A stretch of 64,000 bases of DNA from Botryllus schlosseri (Eukaryota), in assembly GCA_051294905.1 (NCBI GenBank), contig CM119383.1, positions 9,238,001 to 9,302,000 on the forward strand, in the 5' to 3' direction. The translations under genes and the position numbers were made by a program. This document shows, piece after piece, positions 1 to 64,000 of this stretch. Numbering within the stretch: the first letter of the stretch is position 1; every line of letters starts with the position of its first letter. The notes below the pieces were generated by a model, which did no database searches, was not told where the DNA came from, and saw only the letters and a list, made by a program, of their open reading frames with translations.

Positions 1-58
1 ACTTGTTATGGAACTGGAGAAGCCTGAGAGTATGATGCTTACGTGCCTTGACGAGTGA
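1..58 (+). CDS. CENPH: 3' end of the last exon of the upstream CENP-H-like copy (LVMELEKPESMMLTCLDE*)
   Basis: Identical to 49512-49569, including the TGA stop. Confidence 0.75.
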   Translation, partial: LVMELEKPESMMLTCLDE

Positions 59-1404
59 TAGAGCCATTCGTGATCACCAGTTGACGGCAATAGAGTGCCT
101 GGTAATCATCTGACCCGATTGGCAATCGAATATAAGTGCCGATATGAAGATGTCGTTCCATTTTATGAATTTGACGAGATGAAACTATACAAGATAAAGG
201 CAACATTGTTCATTTAGTTTGTTCATCTGCAACGGCCATAGTGTTGTCACTTATTGCTATGTCATTACTTTGTTGCTTGATAAAAAATGAACAAACTGCA
301 TATGAATGGAACACCATCGAGCAGAATTCTTCGAGTGCTGGATTGAAAAAGAATTTTGGTTCCTCCTTGGTGGACTTGCTTGAGCTGATGCAGCTGTAGT
401 TAGGGTGTTGACTGTCGGACGGAAACATTGTGTATTTATTAGTCGAATGATTGCTGCTATCTGAAATTATTGAACTATACTGGTAAATACATTTACATCC
501 TAGATTTTATTGCACTGATAGTGATTCATCAAACTGGCAAATACATTTCTGAGAGGCCTTTCCTGGAATATAATCTATGCAGAGATATGCAATGTGCAGG
601 GAAATTCTCGCTTGGTATCCTCGGGAAACACACGAGAAATCTTTGACAATGAATGGGATATACTATACACGCACGCAACTCCCCTCCCCCTTGCTGTAAT
701 TACATTATAAATCGGTAGTGTTCATTCATACTTCAATCATAAGTACTGACTACAATTGCAAACACGCGCCGAGTTGAAACTGAAATATTATTTATTTCTT
801 CATTGTCAGTAACAGAATCAGCATGACTGTATTTATTTCTTCATTGTCAGTAACAGAATCAGCATGACTGTATCATAAGGGTAGATTAATCATAAGTAAC
901 AGACGATGTTAGACAGCCAAACAAGATTGTTGACATCTCAAAAAATTAGAAGTGCTGGAAATAAAAGAGAATTGGAACTGATTACAAAAGATATCCACTA
1001 CAGGTCATTCACATACAGTCCACAGTTATTATTATTGATGACAGCTTGACTTAATAATTCCTCATTCTCATGAGGCAAGATCACATATCCAACAATAAAT
1101 GGTTTATAGGAAAAAAAAGGTAATTGCAATCCATCCCCACATAAAGTCACCACACGATAGTGTGGTAATTAAGTATGACAAAATACATGCGTGCAGTTTG
1201 AAAAGGCAACTTTCAAAGATAATATTTCACGGTTTGGTATAATGTCATGAGGTCGATAATGTAAACATGGTTGCAAACACGATTTGGTGTGAGAGGAAAG
1301 TTTGCCCGGCCCCGGTTAGCTAACAGGCTAGTCTTGTGTCTCCCGTTGGACAAGCACTTAAATTAGGACCCGAGTATTATTTCCCAGTCTGTCTTCCTTC
1401 ACGA

Positions 1405-4400
1405 TCATGATGCTTCCCCTCCGTTGAGCTGAGCGTTGACCAAGCTGTAGTAGGAGCCCTTCATTGCCAGCAAATCTTGATGCTTCCCGAATTCGACGAT
1501 AGTGCCGTTCTCCACGACGGCGATGTTGTCTGCGTTACGCACTGTGGACAGCCTGTGGGCTATAACGATGCAGGTACGGCCCTGCCTGGCGGCATCCAGC
1601 GCCTCTTGCACAATCTGTAAAGCAATTGTCATTGTAGAGGTATCCAGAGATGGTCAAGTACTCATCGTTGCTTCAGCAGCGTAAATTTCTACTACATACA
1701 GAAGTACTTAAGTCAAGGACATGTGAAAACTACTTAGGTAGAACAAAAAGTGAAGGTTTGAAAAGCAGTAACATAACCAATTTAGTAGCTATTTGAATTC
1801 TTCGAAAAGTAGATCTACTTCAGTGTACTGTACACATACAGTGATGGAGACATATCACAAAATTTGGTCTAAAAAGCATCACAAAATTTGGTCTAAAAAG
1901 CAAGTCGTTTTGCCTATGGGGAAACGGAAGCAGTCTGACATATAACCGCAAAAGTAAGTAGTACAGGTACGTAACACCACCAAATACTTTGTTACTGACA
2001 GCCCCTGCCAGTATCGCCAACTAAAATATCATTTGTACTCGACCTTTTCACTTTCCGTATCAAGCGCAGAAGTGGCCTCGTCGAGAAGCAAGACTTTGGG
2101 GTTGCGAAGCAAAGCTCGGGCGATTGCGACTCTCTGCTTTTGACCACCCGACAATTGCGTGCCCTTGTCGCCGACAGATGTTGCATAGCCCTGAAATGAA
2201 AAATATTGTTAGGACATGAGGAATCAGTATTACTATTTTAGGGTAAAAGAGAAAACAGCTGGTCTTGTAATGATGAGATTAATAAACTGGGTATTTGAAC
2301 GTAATGATGAGATTAATAAACTGGGTATTTGAACCTAATTTAAAACCAGACCAGGCAAAGATAAGATTTCATGCTATGCGAATCCCATACTCACATCAGG
2401 AAGGGTCTCGATGAAATTGTGGATATTCGCCGCTTTTGCGGCCTTCACGACCTCTTCCATAGAGGGTATGTAGGTGTTGTCGCCGTATCGAATATTGTCG
2501 GCGATGGACCGATCGAAAAGAACTGGTTCTTGCGAAACGATACCCAACTGTCGCCGCAACCACGCTATGTTCAAAGTCTTGCTGTCCACGTCGTCCAGGG
2601 TCTAAAGTTTTGAAGTATTCTCGGTTAGAAGCAACTCAAAGACAATGAAGATGGAATGTGCGGATGCTTGCTAACCATTTTGTTAGAACATGATGATACA
2701 TGAAGGGAAGTAGGATTGAGGATTAGAGACTTACAGTATCGATTTCTGTGACGAGTCAAACTACTACAGTTAATATGATGAAAATGTCTTCGAGTAGCTA
2801 AAAGAAATACTGTTGTCCAGGTATTTGAAAGTCAATCACAGTTACAAATGCACACGACTGCCATTTTCTCACAAATACGCCACTTCGATTAATGGAAAGG
2901 TCAATACCATGGCCATAACATCGGGAGATGTCCCTGATGATTACTGGTAAAGGCCAGAGGGGGTCAATAACCAAGTATTTCTACTTGCAGTATTCAAGTA
3001 GGTTTTGTATACTTGCACTAATTACTCAAATGGTTATGATTTCAGATAACTTCTACTTAAACTTTCAATTTTTTAGTCAAAACTAGGTCCAGAACACTTA
3101 CTTTTACATACTTTGAAATTGTTACTTCTACCGTTAATTGTACAGTGCAACTAAAAATATTAAGCACTTCTACTTGAGTACAAAAGATGACCTACTTTGA
3201 CCACCTCTGATAGAGGTAACACGTAAAGTGATACATACAACTTTGCCATCAGTCGGATCGTAGAATCTCTCAATAAGCTGAACGCATGTCGATTTCCCAC
3301 ATCCGGATTGGCCAACGAGGGCTATCGTCTGTCCCGGTTCCACAGTCACCGACAATCCCTTCAGAACCAAGATGTCTGGCCTGGTCGGGTACGTGAATTT
3401 CGCGTCGGTTATCGCCGTCTTTCCCCTCGATGACTCCTGTCGAAATATATATAATGATGGGTCCAGCCGACATCCGTCTCCATATAACTAACTGCGGTCA
3501 ATGATTACCTGCCTACTTACTGACATCATCAGTGCAATTTTTACCAGACGGTACCAGTATACAATACAGTTGGATTTTATGACTTTATGAGGACCATAGG
3601 CATTTCTGTTTTTGGTCCTAATGGTGAAAATGGATCTCCTTGATTACATTGACGCACGCGGCGTTCATCATGAATGGATGTGTTTAAATAGCATGTATTC
3701 TACAAATTACTGCCACTAGTTCTAAGTTCTAGTTGATATATGTCAGATTTTAATATCGGCTTTTATCGTCAAAATATTGATGCTGTTCTAGTCTCAACAA
3801 AACAATTCGTTACATACTTTGCACAATTATATCAGACTTTTCTGATAGTTTGAGGAAAAGCAAATCTATTTGGAGTGTCTGCCTTATCCGGGACAAAGAA
3901 CTCGAAGCAAAATTAAACAAACAAATTCAAACATGGTGTGCTGCAATAAAAAAGTAAAGCAACTGTCTCAGTAAAATGAGTTATGTATGAATGTATCTAT
4001 TTAGGCGGTGGTCTTGTGCCCACTTTCAAAATTTATGCTGATTCAATGTTGCTATGCAGAGGAACATTACCGAGCGAAATCCACAGGACTATACACTTCA
4101 TCTAATGTCCTGTCTGATAACAGCCATACTTCGGCCCACATTGCCTACAAGTTCTTACAGGTTGAGCGCCTTCTTGACTGTAAGCGTCAATCTCGGGCAC
4201 ACGGTCCAGCAACTTGAAAAGTCTGTTGGTGGAGATCTTCGCCTGGGCGTAATCCGGGGCGAACGAGCTTGTCTGTCCCACCGCAAAAGCTCCGAAAATG
4301 ACAGCCATCAAAACCCTAAAAAAATTTAGAATTATTTAAATGCTATACTCCTGCTTCCAAAGGCGGTCACTGACAAAGTACTTCTACTCTTTTTTTGGAG

Positions 4401-7400
4401 TACTCAAGCATATTTTGCGTACTTGTACATCAAAGATCAGCTTTTAAAGGCAAAACTAAGTGTACAATGCTCACTTTTTTACTTACTTTGAAACCTCTAC
4501 TCTAATCTTCACCGATCAACTGCTAAAAGTATGTAAACCCTTGATTAAATCCACTTTTCAAAACTACCCTCACTTGATAACTACCGTATTTATTTTCTAA
4601 TTTCAATTGAAGTAGCTTTGACAATTCTTGTAACTCGATACTTTTACTTGTAATTGAATAGAAATTTATGACTTCAATTCTATTACATGAAGACCTTCTT
4701 GGAGACATATAGTACAGGGTACAATTGAAAAGATATTCATATTGAATATTATTCAAAATTTCCAAGCCGGTGACATCATATTTTGTGATACGATTGTTGA
4801 TATAGGCCTAGAGTGTTCTCTATAATTCTCTACTAGCTGCTGATTATTACCCATGACGAGTGTCAGCCGAAAATATTCGGGTTTATCTCAATATGAATAT
4901 AACATGAGCACCAAGAATGGCTACTTTGATCACTTCTGGCTACAACATACAGTGTAGCAACTTACTTGTAAACATCCTCGTACGGCATGATATTCATTTC
5001 CACGAGGTAAGCGCCATATCTGAACGTGGCCGCGTACGCGAAGAACACGATCGACTGTGAGAATCCGAACGACACCCCGTAAAACAAAGCCTTTTGGATG
5101 GACTTGCTGTAAAGCAAAAGGCGGATTAGACTAACGTTTCAAAAACAAAACGAAGATAGCCACTCACGAGAACGGCAAGATCAGAGCGTCTTTGTACTTC
5201 TCAAACAAGTAATCTTCCTTAGTCAGCGAAGCGACTGTGCGAATATTCAACGTGGCTTCTGTCGCAATACTTCCGGCTTTTTCGTACGCCTTGGTCTCGT
5301 CACCAGACTGAAGAACATTTCATTTTTTATACTTTTACATCAACAGCTGGTCTGTCGACACATGAGCTTGCGACACTTCAGCATCATCATGCGGGTCAAA
5401 GTTTGGGTTAGCTTGTGGGAAATTACTCGGTCAAGTGTTGTTAGTGTTGTAGCTATTACTCTACATTTATGTTTGTCAAGCGACACAACCTACCTGGCCC
5501 GTCAGCAATTTCATCATGATAAATCCGGCGATAATCATAAACGGTACAAAAGCGAGGGTCACCAGAGTCAGCTGCCATCCGTAAGCGAACGCGATTCCGA
5601 GTGCAACACCTGAAAAGCACATATTCAATAATTTCTATTGAACCACAAGTATATGTAGCAATTTCAAAGATATGTCAAGCCGTCGTTGAGTACTACTCGA
5701 TTAGTTTCAAAAAGTGGGTTTTATCAAGGGCGCCGCATGCGTTTAGCGATGACTACGTTCAAAATTGCCAGTTGCATCTTTGTGGCTTACGCAAAATGAA
5801 TATTTTCGCGTCAAATGTGTGGAGTTTTAAAAAGATATTCACGAGGGGAGCATTTTGCCAGATTTCCACTCAAACTGCAAACTTGACAATAAACTACTTT
5901 CTACTTAAAAAATCTTCAGAGGTACACTGCAACTGTGAAGTGGTCTAAAATATATTGACTATACTGAGCAGTACCAGTCGGCAAAACCTACTTGAGTACT
6001 TTGAAAAAGGAGACACAAAAAACATTATGAGATCTCACCGAGAGCAAATATGTTCTGAATCATAACGCCGGCCCGCACTCCAGTGCACCCCTGCACTCGG
6101 GACGCGTCCGTGGCCAGCCTCGTCGTCAGAGCCCCGGTGCTGTTGCGGTGGTCGTCGAAGAATCCAATTTCCTGCCTCACCATCGCTTTGAAGCCGGCCG
6201 CACGCAGTCTCGAAGTCAATTCCTCACCGGATTTCGCGAAAGAAGAAGCCTACGACAAAGGAGACACAAAAGTAAAAAGGCAGCCAGCAGGAGGTAACAA
6301 GAACGATCGAGTGCTCTGAATTGAGCATTATTGCTAATGCTACGAGTCGAGCAGTGAGACTGGATTTTTTCAAGTAATGAAATGGTACGCTCCTTGGCAC
6401 TAAGAGTTTATTTATCAACGAGAATCATAGTTTCGGTTCTATTATCCACTGTGGAAAGCTGTTTAGGCGTATCACAGCGTACGAAACGTGCAGTACAAAG
6501 CTATGCGCATTGGTGGAAATGACATTTTTGTCAACCACAGCGCCGTCTTCATTCAACACTTCCCATACCCAGACCTCGCCAATCGATTTGTATCTACACT
6601 CTGACCCACGCACATTTCCAAGCCCTCCCCGAAATCCAACACAACCCACCTGAATCAAGTTCGCCAGAAAGGCCGCCCCGCCGATAGCGACAAACAGACA
6701 AGAGTACAGAACGATCTGATTCTCTCGTTCCGGGCCCGGGGGTTGTCCGAAAACTCCCAAAATCTCCGAGAACAAAATCGCAAAGCAAGGCTGTATCCCG
6801 CCGTTGATGGCAGCAGCGAAACATCCCACTGTAATGAAAGCATCTCAGTTTCAACCGAGGACCCCGCAGAGGTTAAGAATTGATTCCTTACTTATAATGA
6901 AAGGCAGTTCTGGTTTGTTCAAAGCAAGGACCCTCGAAAACGGCACTTCGGGCAGATCTTCATCTTCTTCTTCCACCTCCCCTTTGTCGCCGGACTTCAC
7001 GCTGGTTTCACTGACCAGACGCTTACGCTTGGTGCTGGAACGGCTTCTGATCGAGGACCGTTTCTGGTCTTCTAAAATGGCAAGAACTTTGTCTTCAACA
7101 GATCATCATCATCAGAGACCATGCAGTTGGACAAATATCCACGCGCTAAACTACATATCGCTATTAGATCAGTAGCAGAGGGTGTCAGAAATGATGTACT
7201 CCTACTTTTTCAGAGTATCAAAGTAGGTTTCGCCCACTTGCACTGTTACTACATCAAGTGATTGTGTTTTACACTACCAGATTAGTTGTAGAGTTTTCAG
7301 TTTTTCGGTAAAACTAAGCCTGCAATAAGCTACTTCTTTATTGATTTGTAAATTGCTACTTCTGGTTGTGCAAATGTAGAAATTTATTACAGTACTGCCT

Positions 7401-10400
7401 TGCTGGAGTACCAATAATGACTGCGTTCGCCACCTCCGATCAGTAGTAATGTGACAACAACGGTAAGAGTTTCAACGACACAATATACGAGGAGATTTAT
7501 CGAATAAAAAGAAATTACCAGCCAACATTGATATCACACACGGTTTCAAAAACAAATGACTAAATATCTCAACCCCGTACTCATCCAGGCTGTCAATCTC
7601 TCGCTTGGCCTAGGTGAGTGGTTCCCAACCTTTTTCGACTCATCGCCCCCTTATCAAGCTCGACACAAATTTTCGCCCCCCCCCCTTATTTACGGACCCG
7701 AAAAACAGGGAAACATAAACGGGAAATTTATACACTAAACCCTGATTGCCAAGGAATTGACTGAAAAAGAAAATTCATTATTTGGAGTAGGTGCCCGAAA
7801 AACCAATTTTCACGTCTACTTGACCTTTTTTAGTCAACTTTCGCACCATATGCAGGATAAGCCGTCTTCACATGCATTTTTTGACTGTGTTAGTTAAATA
7901 TATCTCACTGGAAGTTCTAACATTTGCGCCCCCCCCCCCCGGCGCCTCCCAATCGCCCCCTTGGGTATTTTCACCCCCTTGTTTCTAAAAATTGCCCACT
8001 GGGGGGAGACATCGCCCACGCTGGGAACCACTGGCCTAGGACAAGTATGGAGTTCTATTTGAACACTTTTTCGAGTTACAATGAAAAGTAGGTTGATGCT
8101 TTCCATTTCGTTTCTAAAGTAGAAAATAGTTTAGTGACAAATCTTACGGGTAATGCTCGCAAGTACCTGGTAACATGAGGGCACAATACCTCAAATATTT
8201 TGAAAACATTCAAGTCAGTGCTGTGCATGTTCAATTCGTACATTCACATTCTACACATTGGCGACCTTGATATCGTTAGAGTTCTAGGCCAAGCACAGTT
8301 TTCATTCTGTACAGTTTCACTTTCTCGTATCGAGCGAAACCATGAGATGAGTCTAACTGGCGCACATGCCTTTAGTTGTGAATACAATCAGGAAATAACG
8401 TGCACAAGGTAGAATCCAACATTTCCTCCTACAGAAATTGAATAAGGCGTCCTGAAAATAGAGCAAAAGCACCCCGCTCTCAATATGCATGTCAAAAGTT
8501 GATTGCTTCTCATACATTATTCAATCTGAAACGAGCGACTTGCAAGACATACATCGTATTGACAAAATTCCATTCGAGTCATCGTTGTGCCACCAGTATG
8601 TGTGAGGCCATTATTAATCTCTCACGCCCGTAGTTAAGTCATGGTTTTCTATAATTAACGAATTAGCTTCACAGGATATCCAATCACGCAAAGTACCTAG
8701 GGTTGGATAACAGAAAAAAGACGACACAATTCTCGAACACAATTATCTCACCAGCCTTCTTCAATTCTTCTTTCTCGTTGGTAGGACCTAAATAATGAGC
8801 ACGCGTTAATATTACGCCAGAGAGAAGCAACCAACGTGCCCGAGGGCATCCGAGCGTAATTCATAACAGAAACATTGCAGAAAAGCACCTTGGTCGCCGC
8901 CTCCGTAGCTCTGCATGTGGACCAGGTTTTGGTAGACTCCGTTTTCGACTTTGAGCAATTCGTTGTGGCTGCCTTGTTCCATCACCTGACCTTCGTTGAA
9001 TCCGATAATGACGTCAGAGTTGCGGATGGTCGACAGACGATGGGCGATGACAAGGGTGGTCCGACCTGTGGGCAAAAAAATCAAGATCAATGCGATACAT
9101 TAATGTAGCGTTTGATGCTACTTATCGCTCGGGTGGAAGTAACAATATGTTTTGTACGTCCCTTGCTGATTTTGATTATCGTTCTTTTATCAATGAGAAT
9201 AATTTTGTTTTGATACCTTACCTCTTTCCTATTATGGGACCATCAAAGCCTCATTCGTCTGTACGATATCTTTCAAAACATTTCGCTAAATACGACCCAT
9301 GTACCTGGTTACACAGACTTCGTGAAGTATTGTTCGATCTACTGTAATTTTTCAGAGCTACATGTCATGGTTGAGTTTGAAAATCTCATTTGCGCGAGTT
9401 AAACAGGTGTTATTCTCTTTCAGGTCACATAATACCAGGGTTGTAATGACTCGACGACCAAGATTTCGAGGAATAGTAAAGTAACCACACTATTGAGATT
9501 TTCTCTATTGGTACAGGTACTTAAAAACGCCACCAAAAACTGCTAAAAGTGAGGAAAATTGGTATATTATAAATGCGAACCATTCGATATAACAAAACAG
9601 AGTTACAAAAAGTGGGTTTAACAAGACTTTAACTGGTAACCGAGCAGTCAACACAATGACTTGGACTGGGACTCGAGTCATAAAACCATGACCTGGACTC
9701 GACGCTCTGCTCGATGACTTGGACTCGACTCGACTTAACTCGAGTCAAAACTATCATATTGAGATTGACTTGTGACTCAGAGCCTTGTGCTTTGGTTGCA
9801 ACCATGCATAACACGCACAATGAGTGGTTCTCAAATACTCGAGTCACTTGATTTTGCCCAGCCCAAATTTGAGGACAATATCGAAATTTCGAAGACATGT
9901 CAAAATCGCTACGAGTGGAAGGATCGAATTCAAATTCGTTCGAAGAAGTAGATTAAGACAAGCAGTTACGGTTTTCATTAGTGAATCGCCCCTTACAAAA
10001 TTGTAAGATGAAACTTGCAGTACGACTCAACTGGTGGTTGAATTAGGCGCAATTTCCAAAGTACCTCCCACCACGACTCCCCTGGTACAGAGATCTATGT
10101 CGATGAATTTTTTGAGGCAATCCAAAACCAAATTTTTACTGACAAAACCCACAACTAGAGCAAATAGTTCAAGTAGGGAAAACTACTTAGCGACTGACCG
10201 CCTCTGCGGTCGACGACGGTTGCCGGTAATTCTGTTTTGATACGGCTGTAGCACATATTCATCTTTATTATGGTTCAGAGTTAGGTCACGATGACACAAT
10301 CATCAGTCATAATCTTTTACATCTCGGCATTTCAGTTACAAAAACCAACCACTCTCACCTTGCGATGCTTTTTCTAGAGCCGCCTGCACAACAGATTCGC

Positions 10401-13400
10401 TCTCCGTGTCCAAAGCGGACGTGGCTTCATCTAGCAGCATCACTTTCGGGTTTCGGACAATGGCCCGCGCGATCGCAATCCTTTGTTTCTGCCCGCCGCT
10501 CATTTGCGCGCCACCTTCGCCCACCATTGTTTCGAATTTCTATTCGCAATAACGTTGCTTGTGATGTCATTGTATTGTAAAAGGATGTTTATGTATCTCA
10601 CATTTGGTAGTCTCATAATGAAGTCATAGGCGTTTGCTTGTCGCGCGGCCTCCTCTACTTCCTGGTCGGAAACACCGTCCCTGCCATATTTGATGTTTTC
10701 GCGGATTGTGGTGTCGAATAAAATGGGTTCCTGCGACACGACGCCGATGTTTTCGCGAAGCCATTTGACGTTGAGACTTCTCAAGTCGTGACCGTCGAAT
10801 TCAATCACACCGCTCTGAAAGACGAAGATAATGCATACATGAATTCATTCGTTTCGTTAATATATTCATTATTTCAAAATATCACAAGTTCGTGATAAAA
10901 TTAAAAGATAGGTAGAAGCCAAAGCTACTTAGTATTCCAGACGCCCCAGAACAGTGGTTCTCGAACTTTTTGTCTGGTAACTGTAGGCTGACGATAATTC
11001 CTAATATGCTGATTTCGTTAAGTTTAAGACATCATATAATGTGAAATTGGGAAGACTTGTATTTTAGAGTGGATTCACTCAATATTTCTGCTGCTGCATG
11101 TCATAAGCAAATCTTGAAATACGTGGCACTGGACTATACGTCTCGTTACCTTAGTTTGATCATAATATTGAGCTATGCTAGTTACACTGCTCCAAAATCT
11201 TTATTACTGATAATGGAGGTAATTACTTACAATTAATTACAATTGTCACTTAATATGAGATGATAATATAGCCTATTGAAGCAGCATTCAAGTTCTGGCA
11301 ATCTGTTTATCAATGATGTCTTGACTGGATCAGGTGGTAAAGTGTAGGACTACACAACCCGGATGTTAACAATAAAATAAAAAAGACATGGTTTCCTGCA
11401 GTCTTTATGTCATGCAGTAGCTAGTCTACATTTGCAGCAAATTGCAACGCGGCGAGCGTGAGGTAAATACCATCTGCTCGTTCATTCGTAAACGTATCGT
11501 TTTTTTTCTCAGGTGCGTCACATAAAACCCCCGAAAAAACACTGCAGATATGCACGATTAGCGGTCTTTGGAATGAATTTCACACATTTTCATCTCAATC
11601 CATCTAATAAATCTACGTTAGACTTGCTTGGTTGCAAGCGAAGAATTTTAAGCAAGCTTTTCATCACACTGACTCGGCAGCGTAATAGATCCGGGTGAAA
11701 AAAATGAGACGTCAGAAAATGAGAAAATCTCTACTATCTACCAAGTAATGTTATGTAACAAACGTTTGACCTCCATCTTAGGAACTTAGACAAACATTGA
11801 TCACAATACAGTGCGGTTATTACCTTACCACGTATCGTGACACAAAATCCTATTCAAATACACGAGAGATACGCACAGTCACCAACTCATTTCGCAATGC
11901 TGACCTTTGACATACATAACATAATGGCGACCTTTGACATACATACCGGCTTGCCGAGTATGCGCACATTGCAGTAACATGAGTCAAATCCGCTTGTTAT
12001 GAAACTTATTGACACAGTACTATGAATAGGTGGTAAAGATGCTGTTTAAATAGAGCAGGCCTATCTTTGATGTTGACCAGCTTGAATGACCATCTGTAAT
12101 ATTGCATGGTTTACAGTTTACTACTACACATATCCTGCAATCGGTGTGGAATATGGGTTAACCTATATCGATTACTTCATATCACAAAAACAATAGAATG
12201 ACATCAGCTGACAGATTACCTTAGTTTTTACAATAAGGTGAATGATTTACAGGATATATCCATCGAGATTATACTAGATCTTGGTGATCTGAAGTATTGG
12301 TAGATAGTGACTTGAGTCATAAAAATGAGAATGGCAAAGAATCGTCAGAAACAAAGTCCTTGTACTAATATTCTACTTAGCACTGAAGCAGGATATGCCT
12401 CTATTAGCACTGCTATGATAATTTAGCTCCAGAACCGATGCTTATACAATGGGGACAGATTTGGATCATTTTTATGAATGAAATCACCAATACAATAGAG
12501 ATATAACACTTTTGTCCTCCAATTACAAGCTGCACCTCTTGTAAAACTATAGCACTACCAGTACTACTAGTAATTTTGAAAGCTACATCGGAATAAACCC
12601 AATAGTTATGTGGATTACATCCATACATCTGTTTTCCAAGAAAAATTTCAAGTTACAATTCATTACAATAACATAATACCAAGTTTTGAGCACAACCACA
12701 ATCAAGCTAGGCAAGATGAATGATAAATTACACAGCACAAGCAGGTGTGGTAAAATGCTCAAGATATATAGTAAGCATACCTGTGGATCGTAAAATCTTT
12801 GAATAAGTTGAACACATGTACTCTTTCCACAACCGCTTTGGCCACACAAGGCCACCGTTTTCCCTACTTCCGCTGCGAAAGACACGCTCTTCAGCACCTT
12901 TGGAAACGTTGCGAACATGAAATCTGTGACCGTTGAAATAATCACTATAACCGAATGCTTCGGTAATATACCTGGACGTCAGGCCGAGACGGATAAGTGA
13001 AGTTAATGCTCTTGAATTCAATGCGTCCGTTGACTTTTTGGGGCTTGTGCCCTTCAGTCGAGAGGGAATCAATAGGGGGCTCCCGATCTATGATTTGAAA
13101 GATTTTCGCAGCCGCTGCCGAAGCGTTGGAGAAATATTCCATGTTGCTTCCAGACTGAAACAAGTGAAACATGAAAGAAACCTGAATAATCCTTGTTTAC
13201 GAGCAAGACTTCATATCGCTCTTGATAATTCCCCCTAATTTCAACAGAGTCACGTTATCACAAATATCTCATCAACCTGGACTTAATTAAAATATATACC
13301 GTACCATATTCGATGTATTGCATATGCAAGTCGGGACTGTACATCAGAGCATGCATTCGTCTGGCTGCAAGGCTGTTGACAGCACGCAGTTTTCAAGTTG

Positions 13401-16400
13401 AATATAATATCTACAAACCCCAGTTGGATACAGATACAGTTCGTACTGGGTGATAATAGCAACAGTCTTGCAATGACTTATCACATTTCAGAGGGAAAAA
13501 GGACTGGGCACAAGAAAACTTTTGCATGGATTACAAGCAGCATTTCATCACAGGTAAAATAAGGAATCATCAAGTCAGCACTGAATCATGACATGGTAAA
13601 CTGACAAAATGTAGAGACTTCTTCTTCAGCATGATCTGACTGATCAATCTTCAAGTAATCAATCATTTTTTGATATAATATATAGCCTACAAGACAATGT
13701 TTAAGGATATGGACACCTGTAAAGGTCATTTGCCAACATCAAACACTTCTAAAGTCATTGATTAGCAGGTCTTTAATGAAAACGTAAGTGTTCCAATGCA
13801 TACTTGTCCCAAAGCAAATGCTCCGATTAGAACACCGAAGAAACAAGTCAGCATGTTTCCCACCGAGAGCTCCCCAGAGAACACCAGTTCACTGCCATAC
13901 CAAAAAGCAAGTCCGTATGTGCTGAAGAGGATGAACATAACGGCACCGATGCCCGATCCCGATATGACGCCCTTTCTAATGCCCGTCTCTCTGGCCGGTA
14001 TCAGATTCTCATTGTATCTGGGAAGTTGACGCCGTTGGTACGTGAATTTTTAGGAGCACCACAATTATTAACGGACTCGAATTGAAAGCTCCCGTATGAT
14101 TGGAAAATTAATCAGTTTGAAATTACCAAATACCAAATTATTGCATTTAGGTTTTGTATTCTGTTTCCTATCGACCATAGCGGTCAATTTTGAGAGATAT
14201 TTCACATCAGCAGAAAGAGAGAATTGTTTGTGAAATTGCCATTGCAACACTGGTTGATCAACCATGATCGATAATTAGGTTGAAGGAATCAATGGTGACG
14301 CATAAGACAGCCTATCTTTACATATTACTTATTGACATAAAGTTTATAGAATTGTTACATTTGTACTCTCAACTCAATGCCATGATATCCAATTTTAGAA
14401 TGAACCAACCTTTAAAATTCTCAGTGACATCATAATATACGTTGCTTGTCAATGATTTACTATCACGATTTCATGCCCTTACCATTGATGATGTAGGAGG
14501 TTAGTTCAACAACAGCTATTTGCACTAACGCTTTGGTGCCACAAGTCATTGTAAAATAGGACTACACAAAGAGTGTCCGTAGCTAGGATACCGGTAGCAT
14601 AAACCCATTATAGAATAATACTTGAAAGTAGATTGAACTGTGCCCATACTAATCTAACATATGTGAAATCAATTAACAAAGTGACCGTTTACATGTAAAT
14701 GACAGTGAACAATCCAAGTGGTACAAAATCAATTCATTGGCATGAAATTACATTGAAATTGTGTATAGAATGCATTCTGTACACAGCTGATCCAATATGC
14801 GTGTAATTACTGCAGTAATTAAGAACGAGGTCACAGCTTCAGAAATACAGCAAGATTAATTTACCTGTCCCAAAGAGAAGGCGCCAATTAGGACGCCAAA
14901 GAACGCAGTGAGAAGATTGCCAATGGTTATTTCCTCGGCTAACACCAGTGTGGATCCGTACCAGAAAGCCAGGCCGTAAGTCCCAAACATAATCAGAAAG
15001 AGGAATCCCAGCGATGCTCCCGTAACCACCCCTTTCTTGATACCAAGGCCACGCGCACCGGACAGATTCGAGCTATACCTATACCATGCAGGATTAGAAA
15101 ACCGTAAATCATGCAACAAATCGAATTACCGTGGCGAGCAAACAGCTCATGACAATTTAAATGGCGGCAGAGTTGAAATCGAAGGCTTCGTTGTTTTGAC
15201 GACTTCCAATTAACAAACGGGGAACACCATTTGGCACATTGCAAGGGTCAAAAAGGCACTTGTCCTGGTTGAGGTTACAATAGATTCAATGTGGACATGT
15301 GGTAAGTTTTTTCAAGGTAAAGTGAACATTACTCGAAACTGCACATCACATACTGCTGGTACAATTCAAATTCACCAACTGCAAATATTCTTATTCGACG
15401 TAATCCTCACGTTCTCACCAGCACAAATCTCTCTCTAGTAAATATTGTGTGAAATTGATTTTCTTCACACATATCATAGGAATGTGAGCGCAAATGAAAG
15501 TCCATGGCGAAACCGAAATGATTCAACTCTGCAGTCCAGTCAATGCCAAAGTACAGTGATAATTGAGTCGCAATAAATTGGAACAAAATTAACAGCAATG
15601 TAAAATTATTGAACAACAAGTAAGCTGATGATTCAATCACAAAATCACCTTTCACATTCCTTCATCTCTCCACCAAAGGCCACAACCGTCCTTATGGAGG
15701 AAAGTACTTCCTCGGCCACGCCGCCGGCCTTGGCATACGCATCCAATTCCCTTTTCGTGAATGCCGTAGTGATCTGGAAATTGAAAATATCACGCTTGCA
15801 GGTGACAACCAATACACACGAGCAAGAAAACAAAATATACCTTGAACAACATGGCTGCCGATATCCCTAACAGCGGAGACACGGCCATGATAACCAAAGC
15901 TAATTTCCAACTGTACACAAATCCGATGACCAGACCAGCTAGGGCCCGCGCTACCATCTGTATTGAAATCGATACCTTATCGCTGATGCCATCTTGTATC
16001 TTTTGCACGTCGCTGTAAAGATGGGAAGACATAGAAACACACACATGCGCTAATTGCAGAATTCACTCACTCCGCAAGTCTCGTGTTCAATTCCCCGGAA
16101 GAGTTCAAATCAAAGAACCCGATATTTTGACGCAGAATGCTCCGGAAGAAACTTACCCTGATTTGACGCACTTGGCGGACGGCTTGCAGCATCCAACAGT
16201 AAACCTGGATCGTGACACGTTATACTTGAAATTTGAAACAAAAGAAAGATTCGAAACAAAAAACAGTTTCGATTGACACACCACAAAAGCTACTATGTAA
16301 CATGCATTCATGCAGCTGTCAAATCACTTGAACCATAATGGTCATGCAGGAAAATGCAGAATGTGGAAACTTTCGTTGAGAATTGTTCAGTGTTCAACGC

Positions 16401-19400
16401 TTCAGATCTCGTCCACCTTCACCATCGGCGTGAAGAAGATTTTCAAATACCAAACGTGACGAATCTCTACTTCAAAAATTATATTCCAAAGAACATGGTC
16501 ACAATCACCAATTACCGGTACATAATTTTTCATCGCATATTAAAATAAAGATACTGAAAAATCGTGGGCACACCAAACCATTAATATTGCAATTAAATAG
16601 TAGGCCTAATTCATTTTTAATTTGGTTCCCATCCATTATCATGACTCGCCTCGAAATACCATTTTGATTACACAAGTCAATTGCGATGAATGATGCCAGT
16701 ATGCCGTACTGCAACTATCCACTGGTTACACTGATTCTCACAATCACATCACAATGTTCAACCAAATTGAATCTATTGATGCTGCGATATTGAAAATGAG
16801 GAGAATTGATGGGTCAACATATTTTCTACAAATTATATACAATCATTTTTGAATTGTGAATTGCATTGTCAATTACAGTTTTGAAGATATCTTTATGGTT
16901 CTCGGCCCACCTGAGTGCTGGCGCACACTATAATAATCAGTGCCAGGTAAACATAGTACAGTGAGTATGTTGCCATTTCACTATTGAGGTCTGATTCACT
17001 CAGCATATCCGTGAAATTCCTGAAGTAAAGCAAAGATATTTAGAACAAGAAAAACATTAAGGCAAAAGGTATAGACAAGAAGGGTGAAGGCCAGGAAAAA
17101 ATAGGTGGAAGAAATGACCACAACAAAATGTTAGTATGCTACATGCTTGTAATAAGAACTCTGCGTATCATATACATTGGCTCTATCGCTTGCTATTTTG
17201 CAATGCCAAACCGTCTCGTAGATATACTGCAAAATTTGATAGTTGTGTACAGAATGTTGTAAGATAGTTACGATAACAATCACGTTTCAGGTACATATGA
17301 AAAAGCTGGTTACTGGGTTTTTTCAAGTAGATCTAATACAGGACGGCCTGCTCATTCGTAGATTTAGATGACAATTCTTTTCCATTAACTGTGTAAATAG
17401 ATACGAAGTAACTTACTTAACAATAAACGCATGCTATATTTATCCAACATATAGATAACTTTTAACCTGCTACGAAGAATTTCAAAGTTTTCCATTCAGT
17501 CTATATTAATTTCAAATTATCCCCACCCCAACAAGATCGATTTGCATTACAAAATTGTTAGGCTACCTACGAATTTTACTTGTCACTTGTGTTATAGTTT
17601 ATAAGCAAATAGCAGACATGCGAGAGTTGAACGCTTCACGTACAGTCATACACCCAAGGTGTATACAAGCAAAGAGATGTAATCTTAAAGATACCCAAGA
17701 AACGCCACAATCGGCATATACATGATACTTCAATGCATGCATGAGTTATCATTCGCGCAGCTCCCACTAAAGTATACCTGCACTGCCCCAGTTATCCACA
17801 CTGCTACCCCGATGATGGTAAAATATATTGCGAAATCGGACATATCATTAGTATATCCAGCAATTAAGGCATCTTTCCTTTGGTTAAATGCCCTGAACAA
17901 ATGTAATTCATATGTTCACGTAATTCAATGAGAGCTAATTCAACTAACACCCGTAGGCGCAGTGTGCCCATTTTTAAAACGTCATGATAGAAAATAGTGT
18001 TTACCACTCATCTGAAAACACCCAGAGTGGTGTCAGATACCAGTATACAACGGAGATAAAACAAATATCACCATCTACTGTCCTATATCTATTCTCCCGT
18101 GTGTAGAGATCGTGTTCGTAAAAATGGCTAATTTCCGGCCTATACTGTCATCTCACAAAATTGACGATTGCATATAAAACATCAAATCACATAGTATGGG
18201 GTATAGTATTGTTCTCAGCCAGAAAAAAGCGTTGAGAGTGGGTGAAAAAATTTAAAAATATGAATTTTCTACTCTTCAGAACTGTTCATTGTTCAACCAT
18301 CAACTTCAACATTTTCGTGGAATTTTCAGAACTACGATCTGGCTTTAAATCAGTGGTTCTCAAACTCATTTCGACACGCCCCCTCGATGATAGTGACAAA
18401 TTTCGCGCCCCCCTCATCGTCACATCAAAAAATATTTAAAAGACCAATAAGAATGTCTGCATGGAAGGCATGATGACTGTTAAGACACTTGTCAAATATG
18501 GAGTTTGGACCATGCACAGAAAAATAATTATGAGCTGCAGGCAAATTGCGCAACGCGCGGAAAATTTCCAGTTGTAAAATTTGTCAAACATAATCATGTG
18601 CATTGGTAGCACTTAGAACATGGATATTTTAGCAATTTTGGTGCCTAATTCCTCCTGTTAGCCCTTTGAGATTAGCTCAAACATACCTGACCATGAGCTA
18701 AATCAAACCCATGGCACAGATACACCCATTCACCAGTTCGGCTACAATTCCTTCAGGGACATCTTCTGATTAGTTCCAGGTTCGGTATCGGTCAAAATAT
18801 GGCATCAGTCTGTTATTGGTACGACGCAATTAGGATATTTAAAATCGAATTATAATCAGGATAATTGCTTTCACGCCACCAAGCGGGAGCTCGCCACCAA
18901 GGGGGAGCTCGCCCCCCCCCCCCCCCAGTTTGAGAACCACTGCTCTGTAAAGAACCTACATTCATTCAGAAATCTAGTTCCGCACCACAAATCATGATAA
19001 AATGATCACTTGAAAGAACTCACTGCTCGGTAGTGGTATTGGGAATGACGTTCATGTTGATACATTGCGTGTAGTTGAAATTACATTGTTGAAATGATCC
19101 ATAACCGACGAAACTGTCAGTCATATCGCCGAAGAAAATGAACATCACAGGCAGCGACGCACCATGAATGATGGCGCTGATTGTACCCACAAGTATCAAC
19201 AGGTAATCCTGCCCGGTTGCAAAGCGAAACTGAAAAACAAGATGGAGTTGTGGCAAAGTATGGGCTAGTCTACGGCTGCGCAAATGTGCTACAGTCTTCA
19301 TACAAATTTCTAACAGTGACCCAATCTCTACCGCAAACGCTGATGAGATATTTCCAGACATCTTTTTTGTAGGGTAGGCTACAATATGTTAGGATCTATA

Positions 19401-19618
19401 CAATAGATTACGGTCAGGCCAGCTACCGATTTCGGATTTTAGATTGTTGGAGCAAAATAAAAGACCGAAAATTCACGAGAAAGACCAGACAAAACGCATA
19501 CCAAATTGCTCATGACAGAAATAAGTAAACATTGCTACTTACAATTCCCGAGTATGAAACCTCAGGAATGTCTTCAAGCTTTCCTTCAACTTGCGTCTCA
19601 TGTCCTTCTCCTGATTTT
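1405..19618 (-). CDS. ABCB1: Full-length ABCB/P-glycoprotein (MDR) transporter, copy 1, multi-exon; 5' start exon unresolved
   Basis: GT-AG exons mapped by hand with consistent phases: 19618-19543, 19229-19024, 17892-17778, 16204-16071, 16012-15841, 15773-15649, [15078-14865 OR 14017-13804], 13154-12972, 12897-12781, 10814-10602, 10539-10359, 9065-8889, 8787-8752, 7071-6892, 6828-6650, 6249-6039, 5609-5494, 5307-5168, 5106-4966, 4315-4159, 3436-3239, 2601-2395, 2190-2044, 1614-1405 (stop). Sum is 3835 nt, about 1277 aa. Two TMDs and two NBDs: Walker [10 protein letters not shown] twice, signatures MSGGQ and LSGGQ, Walker [11 protein letters not shown] twice, H-loop IAHRLST twice. The symbol is family-level; orthology among ABCB1/4/5/11 is not resolved. 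Confidence 0.95.
7615..8033. mobile_element. hAT-like MITE, cagtggttc family, in an ABCB intron; 3' end deleted in copy 2 (about 57165-57480)
   Basis: Termini agtggttcccaacc ... gctgggaaccactg; degenerate TSD gcctaggt/gcctagga. Confidence 0.8.
8752..8787 (-). CDS. ABCB1: 36-nt linker microexon of ABCB copy 1 ([12 protein letters not shown])
   Basis: ttatttag|GTCCT...GCTG|gtgag, phase 1-1. Conserved at 57976-58011 in copy 2. Confidence 0.8.
9436..9806. mobile_element. hAT-like MITE with gactcgagtc subterminal repeats, copy-1-specific
   Basis: TIR cagggttgtaa ... ttgcaaccatg, TSD cataatac/cataacac. Absent at the matching site of copy 2 (about 58620-58670). A relative lies at 35420-36049. Confidence 0.82.
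13804..14017 (-). CDS. ABCB1: ABCB copy 1 alternative TM5-TM6 exon B (214 nt)
   Basis: Acceptor cttcccag|A TAC AAT, donor GGA CAA|gtatgc, phase 2 to 0. Encodes (R)[71 protein letters not shown]. Confidence 0.92.
14865..15078 (-). CDS. ABCB1: ABCB copy 1 alternative TM5-TM6 exon A (214 nt)
   Basis: Acceptor ggtatag|G TAT AGC, donor GGA CAG|gtaaat, phase 2 to 0. Encodes (R)[71 protein letters not shown]. Confidence 0.92.
18351..18941. mobile_element. hAT-like MITE, cagtggttc family, in an ABCB intron
   Basis: TIR cagtggttctcaaact ... agtttgagaaccactg. Confidence 0.8.
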
Positions 19619-21164
19619 CTGAATTAGATTCAAAGATCAGCAAATAGCATACCGTACATCAGAACTTTTACTCGTAGGCCTACCAGAAGTATTTCGGCAA
19701 GTACCATGGTACCGTATGACTGGAGGTGGAGAGTCACTGCCGTAAAATAATTTGACTTGACATACGGTATGAAATATACGGCGATAGGCCGTATTATCAT
19801 TACAACCATAGGCTACATAAATTGATTGTGCGGATTTTGTGAAACTGTGTATCACGCATGTCTGAATCCGTCTTGAGATATAATAGAGATTGCAATTAGG
19901 ATTTATTGAGTACAAGTATGCGCTATTTATTGTTCAGAATAACAACATAGGCTACTTCGTGCGATGTCATGAATTTGAGTCTACAATAAAAGTTCAAGTT
20001 TGCATCGATTTTGAAGATAGATTTCAGTCATAAATGTTGCACATACTAGTACGACTAATATCGTCCTTCAATTGAAAAGTTTGAAATTACTTGACTCTAA
20101 TTAAAATTGCCAGTGACTCTTGATGATATGTGACCCCGAAGGTAATAAATTGATCCCAACATTGAGTTGAACTATCAAAACTAACTGGACTTTGAAAACA
20201 TATCAGTGAAAGAAAAAGGGGGTATGACAAGGTTTCTGCTTTGTGCCGCCCGCCCCTTTGACACACCTCCTTAACGCCTTAGCTCGGAAATCACACCTTT
20301 TCCTAATAAGTGTGGCATATTCGTAAGCCCCAAACCTAACCCGAGTCAGTGACGTGAATCAATCGAGCCTTGTGGGTAGCCTAACATGGAGGGTCAATGG
20401 TCTTCTGGAGTGGAGTTGGTGGCATCGACGTGCAATGTTCCATTTTAATATCAATATTTACTGCGAGAAACCCTTCTGTCACGAAAATCTATTGTCAAAA
20501 ACAATCATTGTTCCCAGTCTGGCTGTCTGGGTAGTCATGGGCGGCGTGTGTATCGAATGAGTGCCAGATTTTTTTATAAACCTGTAACTCTGCATGAAAA
20601 ATCAAGGTGTAGACCATAACTATAGATTCTATATGATATTTGAAGTTGCTACCATCACAATGGACAGTAGAGTCACTATAATCTGGGGTACATTTGAGAA
20701 TAGTTAAATAAAGAATAGAGAGAAAAGCTATCCTATAGATGGATTATAAAATATAGGTCAAGGTAAATTCATACCATACTTTAGAACAATTTCATATTGT
20801 AGGCTAGGAGTAAGCAAACTCGCAAGAAACAAACTTACTGACCAGTCGTAGTTATATTTGTCACTTAAATATCTACATTGCTACTGTTTCACTTATAAGT
20901 CCGCACAGTGCACATGCACATACAATGAGAAAGAATTTTTCACCTGGAATGCTTAGGCCTATAGATTACTTGGACAGAGTCTTCCTCCAAAAACTGTTTA
21001 GTTTCTAAAACTTCCGATTCGTCCGGTGGCATTGCGCAGTCGAAGTCGCGTTGTTTAAAACACTAACAAAGTTATACTTCAAAATGATACAAGTTTGAAA
21101 AGAAGGCAATGGTGACATTTTTCATCAGAAGTTAATTCCTTCACAACTTAAATATACTGAACGA

Positions 21165-21320
21165 AATACCACATCAGAAGCTAATTCCTGTGTGCGCTTT
21201 CTACTCAAGCACACCATGCGCAGTGCGTCTTATTTCTAGCGCCGCAGAACCACTCTTGGCTCTTTTCCCATTGACAAATAGGAGCTGATCGGTCTGCGAT
21301 CGATACTCGCGCTCAACGGT
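21165..21320. repeat. About 150-bp repeat duplicated at 23715-23855, both next to short cagtggtt-type MITEs
   Basis: Shared accacatcagaagctaattcctg...ttgacaaat..gagctga..ggtc.gcgatcgatactcg. Confidence 0.7.
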
Positions 21321-22979
21321 TGAAAATCGATATAATACTAGAGTAGTGGTCCTCAACCTTTTCGACCCCGCGGAACCCTCTGAGAATGAAAAAAATAGCT
21401 CCCAGTATGCGGCCCCATAGCACAGTGGTTCCCAACCTATATTGCTTACGGCACCCTGCAAACTACCAGGAGAGTTGGCAGATTTCACAGCCATACTTAG
21501 TGGTCCCAGTGCTTCTACCTTTTCGGAGCACTTAACTAGGCTAAGCTATCTAGCCTGCTTGAACTACGTAGCCAAGTGGTTACGTTTTTAGACAACTTCC
21601 AGTTCCAGTTTTTCAGCCAAAACTACTTGCTTTTTATAGTTCGGATTCGGAAAAGTATATTGTAGTTTGGGGATAAGATTGATCACTTTTACGAGTGAAA
21701 TTATCTGTAAGAACTGTTGAAAATGATAATTTTATAATGCTTGAGACATTGTTAGACTGTTGTGAATAATGTTCGCTGTACTAGTGTTAGAAGTGTTTAG
21801 GAATATTGATTGTGTTGTGTCGTCATAATGCCGCGTAGAATCTCTGGCCAGTGTGCTTACCTCGTGGAAAAAGTTTTAAGAAAGTTCGAGACGTCGCTCG
21901 CTGTTTTGAACAGGTACGCTGTAAAATACTCTGCTGTGTGTTGGACTGGTGTTTGAATAAGAATCTCAAGCCGCAGGTAGATCGGAGAAGGTTCCTAGTT
22001 TTTCATCAAGAACCGCGTGAAATAACCTCTCTATCACGGACGGTAACTGAACAGATTTTCGAAGATTGTATCTATTTGTAGTGTCATTAATAAGCCATAT
22101 GTGTTAGTCATGGAGATGCACTCAGCAGACCCTAAAGTGGCCACCTTAGATTACCTTTCAGAGGTATATGACCCCTCGACTAAATCTACTTTTTGAAATT
22201 ACTAACTCAAGTACTTCTCACCCCTTTTGTTTTCTACTTCAACTTGAAGTAGTTTAGACTGTTCTTCGACTTCGCTAATTATACTTTTAATTGACTAGGA
22301 ATATTCGACGGTAACATAACGTTGCGCTACAATCCTACATTTCACGACAACATGCACATTTCTGGTTCGTGATTAGGAAGACAGCGAGGATTTGAAAACT
22401 GCGCATTCTCATTCGACGTATCGTGCGACATTAATTAAGTCTTCAAGGCATGCGATCTGGGATATCTAAAACTCCCTGTGTTGATTCCTGGCATGCGATA
22501 TGTCGGGGATTGATTGCGGGCATGGTAGCAATTTTCATTTAGCGAATATACAAACTTCACATCGCGCCCGGACCAGTGGATTCAAATCTCGATTTTAAAG
22601 ACCGCGACTCGCGACCCAAGCCCCGCAAATTGAAATGAATTCATTTCTAATGTTGGTATGCTCTGTTTTTAAGGGCCTTATGAAATAGAGAAAGTGCAGT
22701 CAACCAATTATAGGCTACACAACGCAGTGCTATGACACGTGATTCATTGCAATAAAGTCATTGATTCGGCAAGGTTGATGTCACATGAACTTTATCCTTC
22801 ATAAAATTATTATGCACGGCTCTTTTATATTGGGCTATATATGCGTAGAGTTCCAACATTCTTCCATTCCCCATTACATGGGGACCCCCTGCTCAGGGAC
22901 CCCTGCCTCATTAAAATTGACGATCAAATTTTTGAAATCAAGCACTGAAGCACATTTCTATACAAATACATGATTCACA

Positions 22980-23000
22980 AACACACACACACACACACAC
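22980..23000 (+). repeat. (AC)n microsatellite
   Basis: Run of about 10 AC units. Confidence 0.9.
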
Positions 23001-26000
23001 GATCTTTCCGTAGTGAATTGAGTCCCATATCACGCGATTCACGAACGAGCCGAAATAGGTAGGTCAGATCGAACTACGAACCTGATCGGCTACTTATTTA
23101 TTTGTTTCCATTGGCTTAATACACACGCACCAAAATCGCGAGCCTATTGCTATGCTATCAAAAATCAATAGGCATGGGTTCTCTAGACGCGAGCAGAACG
23201 AAATTTTCATGAATGAATTATGTCAATAACATATGTTTTTGCTTAAATTACGATTATTATTTTAGTGCTCTCTCAGCCCACATGGATAGATATAGCAGTG
23301 AAGCTGATGAAGATATGGTGCCTTCGAAAATTTTTTGCTCGTAATTATACATCCTGATGGAGTGATGTTTAGCGTAACCACTTTTCTGCTCACGTCGCTT
23401 ATTGACATAGTAGTAGTGTAGTACCTAACACTGCGCACTTGTATAATTAAAAATCCCCCACACGAGATCGCACGATGCGCGAAGAAATTTTCTTGTTGCA
23501 AAAATTCAGCAAATATCAAATATATATTAAACGATCGCTCTGGTGCAGTCGCGACCCAAATTTAGACCCTGTGCGACCAATACTTTAAGAACCCCTGCTA
23601 TAGAGAGTAATTTCAAATTTTCTAAGAATTCTTTTGCGGCACCCTTGCGAAATGTAAATGGCGCAATAGGCTGCCGCGGCACCACGGTTGAGAACCACTA
23701 TACCAGAACGAAGCACCACATCAGAAGCTAATTCCTGGATGCATTTTCTACACAAGCACACAGTACGTGGTGCGTTTTGTCGCTAGCATCGCAGAATCGC
23801 TCTATTCCCGTTGACAAATTAGAGCTGACAGGTCGGCGATCGATACTCGTGCGATAGGCCTACGAATATAAATCGATGCACCGCTCATGTGTTAGGCCTA
23901 CTAGACTGAAACGACTGCATTTACGCGCCTTCACCATTTCAACATATTTAGCGATAGAAAGTCAAATTAGCGAACGCCGAACGCTGATCAACAGCAGTGA
24001 AATATCATAACAAGATTTTGTGATTTTAACTGAAATAGCATATTTATGTATGACGATAAACGAAAGATGAGCAAGCACTTATTCTGCAATGACTGGCGCG
24101 CATGATTTAATTGTTGCATGTAAATGTTACAATGAAACCGGACGCGTGACGTAATGATGTTTCTATCATTAATTAAACGTGAACAATCGCTGCAAAGCAC
24201 GCGTTTCCGTCTGCCGTGCCTCGCATCATCAGAAATCTAAAAAAGTGACTGATTGCGAGCACAATAACTCCGCCACCCTCAGTCATTCTTATTAATGGTT
24301 CAATAAATGGCGCATTAACAGTTGTTTATATGGTGTATCAGTTTCATGTCTATAGTATGTAATATAATATTCATAACGTAATTCAAAATATAGGCTACAT
24401 TATAACAGCGAGAAGGCTTGGAAATGGCAATGTACACTTGAGCACAGCTGGAGTAAATATCTTGCACGTCGTGTTTAAAAGAATGAAGTGTTTTTTTGAT
24501 CCAGACAGGATCGACGAGGAAAATCCCATTGGTACATGCAATATACAATAGAATATATGTATTAAAATATATATCAGTGTCGACATGTTCAATACGATTG
24601 CGGTCCCTAGCGATCGACGAGTTCGAACCATCACTATCCTCACAAGTATCTTTTTTAGTCAGTCTATCATAACAGGCAAAGTTGCCAGACGCAATACTCT
24701 CGGCGCTACGCATCACCATAGTTGTAATGCACACAATAAGAGAGCAAATGCGTACGCATGCCCCAATTTCGAATTCAGATACTGTCTTACGGGTTTGTGT
24801 GGGAGCCTATTTAGCGTTGATATCACATACATTCCGGTACACGGTACTAAGAATTGACAGTGTGCAATTAGATGACGTCGTGCATTCGTCCTGGCGAATA
24901 GTGATATGGCGGCCTGGCGGGTCTCGGCAGAATTATATACGGTAGTTCATTAATGAACAATAATAATTATTGAAAGCAAACCACTCCGCCGGGAGAAGGT
25001 TGGAGTGGAGTCCATTGCTATCGGGCACTATTTGGAAAATTTTTGATCAGGGCATTGATATCATGAAAGGTGCATTAATCAATTCCAAGCAACAATTATT
25101 TTTATAGTTACATTTATTTCGCCCGTTTCAACAACTGATCAATATAGTATACGGGATATTTGACGGTAAAGTTTCATTGGAACGTGAAGGCATTCAGCAT
25201 CGCCAATATTCGCCCACATCATTAGTTAATCTCTATAACGAATGTATAACATGTCGCAAAGCGGAAGAAGAATGATGAATATTGATGCGTGATCACTAGA
25301 TTGCCGCGTTGCAGTTTTTGTTGAGAGATTTGTCGCATACAGTCGAATAAAATAAATGATCATGAAATCTCTCACCAGAAAAGCCCGAACAGGCCGATTA
25401 CCGATGCGTTGCAATCGGTGCGAAGGTAAGTTACATCTGAATTAGGTAACAATTCCATACGAACTTACTTCCCATTGTTGGCGCTAAATCCAGTTACCTC
25501 TTCGTACATTGATGGCGGGGTTCTGTCCCCATTCAAAGGCTTGACACCAACGACTTCAACTTTGATGCCGTCGTCATGTTCGCGATACTTGTCCATAGCG
25601 AACTAACACCTAATTTAGGTTTGTTTGTTTCGCTATTTGTTTACCTAGGCTAAAATTATGATCTGAACAGCGTTAGAAAGAGTAGCGTTGTTTTCATCAA
25701 AAGCAACGTTAATTTCTGCTGCACACAAGTTGCGGTTGTATGTGTTCAACAGTGCTAGTAACATACCCTTCCAATATCTTTCACTTTATACCGTATTGGC
25801 AAGGTTGGCCGCGACCATACAAGTTGCTTCCCTAATGCAACAGTTGTCCTTAACCGGCGGGCCATGGCCATGGTTCATTTTGGGTTGCTAGGCACAGAGT
25901 AATTTTGAAAGATATGTAGATCCTGAAAAGTTTAATTCTGCCTTATTATTCCAGAACAATACACAGATATTCATAGCATCATAACTAGGGTTGCATTTAA

Positions 26001-26045
26001 AACAAACGGTGTTTTGAAACACTTTGTTTAAAACATGTTTTAAAC

Positions 26046-26845
26046 CAGAGTTCGCCAACTCAAAACTGGTCGCGGGCCACTTTTCAAATTTCGTAGCGGC
26101 CGCGGGCCGCATGAATTCAATATCGATATAAAGTAGACAACCACGATTTGAACTCTATATCAGTACACCGCTATTATACTTAACATAGACGATGGGCAAA
26201 GTGATCGCAAAATAAGTAATATTTTATTAAAGTAATAAAATACAACAAAAGATCATTGTCATCAATTTAATTTCATTTTGAACTCCGAGCTGTGCTCGAT
26301 ACCTGGAAACGCTTTCGGGGTCTAGATACGTTACCTGCCGAAAGACCATCCTCACGTAAAGCTTGATCTTGTGGGGAAACCCTAAGCCGGTGGTACTTAA
26401 ACCTTTTCAGACATGCCCCCTTAATGATACTGAAACATTTCGCGCCCTCCCTATCGTCATATCACAAAATGCATCCATAGTGCTAGCAATCCCAACGGCA
26501 TGGCGGCATGGAAGTTTATGGATGTTGATGAGAGAATTGTATAATATGAATTTCTGACTATACACAGAGCTATAACTATGGCTATGAATTCGAGGAAAAT
26601 CGAAATTTTGACCGCAGCTCCGCGCCCCCTTCAAATGCTTTCACGCTCCCCCCCAAGGGGGCGTGCCCCCAGTTTCAGAACCACTGCCCTAAGCCGTTTT
26701 CTAAGCGTCTCGGTCTTGGCAGCGTTTGGGTCATTGCACGGCAATTTCGACATTTCAAAATGTTTTATTAGCTTTTTTCCGAAATCTTAAATGAATTCGC
26801 GAGCCGCAAAGCATGAGCTCGCGGGCCGCGTGGTGGTGACCCCTG
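26046..26845. mobile_element. hAT-like MITE (middle element)
   Basis: Termini cagagttcgccaac ... ggtggtgacccctg, subterminal gcgggccgc motifs, perfect TSD ttttaaac. Confidence 0.85.
26388..26685. mobile_element. hAT-like MITE, cagtggttc family (inner element)
   Basis: Termini cggtggtacttaaac ... gtttcagaaccactg; perfect TSD ccctaagc. Confidence 0.88.
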
Positions 26846-29800
26846 TTTTAAACAGTGTTTTAAACAATGGCATTTTAAAATAAAACAAGACTGTGATTTT
26901 TGAAGTTTTGAATTTATGCCATAATTGTGTAAATACTTCCAAAAAACATGTTGTATGATCCTACGGACAATTACCACCCAATTTAGCCGACGTATATCGA
27001 TATGGTATGGTTGGAATCCTCAAAATAGTCGCTTCAACAGTTATAGTACTGCTATTTCGTCAAAGGAGCTATATTTACCCGATATTTTCTATTGTCAATG
27101 TCAATCCATTATGACGTCACAATGGAATATTCGTGACGTCATAACTTAAAAAAACATGTTTTAAATTAGGGCCTTGTTTTCACATGTTTGTTTTTAATTG
27201 ATTTTTGTTTTAAATGCAACCCTAATCATAACGCCTACTTCAACTACTTCACCCTTTATGGCAATCGAATTCGAAATGCAGTGGGAATTTCGTCACCGTG
27301 ACGTAATCATGCCAAATGTCATTTGAGGATGCCGTTCACAAGTCTGTTTATAGTTGTTACGATTAGGTCACAAAGACAGAATTCTAACCGTGTGTCGAGT
27401 GGAACTTTAATAGGTCATGGATCTTTTTTCTCTCACGGAACGGTTGTAAAAATATTAAGAACAATTGCAACACAGGCTTACAGCCACTACTAGTTCTAGA
27501 TCGGAGATGTCAGAAAAGTACTTGTACTGAAGCTGATTAGGCATGCCCATTGCCCATGCTCATGCGGGGCTGCCACTACTTGTGCTACACGTACTCCGGC
27601 GTTTTTAGACTATAGTATGATGTATATCTACTACTACAGTTCTGAACAGTTCAAATTCCAGCTACACTTTCAGCTATTCTGGCCAAGTCATGGCCACGAT
27701 GTGAGCTCTAATTTTCAATTTATTGCGAAGCAAAGGGCGATCATTGTATACGATGACTCTATGGTCGATGTGAATATTCATATGTAGGCCTATGAATTTC
27801 GCACGAATTCAGGCAAGCAATCTTCTCACGGTACGTAGGTCCGTGCTCGTACCTCATATACAAATATACGTAGGTCCAAACCTCGTAACTCATATACAAA
27901 AACTATACACATTCGAGTATCAAGAGTTGTTGCATGTCTATGCAAACGCAAGCCCTGATTCGCACCAATCCCACTATAACTGACGTTGCCAGAGAAAAGT
28001 CTGGGTACATTCGTGTTTGGTACTTCTACGAAATATCAGATGCCTTTATTCTCTACTAGACCGTTCAAGCGTATACTGTAATACGTTTGCTATACAGACA
28101 CGAAGTATCGTCAGACGCGCATCGATCAAAACTCAGTGATAACTGCGAATAGTAATCGATACTGCAGCGATGGGCAATGGGCATTGTAAAAACTGCGAAG
28201 TCATGCCATGCTGCACGCCTGTCGCCGGCCTTCTCGCAAAAGCGTCCCATATGTAACTCTACTGAATCAATCCAGCCGAAGGTGTCTTTTATATGATCGT
28301 GTGCACTTATGTGCAACGGCAACTTTTACTTCCCTTGGGCGAGATTTGAGAGATTCCATAAAAAGTAAACATTTGAACATGCTGTATGTTTGCTCTAGTC
28401 CAGTCATGATAAGATAATGGTGGTGTGTTTTGCGGATATTGATGAAACGTGGTGCAATAGTCTGAAGGCAGAACGTTGCGTCATGTAAGGCGTCACTTAG
28501 TGACCTAATAAGGAGAAAGCGTATCGTATGGTGGACCTCGTCTTCATTCATCATTACTAATATTTCATCGATACAAAGCAGAGAGATATGATATTCTTTT
28601 TCGCCATCGAGATGGTTTGACGACGGAGATGCGATACGACCGTAAAGTCATAAGTCTGCACCAACCTATCAAGAAGCCGGACGCATTACCAATCACCATT
28701 ACACTATCTCGGTTTCCTTAAATAGCTCAGAGGTGCTTAAAGTAGCCGAGAAAGCTATTCAAGTAAAAGTGGCAAGTAGGCTATTAGTAGAAGCAGCCCA
28801 AAACTACTAGGTCACAAAATATCACCAAGTAAGAGTGACGGAAAATTATATTTGCTTTAGTAGGTGTTGAAGCCTAGGTAGGGAAAACCTACTTAAGTTA
28901 CTGAAGCTACTTAAGTTAAGTAGCATACTTCGAAAAAGTATAAGTACTCGTGTAGGCTACTTCGTTACTGACCGAGTGACCGTCTCTGCAATTAGGCTAT
29001 GATGGAGCATGGTGTATTACATCGCACTGGCCACTGTGTCTTGTGCATCGCATTGTATGTACACTTTGTACAGTACAAGCTACAGATGCTACCTGTAAGA
29101 CGTAGACCTATACGTACACTGTACACCAGGGGCCGGCAACCTTTTGTGTGCATAGCGTGGCAAAATGTCAAAAAATGTCAGATTTTTACCAGCTTGCGTG
29201 CCAAACAATCAATTTAATAATATTTAACGTTTCAAGCAACCACCAACAGTTTTTCTGCAGTTGGCAACGGAAACCGTCACGCCAGTGATTCTTGAATTAT
29301 TGGTCGCGAAGGGAATACATTTTTAGTCCCTACCGCACCCGACCTAGCTATCGCTTACATGTAAGAATAATATTTACATGATTTATTTTCAGTCGCGCAA
29401 TGATAGATCCTCTGTGTCCTCGGAGGACGCCCAAATGTCCTCTTTTTTGAAAATTTATCCTTTTTTTTTTATTTTGGTTAAGCGTATAGGCTAAAATTCA
29501 ACGAAGAAATAGGAAATCAGTACTCAAGTGACGGTCTGGTGGGACTTTCGGGAGTTGAGCTACAAAGTTGACTTTTTTGTATTTTTTTAGTCAACCATTT
29601 ACAAAATTGCAACAAATTTATCCATTTTTTTTTATTTTACTCCGCTATTGTAAGTCTGGAAATTTTTGAAAAGTGTTCCATTTTCAGATTCCCAAAATAT
29701 GGTAACCCTGGGTAAAGATTGTCGTTGCTTCAGATATATTTGAATTGCTTGCAACTAGTCGAAACTAAAAGGATATCTCTGTCTGAGAGATGAACACGAC

Positions 29801-30411
29801 TCCAGATTCGCATTTCGACACGGGGCTCATTATTTTCCTCGGCAGGTCTCATTTGATACATACGACTCAACCTGCGGGCACTGGACTATTCGGCGCTGGT
29901 CATTTTGGCGGATGGACACTGGACAGTGGACATACCAAAGTCGGTCGTTTTAGCCAGCATGTGGCAGTTATTTTGTTTCACGGCTTATCGTCGCCAATGG
30001 TTTTGGCAACGCATACACCGCACAGGAGTCGCATGTTCACCGAAACTATATGTATAGGTCGTGTCAGCGTGAAAATGCCCAGCGCCGGAATATGCCGGTT
30101 CATAAGTTGCCCTCCCGTCGTAGGCTGCACAGTGAACACTCCTAAGGCATCGAAATGGTTTCATACGGTATTCGGCTGACGTTTTTTTCATATCTGCTAA
30201 TACGGTTGACTCATTTCTGTACATTATGCATAGCTTTTAAAAACATTTTCTATATACATATATATTTATTTATTGGGGGTTTCACATTATAGTCAAGACA
30301 TCGAGTCCAATAAATCGCGCGAAGCGTGGAAAATAATTTCAACATATGTAAAATCTTCCCTAAAAGACTCTATTTTATGTTGATTACGTAATAATTTTTG
30401 ATCGCCTACGC

Positions 30412-30692
30412 CAGTGGTTCTCAGCCTTTTTTTAGACACGCGCGCCCCTTTATGATAGTGAAAAATTTCTCGCCACCTTATCGTCATATCACAAAATCCA
30501 ACCGGGATGCTAGTAATCCCAACAGATTGTTTGATGGCATCGAAAGTTATGACTGTTGATGAGAGAATTCAGAAATATGAAATTTGGTCTATATATAGAG
30601 GTAAATCACGCAGAGCGCGAATAATTTTTTCAGTTGACCTCTTCTTCGCGCCCCCTTCAGATGCTTCCACACCCCAAGGTCGAGGACCACTG
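30412..30692. mobile_element. hAT-like MITE, cagtggttc family
   Basis: TIR cagtggttctc ... gaggaccactg; perfect TSD gcctacgc; internal similarity to the 26388 and 18351 elements. Confidence 0.88.
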
Positions 30693-32419
30693 GCCTACGC
30701 CATACGAGCTTTGTACATTTTGAAAACTTCTGTTTCATTTTTGGAAAACATGGTTATAATAGTTGGCGTCAAACATCTGGCGTGCCATGAAAAATCATTT
30801 CGCATGCCACAAATGGCACACGTGCCAGGGTTTGCCGACCCCTGCAGTGTAGGCTACATTGTTTGTGCAATATGCATTGTGTCTTGAGCGGATAAAAATA
30901 ATGGAACCGCTGTTTATGATTCGGAACTGGCTCCTACTCCCGAGTAAATTTGCACTCCGACGACTTTTTACTGATGTCAATAAAATCATTGCATTTGTGA
31001 TACGACAGCAGCACATCATTATATATAGCGAGTCCGCCCTGTCGCAGATCCTTTCATTCGACATTAGCATCTATATGCAACTTTTACTATCGCTTTCTAG
31101 CATTCACTACAAAATTACAGGAAACATGGTGAAATATGTCCTTGTGTCTAACCTTTACCGTTTCCACTGTTAAATTTACTTGGAGACCTCCCGTGGAAGT
31201 AGGATGGAATTTGTTATCCACCGCCAAAAATTTCAAATGGTGCAAGAACGAAACTGCATCACGTTGTTGCAACTAATCTGTCGGCACGTGCTACAACGAC
31301 CTCGATAATCTCCTGAATTAATGACAAACGTTTGTTCGATGACCCCTGGGCATGATTTGATTTGCGGGAATTTAGACAGGATGTTGACGCATATATGGCA
31401 TTTACGCCACAATGATACTATATAGAAATTGAAAAATAAAATAAAAATAAAATAATTAAATTAATTTCTATAATGATACGAATATCAATTCCATTGTCTT
31501 CAATCCTGATTCCTGAATCCCTATACAGTCTTGTACACTGAGTATACATTATCATATGCCATGTTCATACCAATTATAGCAGGCCTAGGGCAATCAGAAT
31601 TCGCGAAATTAATAATGTACGCTCGAATAATTTATATATTTCAAGAAAGTTAGGACACAAGGAATAAGGCCGGTACGCACGAGACTTTGAGACAGCTTTC
31701 TGATTCATAACGTCACACAGCTCTTGCATCTTGCACTTAAGGTTATAGCGTTAATACTCGCAACAGAATCTCTACATTGTGTTCTTGTCAAAATTTCACT
31801 ATTCTATAGCTATAATATCATTCATATCTCATGATGCGGTCGCATGCTTATGCTGTTGAAAATATATATCTCTAGCATGGGATAGCAACACAGGCCGAGT
31901 TCTCTGTACCGTTTGCATATATCAATTTCCAGGTGTATGAGGCGTCTTATGACTACTTTTCAAAACTATACTTACTTAAGCTACATGCGTAGTTTCAAAG
32001 AGAGTAGATTTCACTTCTACTATAGTAGTTTAGGACTGCGTAGCACTATTTCTACTCGTATTTGAGTAGTCTATACTTGACTACTTTGACCACCTCTGCA
32101 TCGTACAAGTGCAACGTCAGTCCAGTGCCGATCGACGATCCGTGACACCATCTGGAACATTGTAACTCGATGGGCAGACCTGCTTCATACGCGAGTGGCA
32201 TATCAAAATCTTAGCTTTAAAAGAGACACAACACAAAATACGAATTTATTCCGTCGAAATGGTATCGAATGACGTGGCCGATGCGTCTCCAACCGTGCTG
32301 TCATGTGTTTGAAATTAGGCTGATATGACGTCAAAGCAGTGCGAAGCAGGGCCTTCAAGTGCTACTGAGATTTCGAATCGGTAATCTTATTACTCCGTAA
32401 CTCAGTCCTCGTTGGGTAA

Positions 32420-32903
32420 CAGGCAGATGAGATTTGCATGGATTAGGATTAGGATTTGAAATACAGGATTTGTTCAATTTTGTCAGATTTGGATTGGAGT
32501 TTTTTTTTTCTTAACGGATTAGGATTTGGATTGGATTTATCGATTTTTCTGGGGGATTGATATGTCGTGTGGCGAACGGCGACAAACTTTATTCAGACCA
32601 GTTATTAATGTACTTATGGTGCACTACACTATGGTAAACTCGGTGCCAATGAGCATGAGAGAGGTGCATACTGCATAGCCCGTATTCCACGTAATCTTGA
32701 ATCAAGAGAATTGTTGGTTGCGAAACAAAATTTCCAATTTCTCCCTTGCATAAATTGGTTCTTTTTCTAAATTTCCAGTTGAATCGGATTAGGACTGGAC
32801 AGTGGACATGGACTTGAATATACAAAAGTTCTGGATTAGGATTTGAAGCTTCGGATTTGAATCGGATTAGAACATAGAAATTCCAAATCCGCTCATCTCT
32901 GGT
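32420..32903. mobile_element. MITE with (ggatt) subterminal repeats
   Basis: Right end aatccgctcatctctgg with ggattaggatttgg arrays; the left end is degenerate. Confidence 0.55.
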
Positions 32904-33160
32904 AACTCGTGGCTTTGTAATTAGGCTACTGAGCGAATCTTGACAGATAAAAGGCATCTAGGTGGCTTTGCTCCATTTATCACTGTATACAAACTCTTCC
33001 TCCCATTCTGTTCAAGTTATTCCTGTTGAAACTTTTTCTTCTTAGAATTAGGCTATCTCGTAATCTTGGTCAAACTATGAAGTTGTAAAGCCTTTACAAT
33101 ACAAATGGAAGAGCCATCATGGTTTGCCAGGAAATGATCGTGACCTGCGCTATAGTACTA

Positions 33161-34079
33161 AGTGTTGGAATGACTCGAGTCATGACTTGACTCGAGTCGG
33201 ACTCGAGTCACCTTTTTCGTATGACTTGACTTGACTCGAGTCACTTTGCTAAAATGACTCGACCTGACTTGACTCGGTGTATCAGAAATGTGGATTGACT
33301 CGTGACTCGGAGCAAAATTCACGAGTCAATTTCAAGTCATCAAGTAATCGGTGTCGCTAACAATCACTTTATCTTGCATATGTTCGCATTGTTCGCGAAA
33401 CGCTGATGTAGCCCGTGAGATCGACCAATAATTCCATGGCCGTGCGTTTTACTGAGCCTCCATTGCTCCCTCACTAATAAATTGACCGCAAACGCAGTGA
33501 TCGAAGCTTACAGCTTTCGTTGTCGTAAACTAGTATAAGTAATTTATAGCAAAATATCTATTTCTGTTGTTACCTTAACAAAACCTCTTGTTTTGTTGAA
33601 ATTGAATTCGAATATCGTTCATATAGTCGATCCTCAATCATTGGCGCAGGCTCAAATTGTATCATATCGATTTGTAAATGGGAAATGTGTGGCATCTCAT
33701 CAATTCGTTTCTCTGTTCTCTAACTATAAACTGAGGCTATGCAATTACTTACGTGGTTAGCAGTTCTACGTATATGTTAGCGATACAGCGCCTTATTCCT
33801 GCGTGTATAACTCTATATTCGTTCATCGCTTCAAAATCAATGACCACTTAATGTGTATTTCAGACAGCTAGCAAAATGCCATGACGTAGCCCTGCCTCAT
33901 ACATACTTCGCAAAGGCAACTTGACTTGAATTGTGACTTGACTCGTGACTTGACTTGACTTGACTCGACTTGACTCGAGTCACCTTCGAAAATCGATCGA
34001 CTTGACTCGACTCGAGTCAAAATGTGTAATGAATCGAAATGACTCGTGACTCGGAGGTAGTGACTTGATCCCAACACTG
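33161..34079. mobile_element. hAT-like non-autonomous element with gacttgactcgagtc subterminal arrays
   Basis: TIR agtgttggaa ... tcccaacactg; homologous in opposite orientation to 45796-47664. Confidence 0.85.
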
Positions 34080-34789
34080 GGAACACATTTATTTATCATT
34101 AATTGACGACCAATGACCATGACCAATGACCATTCATCATTATTGCGGGTGAAACGTTTATGTGAACTCGATTCATTAGCTCAATTGAGAAGTTCTGACC
34201 CTGTTTGCCACCTTACCCTAAATCTTACAGGTGTTACGTATAAGTCACAAGGAAAGAAACAACACGAATAAAATTCGCATAATTTTAATACGTGATAGAA
34301 TGCATCAGCTAATAATTAATCAGGTTATTAAACCCCTCTAGCAAAATGGCGAAACGCATGTGCACTGTGCAAGTGCAATCATTAAAGAGCCGCAGATTGC
34401 CCACCCCTGGCCTAACCTATGGTAACTCTAATAAGTAGGCTACTACAGATAATCAAGGAAAACCGGTTTACCTTGGTTATCTATAATAAGTAATACTTGG
34501 CGGTTGTTCTGAACTGGAGATTTTAGATGCTGATGTCGATTTTTGGTCATTCTAATTTATATTTTGGGAATCAGTAAGACAGTAGCTTTCGATCAAGACC
34601 AGATTCAGTAAATTCTGCGTCCTGGATGATAACCTGTCCGGCTATCCGACAGTCGTCGAGCATGTCCAAATACAAGCAATATTTTCTAAATGAATACTAG
34701 TCAGCCTTCAGGGTAACCGGACCACGGCATAACATCGATCTCGCCTTCCGCCGCATTCCACCTCATTTTGTCGCTTGCCTTTTATATTA

Positions 34790-34950
34790 TCTGCTTTACG
34801 TTTCATTCAGTGTGTAATGTGCATGCCTCTTCTTCACTTCTCCTTGGCCAAGGTGTGTGTCTGATCCCAAAGACTACTCCAAGTCGTTTCGACGCCGTCG
34901 TATCTTTTCATTTTATCGCAGTTTTGTGGTGTTTTGAAAATGATGAAAAT
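34790..34950. repeat. Dispersed repeat with 3 copies in the window (also about 45095-45340 in the same orientation and about 41595-41700 inverted)
   Basis: Shared core gtgcatgcctc...ggccaaggtg...aagactactccaagtcgtt...ttttgtggtg...gaaatgatgaaa. Confidence 0.7.
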
Positions 34951-35419
34951 ATTAATAAAACAGATCGAACTTTTGGATTTCCAAAAACCTTACGGACCCT
35001 GCCTCAGCGAAGCGGAACGAAGCTGCAAAATCGGTCGTTGTCATTCCATGTTTACATTCGATTATCACTGCCTGGTCACCCTGGCGTCGTATTGTATTGT
35101 ATTGTATATACTTGTCGACCGGTTTTGATTGCGCGCTGTTACTACTTATACAGTTTACAGTATATGTTTTCTTAGCGCTGTGCAACTCGAAGTGAAGCCG
35201 CGGAAATCACTTGAATTGGTTCGTTGGATGGTATTTGCCATTGGCTTCCGTCGGTTTAGCTGGGAATTTGGCAAAAGGTACCGTACATGTATGGTCGGTG
35301 TATTGCTTATATTTAAGTATTGTATGTATTGTAGCTTTTGATGATGCTGGGCATTAAGAAACTGCTAATACTTACTTTCGGATTCTATACAGTGGAATGG
35401 AATAGGGCCTAGTACCAAC

Positions 35420-36049
35420 CAGGGTTGTAATGACACGACTCATCTCATGACTCAACTCGACTCGAGTCGTGAGATGATTCCACTTGGCTCGAGTCATTTT
35501 ATACAAATGCAACTAGATGACTCAACTTTGACTCAAGTCATTGAGCGTGACTCTGCGCACCAAGTCATATGGCTCGAGTCATTTTATCAAAATGCAAAGA
35601 TGACTCAACTTTCACTCAAGTCTCAGACGACCGAGATCGACACTTCATTATAATTTCGAAGAACAGTAAAGTAACCAGTAACCACACTGTTGGTATTTTG
35701 CTTATTTGGTAGCCTACTGGTACTCGAAAATGCGATTACCAGTGAACTCGACCAGAAACTGACATTAAAAGTGAGGAAATTAGTATATTTTGAATGTGAA
35801 CCATTCGATATCACCAAACAGAGTTATAAAAAGTGGTTTTAACAAGACTTCAACTCGAAACTGACCAGGCAACGCAACGCAATGACTTGGACTCGGACTT
35901 GAGTCATAATACCACGACTCCGACTCGACCCTCTGCTCGCTGACTTGACTCGGTGGTGAAATTAAAAATCACTCGACTTGACTCGAGTCAAAAGTATAAA
36001 AGTGAGATTGACTTCTGACTCGGAGACTTGTGACTTGGTTACAACCCTG
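35420..36049. mobile_element. hAT-like MITE with gactcgagtc repeats
   Basis: TIR cagggttgtaa ... ttacaaccctg; homologous to 9436-9806. Confidence 0.82.
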
Positions 36050-36154
36050 CCTAATACAATTGGAATGCTGAAGCACTTCGAACTCTGCACTGTTGATCTC
36101 TTGTGGTGTGAAAAAGTTCACGTACTAAATTCGGCACTATTAGGGTTACAGAAG

Positions 36155-36650
36155 GAGGATATTAGGGTTGGGGGAGAGGGGGATTGGAGGTGGGGTAGGG
36201 TATCCCAAGATTAGGGTTGGGGGAAAGGGGGATATCAGGGTTAGGGGAGAGGTGGGTTAGGTTCAAAGTTGGGGTTAGATTACCCTCAACCGGGTTTTAA
36301 CCCACCTCCAATCTCCCTTTCCCCCAACCCTAATATTCCCTCTCGCACAGCCCTAATATACCCCTTTCCCCAACCCTAATCTTGGGATACCCTACCCCAA
36401 CTTTGACCCTAACCCACCTCCAATCCTAATATCATGCTAACTCCCAACCCTAATACCCCGCCTCTCCCAACCCAAATCGTGGGATAACCTAACCCCAACT
36501 TTGACCCTAAACCACCTCCAATCCCCCTTTCCCCCAACCCTATAATATCCCCCTTCCCTAACATCCCCCAACCCTAATCTTGGGATACCTAACCCCGACT
36601 TTGACCCTAACACACTTCCGATCTCCCTTTCCCCCACCCTAATATCCGTC
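36155..36650. repeat. G/C-skewed inverted satellite with TTAGGG-like motifs
   Basis: G-rich block 36155-36280 followed by about 4 reverse-complement units of about 90 bp (ccccaaccctaat...cttgggataccc...aactttgaccctaa). Confidence 0.85.
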
Positions 36651-37427
36651 TCTCCAAAGGCACAAAAAACAATTCATTTTGACGTTTATAAACTATTATT
36701 CGTGTTCATGGAAAACATTCATTGGTGATCATGGTGAACACTTTAAATCTCTGACTGCCATCGAGGAAGTGCCCTAATTTCAATCTGTTACTCAAAGAAA
36801 ATTCTCATTACATGCAATCAATTGCGGAAATAACACCTTGATTTTTCCCCGATTAATCAAGTGAACCAGATACAGAAAGTGATAAGCTTCTGTTTGTCAC
36901 AGCATACTTAATTCAGTCAATTGTAGTCACTAATGCAACGGTCAAGTATAATGTAAATTATGTAAAGATGCACAAGTGCTCTGTATGTGGAGGTTCTTCA
37001 TATCTCAGCTTCAGTTGAAATTACGAATTTTTGGTCACAGACACAACTGATGTTTTTCTTTACCAATGTATCATCGATTGTAATTTTGTTACCATACGAA
37101 TCAAACGTAGGTATCATCATTCGTAACGTGTCATTAGTATCAGTAGTATGAGTTAGTATCAGTGTATGTTTTGATTATTTACGGGTAACCTGGATGGTCT
37201 TATTTCACAGTGTGTCAACACATTTCAAGAGTATGGTTTCCTAATTACAGTGAACTGATGTCTGTGTGTTCAGCCCGAAATTGATAGGTATCTTTTAATG
37301 ATCATTTTCAGTAATTGAAATATATGAACGGGAAATTGTGTTTCAGACTTCCAGTAATATATCATGTCATATCATATTATGTTCCTTTTACAGAGCAAAT
37401 TTTTCTACACAATACTTGGTTTGTCAG

Positions 37428-39309
37428 ATGATGGACATGACAAAAACAGAATTTCCTAAAAGGTAGGCTACCGTGTACGGTTCTTGTTTCATTCAAATTT
37501 ATTTTGGTTTTGACGAATTCCGATCTAGGGTGATCCAGTCAATTGAGAAGTCGAAAAATGACAAGAGAGAATACCGGGGCCTCATCCTCCAAAATCACAT
37601 GAAGGTGATGTTGATAAGCGACCCTGACACCGATAAAGCAGCCGCCTCACTTGATGTGAATGTAGGTACGAAACATGACACAGGTCGCAGTGTAGCCTAT
37701 AACATAGAATTCAGTTTATAGAGACGTTTTGTCTCGACATACACATTCCATAAACATTGTTGAAACCTGTCACATTATCTGTAGCAATCTATAGCACAAG
37801 GTGTCTGAGGTGGTCAAAGTAGTGTGTTGCCACTTAACCCTTTTAAAATCTGATTCCGTATACGGAATCGGTCAACTTCATCGGGCCCTATCTTTATTTG
37901 TCTACGTCATATAGGCTTCATTTTTGTTTGTAGGGAAAGCTAGCAATCTTCTGATTCTTGTGATACCAGGTTTATATGTATAAGTCGAATATCTTTTAAA
38001 CACCAGCGATTTTACACGAGACGCTCGGTCGAAAATAGACGAGTCCAGCGCTTGAAATGCGTCAGCCAACTTTATGCGTACATCGACATACGGCTATTAG
38101 CTGTGCTCAGTCAGCCGTGATGAGCCGGCATCGCCGTCGAATAACGCACCTACCGAAATTCTGAACAATCAGCTCAGCATTCCCTACGTAATACCGAGAT
38201 GAATAATGCTAGAGAATTGAGTGATGTTTTGTTGAAAAGATATTATCATAATCTCTGAAGTAGGTTATGTTCGAGAACGCAGAACGAGGCTACCATAGTT
38301 CACACCAGGTCATAAACACAAAATTGCTGATCAGAACAGACACTTTTCCATCTTCAGCAGACCATAGCACTATGATACCTCTTGTGGATAGCTGTTTCTT
38401 AGGCGTAAAACGCTAGAGGGCAATCTTCTCGTTACTATGATACCAAACACGCCTTGCTTGAGCGTGTAGATGTAACTTAATCGCAATTTTAGCAAACCGA
38501 TTCAAATTCGGTGAAAAGTGCAGATTTTAAAAGGGTTAAGTAGAAATAGCAGTAAATTTCTACACATTTACAAGAAGTAGCAATTTTGAAGAGGCAACAA
38601 AACTAATTCAAGTTAAGTAGAAAATGAAGTTCTGAAAAGTAGGCCTACTTGAGTAAGTAGTAAGCTACAAGTAGGCAAAACCTACTTGAGTACTTGGAAA
38701 AAGGAGAAGTACTTCGTTTCTGACATTGTGGGAGATACTGTATCATTTTTGCCAGTTACTGGAAGCTAATGAATCTAATGCTTTTGGAAACATGTGACAA
38801 AAGTTGTATTATATTATTCTTTGTATTAGGGTCATTACAGTAGATACGACAAAAATGTGCGGCTTCATGTTAGCCGTTGCTTGGTTACAGATGTTGCTCC
38901 TCCTCAATTGCAGTTGGCAAAGTAACAAACCTATTTGAAATAGGCTGGTGTTCAGTGTAACCACATGTACTGAGTTTGCCTTCACCAATTATCTCATTGC
39001 TGTACACGAGTCATTATCTATTCCCATTTGTATTGTAGGCTTCGAGTCAGATCCTCACGACCTACCGGGTCTCGCTCATTTTTGCGAGCATATGCTATTT
39101 CTTGGAACGGAAAAGTACCCGAAAGAAGACGAGTACTCTAAAGTAACACTGGATATCTTATGTTTTAATTTCGATATCATAATTCAAGACCTCCCATTTT
39201 TTCAGTTTATTAGTCAACATGCAGGGTCTTCAAATGCGTATACCGACTGTGACCATACCAACTATCATTTTGATATCGGCCATGAGCATTTGGAAGGTGC
39301 TCTCGACAG
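37428..39309 (+). pseudogene. IDE: 5' fragment (4 exons, about 126 codons) of insulin-degrading enzyme / M16A peptidase, apparently truncated
   Basis: Exons 37428-37462, 37529-37665, 39039-39142 and 39206-39309 splice in frame: ...[107 protein letters not shown]. Contains the inverted zinc motif HFCEH. No following IDE exon (FAQFF...-like) was seen anywhere downstream in the window. Confidence 0.85.
37838..38535. mobile_element. TTAA-flanked MITE (piggyBac-type) in IDE intron 2
   Basis: TTAA|cccttttaaaatctg ... cagattttaaaaggg|TTAA, inserted into a gaggtggtcaaagtag-family element. Confidence 0.88.
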
Positions 39310-39468
39310 GTTGGTATAGCATATTAGTTGTTATTGCTGCTGCACGAAAACTTTACACAATGTTTGTTTTGGTGCTGACAAAGTTGAGTGATAAATAGGT
39401 ATCATATGCTCAAGTAAGTAAACTGTTCTTGCTTCACCCTGCTTGTGTTCGGTTTGATGCCTGTATAG

Positions 39469-40063
39469 TAGAGTTGTTCAAAAAAAACTTTTTTTTCCAA
39501 ATCTCACTCGCCTACTGACTAAATTGTCAGGTTGTCCAAGAAAACGATGCACACCAAATTTGACTCAATTCCAACCAGTCAAGGCCGTGCAATCTTGAAT
39601 TGAAATTTTTAATTTATTAATAAAAATAAAAAATAAAAATTTCTCAAATTTTTCTGTCAACCCCATGAAATTGTTGAGCTGTCTTAAAAGACGATGCAAA
39701 ACAAATTTGAGTCAATTCCGACTAGTAGAAGCGGAACTATTTGAGTTTTTCGTTGATAATCCCCGGACCAAGGATAATCCGACAATTATCAACGAAAAAC
39801 GTGAATTACTCCGCTTCTACTAGTCGGAATTGACTCAAATTTGTTTTGCATCGTCTTTGAAGACAGCTCAACAATTTCATGGGGTTGACAGAAAAATTTG
39901 AGAATTTTTATTTTTTTATTTTTATTAATAAATTAAAAATTTCAATTCAAGATTGCACGGCCTTGACTGGTTGGAATTGAGTCAAATTTGGTGTGCATCA
40001 TTTTCTTGGACAACCTGACAATTTAGTCAATAGGAAAAAAAAGTTTTTTTTTGAACAACCCTA
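39469..40063. mobile_element. Foldback / MITE: near-perfect inverted repeat with arms of about 280-290 bp and a 24-nt loop
   Basis: 39469-39760 is the reverse complement of 39785-40063 (termini tagagttgttcaaaaa ... tttttgaacaacccta). A short relative with the same termini follows at 40076-40224. Confidence 0.9.
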
Positions 40064-40326
40064 ATGTACATACACTACGGTTGTTCAAAAATATTTTTCT
40101 CGTCAATTTTCATTTCTAGGTTGGAATTAGCCGGTTTTTGTGTGCAATGTTGTCTAGCCAACCTAACAATTTCATAGAATAGTCAGTGAAATTTGAAGAA
40201 AAAAAATATTTTTGAACAACCCTATAGTGTATATACAGATACTTCTCTTTTCTCCGTTTTGTACTCTTATGTATGAAATTTTGAAAAAGTATGATCAGGA
40301 AAAAACGATAAAACGAATATTTTTAG

Positions 40327-40758
40327 GTCAAGGCTGGTGCACTGTCGCGACAACGAAAGGTAACGGTAAATATTACTTTGCCGACGGGATCGCCAGCTTT
40401 TCAAAGAGCAATGAAAACAATGCAACTGCCGGATAAAGAATACTCCGAGATATTCGGAAAAAATCGGAGGGACAGCATCGTACAGAAGTATACGCTTACT
40501 GAGAGCGCGTTGAACAGTTTCAGAGACGACAACGACATGAAAACGTTGGATTCGAGCTCGCGCGCTCTTGATCGAGTCACTGTAAGGTTTCAGAACGATT
40601 TCAAGCTATACAAAGATGAAGGTTTCGGATCTGATAAAAGCACAAAAGTTAGAAAGTCAATATTGAAAAAGAGAAGACAGTCCGTTGATGACATGGACAT
40701 CGGAACACGGAAAAATTTGACGAAGTATCTTGAGTCCAAATTAAAGTCGAGTGAATAG
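40327..40758 (+). CDS. Orphan terminal coding exon of an unidentified gene (143 codons plus stop)
   Basis: Strong acceptor atatttttag| at 40326. Open frame VKAGALSRQRKVTVNITLPTGSPAFQRAMKTMQLPDKEY...YLESKLKSSE* with higher GC than its flanks. No upstream exon of the same gene was recognised. Confidence 0.55.
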   Translation, partial: VKAGALSRQRKVTVNITLPTGSPAFQRAMKTMQLPDKEYSEIFGKNRRDSIVQKYTLTESALNSFRDDNDMKTLDSSSRALDRVTVRFQNDFKLYKDEGFGSDKSTKVRKSILKKRRQSVDDMDIGTRKNLTKYLESKLKSSE

Positions 40759-41433
40759 TAGCATTCAATGCTCGCCAGATATGACAAGGAAGAACAAAAC
40801 CGTACGCAATAACTAGGACAGGAGTGCGCAGCCAAATTACGTCACAACCGTCACGTAATGTGGGATAACCAGCAGCAAAGTGTTGCACTCAAGTGACAGT
40901 TACACAGTTGTAATATACATTGATTGAAGTCGAAGTAATTCAATTTAAATATTATTATTTATTTTTACCTTATTTGTACTGATGACTCTTCCTGACGAGG
41001 CTTAATCGTAAAGCTGTATACGTAAAGAAATATATTGCGATGAAATTTTCAAGTTCTGTACCACCAATCATGTAATCCACAAAGCCAAGTTTTAGCGGCT
41101 TTCGGCCCGTAGGTCTACACTCACCGCCTAAACTCTCCAGTCTCCACCAAGCATTTTTTACTGCTTTCCACCTCTACGATGGTATTGCTGAAGTCGACGT
41201 CATACGTAGGCCTACATAGCCGGTCGTTATAACGACAGAACATGCGTATTGCGCATGCAGTATTGCAATCTGAAGCTAAAGGATTGTGCAGTATACCCTG
41301 ATCTTTTTGACTTATTTTACTGAAATACATAATTTCGATATAGTCGTATTCTTACAAGTTATAATACTGTTGGCTAATATGCTAAATTTCATATATGTCC
41401 TAATCTAAAACTCGGGTAGACTTATCAATATCG

Positions 41434-41574
41434 GCAATGTTCCCTCTAAGCTGCGCGCGTGCGCAAAGTCACCGTGTACAGAAAAATCTGCGATGATCTT
41501 TATTTTTAGTCGTTACGCACTGTCGTGCAGTTGGTGAGTGCGCGCAGTCACGTGAAAAATTAGAGGAAACATTG
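41434..41574. mobile_element. Short hAT-like MITE
   Basis: TIR caatgttccctcta ... tagaggaaacattg; TSD aatatcgg/aatatcag. Confidence 0.8.
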
Positions 41575-42640
41575 AATATCAGTATCAGTAAAAATTTTCA
41601 TCATTTCAAAACACCGCAGACTGCGATACCAGGAAAGCTACGAAACGACTTTTGGAAAAGTATTTGATATCAGACCATCACCCATACCTTGGCCTAGGGC
41701 CCTAGCGCACGCACCCTTTGAGCTTCCATAAAATGTTCTCGTACCCCTATCCAGGATCGTCACAGAACTATGTAAGCCCGTCCGAACGCTGGTCTTGAGC
41801 CCCCGTAGGGTTTCAAAACAACTTCCGTGGAGTTCAGGAACAGGAGACGGTTCAGCGGTTATGTCATTGTCGAAGGTTTCGCCAATGTGCTGTGTTTTAG
41901 GGTACAAATGTTTATCGACGCCGATCTCTTTGGTGATTTATTTTACTCGGTCGCGGTGCACCTAAACGTCATAAGATTTGGTAGGGAGAAAGTTGCGGTT
42001 GCGAAAATGCCTCAAAAAGGTTATGGCCCATTGGCGTAGCCAGGAGGAGGCCAAAAGGAGCCATGACACCTCCCAAAGTTTTCGTATGGTTGAGTATTTT
42101 TGAGCAGATATGTAATCAACTTGAAATTTTTCTACACGCTTTGAGCGATATTCAATTTCAATAGTATTTTGATTGTTGAGTACCCGTCCCTCGATAAATA
42201 TAAACAAAAAATATAGGCCTGAATAAAAATACACATTATGCACAGAATTGAATCTAACTGTATTTGTGTGTGCTACCTGTGGTTGCTGTGACTATATTAG
42301 ACACCAGATCTTCGGCGTCAAAAAGGCAGATTGGTTTTAGTCAACACGAAGTGCGATCCCAGAAAGATCGCTGGTGATGGAACTTTGGCCGAATATCGCG
42401 CGGGATGACCTTGTCCTTGCAACCTGAGTCCCACCACGGTACGAATGCGACGAGCAGAGGCAAAATATCGTGACCCGTGAATAAATGCAAATTGAGAATC
42501 GTCCGCATCTCACCAAAGACATTATTATACTCTTTATTGGCTGTGGTAGCCTGTGTGAGCGATCTTTGAAGTGACGACAACTTTCTCCGGAGGTCACGAA
42601 ATAACAACATGCTTCTACTAAATAAATAATTACAAGTGAG

Positions 42641-44645
42641 CAGACATGGGGTAATCGTGATTAGTAATCGTAATCGATTACGACGATTACAGCATTTCCA
42701 AGTAATCGTAATCGCAATCGATTACATTCGAAAAAAATCCGAAGTAATCGTAATCGACTACTTCACATATCTAATCGATTTCTTTGTGAAAGAACGATTA
42801 CTTTTCATTTGTGCAATGCCCATGACATAAACTGAACTATGAACATTCATGAGAAACGAAGAGTGTGATTTAAAACAGGATTTGGATAGCAGAAATGTCG
42901 GGTTTTCAAACGCCTCTATACTCATTATTGCGTCACAAGTATTAGCTTGGTTCTTGATTGCGTAACGAATTATCCGCACGTAGTAAATAGATATTCGATG
43001 TAAATAATGTAGTACTGTGATTGTAAGAACACCCGCTGTGGATTATGTCGCTGCACTGATCATTACACTGCACAGCACACGCCACTACCTCGCAGCAGGA
43101 TAATAATCACCACACGGCCTAGTTTCGAATAGTAACGTATATGTACAAATTGTACATTGTACAATGTATAGATGTTTTGTTATGCTTAGGTAAACGCAAT
43201 CTGACCGTAGCTGATTGGCGAGCGGTAGGCCTATTTACGTATACAATGCACAACGATTTGAAATTTTGTACCCGTCAAATTAAACATGACAATATCTACA
43301 TCGAAGCATTAAAAACCAGGCTGCTGATAAAAAAAAATCATAACCGAGCCGTTATTTTCCGTTACTCGTCAGAAGTTGATGTTTACCTTATCATATTCTC
43401 ATACGGCCCTACGTAAAACGGGCAACAATTGTTCTTTCGCAATTTTATACTCATCATTCGGATATGCCACTAGCCATCCGCTTACACACCATGTTAGCGT
43501 GGATTTCAGCTAGAATCAGTACCGAAACAGCACTTCGCCACCGCCATTCTCACAAATGGTGATCTTGTGCTCCCCATAAGGCGATCAATAAAGCTTGTGG
43601 CGGGCGAAGTCCCCCAGAACCCCCTTAAAGGCCGGGCTTTTCACAAGAACTGGTAAAACATGATTTGATGCGATGGATCCGCTGTGAATTTGCTGTCAAG
43701 TCGCGCCAGGCGCGAATATTTAGGCACCGAGCGAGATAGTGTAAAGGTTATGCGTCCGGCTTCTCGAGCGGTAGGTCGTGGGTTCGATCCCCGGCCGGGT
43801 CATACCAAAGACTCGAAAATTGGTATCCGCAGCTATCCTGCTAGGCGCTCAGCAATTACGGATAGCATGGAGGAGAAAAAAAAACGGGGGCGCAGACTAG
43901 ATGACCTCATGGGGCTGTATCGCAACTCCGTCGTCAAAGCATCTCGATGGTGCAGGCGAAAAAGAATATCATATCTCTCTCTCTCTCACATAATTTACGA
44001 CTATAACTTTATTGTATGTTGTTAACTCGTGACCTCCTGTCTGCTATATAGTCAGCAGATATTGGAGTCGCCCAAACGTAGCGGACGAAAAGAAAACTAA
44101 ACGAAAAACTTTTGTGAGACGCACCAAAAATTGTCATTTATGCACGTATGGTTCATCATTTTCCTCAGTGAGTGCCCCCGGTGGCATTTGTATTGTGGGG
44201 CTGAGATTGAGAAGACTATTGTTCGCGACCATCCAGCGCGGCTATGGACAATGGACAAATAATACACAATGTTTCGGCCAATGTAGCATGTCTTGTTGCA
44301 TGTGTTGCGGCGCGGTATTGGCTGGCACCGAAATGCCTATTTCTGTGTGAATCATGCCATGGTATATTATGTCATACACAGGAAATGACGTCATTATATC
44401 TCATTTAAAAATAAAGACCTTCTCTCATGAGGCCTTTTCATCGCATTGTTGTCTTCCAATGATAACTTCTCAGAAGCAAAATGAATGTAATCGTGAGTAA
44501 TCGTGATTACTTTTCCAAAGTAAACGTAATCGTAATCGACTACTCGCGGATTTTGCTGTAATCGTAATCGTAATCGTAATCGCGTGATTCATAAGTAATC
44601 GTAATCGCAATCGATTACATTCATGAAGTAATCACCCCATGTCTG
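42641..44645. mobile_element. About 2-kb non-autonomous hAT-like element with gtaatc subterminal repeats
   Basis: TIR cagacatggggt ... accccatgtctg, TSD caagtgag/caagtgac, (gtaatc)n arrays inside both ends. Confidence 0.87.
43729..43880 (+). mobile_element. tRNA-derived SINE (5' head plus central domain)
   Basis: A-box-like tagtgtaaagg (about 43737), B-box ggttcgatccc (43781), followed by ggtcataccaaagac...ctgctaggcgctcagca. From recall this resembles the MetaSINE central domain. No tRNA cloverleaf 3' end. Confidence 0.75.
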
Positions 44646-45563
44646 CAAGTGACCTGCCCGACGCTCACCCTCCAGAAACTCATGAATAGTCTTACCGTGT
44701 TGTATGAACAATGAACACAATAGCTTAAGATGAATAATTGCGTGCTTTCGAAATCTTTGAAGACATCGCTTCTATCAGCTCTACCGATAAATCTTATAAT
44801 GATAATGTGTAGTCAATGATATATCTATATATTATTGCGTGTAGCTTGCAGGACCGTAATAGAGTCGCACTCCAATGAATGAGGGCCCAAAAATATTCCG
44901 TAAATTATAGATTTATACAGTTTTTTGGTAGAATCATCCAACTTGAAATTTTTTCTTCGCGCTTCGCGTGATTTAGTGTCGCGCTACCGACCTTGAATTC
45001 CCTCCAAAAAAAAATCGTTAGAAATAGGCATTTGGGCGCCGTCGTATGTCCAATTGTAAGTTGCTCATATACGTACCAGAGATATATAAAACTATAACGT
45101 TTACTTTCGATTCAGTGTGCATGCCTCCTTTTTTACATCACCTAGGCCAGGTGGGGGTCTGATTTCGAAGACTACTCCAAGTCGTTCCGGCACCTTCCTA
45201 TCTTCTCATTGTATCGCATTTTTGTGGTGTATGTAACTGATCAAATTACTAATAAACCAATGATGACGATCTCTCATGTATCATGTATCTATCATGTATC
45301 GCAGTCTTGAGGTGCATTGATCAATTTCAACATTTTGAAATGATGAAATTGTTAGTAACAAATTGCATCCTCTGTCTCATGTGCGACGCACAATGTTCGA
45401 AGTTACGACAATGGCGCCAATTAGAAAAATATTATGTAAACAAAAACATTAGATCACTTGGAAGACTTGAAGTCCCGAAAAATTACGATATATAGCTTGA
45501 GTTGGAGCCTATACTTTGTGTAGACTCGTCAAAACGCCATCGGTAATATAGTGCTGTGGTTCC

Positions 45564-48500
45564 ATGGCAATGACGAGCAGCGGGGAGAAGGCTGTCGAAA
45601 ATGAGATCTCTCCCACACAGAGGAAAACTGAAGAAATCCTTTCATCCATCAGTCATCTAACTAAGTAAGTTGTAGTATACAATACATTACGTACAACACG
45701 AAACCAGTGTTTTACTGTCGTCTTGGTCTTGTAAGACTGTAGCAAGTGCGATATTAATTATAGGTCTAATAAGTTCAGTTTCCACTACTGCATAGTAGTG
45801 TTGGGATAAAGTCACTACCTTCGAGTCATTGCACATTTTGACTCGAGTCAAGTCAAGTCAATCGATTTTCGAAGGCGACTTGAGTCAAGTCAATTCACTC
45901 GATTTTTAGAGGTTACTCGAGTCAAGTCGAATCAAGTCAAATTACGAGTCAAGTCACTATTCAAGTCAAGTTGCCTTTTCGAAGTATGAGGCATGATTAC
46001 GTCATTGTATTTTGCTAGCTGTCTGAAAGACAGATTGAGTGATCATAGATTCCGAACCCATGAACGAATATAGAGTTAAATATATACAGAAGAAGGCGCT
46101 GTATCACCCACATATACGTAGAACTGTTATACTACGTAGCCTCAGTTTATAGTTACCAGCCAAAATAGAGAATAAAGAAATGAATTGGTAAGATGCAATA
46201 CAGTACCCATTTACAAATTGATATGATAGAATTCACCCCTGCGCCAATGGTTGAGTACTATATAAACTATATTTGAATTCAATTTTAATAAAACAAGAGG
46301 TTTGGTTAAGCTAAGAACAGAGAACAGAAATAGACATTTTGGGTAATTCCATGTCTGATCAACCAAAAAAATGGATTTCGTCACCACATAGTGTCAGATT
46401 TTGCTGAAATTTGGCTCAAAACATCATGAAATATAGCTCACTAAATCGCAATTTATTTGAAATGAATTACTCAAGTAGTTTTAAAATTATCGCATGATAA
46501 AAAACTACAGAAAATTTCAAATCAGCCTAAAAAATTACTTGAATTTCGCGGTTGAATGAGCATAAAAAGCTTGTTTTTTATCATGCAATAACTTGGAAAC
46601 CACTTATGTAATTCATTTAAAATAAATTGATATTTACTTAGATGTAGGCCTACTTCATGGTGTTTTAAGCCAAATTTCAGCAAAATCTGAAACTTATGAG
46701 ATACCCAATCTCTCTTTTTATTAATCTCAAATTGAATTACCCCATGGATTAAGAAGTATTTGTGTAAAGTTAATTTAGAGGTACTATCCGTCAAATATTA
46801 ATTAGCAAAACATGTCAGCCATGTTCCTCTCCAAACAAGCTTTCATATGATATGTTACTTTCCAATTTTCGGGTAGACAGAATTACGCTAGATATAAAGT
46901 TCATGTTACGCATGAACGATTTTGGAAAGTGTCAGTTTATGAGGTGGGTTTTAACCCCTGACCCCATTTGATTAGGCGACAATTTTCCCTTCAATAGCAA
47001 GAGTTTCTTCTATTCAATCATTAGACACCATAATCCACTCTCAAGTACTTGACTATGCTGTTTTATAAACGTTACTGTAATAGGTATTGTAAAAGTAATT
47101 GAACTTCATGGTTGGGTGAGCACAAAATGGCCATTTTTTAAAATGCGATAACTTTGCGATGGGTGGACCAATTTTGACAAAATTAAGTTTGCTGCAGTCA
47201 GCACTGGATACCAGATTTACCCCTTCATTTTCATTGCAATCTGAGACCTAGTGGTGACGAGTGCGGTTGATTTGACATGGACTTACCCTTGCTATTTTAT
47301 TACTTTATTACTAGTTTACGACAACGTAAGCTGTTAAGCTTCGATCACTTCGTTTGCGGTCAATTAAGTTATGAGAAAACAATGGAGGCTCAATAAAATA
47401 CACGATCATTGAATGATTGGTCGCTCTCACGGTTCACACCAGCGTTTCGCGAACAATCCGAACATATGCAAGATACTGTGACTTTTATCAACACCGATTA
47501 CTTGATGACTGGAAATTGACTCGTGAATTTTGCTTCGAGTCACGAGTCAATCCACATTTCAGATACGTCGAGTCAAGTCATTTTAGCAAAGTGACTCGAG
47601 TCAAGTCAAGTCATACAAAAAAGGTGAGTCGAGTCAAGTCATGACTCGAGTCATCCCAACACTGCCGCATAGATCATGTATTCCTCATACTAATATTAAA
47701 TCTGAAGTAAGGTAGTTATTTTGGGACCCAAATTTTGAAGTCTCAAAGGTATACCTCCTGTAGATTTGAGGAGCTCTGCTTCAGTAGCCTTTATATAGGG
47801 AGTGTGATGAATACTTTAGCAAAAAGGCAGTGTGTCTGTACCGGCATCATTGCGACACAATCGGATCATCACATTCATGGAGCATAACATGACAATTGCT
47901 TTCGATCTGTTTTTAATCTGTTGTATTGAATTTTTCGATTGGTAGCCAGCTATAATATTACAAATTTTCCGTATAATTCTGTTACAGACTTCGAGATTGG
48001 CTCTGCAACTTGAACTGTGAACGCCTTGTGAGTAATGCAGCGTCTAAACACCCTGCTTCATTCTCAAAAGATGGTGCTGATCTATCTCAAAGCATTGAAG
48101 ACACACGAGCAAAATATATTTCACGGAGAGCCAGTTTGAACCTTCAGAGTGAAGTGCTTCAATCGTATGTCTGTTTGTTTATCACGTCTTGCGCAATACG
48201 CATATCATCTATTCGTTAATTTTAATCTTGACTATAGTATATCACTGTTGCAATATCTTTAGTGGAATATTTGTTAAAACCCCAGAATGAAGTCTTCGGA
48301 TGAAGTATTCAAAGCTTTCCATCCCACCATCACTGAACTGTCCGCGGATGACCCAGAGCATCACAAGACACAGCAGCAGGCAATCAGAGAAAAAATATGT
48401 CGTATGCACATGATTTCCAAGCAGGTACCAGTGGTTTATTATCCATCACATAATGCTTGTGTCGAATTTGCACATTCAACATGGCATTTTAAAATAGTTG

Positions 48501-49569
48501 ATGCATGTGAACACTGCCAATTTGCTTTTCGATGTATTGTTATTGTTATATTATGTAGGCATCTTTGTTTTTAAGATACGTCAACTAACTGAAGAAAAGA
48601 GGGCCTTGAAACTGAGGAGTTTGGAGTTAGACGAAGAGTAAGGATCTCTTATCGTTCATTTGTTATAATTTTTCATGTTAAAACAAAGCAGAATTGCAAT
48701 AATGATAGCACGCTCATTGCTCAATCATATTTTCTGATGTTTATCTACATACACAGATGTGTCACATGTTACATTTTGGATGCAGACACTTTGCGATTCA
48801 CAATCATCATTTGTGTAATTCTATTGTGAAATGTAGATACGACGCATACAGACAAGTTCCAAAGTTATATGATATGAACAAACATGTCCCTCAACAGGAT
48901 ACAAGATCGTGTATCCGTTAACAGATGGGATGTATTGGCACTTGACGATCGTGTTGTCGATAGAAGCTCAAAAGTGAGTAATGAGTAGGATTAGTCCTGT
49001 GTTCGAGTCCATTGCTCACACAGAAGGCTCAGAATAAATGTTGCACATATTTGTATACGCCCGACATCAAAATGCTACTCTATTATTGTTCTTGATGAAA
49101 GTTGCGCTACGTGTCAACAGTCTTATGAGTGAAAAACACAGGTTTTTTTTTCGATTGGAAAAGTGTTTACTGTCCTGTTCTCCTTTTGAATGCCCGCATG
49201 AAAAACAACCAGCAACATTTTCGATTGACCTGCTATGATTTCTGTCAAGTATTCACCGGCGATGTCACGCAGAAATGTGATGCAAACTCATGCATTGCAT
49301 TTTAAAAAGTAGGTTTACTGTAAAAAATGTAGTAGAAGCACTTCATTACTGACCACCTCCGACATTGAACCATGACAATGAACGACTATATTTCTTAGGA
49401 CTACGAGAAAAAGGAAAAGGAGCTTGCAAACATCCGTCGGATTAAGCATGTATATCAGTATATGATACTGGCGAGCGGCTTGGAGATACACGACGACCCA
49501 GAGTTGAAGTCACTTGTTATGGAACTGGAGAAGCCTGAGAGTATGATGCTTACGTGCCTTGACGAGTGA
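45564..49569 (+). CDS. CENPH: Centromere protein H-like (CENP-H), 6 predicted exons, about 230 aa coiled-coil protein
   Basis: Phase-consistent GT-AG exons 45564-45664, 47988-48164, 48286-48424, 48576-48637, 48925-48973, 49399-49569. The C-terminus RIKHVYQYMILASGLEIHDDPELKSLVMELEKPESMM resembles the recalled human CENP-H C-terminus (VIQHVFQNLILGSKVNWAEDPALKEIVLQLEKNVDMM). Family assignment is from recall; a Pfam CENP-H search is needed. Confidence 0.75.
45796..47664. mobile_element. hAT-like element in CENPH intron 1 carrying a nested insertion
   Basis: TIR tagtgttggga ... tcccaacactg, TSD ctgcatag/ccgcatag. Reverse-orientation relative of 33161-34079, with about 950 bp extra. Confidence 0.88.
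46341..47288. mobile_element. Nested TIR element (GGG-ended, possibly PIF/Harbinger-like)
   Basis: TIR gggtaattccatgtctgatcaacc ... ggttgatttgacatggacttaccc. The empty site is visible in the sister element at about 33550-33560. The superfamily is a guess. Confidence 0.75.
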
Positions 49570-50766
49570 TAGAGCCGTTCGTGATCACCAATTAACGGCT
49601 ATAGAGTGCCTGGTAATCAACTGGCATGATTGGGACACTCGAATATCAGTGTCGAGTTACGATATGATGTTGTTCCATTTTATGACGTTGACGAGATGAA
49701 ACTATACAAGATAAAGCCAACAGTGCTCACTTAGTTTGCTCATCTGTAACAACCATGTTGTTATCGCTGTGTTATTACACGGTTGCTTGATAAAAGAATG
49801 ACCAAACTGCTGCATTGAGCAGAATTCGCCTTTTTCTGAGTGCTGGATAGTAAATGAATATTGGTTCATCCTTGCTGGATTTGCTTGAGCTCATGATGTT
49901 GGAATGTCTGTAGTTCGATTGTGTATTTATTAGTCGAATGACTGTTGCTATCTGAAATTATTGAACTCGGCTACTGGTAAATACATCTACATCCTTGATT
50001 ATATTGCACGGATGATAGTGATTCAATAAACTGGCAAATATATTTCTGAGAAGCCTTTCCTAGAATATATGCAGAGATTTGAAATGCAGGGAAATTTTCT
50101 CTTGGTATCCTCGGTAGTGTTCATTCATACTTCAATCATAAGGTACTGACTACGATTGCAGACACGTGCCGAGTTGAAACTGAAATATTATTTATTACGT
50201 CATTGTCAGTAACAGAATCAGCATGACTGTCCCATCAGGGTAGATTAATCCTAAGGAACAAACAATGTTAGACAGCCAAACAAGATTGTTGACATCCCAA
50301 AAAATTAGAAGTGCTGGAAATACAAAAGAATTGGAACTGATTACAAAAGATATCCACTACAGGTCATTCACATACAGTCCACAGTTATTATTATTGATGA
50401 CAGCTCGACTTAATAATTCCTCATTCTCATGAGGCAAGATCACATATCCAACAATAAATGGTTTATAGGAAGTAAAAGGTAATTGCAATCCATCCCCACA
50501 TAAAGTCACCACACGATAGTGTGGTAATAAAGTATGACAAAATACATGCGTGTAGTTCGAAAAGGCAACTTTTTCAAAGATAATATTTCACGGTTTAGTA
50601 TAATGTCATGAGATCGATAATGTAAACATGGATGCAAACACGATTTGGTGTGAGAGAAAAGTTTGCCCGGCCCCAGTTAGCTAGCAGGCTAGTCTTGCAT
50701 CTACCGTTGGACAAGCACTTAAATTAGGACCCGAGTATTATCTCCCAAGTCTGTCTTCCTTCACGA

Positions 50767-53700
50767 TCATGATGCTTCCCCTCCGTTGAGCTGAGCGTTG
50801 ACCAAGCTGTAGTAGGAGCCCTTCATTGCCAGCAAATCTTGATGCTTCCCAAATTCGACGATGGTGCCGTTCTCCACGACGGCGATGTTGTCTGCGTTAC
50901 GCACTGTGGACAGCCTGTGGGCAATCACGATGCAGGTACGGCCCTGCCTGGCGGCATCCAGCGCCTCTTGCACAATCTGTAAAGCAATTGTCATTGTAGG
51001 GGTATCCAGAGATGGTCAAGTACTCATCGTTGCTTCAGCAGCGTAAATTTCTACTACATACAGAAGTACTAAAGTCAAGGACATGTGAAAACTTCTTCGG
51101 TAGAACAAAAACTAAAGGTTTGAAAAGCAGTAACAACCAATTTAGTAGCTATTTGAATTCTTCGAAAAGTAGATCTACTTCAGCGCACACATACAGCGAT
51201 GTAGACATATCACAAAATTTGGTCTAAAAAACAAGTCGTTTTGCCTATGGAGAAACGGAAGCAGTCTGAGACATAACCGCAGAAGTAAGTAGTACAGGTA
51301 CGTAAAACCACCAAGTACTTAGTTACTGACCACCTCCGCCGGTATCGTCAGGTAAAATATCATTGCACTCTACCTTTTCGCTTTCCGTATCAAGCGCAGA
51401 AGTGGCCTCGTCGAGAAGCAAGACTTTGGGGTTGCGAAGCAAAGCTCGGGCGATGGCGACTCTCTGCTTTTGACCACCCGACAATTGCGTGCCTTTGTCA
51501 CCGACAGATGTTGCATAGCCCTAGAATGAAAAATTTCAATTTCAGGGTTAAAGAGATAACTGCTGGTCTTGTAATGATGAGATTAATAAACTGGGTATTG
51601 GAACCTAATTTAAAACCAGACCAGGCAAAGATAAGATTTCATGCTATGTGAATCCCGTACTCACATCAGGAAGCGTCTCGATGAAATTGTGGATATTCGC
51701 GGCTTTTGCAGCCTTGACGACCTCTTCCATAGACGGTATGTAGGTGTTGTCGCCGTACCGAATATTATCGGCGATGGAACGATCGAAAAGAACGGGTTCT
51801 TGGGAAACGATACCCAACTGTCGCCGCAACCACGCTATGTTCAAAGTCTTGCTGTCCACGTCGTCCAGGGTCTAAAGTTTTGAAGTACCTCGGTAAAAAG
51901 CAACTCGAGGACATGGAAATGCGCGCATGCTTGCGAACCATTTTGTGAAAACCACCATAGACTCGAAGGAAACAACCAATATGCGGCATTCAAGTGATTG
52001 ATGATACACAAATGGAAGTAGGATTGAGGATTAGAGACTTAAAGTATCAATTTCTGTGACAGGTCAAACTACTACAGGTGATATGCTGAAAATGTGTTCG
52101 AGTAGCTAAAAGAAATAGTGTTGTCCAGGTATTTGAAAGTCGATCACAGATACAAATGCACACGACTGCCCATTTTCTTACAAATACGCTACTTCGATTA
52201 ACGGAAAGGTCAATACCAGGGCCATAACATCGGGAGATGTCCCTGATGATTACTGGTAAAGGCCAGAGATGGTCAATAACCAAGTATTTCTACTTGCAGT
52301 ATTCAAGTAGGTTTTGCATACTTGCACTAATTACTCAAATGGTTATGATTTCAGATAACTTCTACTTAAACTTTCAGTTTTTTAGTCAAAACTAGGTCCA
52401 GAACACTTACTTTTACATACTTTGAAATTGTTACTTCTACCATTAATTGTACAGTACAACTAAAAATATTGGGCACCTCTACTTGAGTACAAAAGATGAC
52501 CTACTTTGACCACCTCTGATAGAGGTAACACGTAAAGTGATACATACAACTTTGCCATCAGTCGGATCGTAGAATCTCTCAATAAGCTGAACGCATGTCG
52601 ATTTCCCACATCCGGATTGGCCAACGAGGGCTATCGTCTGTCCCGGTTCCACAGTCACCGACAATCCCTTCAGAACCAAGATGTCTGGCCTGGTCGGGTA
52701 GGTGAATTTCGCGTCGGTTATCGCCGTCTTTCCCCTCGATGACTCCTGCCGAAATATATATAATGATGGGTCCAGCCGACATCCGTCTCCATATAACTAA
52801 CTGCGGTCAATGATTACCTGCCTACTTACTGACATCATCAGTGCAATTGTTACTAGACAGTACCAGTATACAATACAGTTGGATTTTATGACTTTACGAG
52901 GGCCATAGGCATTTCTGTTTTCGGTCCTAATGGTGGACCTAATGGATCTCCTTGATTAAATTGACGCACGCGGCGTTAATCATGAATAGATGTGTTTAAA
53001 TGGCATGTATTCTACAAGTTACTGCCATTAGTTTTAAGTTCTAGTTGATATATGTCAGATTTTAATATCGGCTTTATTGTCAAAATATTGACAAAACAAT
53101 TTCTTACATACTTTTCGCAATTATATCAGACTTTTCTGATAGTTTGAGGAAAAGCAAATCTATTTGGAGTGTCTGCCTTATCCGGGACAAAGAACTCAAA
53201 GCGGAATTAAACAAACAAATTCAAGCATGGTGTGCTGCAATAAAAAGTAGAGCAACTGTCTCGGTAAAATGAGTTATGTATGAATGTATCTATTTAGGCG
53301 GTGGTCTTGTGCCCACTTTCAAAATTTATGCTGATTCAACGTTGCTATGCAGAGGAACATTACCGAGCGAAATCCACATGACTCTACACTTCATCTAATG
53401 CCCTGTCTGATAATAGCCATACTTCGGCCCGCATTGCCTACAAGTTCTTACAGGTTGGGCGCCTTCTCGACTGTAAGCGTCAATCTCGGGCACACGGTCC
53501 AGCAGCTTGAAAAGTCTGTTGGTGGAGATCTTCGCCTGGGCGTAATCCGGGGCGAACGAGCTTGTCTGTCCCACCGCAAAAGCTCCGAAAATGACAGCCA
53601 TCAAAACCCTAAAAAAATTTAGAATTATTTAAATGCTATACTTCTGCTTCCAAAGGCGGTCACTGACAAAGTACTTCTCTTTTTTTGGAGTACTCAAGCA

Positions 53701-56700
53701 TATTTTGCGTACTTGTACATCAAAGATCAGCTTTTAAAGGCAAAACTAAGTGTACAATACTCACTTTTTTACTTACTTTGAAACCTCTACTCTACTCTTC
53801 ACCGATCAATTGCTAAAAGTATGTAAACCCTTGATTAAATCCACTTTTCAAAACTACCCTCACTTGATAACTACCGTATTCATTTTCTAATTTCAATTGA
53901 AGTAGCTTTGACAATTCTTGTAACTCGATACTTTTACTTGTAATTGAGTAGAAATTTATGACTTCAATTCTATTACATGAAGACCTTCTTGGAGACATAT
54001 AGTACAGGGTACAATTGAAAAGATATTCATATTGAATATTATTCAAAATTTCCAAGCCGGTGACGTCATATTTTGTGATACGATTGTTGATATAGACCTA
54101 GAGTGTTCTCTATAATTCTCTACTAGCTGCTGATTATTACCCATGACGAGTGTCAGCCGAAAATATTCGGGTTTATCTCAATATGAATATAACATGAGTA
54201 CCAAGAATGGCTACTTTGATCACTTCTGGCTACAACATACAGTGTAGCAACTTACTTGTAAACATCCTCGTACGGCATGATATTCATTTCCACGAGGTAA
54301 GCGCCGTATCTGAACGTAGCCGCGTACGCGAAGAACACGATCGACTGTGAGAATCCGAACGACACCCCGTAAAACAAAGCCTTTTGGATGGACTTGCTGT
54401 AAAGCAAAAGACGAATTAGGCGAACATTTCGAAAATAAAAAATAGATAGCAACTCACCTGAACGGCAAGATCAAAGCGTCTTTGTACTTCTCAAACAAGT
54501 AATCTTCCTTAGTCAGCGAAGCGACTGTACGAATATTCAACGTGGCTTCTGTGGCAATACTTCCGGCTTTTTCGTACGCCTTGGACTCGTCACCAGACTG
54601 AAGATCATTTCATTTTTTATACTTTTACATCAACAGCTGGACTGTCGAATTATGAGCTTGCGACACTTCAGCATCAGCATGTGGGTCAAACTTTGGGTTA
54701 GCTTGCGGCAAATTACTCGGTCAAGTGTTGTTTTTCATTGTGTCGCATGCTCAAATGTGGGGCAGCTATTACTCTACCATCGGTTATGTTTGTCTAGCGA
54801 CACAACCTACCTGGCCCGTCAGCAATTTCATCATGATAAATCCGGCGATAATCATAAACGGTACAAAAGCGAGGGTCACCAGAGTCAGCTGCCATCCGTA
54901 CGCGAACGCGATTCCGAGCGCAACACCTGAAAAGCACAAATTCGGTCAGAACAAAGTGGGCACTAGTTACACGAGTGAGCAAGCAGCAGAATTAAAGTCA
55001 ATAATTTCCACTGAACTACAAGTAGTACTCGGTTAGTTTCAAAAAGTAGGTTTGGTCGAGGGCACCGTATGCGTTTAGCGGTGACTACGTTCAAAATTGC
55101 CAGTTGCATCTTCGTGGCTTACGCAAAATGAATATTTTCGCGTCAAATGTGTGGAGTTTTAAAAATATATTCACAAGGCGAGCATTTTGCCAGATTTCCA
55201 CTCAAACCGCAAACTTGACAATAAACGACTTTCAACTTTAAAAATCTTCAGAGGTACATTGCAACTGTGAAGTGGTCTAAAATATATTGACTATACTGAG
55301 CAGTACCAGTCGGCAGAACCTACTTGAGTACTTTGAAAAAGGAGACGCAAGAAACATTATGAGATCTCACCGAGAGCAAATATGTTCTGAATCATAACGC
55401 CGGCCCGCACTCCAGTGCAACCCTGCACTCGGGACGCGTCCGTGGCCAGCCTCGTCGTCAGAGCCCCGGTGCTGTTGCGGTGGTCGTCGAAGAATCCAAT
55501 TTCCTGCCTCACCATCGCTTTGAAGCCGGCCGCACGCAGTCTCGAAGTCAATTCCTCACCGGATTTCGCGAAAGAAGAAGCCTACGAAAAAGGAGACGCT
55601 AAAGTAAAAAGGCAGCCAGCTGACTGGACTTTTTCAAGCAATGAAATGGTACGCTCCTTGGCGCGATTTATCAACGAGAATCATAGATTCGGTACTATTA
55701 TCCACTATTGAAAGCTCTTTAGCGTATCGCAGCGTACGAAACACGCAGTACAAAGCTATGCATATTGGCGGAAATTATATTTAGCGCCGTCTTTTAGACA
55801 ACTACATTTTTTGTTATTGCTCATTTCATCATTTTTTTAGAATTTTTCGGATTTAATCCTTTACAAATTCATAATTTTACGATTGCCTTCGAATTTTTCA
55901 GATGTTTTATTCTAAATTCCTCAGTTTTCCATTTTCCATAAATTCGTCAACTTATCATTTTTTGAATTTTCATTTTTCGAATTGTTCAATTTCCCACTTC
56001 GACGAAACTTCGAGATTATTATTTTTTCCGAATTTATCATCCATTTTTTTCAAATTCATCAATTTTCCGAATTTCACAGCGATCTTTCTAATCCTTCATT
56101 CAACACTTCCCATACCCAAACCTCGCCAATCGATTTGTATCAACACTCTGACCCACCCCCGAAATCCAACACGACCCACCTGAATCAAGTTTGCCAGAAA
56201 GGCCGCCCCGCCGATAGCGACAAACAGACAAGAGTACAGAACGATTTGATTCTCTCGTTCCGGGCCCGCGGGTTGTCCGAAAACTCCCAAAATCTCCGAG
56301 AACAAAATCGCAAAGCAAGGCTGTATCCCGCCGTTGATGGCAGCAGCGAAACATCCCACTGTAATGAAAGCATCTCAGTTTCAACCGAGGACCCCACAAA
56401 GGTTAAGAATTGATTCCTTACTTATAATGAAAGGCAGTTCTGGTTTGTTCAGAGCAAGTACCCTCGAAAACGGCACTTCGGGAAGATCTTCATCTTCTTC
56501 TTCCACCTCCCCTTTGTCGCCGGACTTCACGCTGGTTTCACTGACCAGACGCTTACGCTTGGTGCTGGAACGGCTTCTGATCGAGGATCGTTTCTGGTCT
56601 TCTAAAATGGCAAGAACTTTGTCTTCAACAGATCATCATCATCAGAGACCATGCAGTTGGACAAATATCCACGCGCTAAACTACATATCGCTATTAGATC

Positions 56701-59700
56701 AGTTGCAGAGGGTGTCAGAAATGATGTATTCCTACTTTTTCAGAGTATCAAAGTAGGTTTCGCCAACTTGCACTGTTACTACATCAAGTGATTGTGTTTT
56801 ACACAACCAGATTAGTTGTAGAGTTTTCAGCTTTTCGGTGCAACTAAGCCTGCAATAGGCTACTTCTTTATCTATTTGGAAAATGCTACTTCTGGTTGTG
56901 CAAACGTAAAAATTTATGACAGTACTTCTACCTATACTGCCTTGCTGGAGTACCAATAATGATTACTTTCGCCACCTCCGATCAGTAGCAATCTGACAAC
57001 AACAGTAAGAGCTTTAACGACATAGGCACAATATACGAGGGAATTAATCGAATAAAAAGAAATTACCAGCCAACATTGATATCACGCACACGATTTCAAA
57101 AACAAATTGACGAAATATCTCAACCTGTACTCATGCAGGCTGTCAATCGCTTGCTTGGCCTGGGACAGTGGTTCCCAACCTTTTTCGACTCATCGCCCCC
57201 CTTATCAAGCACGACACAAATTTTTGCCCCCCCCTTATTTACGGATCCGAAAGACGGGGACATATTAACGGGAAATTTATCCACTAAACTCTGATCGCTG
57301 GTGAATTGACTAAAATAGAAAGGTCATTTTTCTGAGTAGGTGCTCGGAAAACCAATTTCCGCGTCTACTTTCTGTCGAGTTGACCTTTTTTTTAGTCAAC
57401 TTTCGCATCATATGCAGAATAAGCCGTCTTCACGTGCATTTTTTGACTGTGTTAGTTAGCTAAATCTCCCTGGAAGTTCTAACATCCTAGGCCAAGAACA
57501 GTTTTCATTCTGTACAGTTTCGCTTTTGCGTATCGAGCGGAACCATGAGATGAGTCTAACTGGCGCACATGACTTTAGTTGTGAATATAATCAGGAAATA
57601 ACGTGCACAAGGTAGAATCTAACATTTCCTCCTACAGAAATTGAATAAGGCGTCCTGAAAGTCGAGCAAAAACACCCTACTCTCAAAATGTATATGTTAA
57701 AAGTTGATAGCTTCTCATACATTATTCAATCTAAAACGAGCGCCTTGCAAGACATACATCGTATCGACAAAATCTGAGGGCTGAAATTCCATTCGAGTCA
57801 TTGTTGCACCACCAGTATGTGTGAGGCCATTATTAATCTCTCACGCCTGTAGTTAAGTCATGATTTTCTATAATTAACGAATTAGCTTCACGGGATATCC
57901 AATCACGGAAAGTACCTAGGGTTGGATAACAGAAAAAAATACGAGTGTCACAATCCTCGAACACAATTATCTCACCAGCCTTCTTCAATTCTTCTTTCTC
58001 GTTGGTAGGACCTAAATAATGAGCACACGTTAATATTACGCCAGAGAGAAGCAACCAACGTGCCCGAGGGCATGCGAGCGTAATTCATAACAAAAACGTT
58101 GCAGAAAAGCACCTTGGTCGCCGCCTCCGTAACTCTGCATGTGGACCAGGTTTTGGTAGACGCCGTTTTCGACTTTGAGCAATTCGTTGTGGCTGCCTTG
58201 TTCCATCACCTGACCTTCGTTGAAGCCGATAATGACGTCGGAGTTGCGGATGGTCGACAGACGATGGGCGATGACCAGCGTGGTCCGTCCTGGGGGCAAA
58301 AAAAATCAAGATCAATGCTAAACATTAATGTAGCGTTTGATGCTACTTATTGCTCTGGTGGAAGTAACAAGATGTTTTGTACATCCCTTGCCAATCATAG
58401 TTCTTTTATCAATGAGAATTATATTGTTTCGATATCTTACTTATTTCCCATTATGGGAGCATCAAAGTCTCATTTGTCTGTACGATATCTTTCAAAACAC
58501 TTCGTGAAATGCTACACATGTTCCTGGCAACAACACCTCTGTTAAGTATTGTTCGATCTACTGTATTTTTTCAGAGCTACATGTCGTAGTTGAGTTTGAC
58601 AATCTCATTTCCGCAAGTTAAGGTCGAATAATAGGTACATATTTGAACCGGTTTTACTGGTATGACAACATAATGAGTGGTACTTAAATAGCCGAGTCAC
58701 TTGATTTCACCCAGCCCTAATTCGAAGCAGATATCGCAATTTCAAAGACATGTTAAAAGCCCTACACGACTGAGAGGGTAGAACCCAAAGCTGTTTGAGA
58801 AAGCAGAATTGGACTAGCAGTTACTGTTTTCAATAGTGGATAGCCCTTTACAAAATTGTAAGGTGCACCTAGGAAACTAATGCAGTAAGACTCGAATGGT
58901 GGTGCAATTAGGCGCAATTTCCGGTACAGAGATCTATATCAATAAATTTCTGAGGCAATCAAAAACCAAATTTTTACTTGACAAAACCCACAACATGAGC
59001 AAATAGTTCAAGCAGGGAAAACTAGTTAGCGACTGACCCCCCTGCGGAAATCGATGACGGTTGCCGGTAATTCCGTTTTGATACGGCTGTAGCACATAGC
59101 CTATTCATCTTTATTATGGTTCAGAGTTAAGTCACAATGACACCATTATCAGTCATAATTTTTTACATCTCACCATTTCAGTTACAACAACCGCCCACTC
59201 ACCTTGCGATGCCTTTTCTAGAGCCGCCTGCACAACAGATTCACTTTCCGTGTCCAAAGCGGACGTGGCTTCATCTAGCAGCATTACTTTCGGGTTTCGG
59301 ACAATAGCCCGCGCGATCGCAATCCTTTGTTTCTGCCCGCCGCTCATTTGCGCGCCACCTTCGCCCACCATTGTTTCGAATTTCTATTCGCAATAACGTT
59401 GCTTGTGATGTCATTGTATTGTAAAAGAATGTTTATGTATCTCACATTTGGTAGTCTCATAATGAAGTCATAAGCGTTGGCTTGTCGGGCGGCCTCCTCT
59501 ACTTCCTGGTCGGAAACGCCGTCACGGCCGTATTTGATGTTTTCGCGGATTGTTGTGTCGAATAGAATGGGTTCCTGCGACACGACGCCGATGTTTTCAC
59601 GAAGCCATTTGACGTTGAGACTTCTCAAGTCGTGACCGTCGAATTCAATCACACCGCTCTGAAAGACGGAGATAATGCATTCATTAGTTCATTCGTTTTG

Positions 59701-62700
59701 TTAATATTTTCATTACTCCAAAATATCACAAGATTGCGATAAAATGAAAAGATAGGAAGTGTACGACTACACAACCCGGGAGGTAACAATAAAATAAAAA
59801 GACATGGTTTCCTGAAATCTTCACGCCACGCAGCAGCTAGTCTACATTTGCGGCAAATTGCAATGCGAGGTAAATACCATCTGCTTGTTCATTCGTAAAC
59901 ACATCTTTTTTCTCAGGTGCATCACATGAAACAAAACAAAAAAACTTCAGATATGCACGAGTGGAAGTCTTAGGAACGAATTTAACACATTTTCATCTCA
60001 ATCCATCTAATAAATCTAAGTTAGACTTGCTTGGTTGCAAGCAAAGAATTTTAAGCAAGCTTTTCATCACACTAACTAGGCAGAGTAATAGATCCCGATT
60101 AAAAAAATGAGACGTCAGAAAATGAGAAAATCTCTACTATCCACCAAGTAATGTTATGTAACAAACGTTTGACCTCCGTCTTAGGAACTTAGACAAACAT
60201 TGATCACAATACATTGCGGTTATTACCTTACCACGTATCCGTGACACAAAATCCTATTCAAACACACGAGAGATACGCACAGTCACCAACTCATTTCGCA
60301 ATGCTGACCTTTGACATACATACCGGCTTACCGCGTATGCGCAGATTGCAGTAACATGAGTCAAATCCGCTTGTTATGAAACTTATTGACACAGTACTAT
60401 GAATAAGCGGTAAAGATGCTGTTTAAATAGAGCAGGCCTATCTTTGATGTTGACCAGCTTGAATGACCATCAGTTTATTGCATGGTTTACAGTTTACTAC
60501 TACACATATCCTGCAATCGGTGTGGGATACGGGTTAACCTATATCTATTACTTCATATCACAAAATACAATAGAACGACATCAGCTGACAGATTACCTTA
60601 GTTTTTACAATAAGGTGAATGATTTACAGGATATATCCATTGAGTTTATACTAGATCTTGACGATGTGAAGTATGGGTAGATAGTGACTTGAGTCATACA
60701 AACAAAAATGGCAAATAATCATCAGAAACAAAGTCCTTATACTAATATTCTACTTAGCACTGAAGCAGGATGCCTCTATTAGCACTGCTATGATAATTTA
60801 GCTCCAGAACCGATACTTATACAATGGGAACAGATTGGGATCATTTTTATGAATGAAATCACCAATACAATATAGATACAACACTTTTGTCCTCCAATTA
60901 CAAAGCTGCACCTCTTGTAAAACTATAGCGCTACCGGTAGGCTAATACTAGTAATTTTGAAAGCTACTTCGGAATAAACCCAATAGTTATGTGGATTACA
61001 TACAGATATCTCTTCTCATATAAACACTTCAAGTTACAATTCATAACAATAACATAATACCAAGTTTCGAGCACAGCCACAATAAAGCTATGTAAGATGA
61101 ACGATAAATTAATCAGCACAAGCATGTGTGGTAATATGCTCAAGATATATAGTACGCATACCTGTGGATCGTAAAATCTTTGGATCAGTTGAACACATGT
61201 ACTCTTCCCACAACCGCTTTGGCCACACAAGGCCACCGTTTTACCTACTTCCGCTGCGAAAGAGACGCTCTTCAGCACCTTTGGAAACGTTGCGAATATG
61301 AAATGTGTGCCTGTTGAAATCATCACTATAACCGAATGATTCGTTCATACCTGGACGTCAGGCCTGGACGGATATGTGAAGTTGATGCCCTTGAATTCAA
61401 TGCGCCCGTTCACTTTTTGGGGCTTGTGCCCTTCGGTCGAGAGCGAATCAATAGGGGGCTCCCGATCTATGATTTGAAATATTTTCGCAGCCGCTGCCGA
61501 AGCGTTGGAGAAATATTCCATGTTGCTTCCAGACTGAAATAAGCGAAAAATGAAAGAAACCCGAATAATCCTTGTTTACAAACAAGACTTCACATCGCTC
61601 TTGATAATTCATCCTAATTTCAACAGAGTGAGACATATATTAGTGTCACGTTACCAAAAATATCTCATCAACCTAGACTTAGTTGAAAAATATATCATAC
61701 TCGATGTATTTTATATTCAATTCGGGACCGTACATCAAAACAGCATGTAATCGTCTGGCTGCAAGGCTGTAGATGACAACACGCAATTTACAACTTAAAC
61801 AAAACATCTCCAAACCCCTGGATACAGTTAGTAGTTGGTAGGGATAGTAATAGAATAGTCTTGCAATAGTCTCCCATTTCAGAGAGAAAAAGCACTGGGC
61901 ACAACAAAACTTTTGCAAGGAATACAAGCAACATTTCATCACAGGTAGAATGACGAATCATCAAGTCAGCACTGAATCATGACATAGTAAACTGACACAA
62001 TGTTCTTCAGCAAGATCTCACCTACCAATCTTCAAGTAATCAATCATTTTTTGATATAATAATATACAAGACAATGTTTAGAATACGAACACCTGTAAAG
62101 GTCGTTTCCCAACATAAAACACTTCTAAAGTCATCGATTTGCAGGTGGTAAGTGAAAACGTAAGTGCTCTAATGCATACTTGTCCCAAAGCAAATGCTCC
62201 GATTAGAACACCGAAGAAACAAGTCAGCATGTTTCCCACCGAGAGCTCCCCAGAGAACACCAGTTCGCTGCCATACCAAAAAGCAAGTCCGTATGTACTG
62301 AAGAGGATGAACATGACGGCACCGATGCCCGATCCCGATATGACGCCCTTTCTAATGCCGGTCTCTCTGGCCGGTATCAGATTCTCATTGTATCTGGGAA
62401 GTTGACGCCGTTGGTATGTGAATTTTGAGAAGCACCCCAATTATTAACGGACTCGAATTGTAAGCTCCCGTACGATTGGAAAATGAATTAGTTTGAAATT
62501 ACCAAATTATCAATTACCAAAATTGCAGTTAGGTTTTGTATTTTGTTTCCTATCGATCATAGCGGTCAATTTTGAGAGATATTTCACATCAGCAGAAAGA
62601 GAGAATTGTTTGTGAAATTGCCATTACAACACTCGTTGATCAACCATGATCGATAATTAGGTTGAAAGAATCAATGGTGACGCATAAGACAGCCTATCTT

Positions 62701-63460
62701 TACATATTACTTATTGACATAAAGTTTATAGAATTGTTATATTTGTACTCACAACTCAATGCCATGATATCCAATTTTAGAATGAACCAACCTTTAAAAT
62801 TCTCAGTGACATCATAATATACGTTGCTTGTCAATGATTTACTATCACGATTTCATGCCCTTACCATTGATGATGTAGGAGGTTAGTTCAACAACAGCTA
62901 TTTGAACTAACCCTTTGGTGCCACAAGTCATTGTAAAATAGGACTACACAAAGAGTGTCCGTAGCTAGGATACCGGTAGCATAAACCCATTATAGAATAA
63001 TACTTGAAAGTAGATTGAACTGTGCCCATACTAATCTAACATATGTGAAATCAATTAACAAAGTGACCGTTTACATGTAAATGACAGTGAACAATCCAAG
63101 TGGTACAAAATCAATTCATTGGCATGAAATTACATTGAAATTGTGTATAGAATGCATTCTGTACACAGCTGATCCAATATGCGTGTAATTACTGCAGTAA
63201 TTAAGAACGAGGTCACAGCTTCAGAAATACAGCAAGATTAATTTACCTGTCCCAAAGAGAAGGCGCCAATTAGGACGCCAAAGAACGCAGTGAGAAGATT
63301 GCCAATGGTTATTTCCTTGGCTAACACCAGTGTGGATCCGTACCAGAAAGCCAGGCCGTAAGTCCCAAACATAATCAGAAAGAGGAATCCCAGCGATGCT
63401 CCCGTAACCACCCCTTTCTTGATACCAAGGCCACGCGCACCGGACAGATTCGAGCTATAC
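50767..63460 (-). CDS. ABCB1: Full-length ABCB/P-glycoprotein transporter, copy 2 (5' exons lie beyond the window end)
   Basis: Exons with the same lengths and GT-AG sites as copy 1: [63460-63247 OR 62393-62180], 61533-61351, 61278-61162, 59658-59446, 59383-59203, 58289-58113, 58011-57976, 56601-56422, 56358-56180, 55581-55371, 54926-54811, 54597-54458, 54396-54256, 53608-53452, 52745-52548, 51871-51665, 51520-51374, 50976-50767. No length change was found. Differences noticed are mostly synonymous, with a few replacements (E/K, P/A, Q/R, S/G, T/S). Confidence 0.93.
62180..62393 (-). CDS. ABCB1: ABCB copy 2 alternative TM5-TM6 exon B (214 nt)
   Basis: Near-identical to 13804-14017, with the same splice sites and an open frame. 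Confidence 0.9.
63247..63460 (-). CDS. ABCB1: ABCB copy 2 alternative TM5-TM6 exon A (214 nt)
   Basis: Near-identical to 14865-15078 (LAEEI becomes LAKEI), with the same splice sites. Confidence 0.9.
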
Positions 63461-64000
63461 CTATACCATGCAGGATTAGAAAACCGTAAATCATGCAACA
63501 AATCGAATTACCGTGGCGAGCAAACAGCTCATGACAATTTAAATGGCGGCAGAGTTGAAATCGAAGGCTTCGTTGTTTTGACGACTTCCAATTAACAAAC
63601 GGGGAACGCCATTTGGCACATTGCAAGGGTCAAAAAGGCACTTGTCCTGGTTGAGGTTACAATCGATTCAATGTGGACATGTGGTAAGGTTTTTTCAAGG
63701 TAAAGTGAACATTAATCGAAACTGCACATCACATACTGTTGGTACAATTCAAATTCACCAACTGCAAATAATCTTATTCGACGTAATCCTCACGTTCTCA
63801 CCAGCACAAATCTCTCTCTAGTAAATATTGTGTGAAATTGATTTTCTTCACACATATCATAGGAATGTGAGCGCAAATGAAAGTCCATGGCGAAACCGAA
63901 ATGATTCAACTCTGCAGTCCAGTCAATGCCAAAGTACAGTGATAATTGAGTCGCAACAAATTGGAACAAAATTAACAGCAATGTAAAATTATTGTACAAC

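What the first reader, a model, noticed from the sequence alone, without database searches (positions are those of the whole stretch)
13804..15078. Mutually exclusive TM5-TM6 exons in a P-glycoprotein: splice-switchable drug-binding pocket
Seen in sequence: the exon encoding TM5-ECL3-TM6 exists twice in tandem, A (14865-15078) and B (13804-14017). Both are exactly 214 nt, phase 2 to 0, open, and flanked by GT-AG. They share 43/71 residues (about 61%). Because 214 mod 3 = 1, including both or neither shifts the frame, which is the hallmark of mutually exclusive exons. Both exons are intact in gene copy 2 as well (63247-63460, 62180-62393). Established knowledge: TM5/TM6 line the substrate cavity of ABCB1, including human F303, I306, Y307 and Y310. 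By my manual alignment the differences cluster in TM5 (F303-equivalent F vs M, I306-equivalent M vs L, flanking FL vs AV) and in ECL3, while the YGLAFWYG and FFGVLIGAF cores are fixed. Inference: one locus can make transporters with different substrate ranges by splicing, and two gene copies would give four variants. Mutually exclusive exons are known for the Drosophila MRP (ABCC) gene; I do not recall a described case for ABCB1-type transporters, but I cannot check the literature.
Basis: partly seen in the sequence, partly recalled or inferred. Interest (0 to 1): 0.88.

Follow-up and report, generated by a model that had tools for sequence, protein, structure and literature searches.

The report
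Mutually exclusive exons in a P-glycoprotein
An ABCB1-type drug-efflux pump gene has two alternative versions of the exon for membrane helices 5 and 6; mRNAs carry one or the other, and a distant relative keeps both, so one gene makes two pumps that differ at known drug-contact positions.

Summary
Exon A (14865-15078) and exon B (13804-14017), on the minus strand, are each 214 nt with AG/GT borders and share 43 of 71 residues.

New evidence:
- **Splicing.** Assembled transcripts from two independent studies join the upstream exon to A and then to the downstream exon, or to B and then to the downstream exon. No A-to-B joint and no skip-both joint was seen. Both forms carry copy-1 letters, so this is splicing within one gene.
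- **Frame.** Including both exons gives a stop at codon 3 of B. Skipping both gives a stop after 22 codons.
- **Conservation.** A relative with saturated synonymous sites (locus L001) keeps the same A-then-B pair, with dN/dS 0.07 for A and 0.025 for B. The helix-5 core is invariant within each type. A third species (L008) also has a tandem pair.
- **Position in the protein.** The exon aligns without gaps to human ABCB1 residues 277-347. The versions differ at the F303 and I306 equivalents. The helix-6 pocket residues are identical.

Not shown: any difference in substrate range, tissue regulation, or expression of gene copy 2.

I found no described ABCB case in the searchable literature; the ABCC cases are known. 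It is a new member of a known kind. This scan also noted a candidate ABCC1 case in this genome, unchecked here.

The parts
1405..19361 (-). ABCB1-type full transporter gene, copy 1. This is the approximate extent seen: stop codon near 1405, N-terminal TM1 exon at 19020-19361, and the first exon(s) may lie further upstream.
   Evidence: tblastn of Hydra ABCB1 (P0013) gives a collinear TMD-NBD-TMD-NBD series of exon hits. ORF translations show Walker [10 protein letters not shown] twice and the signature [13 protein letters not shown]. A 4604-nt spliced contig in run X3 covers it.
15649..15773 (-). Constitutive upstream exon, ending ...KECE + AG (intron phase 2).
   Evidence: One search shows joints 15773>15841, 15649>15078 and 15649>14017.
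15085..15115 (-). Two TGCATG hexamers (15115-15110 and 15090-15085) lying 36 and 11 nt upstream of the exon A acceptor. They are candidate Rbfox-type regulatory sites (hypothesis only).
   Evidence: L001 has TGCATG 9 nt upstream of its exon A. The intron read-through of P0002 (..IMHDR|Y) implies the same.
14865..15078 (-). Exon A: 214 nt, TM5-ECL3-TM6 version A, equivalent to human ABCB1 277-347.
   Evidence: Spliced in without B in X3 contig 1 (depth 33.6) and X6 contig 5 (depth 7.4). The L001 orthologue is 80% identical with dN/dS 0.07.
14018..14864 (-). Intron of 847 nt between A and B. It is too long for steric exclusion, and both ends are GT-AG (U2-type).
   Evidence: No convincing or conserved docking/selector pairing was found.
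13804..14017 (-). Exon B: 214 nt, TM5-ECL3-TM6 version B. Its acceptor has a weak polypyrimidine tract.
   Evidence: Spliced in without A in X6 contig 4 (15649>14017 and 13804>13154, depth 9.0) and X3 contig 2 (15649>14017, depth 6.9). Held in full by several small RNA runs. The L001 orthologue is 90% identical with dN/dS 0.025.
12972..13154 (-). Constitutive downstream exon (SGSNMEYF...RPDVQ).
   Evidence: One search shows joints 14865>13154, 13804>13154 and the 74-nt intron 12898-12971.
63247..63460 (-). Exon A of gene copy 2. It differs from A1 by one base (E to K).
62180..62393 (-). Exon B of gene copy 2. It differs from B1 at four bases, all synonymous third-position changes.

Best explanation
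This is an old tandem duplication of the exon that encodes the cytoplasmic extension of TM5, TM5 itself, extracellular loop 3 and the outer half of TM6 of an ABCB1-type (P-glycoprotein-like) full transporter. The two copies are spliced in a mutually exclusive way.

Shown:
- mRNAs join the upstream exon (ending at 15649) either to A and then to 13154, or to B and then to 13154.
- Both forms come from the same gene copy.
- Both exons are under strong purifying selection, and the pair is kept in the same order in a species so distant that synonymous sites are saturated.

Follows from the sequence: each exon is 214 nt (3n+1). Including both gives a stop at the third codon of B. Including neither gives a stop 22 codons later. 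Only the A-only and B-only mRNAs encode a transporter. The other two forms would be targets of nonsense-mediated decay. That last step is inferred from general knowledge and was not tested.

Inferred: the two pumps differ in 28 of 71 residues. Eleven of these lie in TM5 (human 294-308) and include the equivalents of the drug-contact residues F303 (F in A, M in B) and I306 (M in A, L in B). The TM6 pocket residues (F336, L339, I340, F343, Q347 equivalents) are unchanged. The TM5 core is invariant within each exon type across species. I therefore think it most likely that A and B give transporters with different substrate or inhibitor profiles, or different transport kinetics, used in different proportions in different samples.

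How the choice is regulated is unknown. One lead is a pair of TGCATG motifs just upstream of A.
For: - **Splicing.** Run X3 contig 1 (4604 nt, depth 33.6) has joints 15649>15078 and 14865>13154. X3 contig 2 has 15649>14017 (depth 6.9). X6 contig 4 has 15649>14017 plus 13804>13154 (depth 9.0). X6 contig 5 has A with both flanks (depth 7.4). All skipped stretches have CT..AC ends, which is GT..AG on the gene strand. No 14865>14017 or 15649>13154 joint appears. X3 and X6 come from different studies.
- **Same gene copy.** The contigs have 0 other letters across B and A, although copy 2 differs at 4 sites in B and 1 site in A.
- **Frame.**
- **Selection between the gene copies.** B1 and B2 differ at 4 bases, all synonymous, while the flanking introns are 87-93% identical. 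The chance that 4 of 4 changes are synonymous under neutrality is about (51.7/213)^4 = 0.0035.
- **Conservation.** L001 has A at 4851-5063 and B at 6252-6464, both 214 nt with AG/GT borders. dN/dS is 0.07 for A and 0.025 for B, with dS above 2, and the introns cannot be aligned. A matches A at 80% and B matches B at 90%, against 58-62% between A and B, so the duplication predates that species split.
- **Type-specific TM5 core.** Exon positions 20-32 are identical between the window and L001 for each type.
- **Third species.** L008 has a tandem pair 178 nt apart.
- **Residue mapping.** Ungapped match to human and mouse ABCB1 structures, E = 1e-20 to 1e-23. The pocket residue list comes from PMC3857843.
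- **Variable use.** The A:B depth ratio is about 5:1 in X3 and about 0.8:1 in X6. Six RNA runs that hold the gene (X7, X8, X10, X12-14) are not among the holders of exon B.
Against: - The RNA evidence is from assembled contigs, not counted reads. Contigs drop rare forms, so A+B or skip-both mRNAs cannot be excluded.
- The B-to-downstream joint in X6 rests on a 30-letter side, and the X3 B joint on a 26-letter side. Both are just under the tool's 31-letter rule.
- The one raw-read run that covered the gene (X23) had only 28 reads, with a few on A and none on B. X34 had no reads.
- The run types are guessed ('RNA?'), although spliced contigs can hardly come from DNA.
- No functional data exist. 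The swapped positions cover all faces of TM5, the cytoplasmic extension and ECL3, so a change of pocket specificity is only one possible consequence.
- Sample identities are coded, so regulated use by tissue or stage is not shown.
- The exon tree is poorly resolved.
Confidence: 0.85

Rival explanations
1. The exons are truly mutually exclusive, but the two isoforms do not differ in which compounds they transport. The swap instead tunes something else: helix packing and stability, TMD-NBD coupling (the exon begins just after the second coupling helix), behaviour in a different membrane lipid environment, trafficking, or partner binding through ECL3.
For: Of the 28 differences, 7 lie in the cytoplasmic extension (human 278-290) and 7 around ECL3 (319-328). 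In TM5 nearly every position from 294 to 308 differs, not only the cavity-facing ones. All TM6 pocket residues are identical.
Against: The equivalents of F303 and I306, which the literature lists among drug-pocket residues (PMC3857843), do differ. Each state is fixed within its exon type across a very deep divergence.
Confidence: 0.3
2. There is no alternative splicing within one gene. The two tandem gene copies have divided the work, one always using A and the other always using B.
For: The gene is duplicated in tandem at 90-94% identity, and both copies keep both exons.
Against: The A-containing and B-containing contigs both match copy 1 exactly at the sites where the copies differ (4 sites in B, 1 in A). 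L001 and L008 show the pair within a single gene.
Confidence: 0.03
3. One of the two exons is a decaying relic, and its appearance in mRNA is splicing noise.
For: Exon B has a weak polypyrimidine tract and is the minor form in X3.
Against: Both reading frames remain open at 57% nucleotide identity with no indel. dN/dS is 0.025-0.07 against a relative with saturated dS, and B is the better conserved of the two. In X6 the depth of B is equal to or above that of A.
Confidence: 0.02

Closest known systems
Drosophila MRP (dMRP, ABCC) and C. elegans mrp-1 exon 13A-D mutually exclusive exons
   Same: These are tandem-duplicated homologous exons inside a transmembrane domain of a multidrug-type ABC transporter, with one chosen per mRNA. 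C. elegans mrp-1 has four 156-nt exons (PMC4165533). The mrp and mrp-1 events are mapped in PMC9741552.
   Different: They belong to a different subfamily (ABCC, not ABCB) and affect different helices. The mrp-1 exons are 3n in length, so the frame does not enforce exclusion. Here the exons are 3n+1. Competing RNA structures are reported for such genes (Yue et al. 2017, as cited in PMC9741552). None could be shown here.
Human and mouse ABCB1 (P-glycoprotein), residues 277-347
   Same: The exon aligns without gaps (39/71 identical for A, 37/71 for B). The architecture is the same, and the pocket residues Y310, F336, L339, I340, F343 and Q347 are conserved.
   Different: As far as I know (from memory, not tested here), the vertebrate gene has one version of this segment. 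Here there are two, differing at the 303, 304 and 306 equivalents among others. Y307 is F in both versions.
Human ABCC9 (SUR2A/SUR2B) alternative homologous exons
   Same: It is an ABC protein with a tandem-duplicated exon substitution that gives isoforms with different pharmacology (named in PMC9741552; the pharmacology is from my own knowledge).
   Different: That event swaps the C-terminal exon of a channel regulator, not a membrane helix pair of a pump.
Mutually exclusive exons of voltage-gated Na+ and Ca2+ channels (for example SCN exon 5a/5b)
   Same: They are ancient, conserved exon pairs of equal length that swap a membrane segment and fine-tune function (PMC9741552; PMC12772994 abstract).
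   Different: They belong to an unrelated protein family. They are an analogy of principle only.

Membership tests
ABCB full transporter (P-glycoprotein / ABCB1-like) | TMD-NBD-TMD-NBD architecture in one polypeptide | tested here: met
   Exon hits are collinear with Hydra ABCB1 (P0013) over residues 107-1258, covering both halves. The N-terminal TM1 exon appears in the ORF list.
ABCB full transporter (P-glycoprotein / ABCB1-like) | Closest solved relatives are ABCB1 rather than other ABC subfamilies | tested here: met
   For both exons the top hits are mouse and human ABCB1 (E = 1e-20 to 1e-23), then ABCB4, C. elegans P-gp and BSEP.
ABCB full transporter (P-glycoprotein / ABCB1-like) | Walker A and ABC signature motifs in the NBDs | tested here: met
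   GQSGCGKST is seen in the ORFs at 12583-12945 and 3170-3370, and [13 protein letters not shown] at 10336-10527. The second signature region is 78% identical to P0013.
ABCB full transporter (P-glycoprotein / ABCB1-like) | ATP-driven efflux of xenobiotics | not testable with these tools
   This needs expression and transport assays.
Mutually exclusive exons from tandem exon duplication | Adjacent homologous exons of the same length and phase, each with its own splice sites | tested here: met
Mutually exclusive exons from tandem exon duplication | Mature mRNAs contain exactly one of the exons | tested here: met
   A-only and B-only contigs are present in two studies, with no A-B or skip-both joint. 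Caveat: contigs show presence, not absence, and read-level counts were too low (X23).
Mutually exclusive exons from tandem exon duplication | Both exons kept by purifying selection in other species | tested here: met
   L001 gives dN/dS 0.07 for A and 0.025 for B. L008 has a tandem pair.
Mutually exclusive splicing by competing RNA structures (docking and selector sites) | Conserved intronic complementary elements, one per variable exon, pairing with one docking site | tested here: inconclusive
   Only short AT-rich inverted matches of 12-15 nt were found, at about chance level. None is shared with L001 or L008. The introns of the relatives cannot be aligned.
Mutually exclusive splicing by steric hindrance or U2/U12 incompatibility | A very short intron between the exons, or one U12-type intron | tested here: not met
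   The intron between the exons is 847 nt here, about 1190 nt in L001 and 178 nt in L008. All borders are GT-AG without a U12-type donor.

The most novel reading that the evidence does not exclude
The A/B choice is a regulated, cell-type-specific switch, possibly repressing A through the conserved UGCAUG sites in Rbfox-expressing cells. It would give one P-glycoprotein gene two evolutionarily tuned drug pockets, kept apart by selection since before the split of the species compared here. That would be a natural pair of specificity variants of P-gp differing mainly in TM5.
Probability: 0.35. Interest if true: 0.75.

Novelty: new member of a known kind. Interest (0 to 1): 0.55.

Why it matters
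P-glycoprotein's ability to bind very many unrelated compounds is usually studied with artificial mutants. Here evolution has kept two alternative versions of TM5 within one gene, in at least two distantly related species. The versions include two known drug-contact positions, and the rest of the pump is identical.

Expressing the two isoforms would give a clean natural experiment on how TM5 shapes substrate range or kinetics. For the biology of the animal, it means chemical-defence capacity can be changed by splicing rather than by gene number. Expression studies or knock-outs that ignore the exon choice would miss this.

It also extends tandem-exon switching in ABC pumps from the ABCC branch to the ABCB branch.

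Tried and rejected
- **Identifying the organism failed.** The nearest full-length named proteins are only 45-53% identical (sturgeon, frog, salmon, Saccoglossus, Hydra). The atlas search gave only generic ABC_membrane clusters. Word searches of earlier notes gave nothing useful. Exon-length protein searches returned unnamed fragments from Logan and ENA marine samples.
- **Exon tree.** A tree of 26 TM5-TM6 exon sequences was too poorly resolved to date the duplication. I rely on the pairwise pattern instead: A to A 80%, B to B 90%, A to B about 60%.
- **Docking/selector RNA pairing.** Nothing beyond chance was found.
- **Hydra ABCB1 isoforms X2 and X4.** Their 69 differences are scattered, so they are not an exon swap. 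The Hydra locus was not on record.
- **Other loci.** L002, L004, L005 and L006/L007 carry a single exon within +/-10 kb, or within the whole contig for the shorter L006 and L007. They are other paralogues or lineages without the pair, of unknown taxon. L003, L009, L010 and L011 are too short to tell.
- **Raw-read runs.** X34 gave no reads. X23 gave 28 reads, too few for junction counts.
- **Low A1/A2 divergence as a sign of selection: rejected.** The whole stretch 15617-14180, introns included, is about 99.5% identical between the copies, which indicates a recent conversion tract.

Full report
**Observation**

The gene lies on the minus strand. Reading 15800 to 13000 shows an upstream exon that ends ...GAATGTGAAAG|GT at 15649. 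Two 214-nt segments follow, at 15078-14865 (A) and 14017-13804 (B). Each is preceded by AG and followed by GT. A downstream exon starts at 13154.

With the first base completing the split Arg codon, both segments give 71 open codons. They share 43/71 residues and 57% of nucleotides. The other frames of both contain stops. No third copy exists in the window.

The second gene copy, near the end of the window, carries both exons intact.

**What the gene is**

A named Hydra ABCB1 protein (P0013) aligns collinearly to exon-sized pieces from about 16200 down to 1426. Both transmembrane and both nucleotide-binding halves are present, and the Walker A and signature motifs appear in the ORF list.

Each exon version matches mouse and human ABCB1 structures best (E = 1e-20 to 1e-23). 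ABCB4, C. elegans P-gp and BSEP follow. It is therefore an ABCB1-like full transporter.

I could not identify the organism. The closest named full-length proteins are only about 45-53% identical.

**Are the exons used, and exclusively?**

Public runs of the same organism were found with the stretch and with exon B alone. Several small RNA-type runs hold all of B while holding only about a quarter of the 2.9-kb stretch. That is what spliced mRNA with both exon forms would give.

Laying four runs on 12500-16300 gave these contigs:

| Run | Contig | Joints or content | Depth |
|---|---|---|---|
| X3 | 1 (4604 nt) | 15649>15078 and 14865>13154 (A only) | 33.6 |
| X3 | 2 | upstream exon joined directly to B (15649>14017) | 6.9 |
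| X6 | 4 | 15649>14017 and 13804>13154 (B only) | 9.0 |
| X6 | 5 | A with both flanks | 7.4 |

X3 and X6 come from different studies. All skipped stretches end CT..AC on the plus strand, which is GT..AG on the gene strand. No A-to-B joint and no skip-both joint was reported.

Caveats:
- These are assembler contigs, which can miss rare forms.
- Two of the B joints have 26 and 30 letters on the shorter side.
- The raw-read run X23 had only 28 reads (a few on A, none on B), and X34 had none.

**One gene or two?**

The window holds a tandem duplication: 1-15617 matches 49512-64000 at 90-94% identity. B1 and B2 differ at four bases and A1 and A2 at one. The A and B contigs carry no other letters across the exons, so both isoforms come from copy 1. 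The idea that each gene copy uses one exon is rejected. Expression of copy 2 was not seen.

**Why only one exon per mRNA**

214 = 3n+1. With both exons included, B is read in a frame that stops at its third codon. With neither, a stop follows after 22 codons. Only A-only and B-only mRNAs encode a pump. That the other forms are removed by nonsense-mediated decay is inferred.

Other mechanisms:
- Steric exclusion is unlikely, because the intron between the exons is 847 nt.
- U12/U2 incompatibility is unlikely, because all borders are GT-AG.
- A search for docking/selector RNA pairing found only short matches at chance level, none shared with relatives. This remains inconclusive.
- One lead for regulation: two TGCATG hexamers lie 36 and 11 nt upstream of A. 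One lies 9 nt upstream of A in L001, and a third species shows the same by its read-through peptide. By general knowledge this is the Rbfox motif, and a position upstream of an exon usually represses that exon. This is untested.

**Conservation**

A profile of the exon found ORF fragments in other assemblies.

- **L001.** This 15-kb contig carries a collinear orthologous gene with an A-type exon (4851-5063, 80% identical) followed by a B-type exon (6252-6464, 90% identical). Both are 214 nt with AG/GT borders. Synonymous sites are saturated (dS above 2) and the introns do not align. dN/dS is 0.07 for A and 0.025 for B.
- **Age.** A matches A and B matches B far better than A matches B (58-62%). 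The duplication is therefore older than that species split, and both exons have been kept under selection since.
- **Between the two gene copies.** All four B differences are synonymous (p about 0.0035 under neutrality). The near-identity of A between copies is not evidence of selection. It lies in a 1.4-kb stretch that is about 99.5% identical, introns included, which indicates a conversion tract.
- **L008.** A third species has a tandem pair only 178 nt apart, with the downstream exon clearly B-like (73%).
- **P0152.** Another B-type fragment, 87% identical, comes from a further sample.
- **Loci with one exon.** Several other loci have a single exon.
- **Tree.** The exon tree is too weak to say more.

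**What changes in the protein**

The exon aligns without gaps to human ABCB1 residues 277-347. The 28 differences fall as follows:

| Region | Human residues | Differences |
|---|---|---|
| Cytoplasmic extension of TM5 | 278-290 | 7 |
| TM5 | 294-308 | 11 |
| ECL3 and nearby | 319-328 | 7 |
| TM6 | 331, 334, 344 | 3 |

- PMC3857843 lists F303, I306, Y307, F336, L339, I340, F343 and Q347 among the pocket residues.
- Of these, the 303 equivalent (F in A, M in B) and the 306 equivalent (M in A, L in B) differ.
- The 307 equivalent is F in both versions, and the TM6 residues are identical.
- The TM5 core (exon positions 20-32) is identical between the window and L001 within each type and different between types. 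That is the pattern expected if each version has its own function.
- Because nearly all faces of TM5 are swapped, a change in packing, coupling or lipid interface is a serious alternative to a change in substrate range.

**Use in different samples**

The depth ratio A:B is about 5:1 in X3 and about 0.8:1 in X6. Six RNA-type runs that hold the gene are not among the holders of exon B. This suggests variable use. The samples are coded and contig depths are crude, so regulation is not shown.

**Comparison with what is known**

Mutually exclusive tandem exons in ABC pumps are described for the ABCC branch:
- C. elegans mrp-1 exons 13A-D (PMC4165533).
- Drosophila mrp and human ABCC9 (PMC9741552).

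Four full-text searches found no described case in an ABCB/P-glycoprotein gene. This covers only the open library. I could not check whether the genome's own annotation already lists both isoforms.

**Verdict**

The mutually exclusive splicing is supported by transcripts, frame logic and deep conservation. The functional reading (two substrate ranges) is plausible but untested. It is a new member of a known kind, of moderate to good interest.

Noticed in passing
window 1-15617 and 49512-64000: The ABCB1-like gene is tandemly duplicated in direct orientation, about 48.4 kb apart, at 90-94% identity including introns. Copy 2 runs off the end of the window. I could not decide whether it is a true paralogue or a mis-placed haplotype. 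No copy-2 letters were seen in the transcripts laid.
   Followed up: partly
window 14180-15617 versus 62560-64000 (approximate): A stretch of about 1.4 kb (the intron upstream of A, exon A and most of the A-B intron) is about 99.5% identical between the two copies. The sequence just downstream drops to 65-93%. This looks like a recent gene-conversion tract.
   Followed up: partly
window 15085-15115 (minus strand); L001 4840-4845: TGCATG hexamers lie directly upstream of the exon A acceptor in the window (two) and in L001 (one). None lies next to exon B. This is a possible Rbfox-type splicing control site.
   Followed up: partly
window 39511-40034: This stretch matches its own reverse complement at 93.6% over 528 bases, so it is a large palindrome or hairpin-forming repeat.
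   Followed up: no
window 33161-34018 and 45877-47663: An inverted pair of similar segments (80-85% identical, about 400-470 bases each) lies between the two ABCB1 copies. It is probably a repeat element.
   Followed up: no
window 14278-14404: The raw-read RNA run X23 shows a little depth (about 1.3) inside the A-B intron, where the contig runs have none. It could be a repeat, pre-mRNA or a small intronic transcript.
   Followed up: no
L008 1020-1232 and 1411-1623: A short-intron species (Logan SRR25569774) has the same tandem exon pair, only 178 nt apart. It would be a compact natural minigene for studying how the exon is chosen.
   Followed up: partly
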